NCBI GenBank assembly: GCA_016713505.1
Contig: JADJPA010000001.1
Span: 1,037,105 to 1,101,104 of the forward strand
Length of the DNA: 64,000 nucleotides
Direction of reading: 5' to 3'
DNA from: Candidatus Competibacteraceae bacterium
GTDB lineage: Bacteria; Pseudomonadota; Gammaproteobacteria; Competibacterales; Competibacteraceae
In this document: positions 1 to 64,000 of the stretch, one piece after another
Layout: each line of letters opens with the position of its first letter
Numbering within the stretch: position 1 is the first letter of the stretch
The notes under the pieces: model-generated
Databases searched by the model: none
What the model was told of the DNA's origin: nothing
What the model saw: the letters and a program-made list of their open reading frames with translations, nothing else
Made by a program: the position numbers and the translations under genes

Positions 1-42
1 CCGCCGGTTCGGCGCACGGGATAATGCTTATAAGATCATGCT

Positions 43-561
43 ATGAAAGAATTTATTATCGGTGGCGCCCGCTCTGGAAAGAGTGCTTTCGCCCAGCGGC
101 GAGCGCTTGAAAGCGGGTTGAACGTCATCTATATCGCCACCGCGCAAGCCGGCGACCGGGAAATGGCCGAGCGCATCGTCCGCCATCGCGCCGAACGTCC
201 CACCGCCTGGGGCTTGGTGGAAGAACCCTTGGCCTTGGCCGAGGCGTTGACCGCCCACGCCGCGCCAGATTGCTGCCTTTTGGTCGATTGTCTGACGTTG
301 TGGTCGAGCAATCTACTGGCCGCCGGCGCTGAATGCTTGGCGGCGGAAATGCATCAGCTGCTCGCCGTTCTCCCGGCCTTGCCCGGTCACATCGTGCTGG
401 TCAGCAACGAAGTGGGGCAGGGCATCGTCCCCGCCAACCCCTTGGCCCGCCGTTTTCGCGACGAGGCCGGCCGCTTGCATCAGGCGGTCGCCAGCCGCTG
501 CGACCGCGTGATCTTGGTGGTTGCCGGACTTCCTCTTACCCTCAAGGACTGTCTTGCATGA
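43..561 (+). CDS. cobU: adenosylcobinamide kinase / adenosylcobinamide-phosphate guanylyltransferase
   Basis: 172-aa ORF with P-loop GGARSGKS and CobU/CobP-like sequence throughout. First of four translationally coupled cob genes; its stop overlaps the next start (ATGA at 558-561). Confidence 0.9.
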
Positions 562-1601
562 GCTCTCATTGGTATGACGACCCGATTGCTGCTTCCGATA
601 ACGCCGTGCGGGCCGCCGCCCGCGAGCGGCAGGCGCAACTGACCAAGCCGCCCGGTTCGCTGGGCCGATTGGAAGAGCTTGGGGTCCTGCTGGCGGCCAT
701 GCAGGGCACGCAGCGGCCGCGTTTGGACCAGATCTGGATCACCGTGTTCGCCGGCGATCACGGCGTGGTCGCCGAGGGTGTTTCGGCTTTCCCGCAGGCG
801 GTGACCGCCGAGATGGTGCGCAACTTCGCGCGCGGCGGCGCGGCGATCAGCGTGCTGGCCCGAGAATGGAACGCGCGGCTTGAGGTGGTGAACGTCGGCA
901 CGGCGCGGGCTTTGCCGGAGCTGTCGGGCGTATTGGATGCGCGGGTCGGGCCCGGCACCGCCAATTTTGTCGAAGGCCCCGCCATGACCTCCGAGCAGCT
1001 GGGCGCTGCTTTGGCGGCGGGCCACGATGCCGCCGAACGGGCCGCTATCGGCGGCGCGCAGTTGTTCATCGGCGGGGAGATGGGCATTGGCAACACCACC
1101 AGCGCGGCCGCCGTCGCCTGCTCCCTGTTGGAGTTGCCCGCCGAAAGACTGGCGGGCCCCGGCACCGGATTGGACAGCGCCGGCGTCGCCCGCAAGGCGC
1201 GCGTGATCGAACGGGCGCTGGTCCGCCATCGCAGCGACCGGCCGCTTGAGGCGCTGCAACGGCTGGGCGGCTTCGAGATCGCCGCGCTGGCCGGCGCTTA
1301 TCTGCGCTGCGGCCAACTTGGCGTGCCGGTGCTGGTGGATGGGTTCATCACCACCGCCGCCGCGCTGGTGGCGGTGCGGTTGCGGCCGGAGTTGGCGGTT
1401 TGGTTGTTTTACGCGCACTGTTCCGCCGAACCGGGCCATCGCTGTCTGTTGGACGCCTTGCAGGCCAGTCCGCTGCTCGCGTTGGACATGCGGCTGGGCG
1501 AGGCGAGCGGGGCGGCGGTGGCGATGCCGGTCTTGCGCGCCGCCGCCGCCTTGCACGCGGGGATGGCGACCTTCGCCGAAGCGGGAGTCTCGCGGGCATG
1601 A
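558..1601 (+). CDS. cobT: nicotinate-nucleotide--dimethylbenzimidazole phosphoribosyltransferase
   Basis: ORF-track frame 333..1601 trimmed to ATG 558 (MSSHWYDDP...). CobT-type blocks [14 protein letters not shown] and GEMGIGNTT. The upstream extension is Arg/Pro-rich and lies inside cobU. Confidence 0.9.
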
Positions 1602-2203
1602 GCGAGTTTACCGTCGTGGATTTATTGCGGCACGGCGAGCCTGAAGGGGGGCAGAAATTCCGGGGCGCGATCGACGATCCCTTGAGCGCGCTCGGCTGGC
1701 GGCAGATGCGGGCGACGGTGGGCGCCTGCCGCGACTGGGAGGCCGTGATCAGCTCGCCGCTGTGCCGCTGCGCCGCTTTCGCCCGTGAATTGAGCGAGCA
1801 ACTGAACCGGCCCCTGGCCATCGACAGCGGCTTTAGCGAGTTGAGCTTCGGTATCTGGGAGGGCCGCGCCGTCGCCGAGGTCAGCGCCGCCGAACCGGCC
1901 ACGCTGGCGTGTTTCTGGCGCGATCCGGTCGCCCATCCGATCCCGCAAGGCGAGCCGGTCGCCGATTTCGACCGGCGGGTCGGCCGGGCGTGGGAGGAGC
2001 TGCTGCGCGGCTATCAGGGCCGGCATGTGTTGCTGGTCGCGCACGGCGGGGTCATTCGCATGATCCTGCGCCGACTGCTGGAGATGCCGTTGCACCGCAT
2101 CTGGCGAATCGAGGTGCCCTACGCGGCGCTCAGCCGAATCCGCCAGCATTGCGATCCGCAGGCCGAGCCGCATTTGGTGTTCCACAACGGTCGCTTGGCC
2201 TGA
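1598..2203 (+). CDS. cobC: alpha-ribazole phosphatase (histidine phosphatase family)
   Basis: Frame 1400..2203 trimmed to ATG 1598 ([18 protein letters not shown]...). RHG catalytic motif and a later HGG motif. ATGA overlap with the cobT stop; cob operon context. Confidence 0.8.
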
Positions 2204-2955
2204 TGCGCGCCTTTGTGCTGGCGCTGCAATTGCTGACCCGGTTGCCGGTCCCCTTGCTTGGCCCGCCGCCGCAACCTCAGGAATTGGGGCTTTCGGTGCT
2301 GTTTTTTCCGGTGGTCGGCGCGGTGATTGGCGCGTTGCTGGCGGGGTTGCACACCGCGCTGTGGTTGGCCGACCCCGGCGTGCTGGCGGGGTTGACCCTC
2401 ACCGTTTGGGTGATCTTGACCGGCGGCCTGCATCTGGATGGTTTGGCCGATAGCGCCGATGCCTGGATCGGCGGCCAAGGCGACCGCGACCGGACTTTGG
2501 CGATCATGAAAGACCCGCGCAGCGGCCCCATCGCGGTAGTGGCGATCGGCTTGGTCCTGCTGAACAAGTTTGCCGCCTTGCAAGTGCTGCTGGCCGGCGA
2601 TGGTCGCACCGTCCTGTTATTGGCTCCGCTGCTGGGCCGGGCGGTGATGGTGTTGCTGCTGGTGACGACGCCCTACGTCCGGTCTAAAGGCTTGGGTGAA
2701 CCTTATGCCTTGCATTTGCCGCGCACCAGCTGCGGGTTGATGGTGTTGGCCAGTGCCGTGACCGCGGTGATGGCGCTCGGCTGGCCAGGAGCAGCGCTGC
2801 TTGTTCTTCTGGGGGTCGGATTTTTCGGCCTCCGTCATGGCGTGTTGGCGCGCTTGGGCGGGGTGACCGGCGATACTTTAGGCGCCGCCTGTGAACTGAC
2901 CGAGACCGGCGTGTTGCTGGTATCGGTGTTGGTGACGGATTTGGAAATGCCGTGA
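2203..2955 (+). CDS. cobS: adenosylcobinamide-GDP ribazoletransferase (cobalamin 5'-phosphate synthase)
   Basis: Frame 1909..2955 trimmed to ATG 2203 ([17 protein letters not shown]...). Polytopic membrane protein with CobS-type LTRLP and LDGLADSADA motifs. TGATG overlap with the cobC stop. Confidence 0.9.
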   Translation: MRAFVLALQLLTRLPVPLLGPPPQPQELGLSVLFFPVVGAVIGALLAGLHTALWLADPGVLAGLTLTVWVILTGGLHLDGLADSADAWIGGQGDRDRTLAIMKDPRSGPIAVVAIGLVLLNKFAALQVLLAGDGRTVLLLAPLLGRAVMVLLLVTTPYVRSKGLGEPYALHLPRTSCGLMVLASAVTAVMALGWPGAALLVLLGVGFFGLRHGVLARLGGVTGDTLGAACELTETGVLLVSVLVTDLEMP

Positions 2956-3081
2956 GCCTGGGTCCGGGTGGATATCGCGCGGTTTGCTTCGCCGCGAACC
3001 GACCCCGGCTTCCACATCGCTCCAGCAAATAGCCGGCGCGCAGCCGGCGCGCCTGTCCTCCCTTGCCCCCGGCTACTATAA

Positions 3082-3101
3082 ATATTAGACTAATCTAATA
3101 T
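3082..3101. promoter_or_regulatory. 8-bp inverted repeat ATATTAGA-CTAA-TCTAATAT in the AT-rich promoter region of the RND efflux operon (candidate operator)
   Basis: Perfect 8+8 inverted repeat with a 4-nt spacer read directly from the sequence. It is embedded in TATAAA/TATTAAT -10-like hexamers 35-55 nt upstream of ATG 3135. No regulator gene is adjacent. Confidence 0.3.
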
Positions 3102-3134
3102 ATTAATATATTGCCGGCTTGGAAGGATGGGGTC

Positions 3135-4183
3135 ATGGGCTCGCCGAATCGTCTCTTACTGTTGTGGTGGCTCTTACTCGGCGTGGCGCCGAACTGGAGC
3201 AGCGCCGCCGAACTGCCCTTTCCGGTCGCCGAGGCGAAGCTGCAAACGCTGCCGGACGAGCAAATTCTCGACGGTGTGGTCGAGGCGGTGAACCAGAGCA
3301 CGGTCTCCGCTCAGACCGCCGGTCGGGTCGAGACCATCATGGTCGATGTCAACGACTTCGTGCCGCAAGGCGCCCCCATCATCCGTATCCGCAACATCGA
3401 GCAGCGCGCCGGCCTCGACCAAGCGCAAGCCAACCTGCGCGAGGCGCAAGCCCGTTTTCTGGAAGCGGAAGCCGAATACCAGCGCATTCGCGGCGTCTAC
3501 GAAAAGAAAGTCGTCGCCAAGGCGACGATGGACGCCGCCACCGCTGCTTTCGACGCGGCCAAGGCGCGGCTGGAAGCCGCGCAAGCGGGGGTTTCTCAAG
3601 CCAGGGAATCGCTGGGCTATACCACGATCAACGCCCCCTACAGCGGCATCGTGCTACAGCGCCATGTCCAGCTCGGTGAAACGGTCCAGCCCGGCAAGCC
3701 GCTGATGACGGGATTCTCGCTCGACGAATTGCGGGTGGTGGCGAACGTGCCGCAACGCTTGATCGTTCCCGTGCGAAAATACAAGCAAGCCCGCGTGTTG
3801 CCGCCGGCTGGCGGCAAAGGGATCGCCGCCGAAAAGTTGGTCTTTTTCCCGTATGCCGACCCGCGGAGCAACGTCTTCAAGGTGCGGGTCTATCTCCCCA
3901 GAAAGACCGAAGGATTTTATCCGGGCATGTTCGTCAAAACGGCCTTTCAGGTGGGCGATACCAGCGGTTTGACCGTGCCGCGTCAGGCTCTGGTCCAGCG
4001 GGGTGAAGTGAGTGGTGTCTATGTGCTGCGGGATGGCAAGGTCAGCTTGCGGCAGGTGCGTCCCGGTCGGGTCGAGGCCGAAACGGTCGAAATTCTCGCC
4101 GGGCTGGAGCCGGGCGAGCCGGTGGCCCTGGAGCCGATCAAGGCGGGGATCTATCTCAAGGACCAGCAGCGGAAGGGGCCATA

Positions 4184-4184
<1 letters not shown>
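3135..4184 (+). CDS. efflux RND transporter periplasmic adaptor subunit (MFP/HlyD family)
   Basis: ATG 3135 is preceded by GGAAGGA (the ORF track starts at TTG 3111). Signal-like N-terminus, alpha-hairpin coiled coil (QAQANLREAQARFLEAEAEYQR) and beta-barrel/lipoyl-like blocks. Stop overlaps the pump gene start. Confidence 0.85.
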
Positions 4185-7453
<3,269 letters not shown>

Positions 7454-7714
7454 TTTTCGAACCGCTCGCTCGACGAACTGCGGCTATACTCAAGAGCAGA
7501 TCGGGTGGTGACGCCGCCCGTGACGCCGCGCCGTTCGCTTCAGACTGACGTTCGAGCGCTCCGAGCGGAGCCACCTGGCCCCGGACTTTCAGCTAGCCTT
7601 TCAGGAAGGAGCGAGATCGCTGCGACGGTTACCTCACCATCATAAATTGGATTTTTGTAGGTTCTGTTTTTACCATAGCAATTTTATAGAAGATCGAGCG
7701 TGAGAGAGTTAAGT

Positions 7715-9625
7715 ATGAGCGAACGGGTGGATGGCCAAAGCAGCGGTCAACAAGGCCTTGAGGAACGAAATGAAATTTTGCAGAACGCCGCGCCAGAATT
7801 CTTTTTTCTAAACAACGCGTATTTAAATACCTATATCCAATTGCTGAAAAATATCCGCCACCATGGCGGTCTTTTTTTATTAACAGGTACCCACGGTCTC
7901 GGTAAAACTTTCTTGCTGCGCAAATTGGAAAGCGCGGCGCCTGAAAATATTAAATTTATTTTCATCGATACGGTCAATTTAAATTACGAAAGTTTGATTG
8001 CCAGACTGTACGATCAACTTGGTCTGGGTCAGACCGAGCGCCATCTACCTAGCCAAAACCAAAGTTCGGTATTAAAAGATTATTTAAACGAGGGTTCCTC
8101 CCAGCGGGCGAGCGTGGCTTTATTGATCGATGACGCCCAAACGCTGGGTGAGGCAGGGCTGGCGCATTTGATCGCTTTATTCGATTGGACGCTGCCAGAG
8201 CGTCGCGCCCCACGCATCGTCCTCAGTGGATCGCCCGAGTTACAAGAAATGGTGGCTCGCATTGAGATCGGGCAGAGCATCGCCGCCCGTCGGTTGAATG
8301 TCCGTTTGGAGCCGCTGGCTGAAAATGATGTGGCCACTTATATTTCGCATCAATTGAATACGGTCGCCACGCCAGAAATGAACCCCCTGTTTTCCCGATG
8401 GGCCATTCAAAAGATTACCCGTTTGACCGGTGGTGTTCCCCGGCTGATCAATACACTTTGCGATCGCGCCTTTTCTTTAGCACAGTTGAAGGGCAAACAT
8501 ACGGTTTCAATGCTTGCGATCGATCAAGCCGCTAAAGAGTTACTGTTGGAGGCTGAGGAGAGTAGCGCCAGCGGCCTCACGCTCGTCCCTGGAAATACCA
8601 ATTCGTTACACGACTCCTTCAGGCATCTCGAAGGCTCGCGACTCACCAAAATTGCTAGCCATGTCATTGGCGATGAGGCCGATGCGATCATCATGAGCGC
8701 TTCGCTGGCGAGCCATAATAAGCCCGGAGCGGAGCTTGACGAGACCGTCAATGAGGCGGTTTTGCAAAATACCGCGGAATATCCGGTTACCGCCGTGTAT
8801 TTTGAAAAGGCGGACTCAGAAGATCTCCCTGAGGTCACTCATTCGGTAACGCCTACCGCTTTGAGCGTGTCCCGAAACACTGACGTGGCGAAGCATCAAT
8901 TTGTCGATCAGCTGTTGGAAGATAAATTGTTGGCCAATGCGACGATGACCATGCAATGGGAGGAACCCTATCTCAAGAAAAACCAGCCTCCGTCCTTTTC
9001 ATCGCCGACTTTGCAATTTATTACTTTGATTTTCATTTCGATCTTGGCCGGGATCGTCGGTGGAGTCGGCAGCTATTATTTATTTGATAGCAAGCCAGTC
9101 CAGATATCGGTCGTCACGCCTGGCGCCGTGGCGCTCGCCGTCGAGTCGAAGACCTCGGCTCAAACCGCTCCGGTGTTAAAGCCGGTCGCCGCGCCCGATC
9201 CCGCGGCATCCGCCGCGCCGGCCAGCGCCGAGTCGCAAAAACCCGAATCCTTAGCGAGTGTGGCTCTTACCCCTCCCACGCCCGCCGTGGAGCCGCCGCC
9301 CGCCGTCCCCGCGCGGTTGCCCGCCAGAGTGAAAGCTAGTCCTGAAACCCCGCAGCTCTGGTCGTATGTGAGCAAAGGCGATGCGTTGCTGGCGCAGGGT
9401 GATGTGGCCTCCGCGCGGTTGTTCTATCTGGAGGCGGCCGGCGCGGGCTTTGCCCCCGCCATGACCGCCGTCGGCAAAACCTACGACCCCATCGTGTTGG
9501 GCAGTTTGCAGATCAAGGGGTTCTTCGCCGATCCTCAAAAAGCCGTGGAGTGGTATTTGAAGGCACAACAAGCGGGAAACCCTGAAAGTACAGGATACCT
9601 TCAAGCCTTAAAAGGCAGTCGATAG
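7715..9625 (+). CDS. ExeA/GspA-like AAA+ ATPase fused to a TM segment, Pro/Ala-rich linker and C-terminal Sel1-like repeats
   Basis: Walker A GTHGLGKT, Walker B ALLIDDAQ and an ExeA-like tail (GGVPRLINTLCDRA). One TM (FITLIFISILAGIVGGVGSYYLF). Sel1-like ARLFYLEAAGAGFAPAMTAVGKTYDP...KAVEWYLKAQQAGN. ATG 7715 follows GAGAGAG; alternative GTG at 7700. Visibly lower GC than neighbours. Confidence 0.75.
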   Translation: MSERVDGQSSGQQGLEERNEILQNAAPEFFFLNNAYLNTYIQLLKNIRHHGGLFLLTGTHGLGKTFLLRKLESAAPENIKFIFIDTVNLNYESLIARLYDQLGLGQTERHLPSQNQSSVLKDYLNEGSSQRASVALLIDDAQTLGEAGLAHLIALFDWTLPERRAPRIVLSGSPELQEMVARIEIGQSIAARRLNVRLEPLAENDVATYISHQLNTVATPEMNPLFSRWAIQKITRLTGGVPRLINTLCDRAFSLAQLKGKHTVSMLAIDQAAKELLLEAEESSASGLTLVPGNTNSLHDSFRHLEGSRLTKIASHVIGDEADAIIMSASLASHNKPGAELDETVNEAVLQNTAEYPVTAVYFEKADSEDLPEVTHSVTPTALSVSRNTDVAKHQFVDQLLEDKLLANATMTMQWEEPYLKKNQPPSFSSPTLQFITLIFISILAGIVGGVGSYYLFDSKPVQISVVTPGAVALAVESKTSAQTAPVLKPVAAPDPAASAAPASAESQKPESLASVALTPPTPAVEPPPAVPARLPARVKASPETPQLWSYVSKGDALLAQGDVASARLFYLEAAGAGFAPAMTAVGKTYDPIVLGSLQIKGFFADPQKAVEWYLKAQQAGNPESTGYLQALKGSR

Positions 9626-9678
9626 CCGGTTCCTCGGCGCTGGAAACCACGGATGTAAAGGAGTTGCCCAATAAAGGC

Positions 9679-10659
9679 TCACCGGTGAGTTTGCAGCCAT
9701 TGCTCCACGGCCGGAAAGCGGGTCCAGCCAGGGAGGGTCGCCGATAAGCTGACTTCGCGCCATTTGGGGTGGCGTGGCGGCTTTTGGAAGTCATTGAGAT
9801 GCTCTAAAAAATAAGTCGCGAAGTCGGCGACTTTTTTATGGCGCTTGACCTTTCGTGGATGCCATTGGTAGACCGCCAGCACGGCGCTGACCGCAATTGT
9901 TCTGATCTCTTCACCGCCAGGAATCAGATTCGGATAATCCTGATGGCTAATGGCGGCGGGAGGGTAGGTATCCAACAACCCAGCACTGTAATCGATCGCC
10001 AGCAAGTGTAAGTTTTCAGCAGCTGTTATTTTCTCGAACAAAGTCACCGGCTTGCCCGCGACATAAGCCAGCGCGCTGATCTCGCCATTTTTCAGTTTTT
10101 CCAAGGCGGTCGCTTGGTCGTAATGGGTGGGCTCCACACGCATTTTCAAGGTATCGAACAGGATGCTGGCGGTGATGGCCGTACCGCTGCCTTTAACGTC
10201 AAAATTGACTTTTTTACCTGTTAAATCTTCGAGATTATTGATGTCGCCCTTAGCGATCAGATGAAATTCTTCATTGTACAATTTGGTGATGTAGCTTATT
10301 TTCTTATCGATGTTTGAATACGTGTTTTGGCGCTTTAAATATTCCAGCACATCGGATTGGACGATGGCCATATCGATGCCTTTCAAATATAAAAGATCGT
10401 CGATATTTTGGATCGATCCCTGACCTACAATGGTCAGAACGCGTAGGGTGGGATTGTCCAGAACTGCGGCCATATCGGCGGCAATGCGGATATAGGTTCC
10501 GCTGACGCCGCCCGTGATGATGCCGACCACGCCTTTATTCGAAAGACGGCCCGCGCGGTCTGGCGGGCTGGCGTCTCGATCCGCCGGGGAGGCGGCCAGG
10601 GCGATGGACAACAGGCTCGCCAGCCATAGCCAAACGCCATAACGAAGAACTTTATTCAT
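9679..10659 (-). CDS. TAXI-family (TRAP-associated, NMT1-like) periplasmic solute-binding protein, orphan
   Basis: Trimmed to ATG 10659 (MNKVLRYGVWLWLASLLSIALAA, signal peptide). TAXI-like block VGIITGGVSGTYIRIAADMA...QGSIQNIDDL. No TRAP permease gene nearby. Lower GC. Confidence 0.8.
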   Translation of the reverse strand: MNKVLRYGVWLWLASLLSIALAASPADRDASPPDRAGRLSNKGVVGIITGGVSGTYIRIAADMAAVLDNPTLRVLTIVGQGSIQNIDDLLYLKGIDMAIVQSDVLEYLKRQNTYSNIDKKISYITKLYNEEFHLIAKGDINNLEDLTGKKVNFDVKGSGTAITASILFDTLKMRVEPTHYDQATALEKLKNGEISALAYVAGKPVTLFEKITAAENLHLLAIDYSAGLLDTYPPAAISHQDYPNLIPGGEEIRTIAVSAVLAVYQWHPRKVKRHKKVADFATYFLEHLNDFQKPPRHPKWREVSLSATLPGWTRFPAVEQWLQTHR

Positions 10660-10679
10660 ACCTTGCAATCCTGCCGTGT

Positions 10680-11405
10680 TTAGGGTTCTGATTCTATCCA
10701 TCCCCACCGCTCGGCGGCAAAAAGTTCGTGGGGTTTGAAATGGGTTTTGTAAGCCATTTTATCGCATTGTTCGATCCAGTAGCCGAGATACAACCACTGT
10801 AAGCCAAGCCGCCGCGACTCGGCGATTTGCCATAGGATCGCGAAAGTGCCCAATCCGCGCGCTTTTTCCTCGGGGTCGAAAAACGTATAAACCGCCGATA
10901 GGCCGTTCTCCAAGCGGTCCAGGACCGCGACCGCCAGCAGTTCCCGCTCGCGGCGGAATTCGGCCAGACCGGTCGGGCTCCAGCGCGAGGTGATGAAGGA
11001 CCAATAGTTTTCCGGATTGGTGGGATCCATGCCGCCACCGGTATGCCGGACCCGCAGGTAGCGGCTGAATAGCTCAAAATGCTCTTGCTTGAATTCCGCA
11101 TTGAGCACTTGAGCTTGCAAATCCTGATTTCGCCTCAAGATGCGGCGCTGCGAGCGATTCGGCTGAAAGCGTTCCACCGGAATGCGCAGCGACCGGCAGG
11201 CCATGCAGCCGCGACAGTGCGGCCGGTAGACGTGATCGCCGCTGCGCCGGAATCCCAACTCCGCCAATCGCGTGTACAGGCGCCGGTCAGTCTCGGCCGG
11301 ATCGGCGACCAGGTTGCGGGCTTGGCGTCCTGGCAGATAGCTACAGGGATAGTCGGTCGTCAGAAACATCCGCAGGTCATATAGCGAATCCCGAAAGTCG
11401 CTCAT
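10680..11405 (-). CDS. bpt: arginyltransferase-family aspartate/glutamate leucyltransferase (N-end rule)
   Basis: Trimmed to ATG 11405 (MSDFRDSLYDLRMFLTTDYPCSYLPGR...). ATE_N Cys-rich block HCRGCMACRSLR and an ATE_C region. Start overlaps the aat stop (ATGA). Confidence 0.85.
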   Translation of the reverse strand: MSDFRDSLYDLRMFLTTDYPCSYLPGRQARNLVADPAETDRRLYTRLAELGFRRSGDHVYRPHCRGCMACRSLRIPVERFQPNRSQRRILRRNQDLQAQVLNAEFKQEHFELFSRYLRVRHTGGGMDPTNPENYWSFITSRWSPTGLAEFRRERELLAVAVLDRLENGLSAVYTFFDPEEKARGLGTFAILWQIAESRRLGLQWLYLGYWIEQCDKMAYKTHFKPHELFAAERWGWIESEP

Positions 11406-12136
11406 GACGGCGGGGCGGGCAACAGCGCGGTGCGGAGGTCGGTATCGAGCCGCCAGGGACCGGTTGGGCTCGGGAGCGGGCAATAACGTTGCAGCAGGGC
11501 CAGAAAGTCGGCGCGGGGGATTTCGACAGCCCCCATCCGCGCCAGATGTTCGGTGCGCACCTGGCAATCGATCAGGGCGAAATTCCAGCGTCGCAACTGA
11601 ACGGCCAGCAGCGCCAAGGCGACTTTGGAGGCGTCGCTCATCAGGCTGAACATCGATTCACCATAGAACACCCGACCCACCGCTACCCCGTACAGTCCGC
11701 CCACCAATTCGCCCTGATGCCAGATTTCAATGGAGTGCGCGTGGCCCAGGTCATGCAGCCGGCAGTAGGCTCGATGCATTTCCGGCGTGATCCAGGTGCC
11801 GGAGCGGGGACCGCGGGGCGCCGCGCAAGCGGACATTATAGCCGCGAAACCGGTGTCGGCGGTGCTGGAAAACGTACCTTTACGCAAGGTCTTGCGCAAG
11901 CTGCGCGAGACGTTGATCCGCTCGGGAAACAGCACCAGCCGCGGGTCGGGCGACCACCACAGGATGGGCTGGCCGGGCGAGTACCACGGGAAGATGCCGT
12001 GCCGGTAGGCGCGCAGCAGCCGGCGCGGGCTCAAGCTGCCGCCGGCCGCCAGCAAGCCTTGGGGTTCGTCCAGCGCCCGATCGGGATGCGGAAAAGGTTG
12101 GCTGTCGTCACGCGGGTCCAACCATGGCAGGCGCAT
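11402..12136 (-). CDS. aat: leucyl/phenylalanyl-tRNA--protein transferase
   Basis: 244-aa ORF with typical Aat N-terminus (LPWLDP...FPHPDRALDEPQGLLAAGGSLSPRRLLRAYRHGIFPWY). Confidence 0.9.
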   Translation of the reverse strand: MRLPWLDPRDDSQPFPHPDRALDEPQGLLAAGGSLSPRRLLRAYRHGIFPWYSPGQPILWWSPDPRLVLFPERINVSRSLRKTLRKGTFSSTADTGFAAIMSACAAPRGPRSGTWITPEMHRAYCRLHDLGHAHSIEIWHQGELVGGLYGVAVGRVFYGESMFSLMSDASKVALALLAVQLRRWNFALIDCQVRTEHLARMGAVEIPRADFLALLQRYCPLPSPTGPWRLDTDLRTALLPAPPS

Positions 12137-13286
12137 CGGGCGTCACCTCGTTTCGATAAGGCGAATGTTCCCATAATCCTCGGGCATAATCGCGCACGGC
12201 GGGAGTCTCCCGCTGCAGAAAGTCAGCGATGGCGCGGCGAAAATCCGGCTGGGCGATCCAGTGCGCCGAGTGCGTCAGCGTCGGTAAAAAGCCGCGATGG
12301 ATTTTGTGTTCGCCCTGAGCGCCCGGCTCGAAACGCTGCAAGCCCTGTCGGATGCAATATTCAAGACCTTGATAGTAGCAGGCTTCGAAATGCAGGCTAT
12401 CGAAATCGGCCCGACACCCCCAATGGCGGCCATACAGCGTGGTGTCGTCGCGAAAGCTGATGGCCCCGGCGACTTCCCGGTCCCGGTGGTAAGCCAACAC
12501 CAGGACCAAGCGCCCTCCCAGAGTCGCGGCGATCTCTAAAAAAAACGGCAACGTGAGCGTGGGAATCCCGCCTAGCCGCTGGAAGGTCGCGCGATAAAAG
12601 CCATAAACGGTCTGCCATTGCCCCTCGCTGACTTCTCCACCGTGCAGCAGTCGGAGTTCCAGCCCGGCTTCGTACACCAGCCGACGTTCTCGCTTGATAT
12701 TCTTGCGCCGCTTGGCGGTCAGGGTGTCCAAAAAATCCTGAAAATCGCGGTAGCCTGGATTTTGCCAGTGGAACTGACAGCCCAGCCGATGCAGAAAGCC
12801 GCGCTCCAGCAGCGGCTCCAACTCGGCGGGTGTCGGAAACAGCCAATGGATCGAGGATAGCGGGGGAGAGCGTTGCCCTTCTTCACGCACGAAATCGATC
12901 ATCGCCCGGCGCGTTTCGTCGGGTTGGGGTTGGTCCGGGGCCAGCAGCAATTTCTGGCTGGTGACCGGGGTATACGGAATGGCGCCCACCAGCTTGGGGT
13001 AATAGGCCAGCCCACGCTGCCGGTAGGCTTCCGCCCAGTTCCAGTCGAATACGAACTCGCCGTAGGAATTGAATTTAAGATAGAGCGGCGCGCCGCCGAG
13101 CAGCCGGCCGCGTCCGTCCCGGCAGACGACGTGCCGAGGCAGCCAGCCCGTGTTCCCGCCGACGCAGTGATGTCGCTCCAGAGCGCTCAGAAATTCGTGG
13201 CTGAGAAACGGATTGCGAGCGGGGACGAGCGCGTTCCACTCGGCTGCGGAAATGTCGTCGAGAGCATCGAGTCGCTGGATACGCAT
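12108..13286 (-). CDS. FemAB-like/BioF2-like GNAT-fold N-acyltransferase (DUF482 family)
   Basis: Trimmed to ATG 13286 (MRIQRLDALDDISAAEWNALVPARNPFLSHEFLSALE...), characteristic of the PF04339 family as I recall it. The 3' end overlaps the aat start by 29 nt. Confidence 0.7.
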   Translation of the reverse strand: MRIQRLDALDDISAAEWNALVPARNPFLSHEFLSALERHHCVGGNTGWLPRHVVCRDGRGRLLGGAPLYLKFNSYGEFVFDWNWAEAYRQRGLAYYPKLVGAIPYTPVTSQKLLLAPDQPQPDETRRAMIDFVREEGQRSPPLSSIHWLFPTPAELEPLLERGFLHRLGCQFHWQNPGYRDFQDFLDTLTAKRRKNIKRERRLVYEAGLELRLLHGGEVSEGQWQTVYGFYRATFQRLGGIPTLTLPFFLEIAATLGGRLVLVLAYHRDREVAGAISFRDDTTLYGRHWGCRADFDSLHFEACYYQGLEYCIRQGLQRFEPGAQGEHKIHRGFLPTLTHSAHWIAQPDFRRAIADFLQRETPAVRDYARGLWEHSPYRNEVTPDAPAMVGPA

Positions 13287-13666
13287 GATGGTCGAATGGA
13301 TTGCTGAGAGCCGGGATGAGAAATCGCCAAACGCGTTTGAAAAGCACCTAGAATCATTGACGCAAGCTTTTGGTCGCCTCTTGGAGTCCGAGTAGTGTAT
13401 CCCGAGGATAGCTCGCAAAAACGGGCGCTTCCCGCCGGGCGCCGGCCTTCCGGCCCATCGAAACCGGTCCGGCGTGGCAGGCTTGGTTGTGATTGGAACC
13501 TGAATCGGCGCGACGGTTCAGCCCTTGCCGGGTACGCCCTTCACCCGAACGCCCCGGAATGGGACAATAACCCATCTTGGTTGATTTCGGTTGATCTTGG
13601 TCTGCCGGCAGTCGGCTCGCCGGCGGGTCGCTCCTCCCACGAACAATGATCGAATAGGACTGAATT

Positions 13667-16312
13667 TTGGCGCAGGCACATCGCATCAGGACCGAACCGC
13701 CCGTGCTGCGGGCGAGCATCTTCCGTTTCGTCAAAGGCGTTCTCCAGGAGAGCAGTTTCTGGCTGGTGGCCGTCATCGCGCTGGGCATGATCGCGGCGCT
13801 CGCCACCTTCCATGTGGCGGATCCGGCCTGGACCCATACCGCGAATGTCAGCAAGATTCATAATGTGGTTGGAACGGTGGGCGCTTGGTTCGCCGATGTC
13901 AGCCTGTATTTTTTCGGCTATCCCGCGTATTGGCTGCCGCTGGGCCTGCTGTTTGCCGGCTGGCGCTTGCTCAAGCGCGGCGCGCTGCTCGAACTGGATG
14001 CCGAGATCGTCTTGTTTCGGGTCATGGGATTCGCGGTGGCCCTGGTGACCGCTTGCGGTTTGGCGGCCTTGCACCTGAAACCCGTTTTAGGGACCGTGCC
14101 GGGCGCGGGCTCCGCGGGCGGCTTGGTCGGCGTGCACGTCAGTCGATTTTTGGTCCAGGCGTTCGGCTTCGCCTGGGGCAATGTACTGATAATCGCGCTG
14201 TTGCTGGCCGGGGTGACTTTGAGCACCGGCTTTTCCTGGCTCAAGCTGGTGGATTGGATCGGCGGGACCGTGCTCAAATCGGTGGATACGGTCAGCGGCC
14301 CGGCCAAGCCACCACGGCGCCGCAAAGCCGCGTCGGCGCCACCGCCTGAAGACGATGAGTTCGCGGAGTCCGCGAAAGTCAAGCCGGCGGCGGATGTCCA
14401 GTCGGTTAAATCGGCTAAAGAACCTCCGGCTGCTGGTTCGGATGCGGGTGCGCCGGGTAAAAGCGGGCGTGCCGCTCGCATCGAACCGGTGTTGAACGCG
14501 CGCCGGCAAGGGGGGGCGAGCCAGCGGCCAGACGCGCCGGCGAATGCGTCCGAAGCGCCCAAAGCGACGCTCCAACAGCAGGATTTGACCTTGATTCCGA
14601 CGGCGGTGTCCTCATCCGCCGCGGTAGCTCGCCTCAAAGGCAAAGCTGCCGTGGCGGAAGCTGCTGCGATCCAGGTGCCCTGGGCGACCGCTACGGATTT
14701 TGAGACCAAAGCGTCCAACGATGTGCTAAGTCCGGTTCCGCGCGCCAAAGAGCGACCGGCCGCGACGCCGGTCGCCGCCGGCGCGGCGCGGCGCGCGGAG
14801 CAGCCGCAACCGCTGGAGTCCGCTGGCCTGCCTTCGCTGGCGTTGCTCGACCAGCCCTCGCCGCACACCGCCGGCTATTCCATGGAAACGCTGGACGAGA
14901 TGTCCCGTCAGGTGGAGCTGCTGCTTAAAAGCTTTGGGGTGGAGGCCCGCGTGGTGGCGGTGGAGCCGGGGCCGGTGATCACCCGCTTCGAGGTCGATCC
15001 CGCGCCGGGCGTCAAGGTCAGCCAAATCAGCAATCTGGCCAAGGATCTGGCGCGCGGCCTGTCGGTGATCGGCGTGCGGGTGGTGGAAGTGATTCCCGGC
15101 AAGTCGGTGATCGGCTTGGAAATCCCCAACCAGCACCGCGAAATCGTTTATCTGCGCGAAGTGCTGGAAGCACCGGTCTACACGCAGTCCGGCACGCCGC
15201 TGACGCTGGCCTTGGGCATGGATATCGGCGGCAATCCAGTGGTGGCGAACCTGGGGAAAATGCCGCACCTGCTGGTGGCCGGCACCACCGGTTCCGGCAA
15301 ATCGGTGGCGATCAACGCCATGTTGCTCAGCCTGCTGTACAAGGCGCCACCCGCCGAGGTCCGGCTGATCCTGGTCGACCCGAAGATGCTGGAACTGTCG
15401 ATGTATGAAGACATCCCGCACCTGCTGACGCCAGTGGTGACCGACATGAAGGAAGCGGCTAATGCGCTGCGCTGGTGCGTGGCCGAAATGGAGCGCCGCT
15501 ACCGGCTGATGGCGGCGCTGAAGGTGCGCAACATCGCCGGCTTCAACCGCAAGGTGCTGGATGCGCTGGAGGAGGGCGAGGGTCTGACCGACCCGCTCTG
15601 GAAGCCGGATGGCCCTCTGGCGCCGCCTGAAAGCCCGCTGTTGCAGCCGCTGCCGTTCATCGTGGTGGTCATCGACGAACTGGCCGACATGATGATGATC
15701 GTCGGCAAGAAGGTGGAGGAGTTGATCGCCCGCTTGGCGCAGAAGGCCCGCGCGTCCGGCATCCATCTGATTCTGGCGACCCAACGGCCCTCGGTGGACG
15801 TGATCACCGGCCTGATCAAGGCCAATATTCCGACGCGGATCGCCTTTCAGGTGTCTTCGAAGGTCGATTCCCGCACCATCCTCGATCAGATGGGCGCGGA
15901 GCAACTGTTGGGCCACGGCGACATGCTGTATCTGCCGCCTGGAACTGGACTGCCGCAGCGGGTGCACGGCGCTTTCGTGGACGATCAGGAAGTCAATCGG
16001 GTGGTCGATTTTCTCCGGCAAACCGGCGCGCCGGATTATATCGATGAGGTGCTGGTCGAGTCGCGCGAGGAAAACGAGTTCGGAGAGGAAAGCGAAAACG
16101 GCGGGCGCGGCGGGGAAAGCGACCCCTTGTACGATGAAGCGGTCAAGATCGTCACCGAGTCGCGGCGGGCTTCCGTATCCGGGGTGCAGCGCCGGTTGCG
16201 GATCGGCTACAACCGGGCGGCGCGTCTGGTCGAGGAAATGGAGGCGGCCGGCGTGGTCGGCCCCTTGCAATCCAACGGTAGCCGCGAGGTCCTGGCACCC
16301 GCGCCGCCGTGA
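13667..16312 (+). CDS. ftsK: DNA translocase FtsK
   Basis: 881 aa. N-terminal TM domain and Pro/Ala-rich linker. Motor domain with Walker A GTTGSGKS and Walker [13 protein letters not shown]-terminal gamma winged-helix domain ([24 protein letters not shown]). TTG start as listed in the ORF track. Confidence 0.9.
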
Positions 16313-16325
16313 GCGCGCTGTGGCG

Positions 16326-16359
16326 CGAGGGTCCCGCCGGCCTTGCGGCAGGACCCTCG
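16326..16359. terminator. GC-rich hairpin between convergent ftsK and the symporter gene (possible bidirectional terminator)
   Basis: CGAGGGTCC...GGACCCTCG 9-bp stem, extended by 4 more pairs after one mismatch, with a 6-nt loop. No clear U-tract on either side. Confidence 0.4.
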
Positions 16360-16371
16360 GAAAAGCGCCGC

Positions 16372-17766
16372 TTACGGGGTGGCCGGATTGTCCGCGAGCG
16401 TCGGGATCTCCTCGGTGGAGTGCTCGTCGAGCTGGTCTTCCCAGAGGTATTTGTTGGTTTCGGCGACGATGACGCCGCTCAGCCCGATCAGAGCGATCAG
16501 GTTGGGGATGGCCATCATGGCGTTTAAGGCGTCCGCGATGTCCCACACCAGACCCAGCGAGGCCACCGAACCCACGAAGGTGCTGATCACCCACAAAATT
16601 CTATAGGGTAAGATCACGCGCTTGCCGAGCAGATATTCCGCCCCGCGCTCGCCGTAATAAGACCACCCCAAAATGGTCGAGAACACGAAGGTCAACAGGC
16701 CGACCGTGAGCACGAGGGGGCCGATCACCGGAATATGAGCGAAGGCCGCCTTGGTCAGCGCCGCCCCTTTCAGGCCGTTCATGCCGACGGGATCGCTGAC
16801 GATCACGGTGACCAGGACGATGCCGGTCATCGCGCAGACCACCACCGTATCCCAGAACGTGCCGGTCGCGGATACCAGCGCCTGACGCACCGGATTCCGG
16901 GTCTGGGCCGCCGCCGCGACGATGGGGGCGGAACCCAGGCCGGACTCGTTGGAGAACAGGCCGCGCGCGACGCCGTAGCGCATCGCCATCATCACGGTCG
17001 CGCCGGCGAAACCGCCGCCCGCCGCGAGCGGGGTGAAGGCGTGGGTCACGATCAGGTTGATGGCCGCGCCGACATATTGAGCGTTGATGACCAGAATGAT
17101 GGCGCAGCCGACCACATAGAACAGCGCCATGAACGGCACCAGCTTTTCGCACACCCGCGAGATGGATTGCACGCCGCCGAGGATGACCACCGCCGTCAAG
17201 GCCGCGATGACGAGGCCGGTGACATAGGTGGGGATGCTAAAGGTTTCCGCGACCAGGGAGGAAATCGAGTTGGCCTGGACCATGCTGCCGATGCCGAAGG
17301 CCGCCAAGGCGGTGAAGATGGCGAACAGCACGGCCAGCCACTTCTGCTTCAAACCTCTTTCAAGCGCGTACATGGGACCGCCCAGCATGGTGCCGTCGGA
17401 GGTTCGGACCCGGTATTTGACCGCCAGCAGCGCTTCCGAGTACTTGGTGGCGATGCCGAACACGCCGGTCAGCCACACCCACAGCACCGCCCCAGGGCCG
17501 CCGAGCGCCACCGCCGTGGCGACGCCGACGATGTTGCCGGTGCCGATGGTGGCCGCCAGCGCCGTGGTCAGCGCGCCGAACTGGCTGACGTCGCCGGCGC
17601 TTCCCGGCTCCTTGCTGACCGAGAGCTTGATGGCCGTGCCGATGTGGCGTTGGATGAACCGCAGCCGAACCGTCAGGAACAAATGCGTTCCGAACAATAA
17701 AATCAGCATCGGCGGCCCCCAGAGGTAGCCGTTTAGCCAAGTGACAAAATCATGAAGCGCTTGCAT
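16372..17766 (-). CDS. alanine/glycine:cation symporter (AGCS family)
   Basis: Trimmed to ATG 17766 (MQALHDFVTWLNGYLWGPPMLILL...) preceded by GGAGGAG. Polytopic membrane protein with AGCS-type blocks (GGPGAVLWVWLTGVFGIATKYSE). Confidence 0.85.
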   Translation of the reverse strand: MQALHDFVTWLNGYLWGPPMLILLFGTHLFLTVRLRFIQRHIGTAIKLSVSKEPGSAGDVSQFGALTTALAATIGTGNIVGVATAVALGGPGAVLWVWLTGVFGIATKYSEALLAVKYRVRTSDGTMLGGPMYALERGLKQKWLAVLFAIFTALAAFGIGSMVQANSISSLVAETFSIPTYVTGLVIAALTAVVILGGVQSISRVCEKLVPFMALFYVVGCAIILVINAQYVGAAINLIVTHAFTPLAAGGGFAGATVMMAMRYGVARGLFSNESGLGSAPIVAAAAQTRNPVRQALVSATGTFWDTVVVCAMTGIVLVTVIVSDPVGMNGLKGAALTKAAFAHIPVIGPLVLTVGLLTFVFSTILGWSYYGERGAEYLLGKRVILPYRILWVISTFVGSVASLGLVWDIADALNAMMAIPNLIALIGLSGVIVAETNKYLWEDQLDEHSTEEIPTLADNPATP

Positions 17767-17989
17767 AAGGTTCTTCTCCTCCGATTGCCAAGGGGTTTTG
17801 TCGCCCAATCGCCAATCCGCCTGTCCGGGTTATTGGATTATTTGTGTGACAGGCGAGGAAGCTCAGCGTGTGCCGGATGCTTCCACCTATATCCATAGTT
17901 CAGGCTATGGCGCATTACAACCGCCAGCGCGAACTTGGCCGCGATTTTTTCAAGAAGAACTGGAGAATTGACGGAGAACGGAGAAAGCG

Positions 17990-18028
17990 GCACCGAGGGC
18001 GCGCGGAGCGTTCGGACGCCCTCGGTGC
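17990..18028 (-). terminator. hairpin downstream of pfp (candidate intrinsic terminator)
   Basis: 12-bp perfect stem GCACCGAGGGCG/CGCCCTCGGTGC with a 15-nt loop, 16 nt after the pfp stop. On the minus strand it is followed by CGCTTTCTCCGTTCTCC, which is only moderately U-rich. Confidence 0.45.
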
Positions 18029-18043
18029 GGTGGCGGGTTGCGG

Positions 18044-19282
18044 CTAATGGCTGACCGTGACTTTCTTCCCCTTCGGTTGGCCGATGGCTTTTAACAGCTC
18101 GGTAAACCACGGGATGTCGATATCGAAGGGCTTGCCGCCCTTGATCCGCGGAAATTCGATGGCGCGCAGTACCCCGTTGCGGTCCTCGTCGTGACCGATG
18201 ACGCCGGCCTCGCCCCGCAAGGCGCACTCGACGGCCAGATCGGCGCAGGATTTGATGAGGCGCAGGTCGTCGGTGTTGGCGGCCGAGGCCCGCGAAAAAT
18301 AGCCGGATTTTTGGATCAGGGTTTTTTCAGAGCCGATCATCTGCGCGAACTGTTCGCCGAACCATTTGCCGGGGTTTACGGCGTCGAGCTTGATATGGCC
18401 GAAGGCGTCGCGCGGGACTTCCTGACCCTTGGCCTGCAATTCGGCCACGATCGCTTCCACGCCCGCGCCTTCGGAGACGAAGATGTTGAGGCAATCGTCC
18501 TTGTCCATCGCGGCGCGCAGGCGCTTGGTCTCGGCGGCGATGTCGATTTCCATTTCGGGGACGAACACGGCGTGGATGTCAAAGGCGGCGCGGTCGAGTC
18601 CGAGGGCGGGCAGCCATTCGCTGCGGTCGAGCAGCTTGCGATATTCCAGCGCGGTGGCGGCGGTGAGCCAACCGCAGTTGCGGCCCATGACCTCGTGGAT
18701 GATCAACATGCGCGGGTTGGCGTTGTTTTCGGCGACGATGTTTTTAAAGTAACGAGCGCCTTGCTCGGCGGCGGTCCAGGCGCCCAGCGACTGCTTGATC
18801 GGGTACACATCGTTGTCGACGGTCTTGGGCAGGCCGATGACCGTGAGGCCGTAGTTGTTCTTGGCCAGGAAGGCGGCGAGGTCGGCGGCGGCGGTGTTGG
18901 TGTCGTCGCCGCCGATGGTGTGGAGCACGTCCACGCCGTCCTTGACGAGCTGGTCGGCGGCGATTTTCTGGGGGTCTTGACCTTCCTTGACCAAACCGCG
19001 CTTGATGCAATCCTTGACGTTGGTGAGCTTGACCCGGCTGTTGCCGATCGGCGAACCGCCGAAGGAGTGCAGCAGGCCGGCTTTTTCGCGGATTTCCGGG
19101 GTGACTTTGTAAGAGTCGCCGAGCAGTAGCCCCTTGTAGCCGCTGCGGTAACAGATGATTTCAATGCTGGGGTCGATCTCGGTGTAGCGCTCGATCAGGC
19201 CGCCGATGGCCGAACTGAGGCAGGGGGCCAAACCGCCCGCGGTAAGAATTGCGACTTTTTTGGGCTTGCTCATGGTTGTCAT
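18044..19282 (-). CDS. pfp: pyrophosphate-dependent 6-phosphofructokinase
   Basis: 412-aa PFK-family ORF. GGDDT (Asp rather than Gly in the GGDG position) and PKTVDND (Lys) are the established signatures of PPi rather than ATP dependence. Confidence 0.85.
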   Translation of the reverse strand: MTTMSKPKKVAILTAGGLAPCLSSAIGGLIERYTEIDPSIEIICYRSGYKGLLLGDSYKVTPEIREKAGLLHSFGGSPIGNSRVKLTNVKDCIKRGLVKEGQDPQKIAADQLVKDGVDVLHTIGGDDTNTAAADLAAFLAKNNYGLTVIGLPKTVDNDVYPIKQSLGAWTAAEQGARYFKNIVAENNANPRMLIIHEVMGRNCGWLTAATALEYRKLLDRSEWLPALGLDRAAFDIHAVFVPEMEIDIAAETKRLRAAMDKDDCLNIFVSEGAGVEAIVAELQAKGQEVPRDAFGHIKLDAVNPGKWFGEQFAQMIGSEKTLIQKSGYFSRASAANTDDLRLIKSCADLAVECALRGEAGVIGHDEDRNGVLRAIEFPRIKGGKPFDIDIPWFTELLKAIGQPKGKKVTVSH

Positions 19283-19576
19283 CGCCTTGCTGGAGTGAAA
19301 ATAAAAAGTAGCTCGAAACCAGCTAAAAGCGTAGGAGGGATTTTACGAAGGAGCAACGCGCGGGGGCGTGGAGATTGTAGGGGCGTCTTGAGAACCTTCG
19401 AACGGTGGCCTTTCGCGTCCGCCATGCGCCGTTCATGGCGGATTCATCATCCTGGCTTTGAAATGGTCATCGGTCGGCTCGGATGGTTTGGACCGCTTGG
19501 CATAAACCAAGGAGAGCGGAAAATCTCCTTGCTAAGGTTGTATGCTGAAAACTGTCAATCGTGGGAGTGGATCGTG

Positions 19577-20191
19577 ATGCGTCAATGGTTGGTACTGATG
19601 GTGAGCCTGCTGGCGCTGGCGCCGGTTTGGGCATCGCCCTCGCAAGTGCAGCATTATTTTCAAGCGCTACAGTCGCTGCGAGCTGATTTTGTCCAGCGGG
19701 TGTACGACGAACGCGGGCAAGTCGTGCAGAACTCCAGCGGTGAAATGTGGATGCAAAAGCCCGGCAAGTTCCGCTGGAACTATCGCACTCCCGCCGAACA
19801 GATCATCGTCGCCGACGGGGAGCGGTTGTGGTCTTACGACATCGATCTGGCGCAAGTGACGGTCCGCAAATTGGACAAGGCGTTAAGCTCGACCCCGCTG
19901 GCGCTGCTGAGCGGCGCGGCGCCCATCGAGGACGCCTTCACCGTCGGCGCGGCGCGCGCCCAGGACGGGTTGACGTGGTATGACCTGACGCCGAAACAGC
20001 CACAGCCCGAATTCCGCTTGTTGCGGGTCGCCTTCAAGGGCGAACTGCTGGTCAGCCTGGAACTTGAGGACGGTTTCGGCCAGCGCACCCGACTGGATTT
20101 TCAAAAGTTGGAGCGCAATCCGGCGCTCGATCCGGCGCTGCTGAAATTTGCCCCGCCCTCCGGCGTGGATGTGGTCGGCGACGCGAGCTGA
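19577..20191 (+). CDS. lolA: outer-membrane lipoprotein carrier protein LolA
   Basis: Frame 19295..20191 trimmed to ATG 19577 ([19 protein letters not shown], signal peptide). LolA-like block [30 protein letters not shown]. Conserved ftsK/lolA/rarA neighbourhood. Confidence 0.85.
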
Positions 20192-20192
20192 G

Positions 20193-21518
20193 ATGGCCGA
20201 GCCCTCCGCCGCCGATGCGCGCCGGCCCTTGGCCGACCGGTTGCGACCGCGCCGGTTGGAGGAGTTCGTCGGTCAAGCGCATCTGCTGGCGGCGGGCAAG
20301 CCGTTGCGGGTCGCCATCGAGCGCGGCCAGCCGCATTCCATGGTGTTGTGGGGGCCGCCCGGCACCGGCAAGACCACGCTGGCGGAACTGCTGGCCGGCG
20401 CCTGTCAGGCCGAATTTATCCGGCTGTCGGCGGTCATGGCCGGGGTGCGCGAGGTGCGGGCGGCGGTCGAGCAGGCCCAACTATTCTGGCGCGACCGGCA
20501 GCGCCGCACCGTGTTGTTCGTGGACGAAGTGCATCGTTTCAACAAGGCCCAACAGGATGCCTTTCTACCCTACGTGGAAGACGGCACCCTGACCTTCATC
20601 GGGGCCACCACCGAAAATCCCGGCTTCGCCCTCAACAACGCGCTGCTGTCCAGAGTGCGGGTCTACGTACTGAACAGCCTGGACAGTAGCGCTATCCATC
20701 AGTTGTTGGACCGCGCGCTAACAGATCGCGACCGCGGGTTGGGCGGGCGGTGGCCGCTGCCGGATGCCGCGCGGGAGCGGTTGGCGCAGGCCGCCGATGG
20801 CGATGCCCGCCGCGCCTTGATCTGGCTGGAACTGGCGGCGGAGCTGGCCGAAGCGCACGACATCGCGCTGGACGCCGCCTTGACGGAAGTCATGAGCGAT
20901 GGGGTGGGGCGGCGCTTCGACCGGGGCGGCGATCTGTTCTACGACCAGATTTCCGCCCTGCACAAGGCGGTGCGCGGCAGTAGTCCGGATGCGGCGCTGT
21001 ACTGGCTGGCCCGACTGCTGGACGGCGGCTGCGATCCGCTCTACATCGCCCGTCGGGTGGCGCGGATGGCCAGCGAGGACATCGGCAACGCCGACCCGCG
21101 CGCCCTGCGGCTGGCCTTGAACGCCTGGGAGGCCCAAGAACGGATGGGCAGCCCCGAAGGCGAGCTGGCCATCGCCCAAGCCGTCGTCTACCTGGCGGTC
21201 GCGGCCAAGAGCAACGCGATCTACACGGCTTTCGCAGCCGCCCGGCGCGATGTCGGGCGCGGCGGCACGCTGGATGTGCCGTCGCACCTGCGCAACGCGC
21301 CGACCGCGCTGGCGCGAGAGCTGGGACACGGCGACGGGTATCGCTACGCGCACGACGAACCGAACGCCTATGCGGCGGGCGAATGCTATTTCCCGGAGGC
21401 TCTAAAAGAAGCGCGCTATTACCAGCCGACCGCCAATGGTTTGGAAGGGCGCATCGGTGAAAAACTAGAGCGGCTGCGGGAGCTGGACCGGTGCAGCGGC
21501 CGACGGCGCTATCGCTAG
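20193..21518 (+). CDS. rarA: replication-associated recombination protein A (MgsA/RarA AAA+ ATPase)
   Basis: Trimmed to ATG 20193 ([28 protein letters not shown]...). Walker [10 protein letters not shown], Walker [13 protein letters not shown] and the MgsA C-terminal domain. Confidence 0.9.
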
Positions 21519-21536
21519 CCGGAGAAGATCGCGCCG

Positions 21537-23111
21537 CTAGCGGCGCAAGTACCCGAGTTCTTTGGGCAAGGCGATATTGTTGCCGAAATGATCTTCGCCG
21601 TACCCCGATTCAGCCAGCAACGCCAGATCGCTCAGCACTCGCTTGTCACCGACGAAGGCGATGCTCAACTCGGTTTTGATATCGAGCTGGCCGGTCGCTT
21701 GCAGCTTGGCGATTTCCTTGGTCACCGTTTCGAGCAGTATTCCGTCCTTGCTGAATTCATCCGACAACTGGAGCGGTTGTTGGTAAATGACAATCTTGCT
21801 CTGTTCCGCCAGTTTGATGATGATATCGAGGATGGCGGCTCTGATTTGGGCGTCGCTCAGCTCGCCCGGGGGCAGGGACTGGCGGCCGATTTCCGCGACC
21901 AGCCAGCGCCGTTTCTGCGCGTTGATTTTTTCGTTGGCTCGGAAGATGTCCATCGGCGAACCCGCGTCGTAAGACTGGCCATCCAACTCCATGATAATCA
22001 AGCTGCCATAGTGTTGCACGATGCGCGCGATCAAGGTCGAGGGGCGCACGTGAAAGCCGCGATAAGAGGGGACCGGCGCTTCGATCCGGCCGATTTCGGC
22101 GTAGCGCCTGAGCATGGTGTGGCAAAAACACCGGCCGTAGGTCAGATAAAGCCCGGAGAACGCGATGGAGTAATTCATCAGCATGGCCAGCAGCGTGCCG
22201 GGCGCGATGACCGGCCGGCGCCGGAAGGCGGAATCGCCGGTTTGCTCGTTGAGGTGGCGTTCGTAGTAATGGACCAGATAAGTGGCTATTTCCAATAAGT
22301 GGAACACGATGCTGATGTGCCCCCGCAGGGTGGGCAGGTTCTGATCCAGGGATTCGATTTCGGTTTCCGAGACGTAGGTGTCATAAAGCGATTGGAGGCA
22401 GTGAAACCGGACTTTCAAATACCGCAGGTTGTCTTCGCTGATCGGGTCCGGGAAACAGGTCGCGTAATCTTTGGGCTCCACTTTTTCGGCGGTATTCAAA
22501 AGCTCGCTGTCCGCAGCCAGGTTCAAATAGGCAGTTGCAAGATAAGTAACTGTTTCAGAGGCGCTTTTTATTTTACGCATGGCGCGGTTATGCAATAAAC
22601 GCCCTTGCGGGAGCTGTTCGCGATAGCGTTCCGCTGGAAGTTCGGTGGCGGGGACGTCGATCCCCAGCCGGTCGGCTTGCACCAGCAGCCAAGTCGCCGC
22701 CCGCACCAGCACATCGTAGGTCAGTTCCAAGGATTGGAGGGTGGCGGCGGCAAAGTCCCGATCGACCGGTAACAGCCGGTAGGAAGGCAGACAGTGGTGG
22801 ATGTGCAACAGCTCGTAACTGACTTCCGCAAACAGCTTGATGGTGGCGACCAAGGAGCGAAACCGACACCACTGGCGGTTGTTGCGCGCGCCATAGATAT
22901 CCAGCAGTTCTTCGACCAGCAGGGATTGCGCCAGCAGATCGGCGACCAGCGGTCGGGTGAAAGCGCTGGCGCGCGGCTGCCGGGCTGACAAAAATCGAGC
23001 GATCGACAGTAAGTTGCCAGCCCGCTGTTCGAGTAGATCGATGAACTCGCCATCTTTGAGGATGACCGATTTTTTGGGGTGGGTGGAATCTGTATCCGCC
23101 GTTGATGTCAT
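21537..23111 (-). CDS. hypothetical protein with all-alpha N-terminal region and an embedded HPr-like phosphocarrier domain
   Basis: 524-aa ORF with coding-like composition and lower GC. Residues about 340-400 read IEAPVPSYRGFHVRPSTLIARIVQHYGSLIIMELDGQSYDAGSPMDIF, resembling the HPr His-15 region (GLHARPA...). A late SIAFVGDKRVLSDLALLAE block resembles the last HPr strand-helix. Confidence 0.65.
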   Translation of the reverse strand: MTSTADTDSTHPKKSVILKDGEFIDLLEQRAGNLLSIARFLSARQPRASAFTRPLVADLLAQSLLVEELLDIYGARNNRQWCRFRSLVATIKLFAEVSYELLHIHHCLPSYRLLPVDRDFAAATLQSLELTYDVLVRAATWLLVQADRLGIDVPATELPAERYREQLPQGRLLHNRAMRKIKSASETVTYLATAYLNLAADSELLNTAEKVEPKDYATCFPDPISEDNLRYLKVRFHCLQSLYDTYVSETEIESLDQNLPTLRGHISIVFHLLEIATYLVHYYERHLNEQTGDSAFRRRPVIAPGTLLAMLMNYSIAFSGLYLTYGRCFCHTMLRRYAEIGRIEAPVPSYRGFHVRPSTLIARIVQHYGSLIIMELDGQSYDAGSPMDIFRANEKINAQKRRWLVAEIGRQSLPPGELSDAQIRAAILDIIIKLAEQSKIVIYQQPLQLSDEFSKDGILLETVTKEIAKLQATGQLDIKTELSIAFVGDKRVLSDLALLAESGYGEDHFGNNIALPKELGYLRR

Positions 23112-23289
23112 GGCGGCAGCACCCCTAATCTTTCGATCCGGTTTTGTCGATACAGCCAGAGCGCACCACGCAAATCGAACTTACTCCGAATGAGTTTGGC
23201 GAAACGCAACGATAGCGCAGTTAGTGCGGGGCATCCAGACCGCCCGGTGGAATATCCGAGTAAATCTCGGTCGATCGCGATCTCTGGCT

Positions 23290-23303
23290 TTATTATATCA
23301 TCT
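23290..23303 (-). repeat. copy a of recurrent intergenic motif (minus strand reads AGATGATATAATAA); extended -10-like
   Basis: Read directly. GATGATATAATAA is identical to 60819..60831. Contains TGATATAAT (TGnTATAAT). Lies about 180 nt upstream of the minus-strand HPr-domain gene, so it is compatible with a promoter here. Confidence 0.7.
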
Positions 23304-23600
23304 TTTTATCGATGAAATTAGCGTTTTATCCTTGAAAAAGAACCGACTGCTGGCGCATCCGGCGGATGGGCCGATGAAGCGCAGCATAAGCCTATCATTT
23401 CCATATCGATAACGGAGTGCTAAACAAGGGAACGATTGACATACGCTCAAGATAGGCTTTACTTTCTGATGTCTGCTCCGGCAACCTCGGATGGCTCGGC
23501 GCGGAGCATCGATAGGCCATTCAGCACTGCGGTCCGGGAGCGACCGATCTGAACCCACCACGAACCGCATAACCACATCATCATAATGAGGAGTCACTAG

Positions 23601-24806
23601 ATGGCAAACAAAGAAGTCGTGATTGTTGGCGCCGCCCGGACGGCCATCGGCAAATTCATGGGCACCCTGAAAGACGTTCCGGCGCGCGAACTGGCGATCA
23701 CCGCCGCCAAGGCCGCGATCGAGCGGTCCGGCGTTCCAGCCGACCAGATCGACGAAATTTGCATGGGCCAGCTCTACGGCGGTATGCAAGGTTCTTTGCC
23801 GGCGCGGCAGGTGAGCATGCGGGTCGGGCTGCCCCATCGCAGCAGCGCTGTCTGCGTCAATCAAAACTGTACCTCCGGCATGCGCGCGCTGGAAATCGCG
23901 TGCCACAACATCATGCTCGGCCAGACCGAAATCGGGCTGGTGGTGGGCGTGGAGAGCATGACCAACGCCCCCTATCTGCTGCCCAAGGCCCGCATGGGGT
24001 ATCGGATGGGGCAGGGCAACATCGAAGACAGCATGATTCACGACGGTTTGTTCGATGAGCTGGTGCCGGGCCACATGGCGATGACGGCGGAGAACGTCGC
24101 GGTCAAGTACGGCATCACCCGGCAGGAATGCGACGAGCTGGCGCTGATCAGCCATAGCCGCTGCACCAAGTCGACCAAGGAAGGCGTCTTCAAGCGCGAA
24201 ATCGTGCCGGTCGAGATGAAATCCAAAAAAGGCTCGACCTTTTTTGAGGCCGACGAGAACTTCATCCCCGATGCCAGCATGGAAAAGATCTCCAAGCTGC
24301 CGACCGCCTTTAAGAAGGACGGCGTGGTGACGGCGGCCAACGCTTCCAGCATCAACGACGGCGCCAGCGCGGTGGTCATCATGTCTTCGGACAAGGCCAA
24401 GGCCCTGGGCCTCAAGCCGCTGCTGAAGCTGGTCAGCATCTGCAACGCTGGCATCGATCCGGTGGTGATGGGCCTGGGTCCGGCGGTGGCGATTCCCAAG
24501 GCGCTCAAGCAGGCGGGCATGAAGTTCGAAGACATCGACTATTGGGAAGTCAACGAAGCGTTTGCCGCCCAATGGCTCGGCGTCGGTCGGATGCTCAAGC
24601 AAGATCACGGCATGAACCTCACCACGGACAACTGCAACTTCAACGGTTCCGGCATCGCGCTGGGCCATCCGGTCGGTTCGACCGGGCTGCGGATCATAGT
24701 CAGCCTGTACTACGAACTAGAGCGTCAAGGCAAGACCACCGGCGGCGCTTCGCTGTGCGTCGGCACCGGCCCGGCCATGGCCTCGCTGTGGACCCGCAAT
24801 ATCTAA
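23601..24806 (+). CDS. acetyl-CoA C-acetyltransferase (thiolase II)
   Basis: 401 aa with a thiolase N-terminus (VVIVGAARTAIGKFMG), active-site Cys region (VNQNCTSGMRALE) and C-terminal GNCNFNGSGIALGHPVGSTG / CVGTGPAMA blocks. RBS GAGGAG upstream. Confidence 0.9.
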   Translation: MANKEVVIVGAARTAIGKFMGTLKDVPARELAITAAKAAIERSGVPADQIDEICMGQLYGGMQGSLPARQVSMRVGLPHRSSAVCVNQNCTSGMRALEIACHNIMLGQTEIGLVVGVESMTNAPYLLPKARMGYRMGQGNIEDSMIHDGLFDELVPGHMAMTAENVAVKYGITRQECDELALISHSRCTKSTKEGVFKREIVPVEMKSKKGSTFFEADENFIPDASMEKISKLPTAFKKDGVVTAANASSINDGASAVVIMSSDKAKALGLKPLLKLVSICNAGIDPVVMGLGPAVAIPKALKQAGMKFEDIDYWEVNEAFAAQWLGVGRMLKQDHGMNLTTDNCNFNGSGIALGHPVGSTGLRIIVSLYYELERQGKTTGGASLCVGTGPAMASLWTRNI

Positions 24807-24828
24807 GCGATCACCTTTGATCCTTCCC

Positions 24829-24850
24829 AAGGCGGCCTGCGGGCCGCCTT
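24829..24850 (+). terminator. hairpin after the thiolase gene (candidate terminator)
   Basis: AAGGCGGCC-TGCG-GGCCGCCTT, a 9-bp stem with a tetraloop, 23 nt after the stop. The T-run (TTTTT) only begins about 13 nt after the stem. Confidence 0.45.
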
Positions 24851-24865
24851 ACCGATGCGCCATTT

Positions 24866-24881
24866 TTATATCATCATCTTC
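24866..24881 (-). repeat. copy b of recurrent intergenic motif (minus strand reads GAAGATGATGATATAA)
   Basis: Exact reverse-complement 16-mer match to 61779..61794. Lies between thiolase (+) and serS (+), pointing back into the thiolase 3' end, so it is not placed like a normal promoter. Confidence 0.75.
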
Positions 24882-24914
24882 CAGCACAGCTCCCACAGTA
24901 AGATTCCGCTATAA

Positions 24915-26255
<1,341 letters not shown>

Positions 26256-26372
26256 ACCGTTCTGGAAAGGAAATCCGACCGGCGAAAAACTGGCTTCTCC
26301 AACCAAGAATGCTAGGATGGCGCGCAGCGCAAACGATGCCTTCCACTGTCAAGTCCGAGAACGAAAAAAATC

Positions 26373-27497
26373 ATGATTGTCATTCTGAATCCCAACGTCG
26401 AGGATCACTCCGAGGAATACCGGCTGACGCTCGACTATTTAGAGCGGTTGCCGGGGATTTCCGCGCGCGTCCACAAGGTGCAAGGCACCCAACAAGGACT
26501 GACGGAAATCTATCTGATCGGCGATACCAAAACGCTGTCCGCCGAGGACATCAGCGCCCTGCCGGGGGTGGAGCGAGTGGTGCGCATTTCGGAGGAGTAC
26601 CGCATCCTGGGCCGGCATCGGGACGAGCGGCGCGCCAGCGGTTTCGATTACAACGGCGTACCGTTCAGCCAGGACCATCTCAACGTGTTCGCCGGACTGT
26701 GCGCGGTGGATACCCCCGAGCATGTGGAATTGATGCTGAAAGCCTTGCGCGAGCACGGTCAGGTCTGCACCCGGATGGGCGCCTACAAGCCCCGCACCAA
26801 TCCCTATTCGTTCCAAGGCCACGGCAAAGCCTGTTTGCCTTATGTTTTCGAGCTGGCCGGCCAGTACGGCATCAAGGTCGTCGCCATGGAGATAACGCAC
26901 GAAAGCCATGTCGAGGAAATCCACGACTGTCTGGAAAAAACCGGCCAACCGACCGGCGTGATGCTGCAAATCGGAACTCGAAACACCCAAAATTTCGAGT
27001 TGTTGAAAGCGGTCGGCCGCCAGCAGGAATTTCCGGTGCTGCTCAAGCGCGGTTTTGGCATCACCCTGAACGAGTCGCTCAACGCCGCCGAGTATCTGGC
27101 CAGCGAAGGCAATTCCCGCGTGGTGTTCTGCTTGCGCGGGGTGAAGACCAACATGGGCGATCCGCACCGCAACCTGGTGGATTTTAGCCACGTGCCAGTG
27201 CTGAAGCGCTTGACCCGGATGCCGGTGTGCGTCGATCCGTCGCATTCGGTCGGCTCGCGGGAACGGGCGCCGGACGGCCTATATGACCTGATGCACGCCA
27301 CCGCTCAAGGGGTGGTGGCCGGCGCCAATATGGTATTGGTGGACTTTCATCCAGCACCGGCCAAGGCGCTGGTGGACGGTCCGCAAGCGATGCTGTTGAG
27401 CGAGCTGGGTTGGTTTCTGGATGACGTTGCGGCGGCGCGCGCCTGCTACGAAAAACGCCAACGACTAGCGGAACAGTACAACGCCGGCGCGACTTGA
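26373..27497 (+). CDS. 3-deoxy-7-phosphoheptulonate (DAHP) synthase, type I-beta with N-terminal regulatory domain
   Basis: 374 aa. An N-terminal ferredoxin-like/ACT-like extension of about 80 aa is followed by a KDO8PS-like I-beta core (AGLCAVDTPE, GAYKPRTNPYSFQG, LKRGF, DPSHS). Confidence 0.85.
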   Translation: MIVILNPNVEDHSEEYRLTLDYLERLPGISARVHKVQGTQQGLTEIYLIGDTKTLSAEDISALPGVERVVRISEEYRILGRHRDERRASGFDYNGVPFSQDHLNVFAGLCAVDTPEHVELMLKALREHGQVCTRMGAYKPRTNPYSFQGHGKACLPYVFELAGQYGIKVVAMEITHESHVEEIHDCLEKTGQPTGVMLQIGTRNTQNFELLKAVGRQQEFPVLLKRGFGITLNESLNAAEYLASEGNSRVVFCLRGVKTNMGDPHRNLVDFSHVPVLKRLTRMPVCVDPSHSVGSRERAPDGLYDLMHATAQGVVAGANMVLVDFHPAPAKALVDGPQAMLLSELGWFLDDVAAARACYEKRQRLAEQYNAGAT

Positions 27498-27519
27498 CGC
27501 TGCTTGGTGCTTCGGCTTC

Positions 27520-27533
27520 TTATACCATCATCT
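27520..27533 (-). repeat. copy c of recurrent intergenic motif (minus strand reads AGATGATGGTATAA)
   Basis: 13/14 identical to copies b and e. Sits in the 40-nt gap between convergent genes (DAHP synthase stop 27497, J-domain gene stop 27538), where no promoter is expected. Confidence 0.65.
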
Positions 27534-27537
27534 CATG

Positions 27538-28260
27538 TCAGCTTTTTTCCAGATCCGCCACCAACAAGTCCCGCGCCCGGTTCAAACACGCCGACAAATA
27601 GGCGCTGCCGCCTTGATCGGGATGCACGCGCTGGATGAGCCGGCGGTAGGCGCTTTGGATTTCATCGTGACCGGCGCCAGCGTGCAGGCCGAGAATTTGA
27701 TAGGCTTCGGCCCGTCCCATCGGGCCGGACCATTTTGCATCGGCGGTCTGATGAGGTTCGCCTTGGTCTTGCTCCAACCGATCGCGCCAGGCGGGGTCAG
27801 CGTGCCGGTCCAAATACGCCTCTAAAACCGCCAGCGATTGAGGATCGATCCGGCAGTCTCGCCAGAGCTCCAGAAGCGCGGGCATCGCTAAATCCCGCAA
27901 GTTGCGGCCCGCAAAACGGCCTTCCCGCACCGTGCCGGACATGACCCCGGTCGCATGATCGAGCGTCATGGATAAAAAGCGAGTATCGATCGCGGATCGA
28001 CCCTGACCGGCGGTAGGAGACGCGGCGGGGGGCAAAGGATGGGCCTTGAGCCAGCGCAACAAGAGCGGCGCGAGCGCGGCCAACAGAGGCAGGGCAATTT
28101 CTCCTCCCCCTCGCGCCACCAGCAGCAGCAGAAAACCGATCGCGCCAACCGCCGCCAGCAGTTGCGGCGCCCGCGCGCGCCACGGCGAACCACGAAGCCG
28201 ACGGAGCAAAAAATAGCCGCCCACCAGCAGGACGATGACCAGCAGCGCGCGCACCAGCAT
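27538..28260 (-). CDS. membrane-anchored J-domain (DnaJ-like) protein
   Basis: 240 aa with two N-terminal TM segments and a C-terminal J domain containing HPD (AYQILGLHAGAGHDEIQSAYRRLIQRVHPDQGG). 15 nt downstream of the VWA gene. Confidence 0.75.
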   Translation of the reverse strand: MLVRALLVIVLLVGGYFLLRRLRGSPWRARAPQLLAAVGAIGFLLLLVARGGGEIALPLLAALAPLLLRWLKAHPLPPAASPTAGQGRSAIDTRFLSMTLDHATGVMSGTVREGRFAGRNLRDLAMPALLELWRDCRIDPQSLAVLEAYLDRHADPAWRDRLEQDQGEPHQTADAKWSGPMGRAEAYQILGLHAGAGHDEIQSAYRRLIQRVHPDQGGSAYLSACLNRARDLLVADLEKS

Positions 28261-28275
28261 CGGTTCTTTCAGACC

Positions 28276-29019
28276 TTAAAGTTGCCGGATCAAGTGGCGG
28301 GCCAAGCCACCCTGTCGTTTGCCGAAATCCTCCAGCGCCCGGCGGCCGCCCGTTGCATAGATCGCCACGGCTCGAAGCAAGCTCCGCAACTGCTCGGCGC
28401 TGCCGGTGTCGAAAGCGCAGTAAGCGCCGCGGGTCAGCCGGGCGATTTCTCGAAAACCCCGCGCGGCGGTGGAGTCGTTGCCTTCCTGAAATACGAAAGC
28501 CGGCACGCCTAACAAACCTAACGGGCCGGCCTGATGGCAGACCCCATCAATGGCTTCTTCCAGGCAGTCGCCGACCAGCACCAAGGCATTCAACCGATTG
28601 TGGCGGGATTCGCGAACGGCATGTTCCAGCACCCGGCCAACCTGGGTCAGGCCACCCCGGCATTGCACGGCGGTCATGCGTTGGCGCAGCCGTGCCGAGT
28701 CAGTCAGCCAAGGTTCGGCCTGAAATTCGCCGTATCCTCGATACCAGACCAACTGTAAGGCCAATCCTCCCAATTCGCCCGCCACTTCGAACATTTCTCC
28801 CTGCAACTGGCACGCCCGATCCCAAGTCGGCTGGCGACTGGCGGTGGCATCCAGGGCAAAGATCAGCCGGCCGCGCGGGGCGGCATTCGCCGGGAGAGAG
28901 GCAGCCTGGCGCAGGAACTCGGCAACCTCGGTGGCATTCGATCTGACGGGCGGCTGCGATATCTTCATGGGTTTAGATCCTGGCGCTGCGCTTTGAGACT
29001 GCTTGCCCCGTTTTGACAA
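28276..29019 (-). CDS. von Willebrand factor A (VWA) domain protein
   Basis: 247 aa with a MIDAS-like LIFALDATAS (DxTxS) and a Rossmann-like alternation typical of VWA. 26 nt downstream of paaK-like, on the same strand. Confidence 0.65.
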   Translation of the reverse strand: MSKRGKQSQSAAPGSKPMKISQPPVRSNATEVAEFLRQAASLPANAAPRGRLIFALDATASRQPTWDRACQLQGEMFEVAGELGGLALQLVWYRGYGEFQAEPWLTDSARLRQRMTAVQCRGGLTQVGRVLEHAVRESRHNRLNALVLVGDCLEEAIDGVCHQAGPLGLLGVPAFVFQEGNDSTAARGFREIARLTRGAYCAFDTGSAEQLRSLLRAVAIYATGGRRALEDFGKRQGGLARHLIRQL

Positions 29020-29045
29020 CGCGCGCCGCCAGTCATCACCGGCTG

Positions 29046-30347
29046 TTATTTTTTGCGGCGGTCGATCACCCGCACGGCTTTCCCTTCCGAACGCGGCAGT
29101 TCGCCGGTGCGCTTGACGGCCACCTTGGCGGTCACACCGATGAAATCCTTGATGTCCTTCTGCGCCTTTTGCGCGACCCGCGCCATGGCGGCGTCACCTT
29201 GCGCGACCAGCGGAGGGCTACCCTCGACGTTCACGGTCAGCAAATCGAGATTGCCTTCGCGGCTGACTTCCAATTGATAGAAGGGAGCCAGCGTCTCGGT
29301 TTGCATGAGGATAGCCTCGACTTGAGAGGGAAAAACGTTGACGCCGCGAATGATCAACATATCGTCGGTGCGGCCAGTGACGCGCTTCATGCGAACGTGA
29401 GTGCGCCCGCAGCGACAGGGCGCGGGATCGAGCACCGACACGTCGCGCGTGCGATAGCGCAGCACCGGAAACGCTTCCTTGGTGAGCGAGGTGATGACGA
29501 TCTCGCCGGCCTCGCCGTAGGGGATCGGTTCGCCGGTGTCGACATCCACCGCCTCAATCAAGAAGTGATCCTCAAAGACATGCAGGCCGTTCTTGGCCTC
29601 AATGCATTCGGTGGCGACGCCGGGTCCGATGATTTCGGACAAACCGTAAATGTCCACCGCGTCGATGCCGAGGCGCGATTCCAATTCGTAGCGCATTTCC
29701 TCGGTCCAGGGTTCCGCGCCGAAGATCCCGACCTTGAGCGGCAGCTTGCGCAGATCGACGTTCATGTCGGCCGCCGCCTCGGCCAGGTTGAGCGCGTAGG
29801 ACGGCGTGCAGGATAATCCGGTCGGCTCGAAATCCTGAATCAGCATGATCTGGCGCTGGGTTTGCCCTCCGGAAATCGGGGTCACCATGACGCCCAATTC
29901 CTCCGCGCCGTAATGAAAGCCCAAACCGCCGGTGAACAAGCCATAGCCGTAGGCGTTGTGCAGGCGCTCGCCGGGATGCAGGCCGGCGGCGGCCAGACTG
30001 CGCGCCATCACCCGCGCCCAAGTGCGCACGTCGCGGCGGGTGTAGCCGACCACGGTGGGCTTGCCGGTGGTGCCGCTAGAGGCGTGGATGCGCACCACTT
30101 GATCGGTCGGCACGGCGAACATGCCGAACGGATAGTTTTCGCGCAGGTTTTCCTTTTTGGTGAAGGGCAGCAGGCGCACGTCGGCGACGGATTGAATGTG
30201 GCTCGGCCGGACGCCGAGTTCGTCCATGGCGTCCCGGTAGTATTTGACGGTCTGGTAGCAGCGCTCGACGGTGGCGCGCAGCCGGCGGACTTGTAATTCC
30301 CGCAACTCCTCGCGGGGCAGGGTTTCTTGTTCGGTGTCGAGAATCAT
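29046..30347 (-). CDS. phenylacetate--CoA ligase family protein (PaaK-like adenylate-forming enzyme)
   Basis: 433 aa. AMP-binding motif [11 protein letters not shown] and a PaaK-type N-terminus ([22 protein letters not shown]...[11 protein letters not shown]). Such genes are commonly linked to ior and liv genes. Confidence 0.85.
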
Positions 30348-30377
30348 GGCGCGGTCTCGGGGTGATAGGAAAAACTG

Positions 30378-31046
30378 TTAGGCTCCGGCGGACGGGGACG
30401 GCCAGGTTTCGGTCAGCAGGTCGTAGCCCAGGTCGCGCAAGCGCTGGTTCAAAAGGCGTGGGTCGGCGGCGCGGTAGCGCACCACCACGATCCGCAGGCC
30501 GGTTTGATCGGGATGCACCGGCGAAACCACGGTGGCGATGTAGCCGCCCGCATCGTTGATCGCGGTTAAAAACCGCCCCAGTTGGCCGATGGCGTCGGGC
30601 AAGTGCGCGGCGATGCGGGTGGTGCCTTCGGCGAGGCAACCGGTGATGTCGAGGAAAAAATCCAGCACATCCTCGTGCGTGAGGATGCCGACCAACCGAC
30701 CGCTCGGCTCGACCACCGGCAGGCAGCCGATTTTTTTCTCGCGCAGCACGCGCGCGGCTTCCTCGACCAAGGTGTCGGGCGCGCAGGTGACGACTTGGGC
30801 GCGCATGACCTTGGCGGCGGTCAGCTTGCCGAGCAGATAATTGGCTTCGCCGACCGAGAGGGTGGTCACCGGAGACGGCGCGACCCGTTCGAGGTCGTGG
30901 GAGGTGACCAAGCCGACCAAGCGGCCATCGCGCGCCACCGGCAGATGGCGGATGTGACGGTCGCGCATCAGCGCCGCCAGTTGGGTGACGCGCGCGTCCT
31001 CGGCGACTTGCAGCACGTCACGGCTCATGATCCGATCCACGTACAT
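30378..31046 (-). CDS. CBS-pair plus ACT domain protein (AcuB-like)
   Basis: Trimmed to ATG 31046 (MYVDRIMSRDVLQV...) preceded by GGAGA. Two CBS motifs (HIRHLPVARDGRLVGLVTSHDL; IGCLPVVEPSGRLVGILTHEDV) and a C-terminal ACT-like region. Confidence 0.75.
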   Translation of the reverse strand: MYVDRIMSRDVLQVAEDARVTQLAALMRDRHIRHLPVARDGRLVGLVTSHDLERVAPSPVTTLSVGEANYLLGKLTAAKVMRAQVVTCAPDTLVEEAARVLREKKIGCLPVVEPSGRLVGILTHEDVLDFFLDITGCLAEGTTRIAAHLPDAIGQLGRFLTAINDAGGYIATVVSPVHPDQTGLRIVVVRYRAADPRLLNQRLRDLGYDLLTETWPSPSAGA

Positions 31047-31059
31047 GGGGGTCTCCGTG

Positions 31060-31806
31060 TCAATAGCCCAGATAAGCCCGGCGCACGTCGTCATCGGCCA
31101 ACAGGTCCACCGCCGGGGCGGTCTTGGCGATGCGGCCGGTTTCGAGGATGTAGCCGCGCCCGGCGATGGCCAGGGCGGCGCGGGCGTTTTGTTCGACCAG
31201 CAAAATGGTGACGCCGCGTTGGTTCAGTTCGACGATCACGCGAAAGATTTCCTCGACCAACAAGGGGGCCAAGCCCATCGATGGTTCGTCCAAGAGCAGC
31301 AGGCGCGGCCGACCCAGCAGGGCGCGACCGATGGCGAGCATTTGCTGCTGGCCGCCGGACAAGGTACCCGCCGGTTGCCGGCGGCGTTCGGCGAGAATCG
31401 GAAACAAGGCGTAGACGCGCTCTTGTTCCTCGCGCAGCCAAGCCGGATCGCGGCGCTGGCGGTAGCCGCCGAGACGAAGGTTGTCCTCGACGGTGAGCGG
31501 GGCGAACACTTGGCGTCCTTCCAGCACCTGACACACGCCGGCGGTGACGATCCGATGCGGCGGCCAGCGGGTGATATCTCGGCCGTCAAACCGTATCCGT
31601 CCGGCGCTGGCGGGTTGCAAGCCGGACAAGGCGTGCAGCAGAGTGGTCTTGCCCGCGCCGTTGCCGCCGACGAGAGCGACCAACTCGCCCGCGCCGACGC
31701 ATAAATCTATCTGGTGGACGGCGCGCACCGGGCCGTAATGGCTGCTCAGTCCGATGACCTCCAGCAAAGAGCCGGCGGCGGGCGCGGCGGCCACTTCAGA
31801 CGGCAT
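31060..31806 (-). CDS. livF: branched-chain amino acid ABC transporter ATP-binding protein
   Basis: Walker A GGNGAGKTT, signature LSGGQQQML and Walker B LLLLDEPS. LivF-type length and position. Confidence 0.85.
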   Translation of the reverse strand: MPSEVAAAPAAGSLLEVIGLSSHYGPVRAVHQIDLCVGAGELVALVGGNGAGKTTLLHALSGLQPASAGRIRFDGRDITRWPPHRIVTAGVCQVLEGRQVFAPLTVEDNLRLGGYRQRRDPAWLREEQERVYALFPILAERRRQPAGTLSGGQQQMLAIGRALLGRPRLLLLDEPSMGLAPLLVEEIFRVIVELNQRGVTILLVEQNARAALAIAGRGYILETGRIAKTAPAVDLLADDDVRRAYLGY

Positions 31807-32599
31807 AGCTGACCGCTCCGCCCAGATAAGCAGCGACCACGCGCGGATCGGCTTGGATTTCCGGCGGCGTCCCTTCGGCCAGCACGCTGCCGTAATCGAG
31901 CACCAGCAGCCGGTCGGAGACGCCCATCACCAACGGCATGTGGTGTTCGACCAACAGCACGGTGACGCCGCTGGCGCGGATGCGGGCGATCAAATCGCGC
32001 AGCGCCCAGGATTCCGTGTCGTTGAGTCCGGCGGCGGGCTCGTCGAGCAACAGCAGACGCGGTTTGGCGGCGAGGGCGCGAGCGATTTCAACCCGCTTCA
32101 TGAGGCCGTAGGGCAAGGCGCTGGCGGCTTGACCGGCGCGGTCGGCCAGCTCGCACAGTTCCAGGGCTTCGATGGCCCACTCCCGCAAGCGTCGCTCCTG
32201 ACGCCGCATTCCCGGCAAGCGCAGGGCGGCGGCGAACAGGCTGGCGCGGGCGCGCAAATGACAGCCGACCATGACGTTTTCCACCACGGTCATGTTGAAA
32301 AACAACTGTAAATTTTGAAAAGTCCGGGCGACGCCGCAGGCGGCGATGCGGTGCGGCGACAACCCCAACAACTCGCGGCCAGCGAAGCGGATCGAGCCGG
32401 CGGAAGGTTGATAAAAGCCGCACAGCGCGTTGAACAAGGTGGTTTTACCCGCGCCGTTGGGACCGATCACCGCATAGATCAACCCTTCCAGCACCTGAAA
32501 ACTGACGCCCGCCAGCGCCATGACGCCGCCGAAACTTTGCTCCAAACCCGCGACCGCGAGCAACGGTAAGGCGGGAGCGGGCGGCGGCAGCGCGGTCAT
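31796..32599 (-). CDS. livG: branched-chain amino acid ABC transporter ATP-binding protein
   Basis: Frame 31796..33112 trimmed to ATG 32599 (MTALPPPAPALPLLAVAGLEQSFGGVMAL...). Walker A GPNGAGKTT and Walker B LLLLDEPAAG. The upstream extension is antisense-like and Arg-rich. Confidence 0.85.
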   Translation of the reverse strand: MTALPPPAPALPLLAVAGLEQSFGGVMALAGVSFQVLEGLIYAVIGPNGAGKTTLFNALCGFYQPSAGSIRFAGRELLGLSPHRIAACGVARTFQNLQLFFNMTVVENVMVGCHLRARASLFAAALRLPGMRRQERRLREWAIEALELCELADRAGQAASALPYGLMKRVEIARALAAKPRLLLLDEPAAGLNDTESWALRDLIARIRASGVTVLLVEHHMPLVMGVSDRLLVLDYGSVLAEGTPPEIQADPRVVAAYLGGAVSYAV

Positions 32600-32610
32600 G
32601 AACGATACGA

Positions 32611-33576
32611 TCAGGCGACCGGCGAGGGCTGGGAACGAATCAAGACGGCGCCGACCCGACGCGCCGCTTGGCTCAAACCCACGAACAGGCCCTGCGGCAT
32701 GAAGATCATCACCGCCATCAACAGCGCGCCGTGGACCAGCATCTCGTAATCCTCGAACACGACCAAGCCTTGCTGGAGCAAGGTCAAGGCGATCGCGCCG
32801 CAGACCGCGCCGAAGGTGGAGGCCAGACCGCCCAACACCACCATGGTGACCAGTTCGACCGAGACGGTGAGGTCGAACGAATCGGGGCTGACAAACGCTT
32901 GTTGGTGGGCGAACAGACTCCCGGCAAAAGCGGCGAACAGGGCGGAAATCACGAATGCCTGGGTTTTGGCGCGGGCGGTATCGACGCCCATCATCTGGGC
33001 GGCGAATTCCGAACCGTGCACCGCCCGCAAGGCGCGGCCGACTTGGGAATCGACCAGATTGAGCGACAGCCAAACCGCCAGCAGCATGGCGGCCGCGATC
33101 ACGCCATACCACTGCCGATCACCTTCGACTTTCCAACCGAGCAGGTTCAAGGGCGGAATCCCGGACAGACCGTCGGGGCCGCCGGTCCAGTGCGTGGCTT
33201 GCACCATAACGACGTGCACGATGACGCCGAAACCGAGGGTCGCCATCGCCAAATAATGGCCGCGCAACCTTAAAATCGGGCGGGCGAACGCCCAAGCGAG
33301 CAGGCCGGCCGCCACCAAACCGGCGGTGAGCGCCAGCAGCGAGGGCCAGCCGAAACGGGTGGTGAGCACGGCGGACGCATACGCGCCCACGCCGAAAAAC
33401 GCGGCGTGGCCGAGGGAAATCTGGCCGGCGTAACCCATCAACAGATTGAGGCCGACCGCCAAAATCACATGCAATCCGGCGGACGCGCCGACCACGACGA
33501 CGAAATAGTTATCGGGGAAAAGGACGGGAAGCGCCGCCACGGCCGCCGCGAACGCATAGAAACCGGCCAGCCGCAT
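32611..33576 (-). CDS. livM: branched-chain amino acid ABC transporter permease
   Basis: 321-aa polytopic membrane ORF with a LivM-type block (GYAGQISLGHAAFFGVGAY). Confidence 0.85.
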   Translation of the reverse strand: MRLAGFYAFAAAVAALPVLFPDNYFVVVVGASAGLHVILAVGLNLLMGYAGQISLGHAAFFGVGAYASAVLTTRFGWPSLLALTAGLVAAGLLAWAFARPILRLRGHYLAMATLGFGVIVHVVMVQATHWTGGPDGLSGIPPLNLLGWKVEGDRQWYGVIAAAMLLAVWLSLNLVDSQVGRALRAVHGSEFAAQMMGVDTARAKTQAFVISALFAAFAGSLFAHQQAFVSPDSFDLTVSVELVTMVVLGGLASTFGAVCGAIALTLLQQGLVVFEDYEMLVHGALLMAVMIFMPQGLFVGLSQAARRVGAVLIRSQPSPVA

Positions 33577-33579
33577 CGC

Positions 33580-34455
33580 TCACACCCGTTCCGAGACTTT
33601 GTGGCCGAACAGCCCGGTCGGCTCGAAAAACAGCACCATCAGGACGAACAGAAAGGCGATGGCGTCCTTGTAGCCGGATGACACCAAACCGGCTCCGAGG
33701 GATTCCAGCACCCCCAACAGCAACCCGCCGGCGACCGCGCCCATCGGGTTACCGATGCCGCCGACGATGGCGGCGGAGAAGCCTTTAAGGCCGAGCATGA
33801 CACCGGCTTCGTAAGAGCTGAAGGTGATGGGCGCGATCAGGATGCCAGCCAGCGCGCCCAAGCCGGCGGAGAGGCCGTAGGCCAAGCGCAGCATCACCTT
33901 GACGTTGATGCCGACCGCCTGCGCGGCAGAGCGGTTGAAGGCGCAGGCGAGCAGCGCCTTGCCCAGCAGCGTGCGGTTGAAAAAAGCCCGCACCAACGCC
34001 ACCAGCACGATCGTGACGCCGAGCACCCACACGCTTTGCGGCAGCAGGGTGGCCCCGCCCAACCGGATCGGATCGTCGCCGCTGAACGGCGGCAGGGAAT
34101 GAAAATCCTTGCCCCAGAGCAGCAGGGCGACGCCGCGCAGGAAAATCGCCGCGCCGATGGTGATGATGATGGTGGTGACGACCGACGCGCCCGCCGCCGG
34201 CTCGACGGCGAAGCGCTCCAACAGCACGCCGACGCCGACGGTGAGCGCGGTGGCGACGAAAGCGGCCAACAGCAGCGGAAGTCCGGCGCTCAACAAGGCG
34301 ATGGCGATCATCGCCCCCAGCATCACAAACTCGCCCTGGGCGAAGTTGACGACATCGGAGGCGTTATAGATCAGGGCAAAGCCTAACCCCACCAAGGCGT
34401 ACAACGAGCCGACCGTGATTCCGGCGACCAGGAATTGGAAGACCTGTTCGGGCAT
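33580..34455 (-). CDS. livH: branched-chain amino acid ABC transporter permease
   Basis: 291-aa polytopic membrane ORF with a LivH-type N-terminus (QFLVAGITVGSLYALVGLGFALIYNASDVVNFAQGEF). Confidence 0.85.
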   Translation of the reverse strand: MPEQVFQFLVAGITVGSLYALVGLGFALIYNASDVVNFAQGEFVMLGAMIAIALLSAGLPLLLAAFVATALTVGVGVLLERFAVEPAAGASVVTTIIITIGAAIFLRGVALLLWGKDFHSLPPFSGDDPIRLGGATLLPQSVWVLGVTIVLVALVRAFFNRTLLGKALLACAFNRSAAQAVGINVKVMLRLAYGLSAGLGALAGILIAPITFSSYEAGVMLGLKGFSAAIVGGIGNPMGAVAGGLLLGVLESLGAGLVSSGYKDAIAFLFVLMVLFFEPTGLFGHKVSERV

Positions 34456-34464
34456 GAGCGGCGC

Positions 34465-35601
34465 TTATTCGATCATTTTCCAAGCGCCGTTGCGGACTTC
34501 CACCAATTTGAAGGCGTCCAGATTCAGGCCCATGTGATCTTGCGGACTCATGTTAAACACGCCGGCCGTACCGATGAAACCCTTGGTTTTCTCGATCTCA
34601 TCGCGGACCTTGGCCTTGTCGGTTCCACCCGCCCGCTCGATGGCTGACACGGCGATCATCAGACCGTCGTAGGCGTGGCCGCCGAAGGTGGACACCGGGC
34701 CGTGTTTGGCTTCGTATTGGTTTTTATACGCCAGCAACACCGGTTTTTGAGGGTCGGCGTCCGGCAATTGCTCGGCGGCGACCAGCGCCGCCGCCGGCAG
34801 GCGCGCGCCTTCGGCCGCATCGCCGGCCAGATCGATGAAGGTCTTGGACGCGACGCCATGCGATTGATAGAGCGGGAGATTGATCCCCAGTTGCTTGATG
34901 TTCTTGGTGACGATGGCCGGGGCTTGGCCCAGGCCGAAGTTGATGATCGCCTCGGCACCCGACGCCCGAATCTTGGTTAATTGGGCGGTCATGTCGGTGT
35001 CTTTGTTGCCGTAGGATTCGTCGGCGACCAAGGTCATGCCGTAATCGGGCGCCAGCTTGAGAATTTGCGCGCGGCCGGATTTGTCAAAACCGCCGTCGCC
35101 GGTGATCAGCGCGATTTTGGTGAGACCGCGCTTGCGCAAGTCCTCAAAGATTTTGGCGGCCGCCATGCGGTCGGAGTGGGGCATTTTGAAGACCCATTTC
35201 TTGACCGGTTCGACGATTTCCACCGCGCCGGCCAGCGAAATGAAGGGAATGCCTTCTTTTTCCACATCGGGGATGACGGCCATGGTGTCGCCGGTGGTGG
35301 TGCCGCCGATAAGCAAATCCACGTTGTCGCTTTTAATCAGCCGCTTGACGAAGTTGACCGCGTCCTTGGCGTTGCCGCTGGTATCGTAATGGATTAGTTC
35401 GATCGGGCGACCCTTGACGCCGCCCTTGGCGTTGATGTGCTCGACATACATCTGCAAGGTCTTCAGTTCGGGATCGCCGAGGAATGAAGCCGGTCCGGTC
35501 ACGGTCAAGAAAGAGCCGATCTTGATGGGATCGGCGGCGCGCGCGGGGTTGAAAACGGTCAAAAATAGAATTGTTCCTAGAATCGTTTTCCAATGAATCA
35601 T
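34465..35601 (-). CDS. ABC transporter substrate-binding protein (LivK/LivJ-like, type I periplasmic binding fold)
   Basis: Trimmed to ATG 35601 (MIHWKTILGTILFLTVFNPARA, signal peptide) preceded by GGGGAGA. Leu/Ile/Val-binding-protein-like blocks. Confidence 0.85.
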   Translation of the reverse strand: MIHWKTILGTILFLTVFNPARAADPIKIGSFLTVTGPASFLGDPELKTLQMYVEHINAKGGVKGRPIELIHYDTSGNAKDAVNFVKRLIKSDNVDLLIGGTTTGDTMAVIPDVEKEGIPFISLAGAVEIVEPVKKWVFKMPHSDRMAAAKIFEDLRKRGLTKIALITGDGGFDKSGRAQILKLAPDYGMTLVADESYGNKDTDMTAQLTKIRASGAEAIINFGLGQAPAIVTKNIKQLGINLPLYQSHGVASKTFIDLAGDAAEGARLPAAALVAAEQLPDADPQKPVLLAYKNQYEAKHGPVSTFGGHAYDGLMIAVSAIERAGGTDKAKVRDEIEKTKGFIGTAGVFNMSPQDHMGLNLDAFKLVEVRNGAWKMIE

Positions 35602-35679
35602 CTTTGATCTCCCCTCAATGGTGCGGCGCGCGCGGTTTTTACCGAGGCTGGCCACATCGATTTTTTTTGATTTGAGACT

Positions 35680-36303
35680 TCAAGCCGTCGGATGCTCGGA
35701 AAGAGACTTGATATGGCCCGCTTCCCGGCCGGCGTCGAAGGCGCGGGCGTTGATGTCCGCCAGTTTGGGTTTATAAGCTCGAAAACCTTCGACGATGTTG
35801 GTTTTAAGCACTTCGGCTGGGAAGGGCAGATGGTCGCTGATCGCGCCGAGCATGATGGTGTTCACCAACTTGGCGTTGCCCAATTCCTCGGCGATGGCCC
35901 CGGCGTCGAAGGCGTGGACCTCGATGCCGGTCGCGGTCAGATCGCCGATGGGATCGGCGGGGTACTCGTAGAGGCCAGCCGATACGACCGGCGGCGCGAT
36001 CCGCAAGGTGTTGACCATGGCCACGCCGGTGGCGCGCAAATGCGGCAGCCAGCGCAAGGCTTCGGCGGCTTCAAAGCCGATCAGCAGATCCGCCTCGCCG
36101 GCGTTGATTTGCGGCGAATAGACCTTGGAACCGAAGCGGACGTGCGAGGAGACCACGCCGCCGCGCTGGGCCATGCCGGCCACTTCGGTCTTTTTTACGT
36201 CGTAACCTTGGTTCAAGGCGGTGCGGGCCAGCATTTCGGCGGCGGTCATGACGCCCTGGCCGCCGATGCCCACCACGAGGATGTTGGTGATGCCGTCAGG
36301 CAT
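35680..36303 (-). CDS. iorB: indolepyruvate:ferredoxin oxidoreductase subunit beta
   Basis: 207 aa with an IorB-type N-terminus (NILVVGIGGQGVMTAAEMLARTAL...EVAGMAQRGGVVSSHVRFG). Overlaps the iorA 3' end by 8 nt. Confidence 0.85.
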   Translation of the reverse strand: MPDGITNILVVGIGGQGVMTAAEMLARTALNQGYDVKKTEVAGMAQRGGVVSSHVRFGSKVYSPQINAGEADLLIGFEAAEALRWLPHLRATGVAMVNTLRIAPPVVSAGLYEYPADPIGDLTATGIEVHAFDAGAIAEELGNAKLVNTIMLGAISDHLPFPAEVLKTNIVEGFRAYKPKLADINARAFDAGREAGHIKSLSEHPTA

Positions 36304-38164
36304 GAGCGTGAATCCGAATGACGCGGTTTTGCGGTTCCGGTTGGACGATGGCGTCCGGCGCGCAGGTTTCGACGCACATGTGACAGCCGGTGCAGGTGTT
36401 GGGGTCGATGCGGGCGAACACCAGCTCCTTGGTCTTGCCGCTCTTGGCGGTCACGGTTTCGCGGCGGGCGACCGAAATGGCCGGACAGCCTAGGTCGATG
36501 CAGTTGCCGCAGCCGGTGCATTGGTCGTCCAGCACCGTGTAGGCCCGCAAGCGCTCGAAGCGGTCGGTGAGCGAACAAGGGCGGTTGGTGATGATGACCG
36601 AGGGTTCCGCCATCTTGGTTTCTTCCCGCACCAGCTTGACCATGGTCGGCAGTTCGTAAGGATCGACCAGGCGGATGCGTTCGGGGCGGACGCCCAGCGC
36701 CTCGGCCAGTTTGGCGAAATCGACCCGCGGGGCGGGCAGGCCGTGCAAGTCCTGGCCGGTGCCAGGGTTTTCCTGACCGCCGGTCATGCCGACCGAACGG
36801 TTGTCCAGCAGCAACACGGTGACGTTGCCCCGGTTGTAGATCATGTTGAGGAGGCCCTGCATCCCCATGTGCAAGAAGGTGGAATCGCCGATGACCGCGA
36901 CGATGCTTTTCTTGTCGTCGGATTCGCCGCGCCCCTTATCCATGCCGTGGGCCATGCTGAGCGACGCGCCCATGCTGATGCAGGTGTCCAGCGCGTTCCA
37001 GGGATGACCCGCGCCGAGGGTGTAACAGCCGATGTCGCCGATGATGTTGAGGTTGCGGATGTGGGAGAGGGCGAAGTAGGGGCCGAGGTGAGGGCACGAG
37101 GCGCACATGGTCGGGGGGCGCGGGAACAGATCGGTCCCGGAGCGGGCGGCCACCTCATGCGGTTCGCCGAGAAAGGCCTTGATGGCGGGGCGCAACACGC
37201 CCGGCGCGAGTTCGCCGAAGCGCGGCAAGATATTTTTGCCGTGAACCTCCAGGCCGGCGGCGCGGATTTCGGTTTCCAGCAGCGGTTCGGTTTCCTCGAC
37301 CACGACCAACGTATCGACTTGGGACGCGAAGGCGCGGATCTTGTCGAGGGGGGCGGGGTGGCTGAAGCCTAGCTTGAGCACTGGGGCGTTCGGGAAGGTC
37401 TCGCGGACGTGCATGAAGGCGGGGCCGGAGGTGATGAATCCGATCCGCCGGTCGCCGCCGGTTGAGGCGATGTTCAAATCGCTGTGCTCGCTCGCTGCGC
37501 GCAGCGAGCGGTCGCGCTGGTGCATCAGCGGCAGGCGCGGCTTGGCGTTAGCTGGGGTCATCACCCAGCGTTGGGGATTTTTTTGAAAGCCGGGGACTTG
37601 ACGCGCGATGCGCTCGCCCTCGACCACGACCATGGCCTTGACGTGGCAGACGCGGGTGGTCATGCGGACGATGACCGGGGTTTCGTGCGCCTCGGAGAGA
37701 TCGAAGGCGCGCTTGACCATCTCGTAGGCTTCCTGGGAGTCGGCCGGCTCCAGAATCGGCATGTGGCCGAAGCGGCCCCAGTAGCGGGAATCTTGTTCGT
37801 TTTGCGAGGAGGAGAGGCCGACATCGTCGGCGACCACGATCACCAGACCGCCGACCACGCCGGCCAGCGATTGGGTCATGAAGGCGTCGGAGGCGACGTT
37901 CATGCCGACGTGCTTCATCGCCGCCAAGGCGCGCGATCCGGCCAGCGACGCGCCGATGGCGACTTCCACCGCCACTTTTTCATTGACCGACCATTCGGAA
38001 TATACATCGGGATACAAGGCGATGTTTTCCAGAATTTCGGTGGCGGGGGTGCCGGGGTAGGCGGCGGCGACGCGGACGCCGGCTTCCCAGGCGGCGCGGG
38101 CGACCGCTTCGTTGCCGGATAAAAGGTGGCGGCTTTCAGCCTTGGCGTGAACCACGGCGTTCAT
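36296..38164 (-). CDS. iorA: indolepyruvate:ferredoxin oxidoreductase subunit alpha
   Basis: Frame 36296..38293 trimmed to ATG 38164 (MNAVVHAKAESRHLLSGNEAVARAAWEAG...). TPP-binding region GDSTFLHMG and two 4Fe-4S Cys clusters (CTGCGNCIDLGCP; CTGCHMCVETCAP). Confidence 0.85.
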   Translation of the reverse strand: MNAVVHAKAESRHLLSGNEAVARAAWEAGVRVAAAYPGTPATEILENIALYPDVYSEWSVNEKVAVEVAIGASLAGSRALAAMKHVGMNVASDAFMTQSLAGVVGGLVIVVADDVGLSSSQNEQDSRYWGRFGHMPILEPADSQEAYEMVKRAFDLSEAHETPVIVRMTTRVCHVKAMVVVEGERIARQVPGFQKNPQRWVMTPANAKPRLPLMHQRDRSLRAASEHSDLNIASTGGDRRIGFITSGPAFMHVRETFPNAPVLKLGFSHPAPLDKIRAFASQVDTLVVVEETEPLLETEIRAAGLEVHGKNILPRFGELAPGVLRPAIKAFLGEPHEVAARSGTDLFPRPPTMCASCPHLGPYFALSHIRNLNIIGDIGCYTLGAGHPWNALDTCISMGASLSMAHGMDKGRGESDDKKSIVAVIGDSTFLHMGMQGLLNMIYNRGNVTVLLLDNRSVGMTGGQENPGTGQDLHGLPAPRVDFAKLAEALGVRPERIRLVDPYELPTMVKLVREETKMAEPSVIITNRPCSLTDRFERLRAYTVLDDQCTGCGNCIDLGCPAISVARRETVTAKSGKTKELVFARIDPNTCTGCHMCVETCAPDAIVQPEPQNRVIRIHAHA

Positions 38165-38309
38165 GGTGGGTGTTGACCTCGCTGGTTCCAATCGACACCT
38201 TGGGGCCAGGGCGGGTCCGACGCCGGACCCCGCACCAAAGCGGTTTTCCCAAGGCAATTTAATGAAATTAATGGTAGCAGCTATCCACACCACCTGACAG
38301 GTTTTGCGG

Positions 38310-39365
38310 TTAGGGTTGGGATTTGCGAGTCGATTTCGCGGATCGGGATTTAGGGGGTTTTGTTAAAGCGGGAGAGGCTGCGGCAGACGGCGATTGCGGT
38401 TGCCACCGATCTCGGTCGGCGCGCATCGCCTTGAGTTCACCACGCAGCGCTTCAAGCTCGCGCACCGTTTCGAGATGTTGGATTTCCGAGCTTTCACGGA
38501 GGGTTTGCAGTTTTTGCAGCTCCGCCGCTAGATGGGTTTGGCGCTCCTGAGCGGTCGCTAGATCAGCCTTGAGTTCGGCGGTTTCGGCGCGTTGGTTTTC
38601 TTGTTGGGCACGCCATGCGGATTCGAGGCGAGTCCACTCTTGGCGCTCGCTGGCGAAGCGTTCTCGTTCGGTATTTTGTTCGGCGCGCAGTTGGTCGATC
38701 AGACCGAGCCAACGGGATTCGCTGGCTTCGTTACGCCGTTGTTCCGTTTCCAAATCTTGTTGGGCTTGATGCCGTTGGTGTTCCAAATCAGTTCGGGTTT
38801 GTTGGAGCGCGGTTTCAAGCTGGGCGACGCGAGCGGCGGTTTCGGCGCGGAGTTGATCGGCGGTTTGCGCGGCGGATCGGGCGCGCGCCTCGGCGGCTTG
38901 AATCGCGGTTTCGGCGTTGGCGCGGCGCTCTTGTTCCACTAACAGGCGGTCGGCGAGATCGCGGGCGGCCGTTTGGGTCGTTTCAAGCTGGCGGCGCAGT
39001 TGGTCGATCTCGCTTTGGATTTCGCGGCATTGGTTGAGGGTGGCCTCGCGGGCTTGCTCGGCGGCGGCGGCGGTTTGGGCCGCGATTGCGCGTTGGTCCT
39101 CGAACGCCGATTCGGCGTGTTGCACGGCGATTTTCCAGAACGCATCCAAGGCGAGCGCGACGGCTTCGGGAACGCTCGGCGGCAAAACGATTTTGGGCGT
39201 TTCCGCAAGCTGCTGTTGCCAGATTTTCAGATGCTCGCTGATGGTGGTGTTGCTGCCGGTGCCGAGCGCTTCGCGAACGCGCTGGATGGTGGGATTAAGG
39301 CCGCGTCCGAGTAAGGATTCGGCGGCGTCGCGAACATTTTCAAACGTAATTCCAGTGCGGGCCAT
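38310..39365 (-). CDS. KfrA-like DNA-binding protein with a long coiled-coil tail
   Basis: The N-terminal 60 aa (ITFENVRDAAESLLGRGLNPTIQRVREALGTGSNTTISEHLKIW) match my recollection of the KfrA_N plasmid-type DNA-binding domain. The remaining 290 aa or so are Q/E/R/A-rich heptad-like coiled coil. Confidence 0.6.
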   Translation of the reverse strand: MARTGITFENVRDAAESLLGRGLNPTIQRVREALGTGSNTTISEHLKIWQQQLAETPKIVLPPSVPEAVALALDAFWKIAVQHAESAFEDQRAIAAQTAAAAEQAREATLNQCREIQSEIDQLRRQLETTQTAARDLADRLLVEQERRANAETAIQAAEARARSAAQTADQLRAETAARVAQLETALQQTRTDLEHQRHQAQQDLETEQRRNEASESRWLGLIDQLRAEQNTERERFASERQEWTRLESAWRAQQENQRAETAELKADLATAQERQTHLAAELQKLQTLRESSEIQHLETVRELEALRGELKAMRADRDRWQPQSPSAAASPALTKPPKSRSAKSTRKSQP

Positions 39366-39428
39366 GATTTTGAGGGTATCCCTGATTATTGAGAGTTGAG
39401 TCGATTCTATAATAATAAATGATTACAT

Positions 39429-39438
39429 AATACGTATT
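39429..39438. promoter_or_regulatory. perfect 10-bp palindrome AATACGTATT in the AT-rich promoter region of the KfrA-like gene (candidate auto-operator)
   Basis: Palindrome read directly, 64-73 nt upstream of ATG 39365 in a 120-nt AT-rich tract with several TATAAT-like hexamers. RK2 KfrA is known to autoregulate via an operator in its own promoter. Confidence 0.25.
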
Positions 39439-39487
39439 TATGCTGATCTTTCACTTATGAAATTCAAGATTATTCTTATAATCATGA

Positions 39488-39877
39488 ATTATACTTTCGC
39501 CTCAAAAGCGCTTTGAACTCGCTGGTTGGCTGGCCAAAAGCGTTGCCCGTCCGCCAGATCGCGGATTTTGGCTGGAACAAGCGATTTTTCAAACGCTGCA
39601 AGCGTGGCGCGCGCTCGACTCGCTCAATCGCTGCCTCTATTTCTGGCGGGACCGTTCCAGGCGGGAAATCGATTTTGTGCTGGAGAAAAACGGCGTGCTG
39701 GTCGGCTTGGAAATCAAGGCGTCTTCTCAGGTCACGCCGGCGGACGCCTCCGGCATCCGAGCGTTTCAAGACGCTTTGAGAACGGGTTCATCGTTTCGGC
39801 GCGGCGCGATCCTCAACAGCGGCGCGGTGCGTCTGATCGCTGAAAACATCCATGCCTTACCTTGGGGCTGGATGCTG
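39488..39877 (+). pseudogene. 5'-truncated remnant of a DUF4143-type AAA+ ATPase gene
   Basis: Open frame with no start codon, translating ...GFWLEQAIFQTLQAWRALDSLNRCLYFWRDRSRREIDFVLEKNGVLVGLEIKASSQVTPADASGIRAFQDAL...IHALPWGWML. This is the C-terminal DUF4143/restriction-endonuclease-like part of such ATPases. The whole AAA+ N-terminal half is absent, and the frame then runs on antisense into the next gene. Confidence 0.5.
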
Positions 39878-39910
39878 CCCATAACGCCTTCAAGGCGGTT
39901 TTCCGCAATC

Positions 39911-42544
39911 CTATTCCGCCGCCGCGCCCGGCGTATCCAGATAAAAAAATACGTTCTGTTTCATTGTATTGGCATTGAAGCGCAACATCGCCCGATACTG
40001 ATCGCTCGGCAGGTCGATCACCCGCACGCACTCGGCCCATGGCGCGGCGTTCGGCAACAACTCCGCCAGCCGGTTGGCTTGCTGGTCGAAAAACGCCCTG
40101 TTGATTCGGTTATCCTGCCGCTGCGGGAACACCGCCAGATACAGGATGTCGGTTTCGACCAGATCGCTGAAGAAATGGGTGCCTAGCGACACATCCGGCA
40201 CCAAGCCCTCGTGCATCGCCACCAGCTCGCACAGCACCGCCGCGTTGTTGATTTCCGCGAAGCGCACCGGCACGCCCAGCTCGGGCGAGGCCGTACCCCA
40301 GCGGCCCGGACCGATCAACAGCAGCGACTTAGCCGCATCTGGCCCGCGCAAGCGGGTGATCTGGCCGATTACGCGGGCGATCTGGTGACGTTCGTTCAAC
40401 GGCAATTGGCTGTAAACCGCCGGGACCACATAAACCAAACGGTCGATGGTGCCGATCCGGCTGTGACCGATCACCGCACCGTGCGCCTCCAGCACCAGCC
40501 GCTCCGGCGCGATGCGCTCCGGCGGGTTCGCAATGGTGCCCGCCTCCTTCACCTGAAACGGCCGACATTGCACCAAATCGATCTTGTAACGCCCGCCGTC
40601 GATGAAATTGGCCGTGAACTCGACATCCACCGGATAATCGTACGCCTGCTGCAAGATGCGCAACATCTCGCGCATGTCATTCACGAACGGCGTGTTTCGC
40701 AGCAAGTGCTCGAAGGTCAACACCCACGGAAACACCTCCTGCATCCCTCGCTCGCGCGCCCGCTGTTCCAACTCGTCGTCCACCGTCGCCACCATTTGCA
40801 ACGGCAAATCCGGGCTCTGTTGCGCCACGTCGGCGAACTGGCGGGTGGAAAGTTGGTTCGCTTCCAGATCCAGCACGTCGATCCGCTTCTGGGCGTACTG
40901 GCGCACGCTGTCGAAATGGCTTTCCGGCCGGCGTTCGGGATCGCTCAGCGACACCACCCGCGTATAGTCATCGTCCGACCGATCCACCGCCCGCGTCCCC
41001 AAACCCATGACGAGTCGCACCATCCCCGCCGCCGGGTCGATATGCTCGCTCCATACATAAGGATTGAACGACAGTCCGACTCCGGCCATGTGCGGATAAA
41101 ACAAATTGCCGTGCTGCGCGCCGGACACCCGCTGCACCAGCAAACCCATTTGTTCGTCGCGGTCTAAAATCCCCCGCCGCACCCGGTACATCAGCGCTCG
41201 CTCGCTCATGGTGCTGGCGTAGATGGTGCGCACCGCCGTCAGCAAGTCGTCCAGCCGCTTCTCGCGCGGCCCCTGATTGACGCAAAACACACTGTCGTAC
41301 TTGCCGGCGAAGGCGTTGCCGAAATTGTCCTCCAGCAAGCTGCTGGAGCGGACGATGATCGGCGATTGACCGAAGTAATCCAGCATATCGGAAAACTGCT
41401 GCATCACGTAATCTGGGAAATCGCCGCGCAAGATGCGCCGCCGCGCCGTTTCCGCCCCATCGAGAAACGTGGCCGGATTTTTCTGCTTGTCTCGCACCCA
41501 CCAGCAGCCGTTGCGCACGAGATAGCTGTAAAACACATCCGAGCCGACAAAAAAAGAATCGTGGATTTCCAGCAGCTCGCGCCAGCGCGGCTCGGTCCGT
41601 TGCAGAATGGCCCGCGCCAGCATCACCCCGACCGCTTTACCGCCGATCAGGCCCGTGCCGATCATCCGTTCCCTGATCGCCAAAATATCGCCCAGAGTCA
41701 GATAGCGCTCCGCCAGTTGCATCACCCGCTCGTCGCGCGACACCGTCATCCGCAACGTCCGCTGCAACAGGTCGCGATCCAAATCCTTCACCGGCACATT
41801 CGCGTGTCCGGCGGCCACCACCTCCTCGACTTCTGAAAACGTGCGATTCCAGATGTCGAGTCGAGGATCGTTCGCCTTCAAGCCCGACCAGGGAAACAGC
41901 GTCAAAATTTGAGAAATGGTCACGCTGTCCGTAACCGGCGCGAACTCCTCGCCGCGCCACACGTGTAACAGGTGCATGGTCGGCGAATAGCGTTGCTGGA
42001 CCTTGAGCGGACGGACGTACAATTCGCCCTGATGCCGGTAAATATCGCTGAACAACTGGGTGGTATCGAGAATCGGCGCGGTGGCGTGAAAGGAATGATG
42101 GCCGCGCATCAGCGCGAAATAGGCGATCGTTTCTAGGTCGTACAGATAAGGGCAGGTCAGCATGAAAAAATTGCCCAGCATCTGATCGCTGTACCAGTCG
42201 GCCACCAGATCGGACAAACAATCGAATACGTAATACGCGCCGCGCCCGGACTGTTCGATGGTGGTGTGGATCGCGCTCAGGAACGGCTCGAAGCCCTCGC
42301 CGGGGTCCAGCACTTGAATGTCCACGCCCGGACCTTCCGCCACCAACGCTGGATGGCGGGCGAAGTGGAAATAGACCAGCTTGCGGCCTCTGTCGCGGGC
42401 GTACTGGCAAAAAGGTTCCACCAGTGGCCGGTAATCGTCGATGCTGTCTGCCTGCCAGACGATATTGTCGCCCGCCATGATACCCCGGAAAACCCGGTCC
42501 AGACCGGCCAGCCCGGTGCTGACTTGTGCGTCAATTGCCGCCAT
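39911..42544 (-). CDS. PEP/pyruvate-binding (PPDK_N-type ATP-grasp) domain protein with a P-loop-less RecA/KaiC-like N-terminal domain
   Basis: Trimmed to ATG 42544 (MAAIDAQVSTGLAGLDRVF...) preceded by AGGGGAGAGGG. The N-terminus is laid out like KaiC/Rad55 (GLAGLD...VYFHF...VFDCLSDL) but lacks a GxxxxGKT loop. The central part carries PPDK_N-like blocks (GTGLIGGKAVGVMLA; IIVRSSSLLEDNFGNAFAGKYDS). Confidence 0.75.
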   Translation of the reverse strand: MAAIDAQVSTGLAGLDRVFRGIMAGDNIVWQADSIDDYRPLVEPFCQYARDRGRKLVYFHFARHPALVAEGPGVDIQVLDPGEGFEPFLSAIHTTIEQSGRGAYYVFDCLSDLVADWYSDQMLGNFFMLTCPYLYDLETIAYFALMRGHHSFHATAPILDTTQLFSDIYRHQGELYVRPLKVQQRYSPTMHLLHVWRGEEFAPVTDSVTISQILTLFPWSGLKANDPRLDIWNRTFSEVEEVVAAGHANVPVKDLDRDLLQRTLRMTVSRDERVMQLAERYLTLGDILAIRERMIGTGLIGGKAVGVMLARAILQRTEPRWRELLEIHDSFFVGSDVFYSYLVRNGCWWVRDKQKNPATFLDGAETARRRILRGDFPDYVMQQFSDMLDYFGQSPIIVRSSSLLEDNFGNAFAGKYDSVFCVNQGPREKRLDDLLTAVRTIYASTMSERALMYRVRRGILDRDEQMGLLVQRVSGAQHGNLFYPHMAGVGLSFNPYVWSEHIDPAAGMVRLVMGLGTRAVDRSDDDYTRVVSLSDPERRPESHFDSVRQYAQKRIDVLDLEANQLSTRQFADVAQQSPDLPLQMVATVDDELEQRARERGMQEVFPWVLTFEHLLRNTPFVNDMREMLRILQQAYDYPVDVEFTANFIDGGRYKIDLVQCRPFQVKEAGTIANPPERIAPERLVLEAHGAVIGHSRIGTIDRLVYVVPAVYSQLPLNERHQIARVIGQITRLRGPDAAKSLLLIGPGRWGTASPELGVPVRFAEINNAAVLCELVAMHEGLVPDVSLGTHFFSDLVETDILYLAVFPQRQDNRINRAFFDQQANRLAELLPNAAPWAECVRVIDLPSDQYRAMLRFNANTMKQNVFFYLDTPGAAAE

Positions 42545-42725
42545 CACCCTCTCCCCTTTACGACCTGAAACCACGCGCCGGACTTGCGTATCGGCCACCG
42601 TGGCGGTGCGTCTTGTAATATTTCAACCGCCGCGGCGCGGCTGGCCCGCGTTTGCGTGGGCGCCATAATAACCTAATACGCTAAACTGCTGCCGTACCCG
42701 CGAACCCATTCGACAAAACCCGCTT

Positions 42726-43892
42726 ATGACGATGATCCCCATTCCCCCCGCAACCCTGGCTTCACCCTTGCCGCTGGAGCGGCTGCGGGTGCCGGAAACG
42801 CTGGACGGCCGCGCCGGCGCCAACCGGGCCGGACCCGATGTGATCTGTCAGCTAGCCGCCAGTAACGATCTGGAAGCCGTGCGCGCCTGGCTCGCCGAAT
42901 TCCACGACTCACCGCAAACCCTGCGCAACTACCGCAAGGAAGCCGAGCGCCTGCTGCTCTGGGCGTTACTGGAGCGCGACAAAGCCCTCTCCAGCCTCAC
43001 CCGCGAGGATTGCCTGCTCTACGAAGCTTTTCTTGCCGACCCACAACCTCGCGAACGCTGGTGCGGGCAAAAAGCACCCCGCTTCAGCCCGCGCTGGCGA
43101 CCGTTTCTCGGCGCGCTCAATCCCGCCAGCCGCAAGGTCGCCATGCTGATCATCAACTCGTTGTTCAGCTATCTGGTCAAGGCCGGTTATCTGGCGGGCA
43201 ATCCGTTGGCGCTCGCGCGCCGCCGCGCGCGCGGCCAACAGTCCGCGCGACAGGTGGAGCGCTTTCTCGAACACGATCAATGGCAAGTCTTGCTGGCCAC
43301 GGTGGACGAACTGCCTCGCGATGAGGAACGCGACCGCCAGCACCACGCCCGCGCCAAATATCTGCTCGCCTTGCTCTACCTGCTCGGTCCCCGGGTCAGC
43401 GAAGTCGCCAATCATGCCATGAGCAGCTTCATGCAGATTCGCGGGCGCTGGTGGTGGCGCGTGATCGGCAAAGGCCGCAAGGAAGCCCAGGTGCCGGTCA
43501 ATCAGGACATGCTGCAAGCGCTGCGCGACTACCGTCGCTTTTACGGTCTCTCCCCCTTGCCCGCCCCGGACGATGCCACCCCGCTGGTGTTGAACCTCAA
43601 GGGCACCGGCGGTATCGGCGACAACATGATTTATCGGATCGTCAAGGAATTAGTGGCCAAGGCGGCGGCGCGACTGGAAGCGGAAGACCCTTATCAGGCT
43701 GAAAAACTGCGCCGCGCTTCCACCCACTGGTTCCGCCACACCAGCATCACCCATCAGGCCGACGCCGGCATCGACATTCAATTTTTGCAGCGCAACGCCC
43801 GCCACGCCCGCATCGATACCACCGGCCTGTACCTGCACGCCGAAGAAAAGGAATGGCACGAAACCATGGAACGCCATCGCCTCAAGGAATAA
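42726..43892 (+). CDS. tyrosine-type site-specific recombinase/integrase
   Basis: 388 aa with an N-terminal SAM-like core-binding domain (TLRNYRKEAERLLLWAL). Catalytic domain has box I GPRVSEV, box II HWFRHT, RHARIDTT and the nucleophile Tyr in TGLYLH. Confidence 0.85.
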   Translation: MTMIPIPPATLASPLPLERLRVPETLDGRAGANRAGPDVICQLAASNDLEAVRAWLAEFHDSPQTLRNYRKEAERLLLWALLERDKALSSLTREDCLLYEAFLADPQPRERWCGQKAPRFSPRWRPFLGALNPASRKVAMLIINSLFSYLVKAGYLAGNPLALARRRARGQQSARQVERFLEHDQWQVLLATVDELPRDEERDRQHHARAKYLLALLYLLGPRVSEVANHAMSSFMQIRGRWWWRVIGKGRKEAQVPVNQDMLQALRDYRRFYGLSPLPAPDDATPLVLNLKGTGGIGDNMIYRIVKELVAKAAARLEAEDPYQAEKLRRASTHWFRHTSITHQADAGIDIQFLQRNARHARIDTTGLYLHAEEKEWHETMERHRLKE

Positions 43893-43962
43893 ACTTCCAC
43901 AGCTTTAGGCTGGAAATGCCGCTCGGCCGAGCCATGATTCGCAGCGCGAAAAATTTAAGTAA

Positions 43963-45342
<1,380 letters not shown>

Positions 45343-45533
45343 CCCTTTAACAACCCTGCCGTCGCCGGTTCTCCACTCGTTCGGGCCGGCGATGGCCTCG
45401 CGCTGTCGCCTCGTCACACCTCCAGCTTGGCTCATTGTCCCGTGGCGGCGGCTTCGTAAACGGCTTTGAAAACCGGCCCGAACTGCTCCAGCGAACGGTA
45501 TCGGCGCGTCCGGCGCGATGGTATCTGGCTCGC

Positions 45534-45970
45534 ATGGCGGCCTTCGCGGCGGTGGCGGAAGCCGCTTCGTTCACGGCGGCGTCCGACGGTCGCGCGAATG
45601 GCTGGCCCTCAGCGTCCTGCCGAGGCCGTGGACCTTGCCGCTACTGCGAAACGGCAAAACGCTGAATATCCGGATGCAAGGCGCGATCAGCGTTTCCGCC
45701 ACCGTCGCGCTCAAGGAACTCGCGCTGGCCGATGCTGGAATCGCGGCGCTGCCCGAACCGCTGGCGCGGGCCGAATTGGACCTGGGCCGGCTCATCCGGC
45801 TGCTGCCCGCCTACCGGCTGCCCCTGCTGCATTTCCATGCGGTCTATGCCGGCAATTTGGCTCCGCCCGCCAAGACGCGCGCGTTTATCGATTTGGCCAA
45901 GGAACAGATTCGGGATCGGCCTTGGCGGCCGAACTCGCCGCCACGCGGGCGCTCGAATCCTAACGCTTGA
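45534..45970 (+). pseudogene. decayed LysR-family regulator (HTH stub joined out of frame to the C-terminal effector subdomain)
   Basis: Frame 0 reads ..MAAFAAVAEAASFTAAS, the start of a LysR HTH, then degenerates. From about 45590 frame 2 reads WTLPLLRNGKTLNIRMQGAISVSATVALKELALADAGIAALPEPLARAELDLGRLIRLLPAYRLPLLHFHAVYAGNLAPPAKTRAFIDLAKEQI, a typical LysR C-terminus. About 150 codons are missing in between. Confidence 0.55.
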
Positions 45971-46121
45971 GCCGTACGGAAATACGGCCCAACGGTTGCG
46001 CGAACTGTCATGGGATCAGTACTATGTCAAGTTGCAGTTTCGTAAAATTTAATACGGACCTTTTCATCAGGTTCCGTCCGGGAAAGGATGCCGCGTCAGC
46101 CGCTGTTATCGAGGAATTGCC

Positions 46122-50774
<4,653 letters not shown>

Positions 50775-50779
50775 ACGTT

Positions 50780-52216
50780 ATGGGCAAACCGACGGGTTTT
50801 CTGGAAATCGTCCGCCGCGAGCACGGTTATGCGCCGGTCGCCGAGCGGGTCACCCACTTTCGCGACTTCATCGCGCCCTTGCCGGAATCGGGTGTTAGCG
50901 AACAGGCCGCGCGCTGCATGGATTGTGGCATCCCCTACTGCCATCGCGGCTGTCCGGTCCACAACATCATCCCCGACTGGAACGATCTGGTGTATCGCGG
51001 CAACTGGCGGCAGGCGTTGGACGTTTTGCACTCCACCAACAATTTCCCCGAATTTACCGGCCGGATTTGTCCGGCGCCGTGCGAAGCCTCCTGCACCCTC
51101 AACTTCAACGATCATCCGGTGACCATCAAGGACATCGAATGCGCCATCATCGACAAGGGCTGGGCGGAAGGCTGGGTCCAGCCCCAGATCGCCTCGCACA
51201 GGAGCGGCAAGCGGGTCGCGGTGATCGGCTCCGGTCCCGCCGGCTTGGCCTGCGCCCAGCAACTGGCGCGAGCCGGACACGCCGTGGTGGTCTTCGAAAA
51301 GAACGACCGCATCGGCGGCCTGCTCCGTTACGGCATTCCCGACTTCAAGCTGGAAACGTGGTTGATCGACCGCCGGCTGGCGCAACTGCGGGCCGAAGGC
51401 GTGGAATTTCGTCCCAACAGTCACGTCGGCGCTGAGATTCCAGCCCGCGCCCTGCTGGCTGAATTTGACGCCCTGGTGCTTTCCGGCGGCGCGGAGCACC
51501 CGCGCGATCTGAGCGGGCCGGGGCGCGAACTGCGCGGCATCCATTTCGCCATGGATTTTCTGAGCCAGCAGAACCGCCGGGTGGCGGGCGCAAAAATAGC
51601 CGGCGAGGATATTTTGGCGACCGACAAGGCGGTGGTGGTCATCGGTGGCGGCGACACCGGCTCCGACTGCGTCGGCACCTCGATCCGTCAGGGCGCGGGT
51701 TCGGTGACCCAGTTAGAGATCATGCCCAAGCCGCCGCTGCACGAAAACAAGCTGCTGACCTGGCCGGATTGGCCGTTGAAACTGCGGACCTCCTCATCCC
51801 ACGAGGAAGGCTGCGAGCGCGACTGGGCAGTTGCCACCAAACAGTTTCTCGGCCAGGACGGCCAAGTGACAGCGATCCAAATCGTGCGGCTGGAATGGAA
51901 GGAGCAAAATGGCCGGCAGGTCATGGTCGAGGTGCCAGACAGCGCATTTGAGCTCAAGGCCGATCTGGTGTTGCTGGCGATGGGCTTCATCCATCCGATC
52001 CAGGAAGGGATGCTGAAGGAGCTGGGCGTAGCTCTGGACGACCGAGGCAACGTCGCCGCCGGCACCGACGAATATCAGACCTCGGTCAACAAAATCTTTG
52101 CCGCCGGCGACATGCGCCGAGGCCAATCGCTGGTGGTCTGGGCCATTCGCGAGGGCCGGCAATGCGCCCGCGCCGTGGATGAATACCTGATGGGAAGTTC
52201 CGAGCTGCCGCTTTGA
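50780..52216 (+). CDS. gltD: glutamate synthase (NADPH) small subunit
   Basis: 478 aa with Fe-S Cys clusters ([10 protein letters not shown]; CPAPCEASC) and FAD/NADPH folds ([12 protein letters not shown]; [13 protein letters not shown]). Starts 5 nt after the gltB stop. Confidence 0.95.
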
Positions 52217-52556
52217 GCGCGCGCAGCGCAAGGGTTCATCGCCCGAGCGCCGTCCTGAAGCGGTGACGGTGAGAGTGTCGACGCCCAGGGCCGCATCCGG
52301 TGCGGTACTGGGCGCGCTTCGATTCTCAGGCCCCCACTCGCTCATTGAAATCCCAGAACGGGTCGGCGTCAGCCGCGTCCGTCGGGAACCTCGACCTCAA
52401 TGGCGTGTTCCTGGTGATCGTCGACCAATGAAATAGCCGGTTCAAGCTGCTCCACCCCGTCTACCCCCCGCCGGCGCGACGCGCTGGCCGGCGGTCATTG
52501 CTGAAACCGGGTTGACGGTTGGCTGGAGGGTTGGGCTTACGGGATCGGGGGGAAAT

Positions 52557-53369
52557 TCAGGGGGTGATTTCCCGACAGCGGCATTGTCTGATGAAGCGAG
52601 TCTCATCCAATCCATACAGCGCATCCAGCAGCGCGACTTGTAAGCTTCCCGGTCCCGGCGATCGTTCCGCCGCGACTTCTCCGGCGACGCCAAAGACCGC
52701 CAGACCCGCCGCCGCCGCTGTGAAAGCGTCCCGTTCCACAGCCAGAAACGCCCCGATGACCGCCGTCGCCGAGCACCCCAAACCGGTCACCCGCGCCATC
52801 AGGGGATGGCCGTTCTCGATGGTCGTGACGCGTTGGCCGTCGGTCACATAGTCCACCGCGCCCGTGATCGCGACCGCCGCTCCAGCGCCAGCGGCCACTT
52901 GCCGCGCCCCGTCCAGCGCCGCCGCCGCGCTATCTAGGCTGTCCACACCTTTGCCGCGTCCGGCCTGTCCCGCCGCCAGGGCCAGGATTTCCGAACCGTT
53001 GCCCCGGATCACGGTCGGCCCCAATCGCGCCAAAGCCTCGGCCGCCGCTCGCCGGTACGGCGTCGCGCCCGCGCCGACCGGATCGAGAATCCAGGGGATG
53101 CCCTGGGCCCGAGCCGTGATGGCCGCCAGTTTAGCCGCCGCGATCTGCTCCGAATACAGCGTGCCGATATTGACGACCAGCGCTTGACTGATGGCGACGA
53201 AATCCTCTACCTCGTCGCTGGAATGCACCATCGCCGGCGACGCGCCCAGCGCCAGTAAAGCGTTCGCGGTATTGTTCATCACCACGAAATTGGTGATGTT
53301 GTGCACCAGCGGCCGTCGTTCTCGTACGGCGGTCAGCAGCTTCCAAATGGTCTCGGCGGTCAGGCTCAT
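52557..53369 (-). CDS. thiM: hydroxyethylthiazole kinase
   Basis: 270 aa with a ThiM-type N-terminal block (PLVHNITNFVVMNNTANALLALGASPAMV) and a later GCSATAVIGAF block. Confidence 0.85.
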   Translation of the reverse strand: MSLTAETIWKLLTAVRERRPLVHNITNFVVMNNTANALLALGASPAMVHSSDEVEDFVAISQALVVNIGTLYSEQIAAAKLAAITARAQGIPWILDPVGAGATPYRRAAAEALARLGPTVIRGNGSEILALAAGQAGRGKGVDSLDSAAAALDGARQVAAGAGAAVAITGAVDYVTDGQRVTTIENGHPLMARVTGLGCSATAVIGAFLAVERDAFTAAAAGLAVFGVAGEVAAERSPGPGSLQVALLDALYGLDETRFIRQCRCREITP

Positions 53370-53376
53370 GGCCGGC

Positions 53377-54420
53377 TCAGGCGTCGAAGATCGGATTGTG
53401 TTGTTCGGCCACCCGCACGAAGGTGGTGCGCTTGGTCAGTTCCTTCAGCTGGCCCGCTCCCACATACGTGCAGGCCGAGCGCAGTCCGCCCAGGATGTCC
53501 TTGATCGTTTCCGCGACCGGCCCACGATAGGGAACGGTCACGGTTTTCCCTTCCGAGGCGCGGTATTCCGCCACGCCGCCGCTGTACTTTTCCATCGCCG
53601 TGCGGGAGCTCATGCCGTAAAATTCCACGAACCGCTGACCATCGCGCTCCAGCAGTTCGCCGCCGCCCTCGTCGTGGCCCGCCAGCATCCCGCCCAACAT
53701 CACGAAATCCGCCCCGGCCCCAAACGCCTTGGCTACATCGCCGGCACAGGTGCAACCGCCGTCTGAAATGATCTGCCCGGACAAACCGTGAGCCGCGTCG
53801 GCGCATTCGATGATCGCCGACAGCTGCGGGTAACCGACCCCGGTTTTCACGCGGGTCGTACACACCGAACCCGGCCCGATCCCGACCTTGACGACATCGG
53901 CGCCCGACAGCAGCAACTGCTCGACCATCTCGCCGGTGACCACGTTGCCGGCCATGATGATCTTATCGGGATGGCGTTGCCGCACCTTGGTGATCTGTTC
54001 GACGAAATATTCGGAATAACCGTTCGCCACGTCCATGCAAATGAACGACAGCTCCGGCCGACGCGCCAGGATCCGCTCCAGCTTGGCCAGATCGCTGTCG
54101 AGGATGCCGGTGCTGACCGCCACATGCATCAGCTGACCCTGCTCCGGCAGCGCGGCGCTGAAGGCTTCCCATTCCTCTGGTGAATAATGCTTGCGCACCG
54201 CCGTGAACAATCCTTGTCGGGCCAGCGCCATGGCCATGGCGAAGGTGCCGACGCTGTCCATGTTGGCCGCCATGATCGGGATACCGGTCCAGGTCCGGCC
54301 GCTGTGGCGGAACTTGAAGGTCCGCTCCAGGCTCACTTGCGAGCGGCTGCCGAGCGTCGAGCGCTTGGGCCGGATCAATACATCCCTGAAGCCCAGTTTC
54401 AGATCGGCTTCAATGCGCAT
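53377..54420 (-). CDS. guaC: GMP reductase
   Basis: 347 aa with a GuaC-type N-terminus ([31 protein letters not shown]), active-site region [14 protein letters not shown] and [13 protein letters not shown]. Confidence 0.9.
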
Positions 54421-55893
54421 TCAAATCCGACCGTACAGCGTCAGTAGATGCCGGTAATGACCCGCCAGCCGCGGTTCGACCTGATCCCAGCGGAACCGCC
54501 AGCGCCAGTTCCCCTCGGCCACGCCCGGCTGGTTCATGCGGTCCGCGCCGCCGAGCGCCAGCACGTCCTGCATCGGCACCACCGCCAGCCGCGCCACTGA
54601 AGCCAATGCCGTTCGGACCAGCCGTTCAGGCATTTGTGCCGGACCGCCGCCCAGATAATCGAACATATGATTGCGGGTCGGCTCGTCTAACTCCTCCAGC
54701 CAACCCAGCGTGGTGTTGTTGTCGTGGGTGCCGGTATAGACCACCGAATTACTGACGTGATGGTGCGGCAGGTACGGATTTTCCGCGTCGCCCCCGAAGG
54801 CGAAATGCAGTACTTTCATGCCCGGCAGGCCGTGTTTGTCGCGCAGCGCCTCGACCGCCGGCGTGATGATGCCAAGGTCTTCCGCCACCAGCGGCAAGCG
54901 GCCGAACTCCGCGCGCAGCGCTTGGAACAACTCATCGCCTGGTGCTTCCCGCCACTGTCCCGCCACGGCGGTTTCGGCGTCGGCCGGGATTTCCCAGTAC
55001 GACTCCAAACCCCGGAAATGATCGATCCTCAATAGATCGAACTGCGTCAATTGCGTGCGAATGCGTTCCTTCCACCACTGAAAGCCGTCGGCGCGCATCG
55101 CCGCCCACGCATAATGCGGGTTGCCCCACAATTGGCCGGTGGCCGAAAAATAATCCGGTGGCACGCCGGCCACCACCTCCGGCCGTCCCTCCGCATCCAG
55201 TAAAAAGCAATCGCGCCGCGCCCAAACGTCGGCGCTGTCGTAGCCGACGAACAAAGGAATATCGCCGAAAATCAGAATACCGCGCTCGTTGGCGTACTGC
55301 TTGAGCGCCGCCCACTGCCGGTAAAACAGAAATTGCTCGAACTGGCATTGCGCCACGGTCTCGGCAAACTGCCGCCGCATCGCCGCCAGCGCATCCTGGT
55401 GTCGGTCGCGCAGTTCGCGCGGCCAGTCGAACCAAGCGGCCTGACCGTGGGCCGCGCGGATCGCCTGATACAGCGCGTAATCCTCCAGCCAATCCCGCCG
55501 CTCCCGCACGAATGCTTCATACTCGCCTCGCGCCCGATCCGCTTGTTGGAAGCCTTGACGGGCCTCGCTCAAGCGTCGTTGCCGGTAGGTCCAGCCGTCC
55601 TCGCCCTCGCTAGGACCGCCGTCCGGCTGAAGCCAGCCCGCCTCGACCAACGGCTCCAGAGCGATCAGCCGCGGGTTGCCGGCATGGACCGATTGCGCCG
55701 AATAGGGCGATAGATCAGCGTGCGGCGGCGCGAGAGGCAACGTCTGCCAGACCGTAAAACCGCAGGCGGCCATGAATTCCACGAAGCGGTAAGCTTCCGG
55801 TCCCAAATCGCCGTTGTCGTAACCGCCGGGAAGCGAGGTCGGGTGCAGCAGCAAACCCGCGCGCCGCCTTTCTGCTGGCGAGCCTTGGCTCAT
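54421..55893 (-). CDS. malQ: 4-alpha-glucanotransferase (amylomaltase)
   Basis: 490 aa with GH77 blocks (RAGLLLHPTSLPG; LLRIDHFRGL; VVYTGTHDNNTTLGW). Its stop directly abuts the guaC start. Confidence 0.9.
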   Translation of the reverse strand: MSQGSPAERRRAGLLLHPTSLPGGYDNGDLGPEAYRFVEFMAACGFTVWQTLPLAPPHADLSPYSAQSVHAGNPRLIALEPLVEAGWLQPDGGPSEGEDGWTYRQRRLSEARQGFQQADRARGEYEAFVRERRDWLEDYALYQAIRAAHGQAAWFDWPRELRDRHQDALAAMRRQFAETVAQCQFEQFLFYRQWAALKQYANERGILIFGDIPLFVGYDSADVWARRDCFLLDAEGRPEVVAGVPPDYFSATGQLWGNPHYAWAAMRADGFQWWKERIRTQLTQFDLLRIDHFRGLESYWEIPADAETAVAGQWREAPGDELFQALRAEFGRLPLVAEDLGIITPAVEALRDKHGLPGMKVLHFAFGGDAENPYLPHHHVSNSVVYTGTHDNNTTLGWLEELDEPTRNHMFDYLGGGPAQMPERLVRTALASVARLAVVPMQDVLALGGADRMNQPGVAEGNWRWRFRWDQVEPRLAGHYRHLLTLYGRI

Positions 55894-55944
55894 GCGTGAT
55901 AACTCCTCAAAAGTGGCTGTTATTTTAGATGTCTGAAGCCGACG

Positions 55945-57216
55945 CTAGCGTCGGCGCGGCAATTCCTGTCCCAGCATTTCGCGCGTGATGAGAACCACGC
56001 CCTTTTCGGTGCGGTGAAAGCGGCGCGCGTCTTCTTCGGGATGCTCGCCGACCACCGTGCCGGGCGGAATCACGCACCCTCGGTCGATGATGACCTTGCT
56101 GAGCTGGGAGTAGCGGCCGATGTCGACGCCCGGCAGCACTACCGAGTCCCGTAGTTGCACGTAGGAATGGACTCGAACCCCTAGGAAGAGTAGCGAATGA
56201 TTGACGTAACCGCCGGAAATAATGCAACCCTCCGCCACCATGGAATCCACCGCCATGCCCCGACGCCCTTCATCGTCGAACACGAACTTGGCCGGAGGCG
56301 CCAGATCCAGATAGGTCCAGATCGGCCAGTGTTCGTCGTACAGATTCAAATGCGGGTCGACCTCGACCAATTCCATGTTCGCTTCCCAGAAGGCGTCGAC
56401 GGTTCCCACGTCTCGCCAGTAGCTCTGCGCCTTGGTTTGCACGTCGCGAAAAGGATAGCTCACGATGCGGCGGTTGCCGATCAGCGGCGGCAGGATATCC
56501 TTGGCGAAATCGTGGCTGGACTGCGCCGAGTCGGCGTCCTCGCTCAAGCGTTCGAAGAGGAAGTCGGTGTTGAAGACGTAAATCCCCATCGACGCCAGCG
56601 CCACATCATCCTGACCGGGCAGCGTTTCCGGTTCCTTGGGTTTTTCCGTAAACCGAATGACTTCGTTGGCTTCGTTGACCGTCAGCACCCCAAATTCCCG
56701 CGCTCGCTCGCGCGGAACCTCGACTGCCCCCACCGTGACATCCGCCTTGCTTTCGACGTGGCGCGCCAGCAGGGGACCATAATCCATCCGGTAAATTTGA
56801 TCGCCGGATAGGATCAACACGAACTCCGGCTCGTGCAGGCGGATGATATCCATGTTTTGATAAACGGCATCGGCGGTGCCTCGATACCATGACGCGTCAT
56901 CGGTGCGCTGCTGGGCGGGCAGCAGTTCCACGAATTCGCCGAATTCACCCCGCAGGAACCCCCAACCACGCTGGATGTGCTGGATCAGGGAATGCGCTTT
57001 ATACTGGGTCAGCACGCAAACCCGCCGGATTCCCGAATTGATGCAGTTGGATAACGGAAAATCGATGATTCGATATTTCCCGCCGAACGGCGTCGCCGGT
57101 TTGGCGCGCCACTGCGTGAGATGTTTGAGCCGGCTGCCGCGGCCTCCCGCCAAGATGAGTACGAGAGTTTTCCGAGTCAGTCGGCTGACGAAACGTGAGG
57201 TGGTGGCGGCGCTCAT
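55945..57216 (-). CDS. glgC: glucose-1-phosphate adenylyltransferase
   Basis: 423 aa with a GlgC N-terminus (LILAGGRGSRLKHLTQWRAKPATPFGGKYRIIDFPLSNCINSG) and a C-terminal left-handed beta-helix. Confidence 0.9.
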   Translation of the reverse strand: MSAATTSRFVSRLTRKTLVLILAGGRGSRLKHLTQWRAKPATPFGGKYRIIDFPLSNCINSGIRRVCVLTQYKAHSLIQHIQRGWGFLRGEFGEFVELLPAQQRTDDASWYRGTADAVYQNMDIIRLHEPEFVLILSGDQIYRMDYGPLLARHVESKADVTVGAVEVPRERAREFGVLTVNEANEVIRFTEKPKEPETLPGQDDVALASMGIYVFNTDFLFERLSEDADSAQSSHDFAKDILPPLIGNRRIVSYPFRDVQTKAQSYWRDVGTVDAFWEANMELVEVDPHLNLYDEHWPIWTYLDLAPPAKFVFDDEGRRGMAVDSMVAEGCIISGGYVNHSLLFLGVRVHSYVQLRDSVVLPGVDIGRYSQLSKVIIDRGCVIPPGTVVGEHPEEDARRFHRTEKGVVLITREMLGQELPRRR

Positions 57217-57423
57217 GCGTTTGATATCCCTCTTTGCTATGATTTTCCAAATCTCGGGTTCGGACGATTGGATCGGCGACCCGCCGGGTACCCGGTGTCA
57301 GCCGGATAGCCAGACCCGATGTCATAACTAATATAGTAGTAGGTCCCGGATGCAACCTATTGTCACTCATAGCGCCCGCACCGGCCCGGAGTGCCCCGGC
57401 ATCCGGGAGGATCGGTTTTTCTG

Positions 57424-59664
57424 ATGACGGACTCCGAACTCGGCGGCGCTAGCCCGACGCCAGCGCGAACAGCCAGCGAACAGATCATCGCTGACGCCGT
57501 TTTGTTGGGGGAGGGACGCCACCCCGATCCCTTTAGAGTGCTCGGTCGCCACGGCCGCGCGGAGCGGATCGCCATTCGTGCGTTTTGGCCGGGTGCCCGG
57601 CAGGTTTATCTGGTCGATATCGGCCAACCCCTGCAACGCGTGGCGGAAACCGATCTGTTTGAATGGCAAGGCAAGGTGAGTGCCTTGGCCCCGCATTACC
57701 AACTGGCCTGGACCACCGCCGATGGCCGTCAGTTCGCGATGCACGATCCTTACTCCTTCGCACCCCAGTTGACCCTGTATGATCTGCATTTGTTCAACGA
57801 GGGTCGCCACCTCCACGCCTACCGGATGATGGGGGCCCATCCGCGCTGGGTGGATGGCATCGCCGGCGTTCTGTTCTCGGTCTGGGCTCCCAACGCCGAA
57901 CGGGTCAGCGTGGTGGGCGATTTCAACGCTTGGCAGGGTCTTTGCCATCCCCTGCGCCGGCGCGGCCATGTTTGGGAGTTGTTCGTTCCCGGTTTGACGG
58001 CGGGGCTGCGCTACCAGTTCGAAATCCGCGTCCGGGAAACCGGTGCTTTGTTGCGCAAAAGCGATCCTTACGGCCGCCTGTTCGAACGGCGGCCGGAGGT
58101 TTGCTCGATCGTCGCCGACAATACCGCCTATTCGTGGCGGGATGAAAGTTGGATGCTGCGCCGGCGCCATCAAAAATGGTCGCAGACGCCGCTTTCCGTC
58201 TACGAGGTTCACTTGGCCTCATGGCAGCGGGATGGCACCGGCGATTATCTCTCCTATCAGGAGTTGGCCCGACGGCTGGTCGCTTACGTCAGTTCGCTGG
58301 GCTTCACCCACATCGAGCTGATGCCGGTCACCGAGCATCCGTTGGACGCCTCTTGGGGCTATCAGACCACCGGCTACTTCGCGCCGACCAGCCGCCACGG
58401 CGCGGCGAACGATTTTCGCTGGTTTGTGGATTACTGCCACCAGGCGGGTATCGGTGTCATTCTGGATTGGGTGCCCGGCCATTTCCCCAAGGATGTCCAC
58501 GGTCTGGCCTGCTTCGATGGCACCTGCCTCTACGAATATGAAGACCCGACCCGGCGCGAGCATCGCGGTTGGGGCACGCTGGTCTTCAATTACAACCGCA
58601 CTCAGGTGAAGAATTTCTTGCTGGCAAGCGCTTGTTTTTGGCTGGAGGAATACCACCTGGACGGCCTGCGGGTGGATGCCGTCGCCTCCATGCTGTATTT
58701 GGATTACGCCCGCGATTCCGGCGAGTGGCGGCCCAATCCCTTCGGTGGCAATGAGAATCTGGAAGCGGCCGTCTTCTTGCGCGAGCTGAATGAGTTCATT
58801 CATCGCCGCTTTCAAGGCGTGCTGATGATCGCCGAAGAATCCACCGCTTGGCCGTTGGTGACCCGGCCTTCCTGGATGGGGGGACTCGGCTTTGGGATGA
58901 AATGGAACATGGGCTGGATGCATGACACTCTGGAATATCTGACCCTCGATCCCGCCTTGCGCCGCCATCATCAGGAATTGCTGACTTTTGGGCTTCTTTA
59001 CGCGTTTACCGAGAATTTCATGCTGCCGCTGTCTCACGATGAGGTGGTCCATGGCAAAGGATCGCTGCTGGCGCGGATGCCGGGAGACCGGCGCCAGCGC
59101 TTTGCGAACCTGCGGCTGCTTTATTTGTATCTGTGGACCTACCCTGGAAAGAAATTTCTGTTCATGGGTAACGAATTTGCTCAAGAACAGGAATGGGATT
59201 TTGCCGGAGTGCTGGATTGGCCTTTGCTGGAACAAAGGGAATGTCGCGGCGTTCAGACGCTGATCTGCGATCTTAATGGCCTGTACCGGTCTCTGGCTAG
59301 CTTGCACGCCTGCGAATTTTTCCAGGAAGGCTTCGAATGGCTGGATTGCCACGATCCCGCTCAGTCGGTGATCGTCTACCTGCGCCGGAGTGGCGAGCAC
59401 CAGGCCGTGATCATTTTCAATTTCGCCGCCACCGCCCGCCTCGGCTATCGCGTGGGTGTGCCGCTGCCCGGACTCTACAAGGAAGTGTTGAATTCCGATG
59501 CGGCCCAATACGGAGGTGGCGGCGGAATCAATGGCGAAATCTGCGCCCTCCCGGTTTTTCATATGGGGCAACCTTGCTCCTTACTGGTGAACTTGCCTCC
59601 CCTGACCGGGCTGGTGTTGACCCCTGTTCAGTTCGAGATTTTCGAGGGGGGTAATGATGGTTGA
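57424..59664 (+). CDS. glgB: 1,4-alpha-glucan branching enzyme
   Basis: ATG 57424 chosen (the ORF track lists GTG 57391). GH13 blocks GVILDWVPGHF, GLRVDAVASMLY, MIAEESTAW and LPLSHDEVVHGK. Confidence 0.9.
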   Translation: MTDSELGGASPTPARTASEQIIADAVLLGEGRHPDPFRVLGRHGRAERIAIRAFWPGARQVYLVDIGQPLQRVAETDLFEWQGKVSALAPHYQLAWTTADGRQFAMHDPYSFAPQLTLYDLHLFNEGRHLHAYRMMGAHPRWVDGIAGVLFSVWAPNAERVSVVGDFNAWQGLCHPLRRRGHVWELFVPGLTAGLRYQFEIRVRETGALLRKSDPYGRLFERRPEVCSIVADNTAYSWRDESWMLRRRHQKWSQTPLSVYEVHLASWQRDGTGDYLSYQELARRLVAYVSSLGFTHIELMPVTEHPLDASWGYQTTGYFAPTSRHGAANDFRWFVDYCHQAGIGVILDWVPGHFPKDVHGLACFDGTCLYEYEDPTRREHRGWGTLVFNYNRTQVKNFLLASACFWLEEYHLDGLRVDAVASMLYLDYARDSGEWRPNPFGGNENLEAAVFLRELNEFIHRRFQGVLMIAEESTAWPLVTRPSWMGGLGFGMKWNMGWMHDTLEYLTLDPALRRHHQELLTFGLLYAFTENFMLPLSHDEVVHGKGSLLARMPGDRRQRFANLRLLYLYLWTYPGKKFLFMGNEFAQEQEWDFAGVLDWPLLEQRECRGVQTLICDLNGLYRSLASLHACEFFQEGFEWLDCHDPAQSVIVYLRRSGEHQAVIIFNFAATARLGYRVGVPLPGLYKEVLNSDAAQYGGGGGINGEICALPVFHMGQPCSLLVNLPPLTGLVLTPVQFEIFEGGNDG

Positions 59665-59811
59665 ACGAGCCGAGCGGATCTTGGAGCGCGGCATGTCTTT
59701 GCGGGAGGCTCTCGGGCGTGCGTTATGCGGTGGTCAAACGGCCGGTTTTGACGCCTTGAGTGGCGGTCACTGGGTAGGCGACCGCGATGTTTCCGCTTGG
59801 AGGGGTTATCC

Positions 59812-60786
59812 GTGAAATTGCAGCAACTGCGTTATCTGACGGCGATCGTTCGTAATAACCTGAACATTTCCGCCGCGGCGGAGAGTTTGTATACCTCTCA
59901 GCCGGGTATCAGCAAACAGTTGCGCCTGCTGGAAGAAGAACTGGGTGTCGAGCTGTTCAACCGTAACGGCAAGCACTTGACCGAAATTACCCCTATCGGG
60001 CAGCAGATTATTCTGAAGGTCGAAACTATTTTGCGTGAAGTCAACAATATCCAGATTTTGGCCGAGGAGTACCGCGATGATCGCCGCGGCAGCTTGTCGC
60101 TGGCCACCACCCACACTCAAGCACGCTACGCGCTGCCGCCCGTCATCAAGGTGTTTCGAGAGCGCTATCCGGCGGTCAACTTACAGGTGCATCAGGGCTC
60201 GCCGATGCAGATCGCCGAGTTGGTGCAATCGGGCGAGGTTGATTTCGCGATCGCCACCGAGTCCCCGGAATTGTTTGGAAATTTGGTTATGATGCCTTGT
60301 TATGTGTGGCACCGTTGCGTGCTGGTTCCAGTCGGCCACCCTTTGAGTCGGGTGGAGCGTTTGACGTTGTATGATGTGGCGCAATATCCGCTGGTGACTT
60401 ATGTCTTTGGTTTCACCGGGCGCTCGCAACTGGATGGGGCGTTCCGCAGCGCGCATTTGAAACCGAGCGTGGTTTTTACCGCGACCGATGCGGACGTGAT
60501 CAAAACCTATGTCCGCTTGGGGATGGGCGTCGGGATCGTGGCTAGAATGGCTTATGATCCCAAGCAGGATCAGGATTTGGTGCGCTTGGACGCCAGTCAT
60601 CTGTTCCCGTCCAACATCACCAAAATTGGTTTCAGGCGCGGTATGTTTCTGCGCCGTTATATGTATGATTTTATGGAACTGTTCTCGGCGCATTTACAAC
60701 GCGAGCGGGTGCGCGCCGTCGAGCGGTTGCAGACGGTCGAGGAGATCGCTGAGGTTTTTGAGGGTTTGGAGCTGCCGGTTAGGTGA
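59812..60786 (+). CDS. cysB: LysR-family transcriptional regulator CysB
   Basis: GTG 59812 preceded by GGAGGGG (the ORF track lists TTG 59797). The N-terminus VKLQQLRYLTAIVRNNLNISAAAESLYTSQPGISKQLRLLEEELGV closely resembles E. coli CysB. Confidence 0.85.
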   Translation: MKLQQLRYLTAIVRNNLNISAAAESLYTSQPGISKQLRLLEEELGVELFNRNGKHLTEITPIGQQIILKVETILREVNNIQILAEEYRDDRRGSLSLATTHTQARYALPPVIKVFRERYPAVNLQVHQGSPMQIAELVQSGEVDFAIATESPELFGNLVMMPCYVWHRCVLVPVGHPLSRVERLTLYDVAQYPLVTYVFGFTGRSQLDGAFRSAHLKPSVVFTATDADVIKTYVRLGMGVGIVARMAYDPKQDQDLVRLDASHLFPSNITKIGFRRGMFLRRYMYDFMELFSAHLQRERVRAVERLQTVEEIAEVFEGLELPVR

Positions 60787-60817
60787 GGTTTGGATGGTTT
60801 TTTGGTTATATAAAAGG

Positions 60818-60831
60818 TGATGATATAATAA
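60818..60831 (+). repeat. copy d of recurrent intergenic motif (TGATGATATAATAA); perfect extended -10 (TGATATAAT) 27-40 nt upstream of the Tus-like ORF
   Basis: Read directly. 13 nt are identical to copy a (reverse complement). 14/15 identical to copy e. Confidence 0.75.
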
Positions 60832-60857
60832 GAGGTGACGCAGTGGAGGAAACCAGC

Positions 60858-61760
60858 ATGCCCGCACCCGCTCCATCGATGGTCCTACTGAGGACCGAAT
60901 TACTGGCCGCTTACGATAGCTTGCTCGGACATCTGGACGAATGTTGCGCTCGCATCCGTCGCGACGCGACGCTGGCCGCCTGGGTGTCGCGCACCGAAGC
61001 CGAGATGCAAGAAGCCGCTGACATGCGCTTCAAGGCGATCCAGCTCTATCGCGCGCTTTGGTACGAAGAGGCGCGAGATGGCCGGGAAACCCTCACCTGC
61101 CCCGGCATCGTCGGCGCCGGCCAGGAAACGCTCCTGTCCGCCTCTGCTTGTAATGCCGCCAAGGATCGCTTCAAGGCGGCGGTATTGGCCCTCAAGTCCC
61201 TGGCGCGACCTGAAATCCAGGCGGCCATGACCGATCTGCACCGCCGTCAGGAAGCACTGGCGGACGCCATGCGCCGCATGGGAACCGCCCGCTTGAACCT
61301 CAAACAAGCCTACCGGCATATTCCGCTGCTCGATCAGCGTCCCCTAAAGATTGGCTTTACCTGGTCCAAGCAAGGGCGGGTGATCCAGCGCACCAGCCAG
61401 GCCACGGCTCGCCGATTGCTGGAACAACGGGTCGAGACGCCGCAAATCATCTTGGAATTACAACGGCTTGCCCAACTTGGCGGCGATGAGATACTGGCGC
61501 GGGTTCGCAGCGTTTGCCCTCACCTGCGCGCCAATCTCGTCTTTGCGGCCGAGAGCGGGTCAGGCGTGCGCCGCCGCCTCATGCAAGCGCCACTGCCGAT
61601 CTTGATACCGTTGCAACCCGGCCAAACGCTGCCTGAGTTCGTACCGGTGGCCCCCGAACCGCCGCTCACCCCTCGACTCCGACGGGCCGATGTGCGCATC
61701 GAGGATGAACCCTTGCTTCCGTCGGTGCGTGTCCATCGCTATCGCGCCCCTTATCGCTGA
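60858..61760 (+). CDS. hypothetical protein, candidate divergent Tus-like DNA replication terminus site-binding protein
   Basis: Frame 60783..61760 trimmed to ATG 60858 (GGAGGA 7 nt upstream), giving 300 aa. Colinear blocks resemble my recollection of E. coli Tus (309 aa): [86 protein letters not shown]/RLHLY. The CDS itself is likely real; the family assignment is unverified. Confidence 0.45.
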   Translation: [300 protein letters not shown]

Positions 61761-61778
61761 GCGGGTCGGTAGCGAGCT

Positions 61779-61796
61779 GAAGATGATGATATAATA
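61779..61796 (+). repeat. copy e of recurrent intergenic motif (GAAGATGATGATATAATA); perfect extended -10, about 150 nt upstream of glgX
   Basis: Read directly. The 16-mer 61779..61794 is the exact reverse complement of 24866..24881. Lies 19 nt after the stop of the Tus-like ORF. Confidence 0.75.
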
Positions 61797-61943
61797 CTCG
61801 GAAAGCTCGCCAAGGTATTTTTATTAGATTGAATTTAATCATAAAAATCTAAATCACTTTTCAGGCGCGGTTTTCTCGATTGGCGCGCGCTATAGTTTGA
61901 AGTCGCTCTATTCCAAAAAAACCGTTCATCAGGAACCCAGAAA

Positions 61944-64000
61944 ATGTTATCACGCGCTCGTGTATGGCCTGGCAAAGCGTATCCGCTCGGTGCGACTTGG
62001 GACGGTAAGGGCGTCAACTTCGCGCTCTTTTCCGCCCACGCTGAAAAAGTCGAATTGTGTTTGTTCGATTCTTCGGGCCAACGCGAGATCGAACGCTTGG
62101 CGCTTCCTGAAAACACCGACCAAATCTGGCATGGCTATATCCCCGGCTTATGGCCGGGTACCCTTTACGGCTATCGGGTTTCCGGGCCTTACCAACCCCA
62201 GCTCGGCCACCGCTTCAACCATCACAAGTTGCTGCTCGACCCCTACGCCCGCCAGTTCTACGGCGTGCTGCATCTGCACGACGAACACTGCGGCTATCGC
62301 GTCGGAGATCCGAAAGCCGATCTGTCGTTCGACAACCGCGACAACAGCCGCGAAATGTTGAAATGCGTGGTCGTGGACACCAGCTTCAATTGGGAGGGAG
62401 ATCGGCCCCCTGAAACCCCCTGGTCGAAAACGCTGGTTTATGAAACGCACGTACGCGGCTTCACCATCCGCCATGAAGGCATTCCCCATCATTTGCGCGG
62501 CACCTTTGCCGGCCTATCGCATCCTGAAATCATCAAGTACCTTAAAGCGCTCGGCATTACCGCCGTCGAGTTGATGCCGGTACACGCCTTCGTGGACGAC
62601 CGCTTTTTGGCCGATCGCGGCTTGCGCAATTACTGGGGCTACAACACGCTGTGCTTTTTTGCGCCCGAACCTCGTTACTTGAGCAGTGGCGAGCTGGCCG
62701 AATTCAAGACCATGGTCAAACACCTGCACGACGCCGGCATCGAAGTGCTGCTGGACGTGGTTTACAACCACACCGCCGAAGGTAACGAGCTGGGTCCGAC
62801 CCTTAGCTTCCGGGGTATCGACAATGCCTCCTACTACCGTCTCCATCCCGACAACCGCCGCTTTTACATCAACGACACCGGCTGCGGTAACACGCTCAAC
62901 ATCACGCATCCGCGGGTGTTGCAGATGGTGATGGACAGCTTGCGCTACTGGGTCGATGAGATGCATGTCGATGGCTTCCGCTTCGATCTAGCGGTGACCT
63001 TGGGCCGCGAAGAACATGGTTACGACCGTCAGGGAGGATTTTTTGACGCGATCCGACAAGAACCCGCCTTCGCGGCGGTCAAGGTGATCGCCGAACCCTG
63101 GGATATCGGTCCGGGCGGCTATCAACTCGGCGGCTTTCCGGCCGGCACCGCCGAATGGAACGATCGCTTTCGCGACACCACCCGCCGGTTCTGGCGCGGT
63201 GACGACGGTATGCTGGCGAAGCTGGCGCCCAACCTGCTGGCGTCCAGTGACCTGTTCGAGCACGACCGCCGCCGCCCGTGGGCTTCGATCAACTATGTCG
63301 CCAGCCACGATGGCTTCACCCTGGCCGATCTGGTCAGTTATAACGACCGTCACAACGAAGCCAACGGCGAACAAAATCGGGACGGCCATCCCTACAATTT
63401 CAGCAAGAATCACGGCGCCGAGGGACCGAGCGACGATCCGGCCATCCAGAAAATCCGCCTGCGCCAGCGCCGCAACCTGCTGGCGACCTTGCTGCTGTCG
63501 CAAGGCACTCCCATGCTGCTGGCCGGCGATGAATTCGGCCGCAGCCAGCGCGGCAACAACAATGCCTACTGTCAGGATAACGAGATCAATTGGTTGAACT
63601 GGGACAAGATTCCAGCGGAAGAACAGGAATTCCAAGAATTCGTCCGCCGTCTGATCAGCCTGCGCCGCGACCACCCGGTAGTGCGCCGTCCGCTGTTCCT
63701 ACATGGCAACAAAAGCTCGCAAAGCACTCGATTGCGCGATATCGATTGGATCGGCTCCGGCGGTGGCGCCTTGAGCGATGCCTACTGGCAAGAGCCCAAG
63801 GCGCGCTGCTTCGGCATGTTGCTGGCCGGAGATGCCGGCGACCACTTTACCCCGGACGGCTATCCAGAGACCGACGATACACTGCTGATCCTCTTCAACG
63901 CCGGCCCCAACCCTCTGCCCTTCCGAATGCCGGCGGCGGCCAACGCCAATCAATGGCGGTGTTTGCTGGATACCGCGCACCCGCGGTTGGCCGCCGGTGA
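61944..64000 (+). CDS. glgX: glycogen debranching enzyme GlgX (3' end runs off the window)
   Basis: Not in the ORF track because no stop is reached. My own translation from ATG 61944 gives MLSRARVWPGKAYPLGATWDGKGVNFALFSAHAEKVELCLFD...YGYRVSGPYQPQLGHRFNHHKLLLDPYA. Later GH13 blocks (EVLLDVVYNHT, GFRFDLA) were read as plus-strand codons. The frame stays open to 64000. Confidence 0.85.
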   Translation, partial: MLSRARVWPGKAYPLGATWDGKGVNFALFSAHAEKVELCLFDSSGQREIERLALPENTDQIWHGYIPGLWPGTLYGYRVSGPYQPQLGHRFNHHKLLLDPYARQFYGVLHLHDEHCGYRVGDPKADLSFDNRDNSREMLKCVVVDTSFNWEGDRPPETPWSKTLVYETHVRGFTIRHEGIPHHLRGTFAGLSHPEIIKYLKALGITAVELMPVHAFVDDRFLADRGLRNYWGYNTLCFFAPEPRYLSSGELAEFKTMVKHLHDAGIEVLLDVVYNHTAEGNELGPTLSFRGIDNASYYRLHPDNRRFYINDTGCGNTLNITHPRVLQMVMDSLRYWVDEMHVDGFRFDLAVTLGREEHGYDRQGGFFDAIRQEPAFAAVKVIAEPWDIGPGGYQLGGFPAGTAEWNDRFRDTTRRFWRGDDGMLAKLAPNLLASSDLFEHDRRRPWASINYVASHDGFTLADLVSYNDRHNEANGEQNRDGHPYNFSKNHGAEGPSDDPAIQKIRLRQRRNLLATLLLSQGTPMLLAGDEFGRSQRGNNNAYCQDNEINWLNWDKIPAEEQEFQEFVRRLISLRRDHPVVRRPLFLHGNKSSQSTRLRDIDWIGSGGGALSDAYWQEPKARCFGMLLAGDAGDHFTPDGYPETDDTLLILFNAGPNPLPFRMPAAANANQWRCLLDTAHPRLAAG

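Follow-up and report, generated by a model that had tools for sequence, protein, structure and literature searches.

How does the bacterium organise the meeting of its replication forks around a gene for a Tus-like protein, and what are the two nearly identical AT-rich repeats that bracket this gene? The repeats could be promoters, one for the tus-like gene and one for the glgX gene that follows it, or they could be binding sites of the encoded protein, comparable to the Ter sites of Escherichia coli. We analysed these possibilities in a window of 64 kb (the whole stretch of Competibacteraceae DNA, in which all positions given here are counted) and in 69 species-level loci of the same family, which were gathered with an alignment of 11 closer relatives.

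Repeats in the window

The 13-mer TGATGATATAATA occurs exactly at 60818-60830 and at 61784-61796, both times on the + strand, 27 nt before the ATG and 24 nt past the stop codon of the tus-like ORF. The extended reads, aaaaGGTGATGATATAATAagagg at 60816-60830 and ctgaaGATGATGATATAATActcgg at 61782-61796, agree in 14 of 15 positions. A first-pass annotation of this DNA had described two same-strand, near-identical repeats around the gene, and its coordinates, spacings and degree of agreement were all correct. It had also named the downstream gene glgX; the gene is glgX-like, with CBM_48 and alpha-amylase domains. The order glgB-LysR-tus-glgX is common to the window and to the two loci with gene calls (L001 and L004).

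The repeats are not confined to the surroundings of the gene. When two mismatches are allowed, the 13-mer is found six times in the window, while dinucleotide shuffles let us expect 0.09 occurrences; for the 11-mer core with at most one mismatch, the numbers are four found and 0.24 expected. Beyond the two copies that had been seen before, there are three further strong copies, all of them on the - strand (L1 to L3 in Table 1). The window thus holds five strong copies, and their PWM scores are well apart from the background.

Table 1. Features of the window (site PWM: maximum score 31.8)
Feature	Position	Strand	Remarks
Ter-like site L3, AAAAGATGATATAATA	23291..23306	-	PWM 27.0
Ter-like site L2, AGATGATGATATAAAA	24864..24879	-	PWM 31.8 (maximum)
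Ter-like site L1, AGATGATGGTATAAGA	27518..27533	-	PWM 27.6; innermost of the left-hand cluster
KfrA-like protein gene	38310-39365
GC-skew sign change, positive to negative (cumulative maximum)	39000..40000 (~39.5 kb)	.	inferred replication terminus
28-bp palindrome ATTCAAGATTA-TTCTTA-TAATCATGAAT (11-6-11)	39462..39489	.	dif-like architecture, at the skew switch
Xer-related tyrosine recombinase, 388 aa	42726..43892	+	Phage_integrase domain; inside the proposed trap; context only
Ter-like site R1, AGGTGATGATATAATA	60815..60830	+	PWM 27.1; innermost of the right-hand cluster; tus-vicinal
tus-like gene, 300 aa	60858..61760	+	from ATG to end of stop codon; predicted distant Tus superfamily member (family profile, AlphaFold2, Foldseek)
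Ter-like site R2, AGATGATGATATAATA	61781..61796	+	PWM 30.7

The three left-hand copies have different surroundings. L1 lies in a gap of 40 bp between convergent genes, one for DAHP synthase (+) and one for a DnaJ-domain protein (-), and its position and strand are kept in three other loci (L077, L079 and L080). L2 is found between a thiolase gene (+) and serS (+), antisense to both, and is kept in four loci (L077, L078, L079 and L080). L3 sits in the divergent gap between a gene of 524 aa without an assigned function (-) and the thiolase gene (+), and is kept in two (L077 and L078). On the right-hand side, a third site follows the tus-like gene at a distance of about 7.3 kb in the closest relative that was fetched (L005). 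Provided that the genome of the window has the same arrangement, its own third right-hand site would lie past the end of the window.

Fold of the encoded protein

Searches of Pfam (E <= 0.1), NCBIfam and the PDB sequences with the 300-aa protein of the window returned nothing useful. A profile of 45 relatives, found with phmmer, has E. coli Tus (1ECR) as its best PDB match (E = 5.8e-4), and 27 of these 45 relatives match PF05472, the Pfam Ter family (best E = 1.5e-10). Note that the link between the window protein and PF05472 is transitive, because the protein itself misses the HMM threshold while its relatives match. When the family was aligned to E. coli Tus with hhalign, a probability of 93.6% was obtained over 231 columns.

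The AlphaFold2 model of the protein (pLDDT 89, pTM 0.83) was compared with the PDB using Foldseek. Four Tus entries were matched over the full length, with E between 2e-13 and 9e-13, a probability of 1.00 and TM values of 0.55-0.63. Tus structures are the sole good matches, as the next-best match outside Tus has E = 0.06. In the structure-based alignment, the window protein and Tus are 14-16% identical, and the strand F170-G-W-A173 of E. coli Tus (F-x-W-[AS]) aligns with the invariant GFTWS of the family. The profile, hhalign and the structural comparison all agree with the earlier description of the ORF as Tus-like: the protein is predicted to have a Tus fold and, judging from these models, is a real but very distant relative of Tus.

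The cytosine-lock pocket of E. coli Tus contains I79, F140, H144 and G149. Two of these residues, F140 and H144, fall on residues 124-134 of the window protein, which are both poorly aligned and modelled with low confidence (pLDDT < 50), and obvious equivalents were not seen in this segment.

The gene is present in about 68-69 species-level genomes of Competibacteraceae. The family to which it belongs is much larger, since a search with the window protein yields 721 clusters of 50% identity at E <= 0.001.

The motif across Competibacteraceae

In the 69 loci there are 154 sites, and their logo shows an asymmetric motif of 16 bp without a dyad, AGATGATGATATAAnA, of which the repeat forms the core. 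The 16 positions are conserved and the flanks are uninformative; G5, G8 and T10-A14 are invariant. The distribution of PWM scores is bimodal.

A site just upstream of the tus-like gene is found in 51 of the 69 loci, always on the strand of the gene. It persists where a SirB, hydrogenase or RES-domain gene replaces LysR as the upstream neighbour. In 48 of the 69 loci, a site follows within 160 nt past the stop codon, and several of these sites overlap the stop codon. We checked the arrangement in E. coli directly in the sequence: TerB is located on the coding strand of tus and ends 10 nt before the ATG. The first-pass annotation had compared the upstream repeat to TerB, and in its placement, at the start of the gene and on the coding strand, the comparison holds.

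The orientation of the sites follows a simple rule. Without exception, the 102 vicinal sites and the 43 located further 3' share the strand of the gene; of the ten located further 5', nine have the opposite orientation. Apart from these inverted clusters, a PWM scan of about 690 kb 5' of the tus-like gene gave no strong copies. These counts cover the window and the contigs of the loci, and the rest of the chromosomes may carry additional copies at a distance from the terminus. The motif, the positions of the sites and their polarity are conserved between species.

A metagenome scan with AGATGATGATATAAAA led to one Competibacteraceae contig among the matches listed (L110), where the known arrangement was seen again; the other listed matches are chance occurrences in AT-rich contigs. 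We also considered a REP or mobile element, an RNA element and a LysR operator, and rejected them together, given the non-conserved flanks, the lack of a consistent relation between strand and transcript, and the lack of dyad symmetry.

Promoters or binding sites

Could the repeats be nothing but ordinary sigma-70 extended -10 promoters (TGnTATAAT) of the tus-like gene and of glgX, alike because they share the promoter consensus? This was the fallback explanation of the first-pass annotation, which had noted a perfect extended -10 element in each copy. The string TGATATAAT, a textbook extended -10, is in fact exact in both copies at the tus-like gene. Some of the positions are also suitable for promoters. 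For example, R1 precedes the ATG by 27 nt (counted from the 13-mer) and is followed by a Shine-Dalgarno sequence (GGAGGA). R2 begins 21 nt past the stop codon of the tus-like gene, which leaves about 150 nt to glgX, and L3 precedes a gene of its own orientation by about 180 nt.

However, the composition of the 154 sites does not look like that of promoters. Position -7, where a promoter would have T, is variable (A 80, G 43, T 29 or 19%, C 2), whereas strong conservation is seen in a 5' extension, AGATGA, for which promoter elements offer no explanation. A -35 signal does not rise above control among the 154 sites. Furthermore, three of the six conserved site positions cannot be used by a co-oriented gene, as the site is either antisense to the genes on both sides or lies where two genes converge: L2 (thiolase/serS), L1 (aroG/DnaJ) and the third right-hand site (DJC28/DUF2058).

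The distance to the gene is a problem as well. In many species, the start codon follows 10-14 nt past the TATAA. According to an automated start call, about 30 of the 52 upstream sites vicinal to the gene have their first in-frame start codon at most 15 nt after the TATAA, and for at least 15 of the vicinal sites a Shine-Dalgarno sequence is located between the two. A transcript begun 7 nt downstream would therefore lose its ribosome-binding site. Finally, the strand polarity of the sites tracks the side of the terminus rather than the direction of the genes, and the roughly 690 kb 5' of the gene are free of strong copies beyond the inverted clusters. A purely promoter-based explanation thus seems very improbable to us. 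On the other hand, a promoter role in addition to another one is possible, because both copies at the tus-like gene are perfect extended -10 strings.

Opposed sites around the terminus

The GC skew of the window switches its sign at about 39.5 kb, independently of the strand of the genes, and this switch probably marks the replication terminus. The tus-like locus sits at the terminus. Around the switch, the sites are of opposite polarity, with - sites at 23.3, 24.9 and 27.5 kb and + sites at 60.8 and 61.8 kb; the interval between L1 and R1 spans 33 kb and contains the switch. The same can be seen in other species: in two loci (L066 and L070), the skew switch lies between the innermost opposed - and + sites, and in two pairs of loci from the same contig (L078/L034 and L079/L019), the serS side carries the - sites and the tus side the + sites, at a distance of 39-45 kb.

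The distribution of KOPS (GGGNAGGG) is also skewed. To the left of the skew switch of the window, KOPS favour the + strand by 5:0, and on the 3' side of the gene there are 21 on the + strand versus 85 on the - strand, a bias that is above that of control octamers.

Two loci (L051 and L062) have a canonical dif site, with 0-1 mismatch in 24 bases, at 7-8 kb on the 5' side of the gene. Both these dif sites and the KOPS polarity indicate the same terminus. In the 64-kb window, canonical dif was not found, the best match having 9 mismatches in 24 bases. What we see at the skew switch is a 28-bp palindrome of dif-like architecture. The palindrome is also found between or beside the opposed clusters of five other loci (L061, L062, L065, L068 and L070), and in three of these five it lies about 110 bp upstream of a gene for a Xer-related recombinase. 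The 388-aa recombinase of the window is 69% identical to the one adjoining the palindrome in L070; its best NCBIfam similarities are to XerC, XerD, XerA and XerS, all of them far below the cut-offs.

Another palindrome of the window, at 39421-39448, was rejected as a dif site, as a spacer of 7 bp would have to be assumed and the match to canonical dif is poor. It is likelier an operator-like palindrome of the KfrA-like gene, because a DNA-binding gene on a Halomonas plasmid has a similar palindrome upstream.

In our opinion, it is likely that the 16-bp sites are the cognate Ter-type sites of the Tus-like protein and that they form a compact fork trap of the Tus type. If it works like Tus of E. 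coli, the protein would bind each 16-bp site as a monomer and in one orientation. Forks that head to the terminus would pass the Ter-like sites, while forks that leave the terminus would meet the non-permissive face and be arrested. The three - sites and at least two + sites would then enclose the 33-kb zone with the skew switch. Occupancy of R1 by the protein may also repress its own gene, since R1, like TerB, is directly before the start codon on the coding strand.

With less confidence, we lean towards a more specific picture, in which Competibacteraceae have a resident, highly divergent Tus trap with a Ter of its own (AGATGATGATATAAnA), made of two triplets of sites 3-45 kb apart, with tus between the innermost two sites of one triplet, and domesticated as a whole terminus module from a megaplasmid. 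The last part is suggested by what the trap encloses, namely the Xer-related recombinase, the palindromic dif-like site and the KfrA-like gene.

Binding protein and function of the sites

The sites might belong to a different protein, for example to the CysB-like LysR neighbour, the KfrA-like protein or some other terminus-organising factor, so that the proximity to tus would be incidental. Indeed, most loci have a LysR gene as the immediate upstream neighbour of tus, and further DNA-binding proteins are encoded within the proposed trap. Nevertheless, the vicinal site is kept in four loci in which the upstream gene is not LysR (L054, L058, L061 and L066). Sites of LysR-type proteins are dyad-symmetric (T-N11-A), unlike the asymmetric 16-bp motif, and the KfrA-like gene has a palindrome of its own upstream. 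Moreover, a few copies of opposite polarity around the terminus are the signature of a fork barrier and not of a regulon, and the genes beside the sites (serS, aroG, thiolase, glgX and DUF2058) are functionally unrelated. We therefore regard another binding protein as improbable.

A second question is whether a Tus-like protein that binds the sites needs to stop forks at all. It could be only an autoregulator, or a DNA-binding factor derived from a plasmid, and the polarity of its sites would then have no role in trapping. The residues of the cytosine lock are not demonstrably conserved, related genes are found on megaplasmids with an integrase as neighbour, and even in Enterobacterales some Ter sites are probably unused for fork arrest (Toft et al., PMC8707476). 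Yet a single site would be enough for autoregulation, and there are six. Five of the conserved sites are off the tus promoter, in several species the two clusters are strictly opposed and bracket the skew switch, and the switch of L066 and L070 is enclosed by their innermost opposed sites. This makes autoregulation as the only function unlikely in our view.

Comparison with known systems

The proposed trap resembles the Tus-Ter system of E. coli and other Enterobacterales (PF05472, IPR008865, with autoregulation of tus through TerB) in several respects. The protein has the predicted Tus fold, and the sites are short, asymmetric and few. In both systems, the GC-skew switch and dif have a cluster of sites on either side, the two clusters being of opposite polarity, and the innermost site of one cluster is next to tus, on the coding strand and before the start codon. 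The gene is also transcribed away from the terminus in both; E. coli tus is found on that side of dif where the skew is negative, with its transcription directed away from dif. On the other hand, the Competibacteraceae protein is only 14-16% identical to Tus and stays below the Pfam and NCBIfam thresholds, the motif AGATGATGATATAAnA is without the GTTGTAAC core, the gene is bracketed by two tandem sites, and the clusters consist of three sites each within 4-8 kb, with a trap that is 3-45 kb wide.

In Bacillus subtilis, clusters of opposed polar sites also surround the terminus, and the gene of the terminator protein RTP is beside the innermost sites. This is the same layout as in Competibacteraceae. 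RTP is a winged-helix dimer, unrelated to Tus, that binds bipartite sites, whereas the Competibacteraceae protein has the predicted Tus fold and its proposed site is a single 16-mer.

We also compared the locus with plasmid-borne, "mobile" tus genes, such as those of the R6K type and the Tus-like genes of megaplasmids. Distant homologues with 24-37% identity occur on megaplasmids of Halomonas, Pseudomonas, Marinobacter, Vibrio and others. Some of them bear the annotation terminus site-binding protein, and in one case an integrase gene comes immediately before the homologue, an order that echoes the recombinase-...-tus order in L065, L068 and L070. The Competibacteraceae gene differs from them in being chromosomal, at the terminus and in conserved synteny, and the plasmid loci that were examined are without the 16-bp motif.

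A resident tus gene has been described as confined to most Enterobacterales, to chromosome 2 of Pseudoalteromonas and to Aeromonadales, from which the surveys concluded that fork traps are rare and recent (Galli et al. 2019, PMC6549158). Competibacteraceae are outside the three clades reported with a resident tus (PMC6549158), and there is no earlier report of a trap in this family. A conserved chromosomal protein with a Tus fold in an unrelated gammaproteobacterial family would revise the distribution of tus. If our reading is true, traps of the Tus type would be far more widespread than the three recognised clades, because the window protein finds as many as 721 clusters.

Toft et al. 2021 (PMC8707476) report that a Ter sequence adjoins tus across tus-bearing Enterobacterales, as an innermost site in narrow "type I" traps. 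The very narrow putative traps of some Competibacteraceae species (3-5 kb) support the proposal of these authors that the ancestral trap was narrow and had an innermost site next to tus. In addition, a naturally occurring Tus-Ter pair whose protein identity is about 15% and whose DNA sequence differs would make the generality of the cytosine-flip "mousetrap" testable, that is, whether the lock is general to the Tus fold or specific to Enterobacterales. The motif can also serve as a marker of the terminus in metagenome-assembled genomes of Competibacteraceae, with uses in assembly checks and, for wastewater microbiology, in growth-rate estimates from read coverage.

Resemblance of the motif to E. 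coli Ter

A loose likeness between the core of the repeat and the Ter core had been pointed out before. The resemblance is weak (7 of 9 positions) and does not extend to GTTGTAAC: when the 16-bp motif is aligned with TerB, it has neither this core nor an assignable equivalent of the critical GC(6) pair. The best ungapped registers of the motif and TerB have 7 matches in 13 or 8 in 16 positions, with a loose ATG.T.TAA pattern in common. The reading of the sites as Ter-like is independent of how much their core resembles Ter of E. coli.

The motif is absent at distant family members, namely in L073 (40% identity) and on the Halomonas plasmids L202 and L203, and these members thus provide no bridge from the motif to the Ter sequence of E. 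coli. In one locus (L072), an E. coli-like core, CGTAACTAAA, adjoins a distant member of the family.

Repeats around the tus-like gene

The first-pass annotation had described two near-identical, same-strand copies of an AT-rich motif around a Tus-like gene. The + strand indeed carries two exact copies of the 13-mer TGATGATATAATA, 60818-60830 and 61784-61796, and the distances are borne out as well: 27 nt separate the first copy from the ATG (60858) of a 300-codon ORF, and the second starts 24 nt past the final base of its stop codon (61760). When the copies are extended to 15-mers, one position differs. If up to two mismatches are allowed, the window contains 6 occurrences of the 13-mer versus 0.09 expected from shuffles, therefore the two copies are part of a larger family. 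The gene is preceded by glgB and a CysB-like LysR regulator and followed by a glgX-type debranching enzyme.

We fetched the loci of 68 species-representative Competibacteraceae and two more. The core GATGRTATAA (at most one mismatch) precedes the tus-like gene in 51/71 cases and follows it in 49/70. The aligned sites give a 16-bp asymmetric logo, A-G-A-T-G-A-T-G-A/G-T-A-T-A-A-n-A, with flanks that carry no information. Scores of the weight matrix calculated from this logo are bimodal across 1.27 Mb, and exactly five strong sites are found in the window. The picture of few sites, at the terminus only, is drawn from about 1.4 Mb of terminus-proximal sequence; the output of a metagenome scan was dominated by chance matches.

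Strong weight-matrix sites in the window (L, left-hand; R, right-hand)
Site	Position	Strand	Location
L3	23291-23306	-	
L2	24864-24879	-	between thiolase(+) and serS(+)
L1	27518-27533	-	40-bp gap between convergent genes
R1	60815-60830	+	
R2	61781-61796	+	

Between R2 and glgX, an AT-rich stretch (61815-61870) holds an inverted repeat, TTAGATT...AATCTAA. It is separate from the 16-bp motif and might regulate glgX or be a terminator-like feature.

The ORF product

Direct searches with the ORF product gave no sequence matches in Pfam, NCBIfam or PDB. Its close homologues all come from Candidatus Competibacteraceae; most are named 'hypothetical' and a few 'DNA replication terminus site-binding protein'. 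An exhaustive phmmer search found relatives in 721 clusters at 50% identity. For a family profile made from 45 diverse relatives the top PDB match is E. coli Tus (1ECR, E=5.8e-4), 27 of the 45 individually match the Pfam family Ter (PF05472), and hhalign against E. coli Tus gives a probability of 93.6% over 231 columns. The AlphaFold2 model (pLDDT 89, pTM 0.83) matches only the four Tus entries of the PDB (E about 1e-13, TM 0.55-0.63; next match E=0.06). On the basis of these profile, family and structure matches the ORF, called Tus-like in the annotation, does encode a member of the Tus superfamily, although a very distant one (~15% identity to E. coli Tus).

Polarity of the sites around the terminus

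Setting the strand of the tus-like gene as +, we found that the vicinal sites (102/102) and the sites further 3' (43/43) are all +, while all but one of the 10 sites further 5' are -. The first 39.5 kb or so of the window have positive GC skew and the remainder negative. The sign is the same whichever strand the genes are on and therefore reflects replication, not transcription; the switch from positive to negative marks a terminus. Three - sites to its left and two + sites to its right enclose 33 kb. In loci L066 and L070 the - and + sites are just 3-5 kb apart with the skew switch between them, and two further species have the - cluster of the serS side and the + cluster of the tus side on one contig, 39 and 45 kb apart. 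In a second species (L077) all three left-hand sites are at the same intergenic positions despite a gene insertion.

In L051 and L062 there is a canonical dif (0-1 mismatch to CGCATAATGTATATTATGTTAAAT) on the 5' side of the tus-like gene, at a distance of 7-8 kb; the window contains none. The FtsK-orienting GGGNAGGG octamers (KOPS) 3' of the gene number 21(+) vs 85(-) in 69 loci, a bias that exceeds that of control octamers, and left of the skew switch in the window they are 5:0 in favour of the + strand. The three markers GC skew, dif and KOPS are independent and agree in placing the terminus between the opposed clusters.

Genes beside the switch (27538-38293 and 42726-52216), gltB and gltD among them, are mostly head-on to the skew-implied fork direction, on the - strand to its left and the + strand to its right, which is unusual for a bacterial chromosome.

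Promoters or Ter-like sites

The annotation had also considered that the copies are merely the promoters of the tus-like gene and of glgX. Both do read TGATATAAT, but we disfavour this explanation. T(-7) is, as a rule, near-invariant in sigma-70 promoters; at the corresponding position of 154 sites we counted A 80, G 43, T 29 and C 2. No promoter element explains the strong conservation of the 5' extension AGATGA, and the 154 sites have no -35 signal above control. Furthermore, several of the conserved positions have no co-oriented gene that a promoter there could serve: L2 is antisense to both neighbours, and L1 as well as a third right-hand site, the latter between DJC28-domain(+) and DUF2058(-) genes, lie between convergent ones. 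Finally, roughly 30 of 52 vicinal upstream sites have their first in-frame start codon (automated call) at most 15 nt past TATAA, with a canonical Shine-Dalgarno sequence between the two in at least 15, so that a transcript begun about 7 nt downstream would lose its ribosome-binding site. In genomes with suitable spacing, this one included, the sites may have an additional role as -10 elements.

If the sites are bound, the LysR neighbour's protein might be the binder. This is argued against by the loci in which a SirB, hydrogenase or RES-domain gene replaces the LysR gene: the vicinal site persists beside the tus-like gene.

Our analysis instead supports the repeats as cognate Ter-like sites, the first placed like TerB, which together with the tus-like gene would form a complete, conserved fork-trap architecture. 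The shared TerB layout, the Tus fold, the conserved flanking motif and the polarity around the terminus all favour the annotation's proposal of a cognate site. By analogy with E. coli, we infer that the tus-like protein binds the sites, arrests forks and regulates its own gene.

Comparison with known fork traps

In E. coli MG1655, TerB (AATAAGTATGTTGTAACTAAAGT) occupies the coding strand of tus, with 10 nt between its end and the ATG; tus itself is on the side of dif where the skew is negative, and its transcription runs away from dif. The order of terminus, site and gene, all reading away from the terminus, is thus the same in both systems. If, like the fold, the orientation of binding is conserved, the non-permissive face would be toward the terminus, as a trap needs.

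On the other hand, the loose resemblance of the motif core to Ter is weak: the best registers match at only 7/13 or 8/16 positions, and the site lacks GTTGTAAC and is not a Ter consensus. The lock-pocket residues of E. coli Tus cannot be traced in the tus-like protein because that stretch is poorly aligned and has low model confidence. In contrast to E. coli, there is a site on either side of the gene, the two in tandem, and the sites of each cluster form a tight triplet.

The arrangement fits the narrow 'type I' traps, in which the innermost Ter is vicinal to tus and which have been argued to be ancestral (Toft et al., PMC8707476). Resident tus has been reported in three clades (PMC6549158), and the Competibacteraceae are outside them; in the literature searched we found no paper that ties Competibacter to Tus or a replication terminus. 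The proposed Competibacteraceae trap would be a variant of the Tus-type system, and one that is open to experiment.

Recombinase, palindromes and plasmid relatives

Exactly on the skew switch (39462-39489) there is a 28-bp palindrome, 11-6-11 (ATTCAAGATTA-TTCTTA-TAATCATGAAT), which recurs at L065:5057, L068:3196, L070:7691, L061:4587 and L062:756. In L065, L068 and L070 it is about 110 bp upstream of a ~390-aa tyrosine recombinase gene, and in L062 a canonical dif is also 1.3 kb from it. The window recombinase (42726-43892, product 42726-43889) is 69% identical to that of L070; in NCBIfam it is most similar to XerC, XerD, XerA and XerS, in each case far under cut-off. The palindrome and the conserved, Xer-related recombinase resemble a Xer/dif-like module with a single recombinase within the trap, and may constitute the local resolution site.

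A gene adjoining the switch, 38310-39365 (-), has a 351-aa product that combines a KfrA_N domain ('plasmid replication region DNA-binding') with a long coiled-coil tail. Upstream of it is the near-palindrome CATAATACGTATTTATG (39421-39448), whose reading as dif we dropped. The similar GTAATACGTATATTAC is found upstream of a 'DNA-binding protein' gene beside the tus-like gene of Halomonas plasmid NZ_CP011054.1. Distant tus-like homologues (24-37% identity) are on this record, on NZ_CP130702.1 and on 26 other plasmid records; the megaplasmid hosts are Halomonas, Pseudomonas, Marinobacter, Vibrio, Azotobacter, Methylophaga and Thioalkalivibrio. Since one record has a site-specific integrase gene directly upstream of the homologue, these megaplasmids hint at a plasmid origin of the recombinase-plus-tus module.

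At the locus of a very distant tus-like gene (23% identity) from an uncultured gammaproteobacterium (L072:9900-10000), TTTACATCGTAACTAAA occurs twice upstream of the gene, in inverted orientation and with about 35 bp between the copies. The copies hold an E. coli-like Ter core (CGTAACTAAA vs TGTAACTAAA); they could be the vicinal Ter pair of another clade. About twelve tandem 126-bp units in L072:13570-15200, with no relation to the fork trap, are probably a coding region for repeat domains.

Follow-up and report, generated by a model that had tools for sequence, protein, structure and literature searches.

Reviews describe replication fork traps as a specialised feature of a few bacteria, with resident Tus limited to Enterobacterales, Aeromonadales and Pseudoalteromonas and domesticated recently from plasmids. 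In E. coli, opposed clusters of Ter sites surround dif and the skew terminus, and one of these sites, TerB, is on the same strand as tus and stops 10 nt short of the tus ATG. A trap is classed as type I when the innermost site of one cluster adjoins tus (Toft et al., 2021; PMC8707476); the examples from Edwardsiella tarda and Dickeya paradisiaca are narrow, have few sites and are centred on dif and the skew switch. Among Enterobacterales outside the Enterobacteriaceae, Tus is 46–59% identical to E. coli Tus, and Ter matches TerB at 74–83% identity, C(6) being conserved (PMC8707476). Plasmid-borne or mobile tus genes are known as well, on R1-type plasmids (Galli et al., 2019; PMC6549158). The same concept of polar barriers placed in opposed clusters around the terminus is found in the RTP/Ter system of Bacillus subtilis.

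Here we describe a locus in a genome of Candidatus Competibacter/Competibacteraceae, which bears out the suggestion of an earlier note on this DNA that the genome is non-enteric. We analysed a 64-kb stretch (hereafter the window) and found a gene for a Tus-like replication terminus protein together with five copies of an asymmetric 16-nt site, AGATGATGRTATAANA. The gene and site most likely represent a divergent Tus and its cognate target, forming a type I Tus–Ter fork trap whose Ter sequence is new. Protein and site alike have diverged much further from their E. coli counterparts than those of the type I traps described by Toft et al. (2021).

The Tus-like gene occupies positions 60858–61760 on the + strand and encodes 300 aa. 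Its start had been described as a good one, and the ATG at 60858 and GGAGGA at 60845–60850, 7 nt 5′ of it, were both verified in the sequence. This start is favoured over a GTG at 60783 by an identical 300-aa protein and by about 270 homologues with the same N-terminus. No enzyme domain was detected with Pfam or NCBIfam, in line with the absence of enzyme motifs noticed before, and the predicted pI is 10.06, so that the product, like E. coli Tus, is a basic protein of about 300 aa. Directly upstream on the + strand lies cysB (59797–60786), which scores 514 bits on NF009326, where the cutoff is 436, and the wider neighbours are glgB upstream and a GlgX-type gene downstream. The low-GC wedge that cysB and the Tus-like gene had been said to form was borne out in part: cysB and the AT-rich intergenic gaps have a GC content of 0.54–0.57, and the Tus-like gene itself, at 0.60–0.635, is similar to its surroundings.

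Homology to Tus emerged only from deep comparisons. The single 300-aa sequence had no Tus match in Pfam, NCBIfam or the PDB (phmmer), with PF05472 absent even at E≤10, and a profile of close homologues (about 70% identical) reached E. coli Tus at E=0.21, short of significance. A profile built from 89 diverse homologues matched E. coli Tus at E=2.2e-8 (next match 0.47), and hhalign of the family against Tus gave a probability of 95.2% and E=2.5e-8 over 233 columns. PF05472 was matched at E≤0.01 by 56 of the 89 diverse members (best 7e-11) and was the sole Pfam family matched; among 23 close relatives, six matched it weakly (best E=4e-4), and the members from Piscirickettsia and Legionellales exceeded its 22-bit cutoff, over 50–70 residues only. 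Since the window protein fails PF05472 alone whereas its relatives and the profiles match, homology is established transitively and not by the curated model. The E. coli Tus homologues listed were all at least 82% identical, too close to build a diverse Tus profile.

The collinear similarity to Tus that the earlier note had drawn is therefore real, though below significance for a single sequence and dependent on a deep profile, and the profile check it had proposed (PF05472 and an HHpred-type comparison) was positive once enough homologues were used. HMMER and hhalign recovered its residue pairings from the deep profile, including the one ending in GWANK. Two details call for correction: the LKQAYRH...FTWSK segment, said to include the R198 position, aligns with Tus residues 153–175, with R198 falling in a Tus-specific insertion, and the C-terminal pairing of SVRVHRY with PRLHLY lies beyond the reach of the sequence alignments. 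Overall identity to E. coli Tus is only 14–15%.

Structure prediction led to the same family. A template-free AF2 model had a pLDDT of 90.9 and a pTM of 0.86; an AlphaFold model from a shallow alignment (pLDDT 47) was discarded. A Foldseek search of the template-free model against 350,542 PDB chains returned four matches at E≤1e-3, all of them Tus (E 1.7e-13 to 2.5e-12, TM 0.60–0.66, about 325 columns), followed by a match at E=0.05. The model contains the two-domain Tus fold with its interdomain beta-strands, so the structural comparison asked for earlier came out in favour of Tus, which alone in the PDB stood above background. B. subtilis RTP, a winged-helix dimer, has an unrelated fold and gave no sequence or structural match (Pfam, Foldseek). 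On the strength of these profiles and the predicted structure, the gene product is a distant relative of Tus and a divergent member of its family, sharing with E. coli Tus (PDB 1ECR, 2I06 and 4XR0; PF05472) the two-domain fold, collinear profile homology and, as aligned, the Y/R/W residues of the DNA-reading strands.

At the level of single residues, the comparison centred on the base-contacting positions of those strands. Tus Y156, R157, W172 and A173 align with Y152, R153, W169 and S170 of the Tus-like protein, and in the 89-member alignment R153 is invariant (89/89) and W169 is kept in 82 of 89. Tus residues 43–59 and 198–210 are without counterpart; E47, E49, K89 and R198 all fall within Tus-only insertions, leaving K89 and R198 with no aligned residue, and Q250 aligns with a conserved Arg. 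The family alignment, itself weak in the low-pLDDT loop concerned, shows no conservation of the residues that form the C(6)-lock pocket in E. coli Tus. F140 corresponds to D136 and H144 to R140, both variable columns where the alignment is unreliable (loop 123–134); G149 corresponds to R145, with Arg in 79 of 89 members, and I79 to Y69. Because the pocket residues are not conserved, the mechanism of arrest may differ from the C(6) mousetrap of E. coli. For the conserved G–C(6) of Ter the 16-nt site offers at most a candidate counterpart, with a conserved G at two 5′ positions of the logo.

The five copies of the 16-nt site compare with 0.03 expected in the window, and in a scan with a position weight matrix they scored 29–34 bits, with nothing else in the window reaching 14 bits. 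Two are on the + strand and bracket the Tus-like gene. R1 (AGGTGATGATATAATA, 60815–60830, 29.7 bits), the innermost site of the right-hand cluster, lies at the promoter of the gene and on its strand; it ends 27 nt 5′ of the ATG and covers a predicted extended −10 element, TGATATAAT, with TATAAT at 60824–60829. An asymmetric site on the gene's own strand and over its promoter is also the arrangement in E. coli. R2 (AGATGATGATATAATA, 61781–61796, 29.8 bits) begins 20 nt past the stop codon. The other three are on the − strand: L1 (27518–27533, 29.0 bits), innermost in the left-hand cluster; L2 (24864–24879, 34.1 bits), about 90 nt 5′ of serS, which is on the other strand; and L3 (23291–23306, 29.2 bits), the outermost left-hand site seen. 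L1 sits between convergent genes, a DAHP synthase gene (+) and a DnaJ-domain gene (−), and its position is unable to act as a promoter.

Scans of the window and of the flanks of related loci, up to 10 kb, yielded 148 unique sites, whose logo shows a non-palindromic 16-nt core between random flanks. The core embeds a TATAAn hexamer, in which only 28 of 148 sites (19%) have T as the final base, arguing against selection for a −10 box, and conservation runs 9 nt upstream of the hexamer. Some copies contain a perfect extended −10, TGnTATAAT. We rejected a promoter-only reading of the motif on the evidence of the logo and of the genomic context. The site is previously undescribed and differs from E. 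coli Ter (AGATGATGRTATAANA against AGNATGTTGTAACTAA): compared by eye, about 7 of 16 ungapped positions agree, which is not above chance, and we claim no similarity. The E. coli-type Ter core is absent from the window.

The three − sites at 23.3–27.5 kb and the two + sites at 60.8–61.8 kb form opposed clusters that enclose a 33-kb zone, within which lie a GC-skew terminus and a dif-like element. Skew on the + strand goes from +0.20 to −0.10 between 39100 and 40000, flipping in the terminus direction at 39.4 kb; genes on both sides of the switch are on the − strand, so gene strand does not account for it. At the sign change, positions 39462–39489 have the architecture of dif: a 28-mer, ATTCAAGATTA-TTCTTA-TAATCATGAAT, with 11-nt inverted arms around a 6-nt centre, unique in the window where 0 copies were expected. 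The assignment is based on this architecture. One arm, TAATCATGAAT/TTATCTTGAAT, is similar to TTATGTTAAAT, the XerD arm, the identity to E. coli dif is only 18/28, and a scan of the window for E. coli-type dif (at least 18/28 matches) gave nothing convincing. Among the matches listed, syntenic contigs from metagenomes keep the 28-mer at the corresponding position. A palindrome found first, at 39422–39446 with a 7-nt spacer, was set aside and the conserved 11-6-11 element preferred. A gene for a Xer-like tyrosine recombinase lies nearby at 42726–43892 on the + strand (Pfam Phage_integrase; XerC/XerD the best NCBIfam models, at 81 bits against a cutoff of 335).

Related loci, gathered with a 20-sequence family alignment, show the same polarity. 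Across 67 loci, each of the 144 sites located at the gene or beyond it is on the same strand as the gene, and on the far side of dif 10 sites are inverted, with two exceptions, both weak; GC skew on the right flank is negative in 43 of 44 loci. Inversions through dif preserve site polarity automatically, so these loci, many as they are, do not count as independent evidence of selection. An orthologue of R1 was found in 50 of the 67 loci and of R2 in 48, and the gene is bracketed in this way in about 50 whether its neighbour is glgX or serS. In locus L057, in L064 and in others, the serS-adjacent site orthologous to L2 is on the same side of dif as tus and has + polarity, and sites between convergent genes recur in related loci.

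Three of these loci (L061, L064 and L066) contain compact candidate traps, with the order − sites, dif-like element, + site, gene, + site and inner gaps of 3.9–5 kb. Homologues of the Xer-like gene directly adjoin the dif-like element in all three, where the element lies between the opposed clusters; in L057 it lies to the left of the gene. Both L064 and L066 hold the Xer-like gene and cysB inside the trap, a further difference from the type I traps of Toft et al. (2021), and L064, at 3.9 kb, would be narrower than any natural trap known so far, the previous minimum being the 18 kb reported for Dickeya. The adjacency of cysB and the Tus-like gene is kept in these three loci and in L001–L004, L047, L048 and L058. 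The earlier hint of a recently inserted wedge runs against this picture: the two genes stay together across the whole order and predate their glg neighbours, and we rejected recent horizontal insertion because synteny is conserved across the family.

The family extends beyond Competibacterales. It comprises 721 clusters at 50% identity, a few of whose members already carry the name Tus in databases, and relatives at 26–37% identity are found on megaplasmids of Halomonas, Pseudomonas, Marinobacter, Vibrio and Azotobacter, some annotated as Tus. The rarity claimed for such a gene holds only with qualification: the literature does limit resident Tus to few groups, but the family is large and spread over other Gammaproteobacteria and megaplasmids. 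Of the two residency criteria of Galli et al. (2019; PMC6549158), one describes the Competibacteraceae gene and sets it apart from mobile tus, namely a chromosomal context conserved across the order. On the 3.6-Mb Competibacteraceae chromosome CP065007.1, which is complete, the gene is found at 1.246 Mb. At homologue loci of distant lineages, scans with the weight matrix and for the Ter core found neither the 16-nt site nor the E. coli Ter core; k-mer repeat discovery around these homologues was too noisy in AT-rich genomes.

The computations show the homology and the fold, and show that the sites exist, are conserved and have the polarity and placement described; that the protein binds DNA, arrests forks in a polar manner and regulates its own gene is what we infer. 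The Tus-like product would most probably bind AGATGATGRTATAANA as a monomer. Each site points its AGATG end towards dif, and this end, if the arrangement of TerB and tus in E. coli is a guide, would be the non-permissive face, in which case forks could enter the 33-kb zone but not leave it. R1, lying over the predicted −10 box, may also serve autorepression of the Tus-like gene. As in E. coli, the gene is transcribed away from the terminus, and because the innermost site adjoins tus, the trap would be of type I in the sense of Toft et al. (2021).

The Tus-fold protein might instead bind these sites solely to control transcription site-specifically or to organise the nucleoid at the terminus, in which case it would repress its own gene and those nearby but arrest no forks. 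We consider this unlikely, although it has points in its favour: R1 overlaps the predicted −10 box upstream of the gene, several other sites lie upstream of genes such as serS, and the residues of the C(6)-lock pocket are not conserved. On the other side, PMC4499146 describes a lock-independent part of polar arrest by Tus, a dynamic clamp. Operators would not be expected to show a strict strand polarity that reverses at dif and the skew switch, and the sites between convergent genes and just past stop codons have no obvious regulatory target.

We regard it as improbable that the 16-nt motif is unrelated to the Tus-like protein and is an extended −10 promoter, or a site for CysB, the Xer-like recombinase or a FtsK/KOPS-like system, clustered by chance near the terminus. 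A −10 element containing TGnTATAAT does occur in some copies, but T stands at the sixth base in only 19%, conservation continues 9 nt upstream of the hexamer, and some sites lie between convergent genes. KOPS are polar motifs that, like these sites, switch at dif; they are dense 8-nt sequences, whereas the window holds five 16-nt sites in 64 kb. The genes for CysB and the recombinase are conserved neighbours, yet it is the Tus-like gene that a pair of sites brackets in about 50 of 67 genomes, next to glgX or serS alike, and the kilobase spacing is unlike that of recombinase arm sites. That the resemblance to Tus arose by chance, with the ORF coding for some conserved hypothetical protein of another kind, is scarcely credible: Pfam, NCBIfam and the PDB are silent for the single sequence and the close-family profile is not significant, but the deep profile, hhalign, the Pfam scans of members and the template-free structure all point to Tus alone.

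A Tus–Ter fork trap thus remains our preferred reading, and with it what looks like a complete trap lies well outside the groups with documented traps. More tentatively, and with somewhat more doubt than belief, we suggest that the protein belongs to a clade of Tus-like proteins, both large and ancient, that reside on the chromosomes of non-enteric Gammaproteobacteria (Competibacterales, with Piscirickettsiaceae, Legionellales and Oceanospirillales as probable further hosts). This clade would have its own Ter code, lack the C(6) pocket and arrest forks in a polar manner by different means. Its ancestral module may have been about 4 kb long, in the order Ter(−), dif, Xer-like gene, cysB, Ter(+), tus, Ter(+). 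If such a clade exists, it would overturn the view of Tus–Ter as a recent and narrow domestication from plasmids.

Competibacteraceae are uncultured glycogen accumulators that are important in wastewater treatment, and relatives of the protein occur in the pathogen Piscirickettsia salmonis, with the gene at 1.53 Mb of 3.08 Mb, and in Legionellales. Most proteins of the family are annotated as hypothetical and could be renamed, and with the site and dif motifs one could find the termini of metagenome-assembled Competibacter genomes. A second, very divergent pair of Tus and site would allow one to ask which features of polar arrest are essential, for example whether the C(6) lock is dispensable, and traps as narrow as 3.9 kb, compared with 18 kb in Dickeya, would give a new setting in which to test why fork traps exist, a matter long debated. 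If true, a conserved Tus-like system on the chromosome and at the terminus in Competibacteraceae would widen the range of fork traps.

The 300-aa open reading frame that the earlier note had proposed as a homologue of the replication terminus protein Tus, here called tusL, lies at 60858-61760 (+), and its start is as that note described, with ATG at 60858 and GGAGGA at 60845-60850, 7 nt upstream. Public data contain a 300-aa protein that is 100% identical and another 272 homologues, all with the same N-terminus. Searches of Pfam, NCBIfam and PDB sequences with the window protein alone gave no relevant match. Nor was Tus found by a profile built from 23 close homologues (~70% identity, all Candidatus Competibacteraceae), whose collinear hhalign alignment to E. 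coli Tus (225 columns) was not significant (E=0.21). In an exhaustive HMMER search the family proved large: at 50% identity it comprises 721 clusters reaching E<=1e-3, of which 391 reach E<=1e-10, and most of its proteins are ~300 aa long and matched over their full length. The profile of an alignment of the window protein with 88 diverse representatives (A2; 26-55% identity) matched E. coli Tus in the PDB (4XR2, 4XR0, 1ECR) with E=2.2e-8 over profile positions 8-263, the next match reaching only E=0.47. Aligned by hhalign to Tus (the sequence used throughout is identical to 1ECR chain A), it gave a probability of 95.2% and E=2.5e-8 over 233 columns. When the 89 A2 members were scanned singly, PF05472 was the sole Pfam family found, in 56 of them (best E=6.9e-11).

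Structure prediction agrees with the profile comparison. AlphaFold2 reached a pLDDT of 47 with a shallow alignment, and of 90.9 with A2 and no templates (pTM 0.86). Among 350,542 PDB chains, Foldseek found four significant matches to the A2-based model, all of them E. coli Tus (E 1.7e-13 to 2.5e-12, TM 0.60-0.66, ~325 aligned columns, 14-15% identity), followed by a match with E=0.05. Profile and fold thus both bear out the proposal: the window protein shares the fold of Tus and is remotely homologous to it, a homology that we regard as very likely.

When both proteins are aligned to the A2 HMM, Y156, R157, W172 and A173 in the interdomain strands of Tus pair with Y152, R153, W169 and S170 of the window protein. 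Of the 89 members, all have R153 and 82 have W169. The segment pairings of the earlier note recur in this alignment, but the segment said to include R198 corresponds to Tus 153-175, which leaves R198 outside; Tus-specific insertions hold this residue along with E47, E49 and K89. The C(6)-lock pocket of Tus (residues listed in Table 1 of PMC10331603) is not conserved where the alignment is weakest, F140 and H144 falling in variable columns and G149 at a conserved Arg. This region is a low-confidence loop (residues 123-134) in which A2 is least reliable, so we treat a C(6) lock in the window protein as neither demonstrated nor disproved by sequence comparison.

The gene 5' of tusL is cysB (NF009326; 514 bits, cutoff 436), with glgB, glgC and malQ further upstream and a GlgX-type gene downstream. 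The lower-GC wedge earlier drawn around cysB and the Tus-like gene holds for cysB and the intergenic gaps, to which a GC of 0.54-0.57 is restricted, but not for the tusL ORF (0.60-0.635). The order malQ-glgC, glgB-cysB-tusL-glgX is kept in Competibacteraceae, including the 3.6-Mb record CP065007.1, and the cysB-tusL pair retains its flanking sites with either serS or glgX as downstream neighbour. Elsewhere in the window, positions 7000-11000 have a GC of 0.53-0.56, markedly below their surroundings (0.62-0.68), and may be a horizontally acquired segment.

A near-perfect 17-nt direct repeat lies on either side of tusL (60814-60830 and 61780-61796). With three mismatches allowed, the window holds five copies of the site against 0.03 expected, the three further Ter-like sites being on the - strand at 23291, 24864 and 27518. 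The flanks of the copies are unrelated to one another, which led us to reject the site as part of a mobile element and to regard it as a short site. A position weight matrix scan of all 64 kb found exactly these five sites (29-34 bits) and nothing else reaching 14 bits. The logo of 148 unique sites from the window and 67 related loci has a non-palindromic 16-nt core, AGATGATGRTATAANA, with uninformative flanks. The 27518 site lies between convergent genes for DAHP synthase and a DnaJ-domain protein; loci L001 and L002 have a third + site between the convergent genes DJC28_CD and DUF2058. The two outer left-hand sites flank two long ORFs at 21537-23111 (-, 524 aa) and 23298-24668 (-, 456 aa), neither with a Pfam match at E<=1e-5.

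GC skew of the + strand is positive over 1-39 kb and negative over 40-57 kb, with a cumulative maximum at 38-40 kb and, at fine scale, a sign change at ~39.4 kb. Genes on the - strand are present on either side, so the switch is not a gene-orientation effect. Skew turns from positive to negative at a replication terminus. The same AT-rich gap contains a dif-like 28-mer at 39462-39489, ATTCAAGATTA-TTCTTA-TAATCATGAAT, which has the 11-6-11 dif architecture and is unique in the window (0 expected). The element, written ATTCWWGATWA-N6-TWATCWWGAAT, has a single copy in each of L057, L061, L064 and L066, and it recurs at the orthologous position in syntenic metagenome contigs. Among the matches listed (L086-L205), this pattern is spread widely over contigs from gut, marine and soil metagenomes that differ greatly in GC; it seems to be a frequent dif-type sequence that departs from the E. 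coli-like consensus.

Other features of this region were also recorded. A second imperfect palindrome, ACATAATACGTATTTATGC, with dif-like arms and a 7-nt spacer, lies in the same gap at 39422-39446, 16 nt from the 28-mer. A tyrosine recombinase at 42726-43892 (+, 388 aa) is closest to XerC/XerD (81 bits against a cutoff of 335), and its homologues directly adjoin the dif-like element in genomes with a compact putative trap (L064 3345-4460, L066 7849-8970, L061 5203-6327). Recombinase and element may form a dedicated single-recombinase module, as in XerH/difH or XerS/difSL; alternatively, the recombinase may belong to a dif-integrating element. Immediately left of the dif-like element, 38310-39365 (-) encodes a protein with KfrA_N (E=1e-22), a plasmid replication-region DNA-binding N-terminus, and a long coiled-coil-like tail; L057, L058 and L067 also have homologues close to dif.

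From left to right, the window carries three - sites (23.3-27.5 kb), the dif-like element and skew switch (39.4-39.5 kb), and a right cluster at 60.8-61.8 kb composed of a + site, tusL and a + site, the opposed clusters being 33.3 kb apart at their inner edges. This is exactly the site pattern of a fork trap. We surveyed polarity in 67 loci (53-94% protein identity, sites scoring >=18 bits) and found 51 sites just 5' of the gene (50 loci), 49 just 3' (48 loci) and 44 further right. These sites are on the gene's strand in 144/144 cases, a count that is not independent proof of selection because inversions through dif keep polarity automatically. On the left side there are 10 opposite-strand sites, nine above 23 bits, and just two same-strand sites, both below 21 bits. 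Right-flank skew is negative in 43/44 Competibacteraceae loci and 10/10 distant-lineage loci. The most divergent Competibacterales genomes have a compact system, with an inner gap of 3.9 kb (L064) or ~5 kb (L066), in the order DnaJ-domain gene (-), - sites, dif-like element, Xer-like recombinase, cysB, + site, tusL, + site, serS (-), + site; in L062 and L066 the two sides of the gap have GC skew of opposite sign. The window's serS lies beyond dif instead, together with its neighbouring site, whose polarity is reversed; an inversion through dif would give this arrangement.

The arrangement resembles that of E. coli MG1655, where TerB (AATAAGTATGTTGTAACTAAAGT) shares the strand of tus, overlaps the -10 region and stops 10 nt short of the ATG. 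In the window, the site at 60815-60830 likewise shares the strand of its gene and spans a predicted extended -10 (TGATATAAT); it stops 27 nt short of the ATG, a distance that is 4 nt for the orthologous site in L001. tusL, like tus, is transcribed away from the terminus. The 16-nt site itself has no significant similarity to E. coli Ter, and no E. coli-type Ter core was found in the window. We rejected the reading of the site as a promoter element only: position 6 of TATAAn is T in just 28/148 sites, the conserved stretch runs 9 nt 5' of this hexamer, several sites are found where genes converge or immediately 3' of stop codons, and site strand tracks dif rather than adjacent genes. Returning to the fork trap, the gene-adjacent site is the innermost one, so under the definition of Toft et al. 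(PMC8707476) the window system would be a trap of type I. We infer binding and arrest, and consider it probable that the Tus-like protein binds the 16-nt sites, that these would form a polar fork trap around dif, and that tusL would be autorepressed.

Relatives at 33-39% identity occur in Piscirickettsia salmonis, Legionellales, Berkiella, Motiliproteus, Thalassolituus and Marinobacterium. Counted along the database records of complete chromosomes, its position is 1.53 of 3.08 Mb (49.7%) in P. salmonis and 2.96 of 5.81 Mb (51%) in Motiliproteus, near the midpoint in both cases, which is only suggestive of a terminus location. The distant homologues L068-L084 (Piscirickettsia, Legionellales, Motiliproteus, Thalassolituus and others) are all on the lagging-strand side by GC skew; within 10 kb of them, no copy of the Competibacter site or of the E. 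coli Ter core was found.

Annotation of the family is inconsistent: the Contendobacter orthologues P0076 (NCBI) and P0119 (UniRef) already bear the name 'DNA replication terminus site-binding protein', roughly 100 of their close relatives are 'hypothetical', and P0076 has no PF05472 match. Most family members are unnamed or 'hypothetical'. Some distant members pass the 22-bit Pfam cutoff, solely through a stretch of 50-70 residues; the window protein and P0076 fail it. The searchable literature limits resident Tus to Enterobacterales, Aeromonadales and Pseudoalteromonas, treats other PF05472 matches as mobile, and yielded no paper tying Tus to Competibacteraceae or the other lineages with relatives. 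The window protein is a new member of a known family. What is new in the system, as read from sequence, is the putative site, the apparent lack of conserved lock residues and the predicted compact dif-centred module.

Relatives at 26-37% identity are carried by megaplasmids of Halomonas, Pseudomonas, Marinobacter, Vibrio and Azotobacter. Counting Methylophaga, 28 large plasmids or megaplasmids carry them (for example NZ_CP130702.1 196232-197059; records H1-H10), some labelled Tus and others hypothetical. These plasmid-borne relatives bear on the hypothesis of a plasmid origin for tus.
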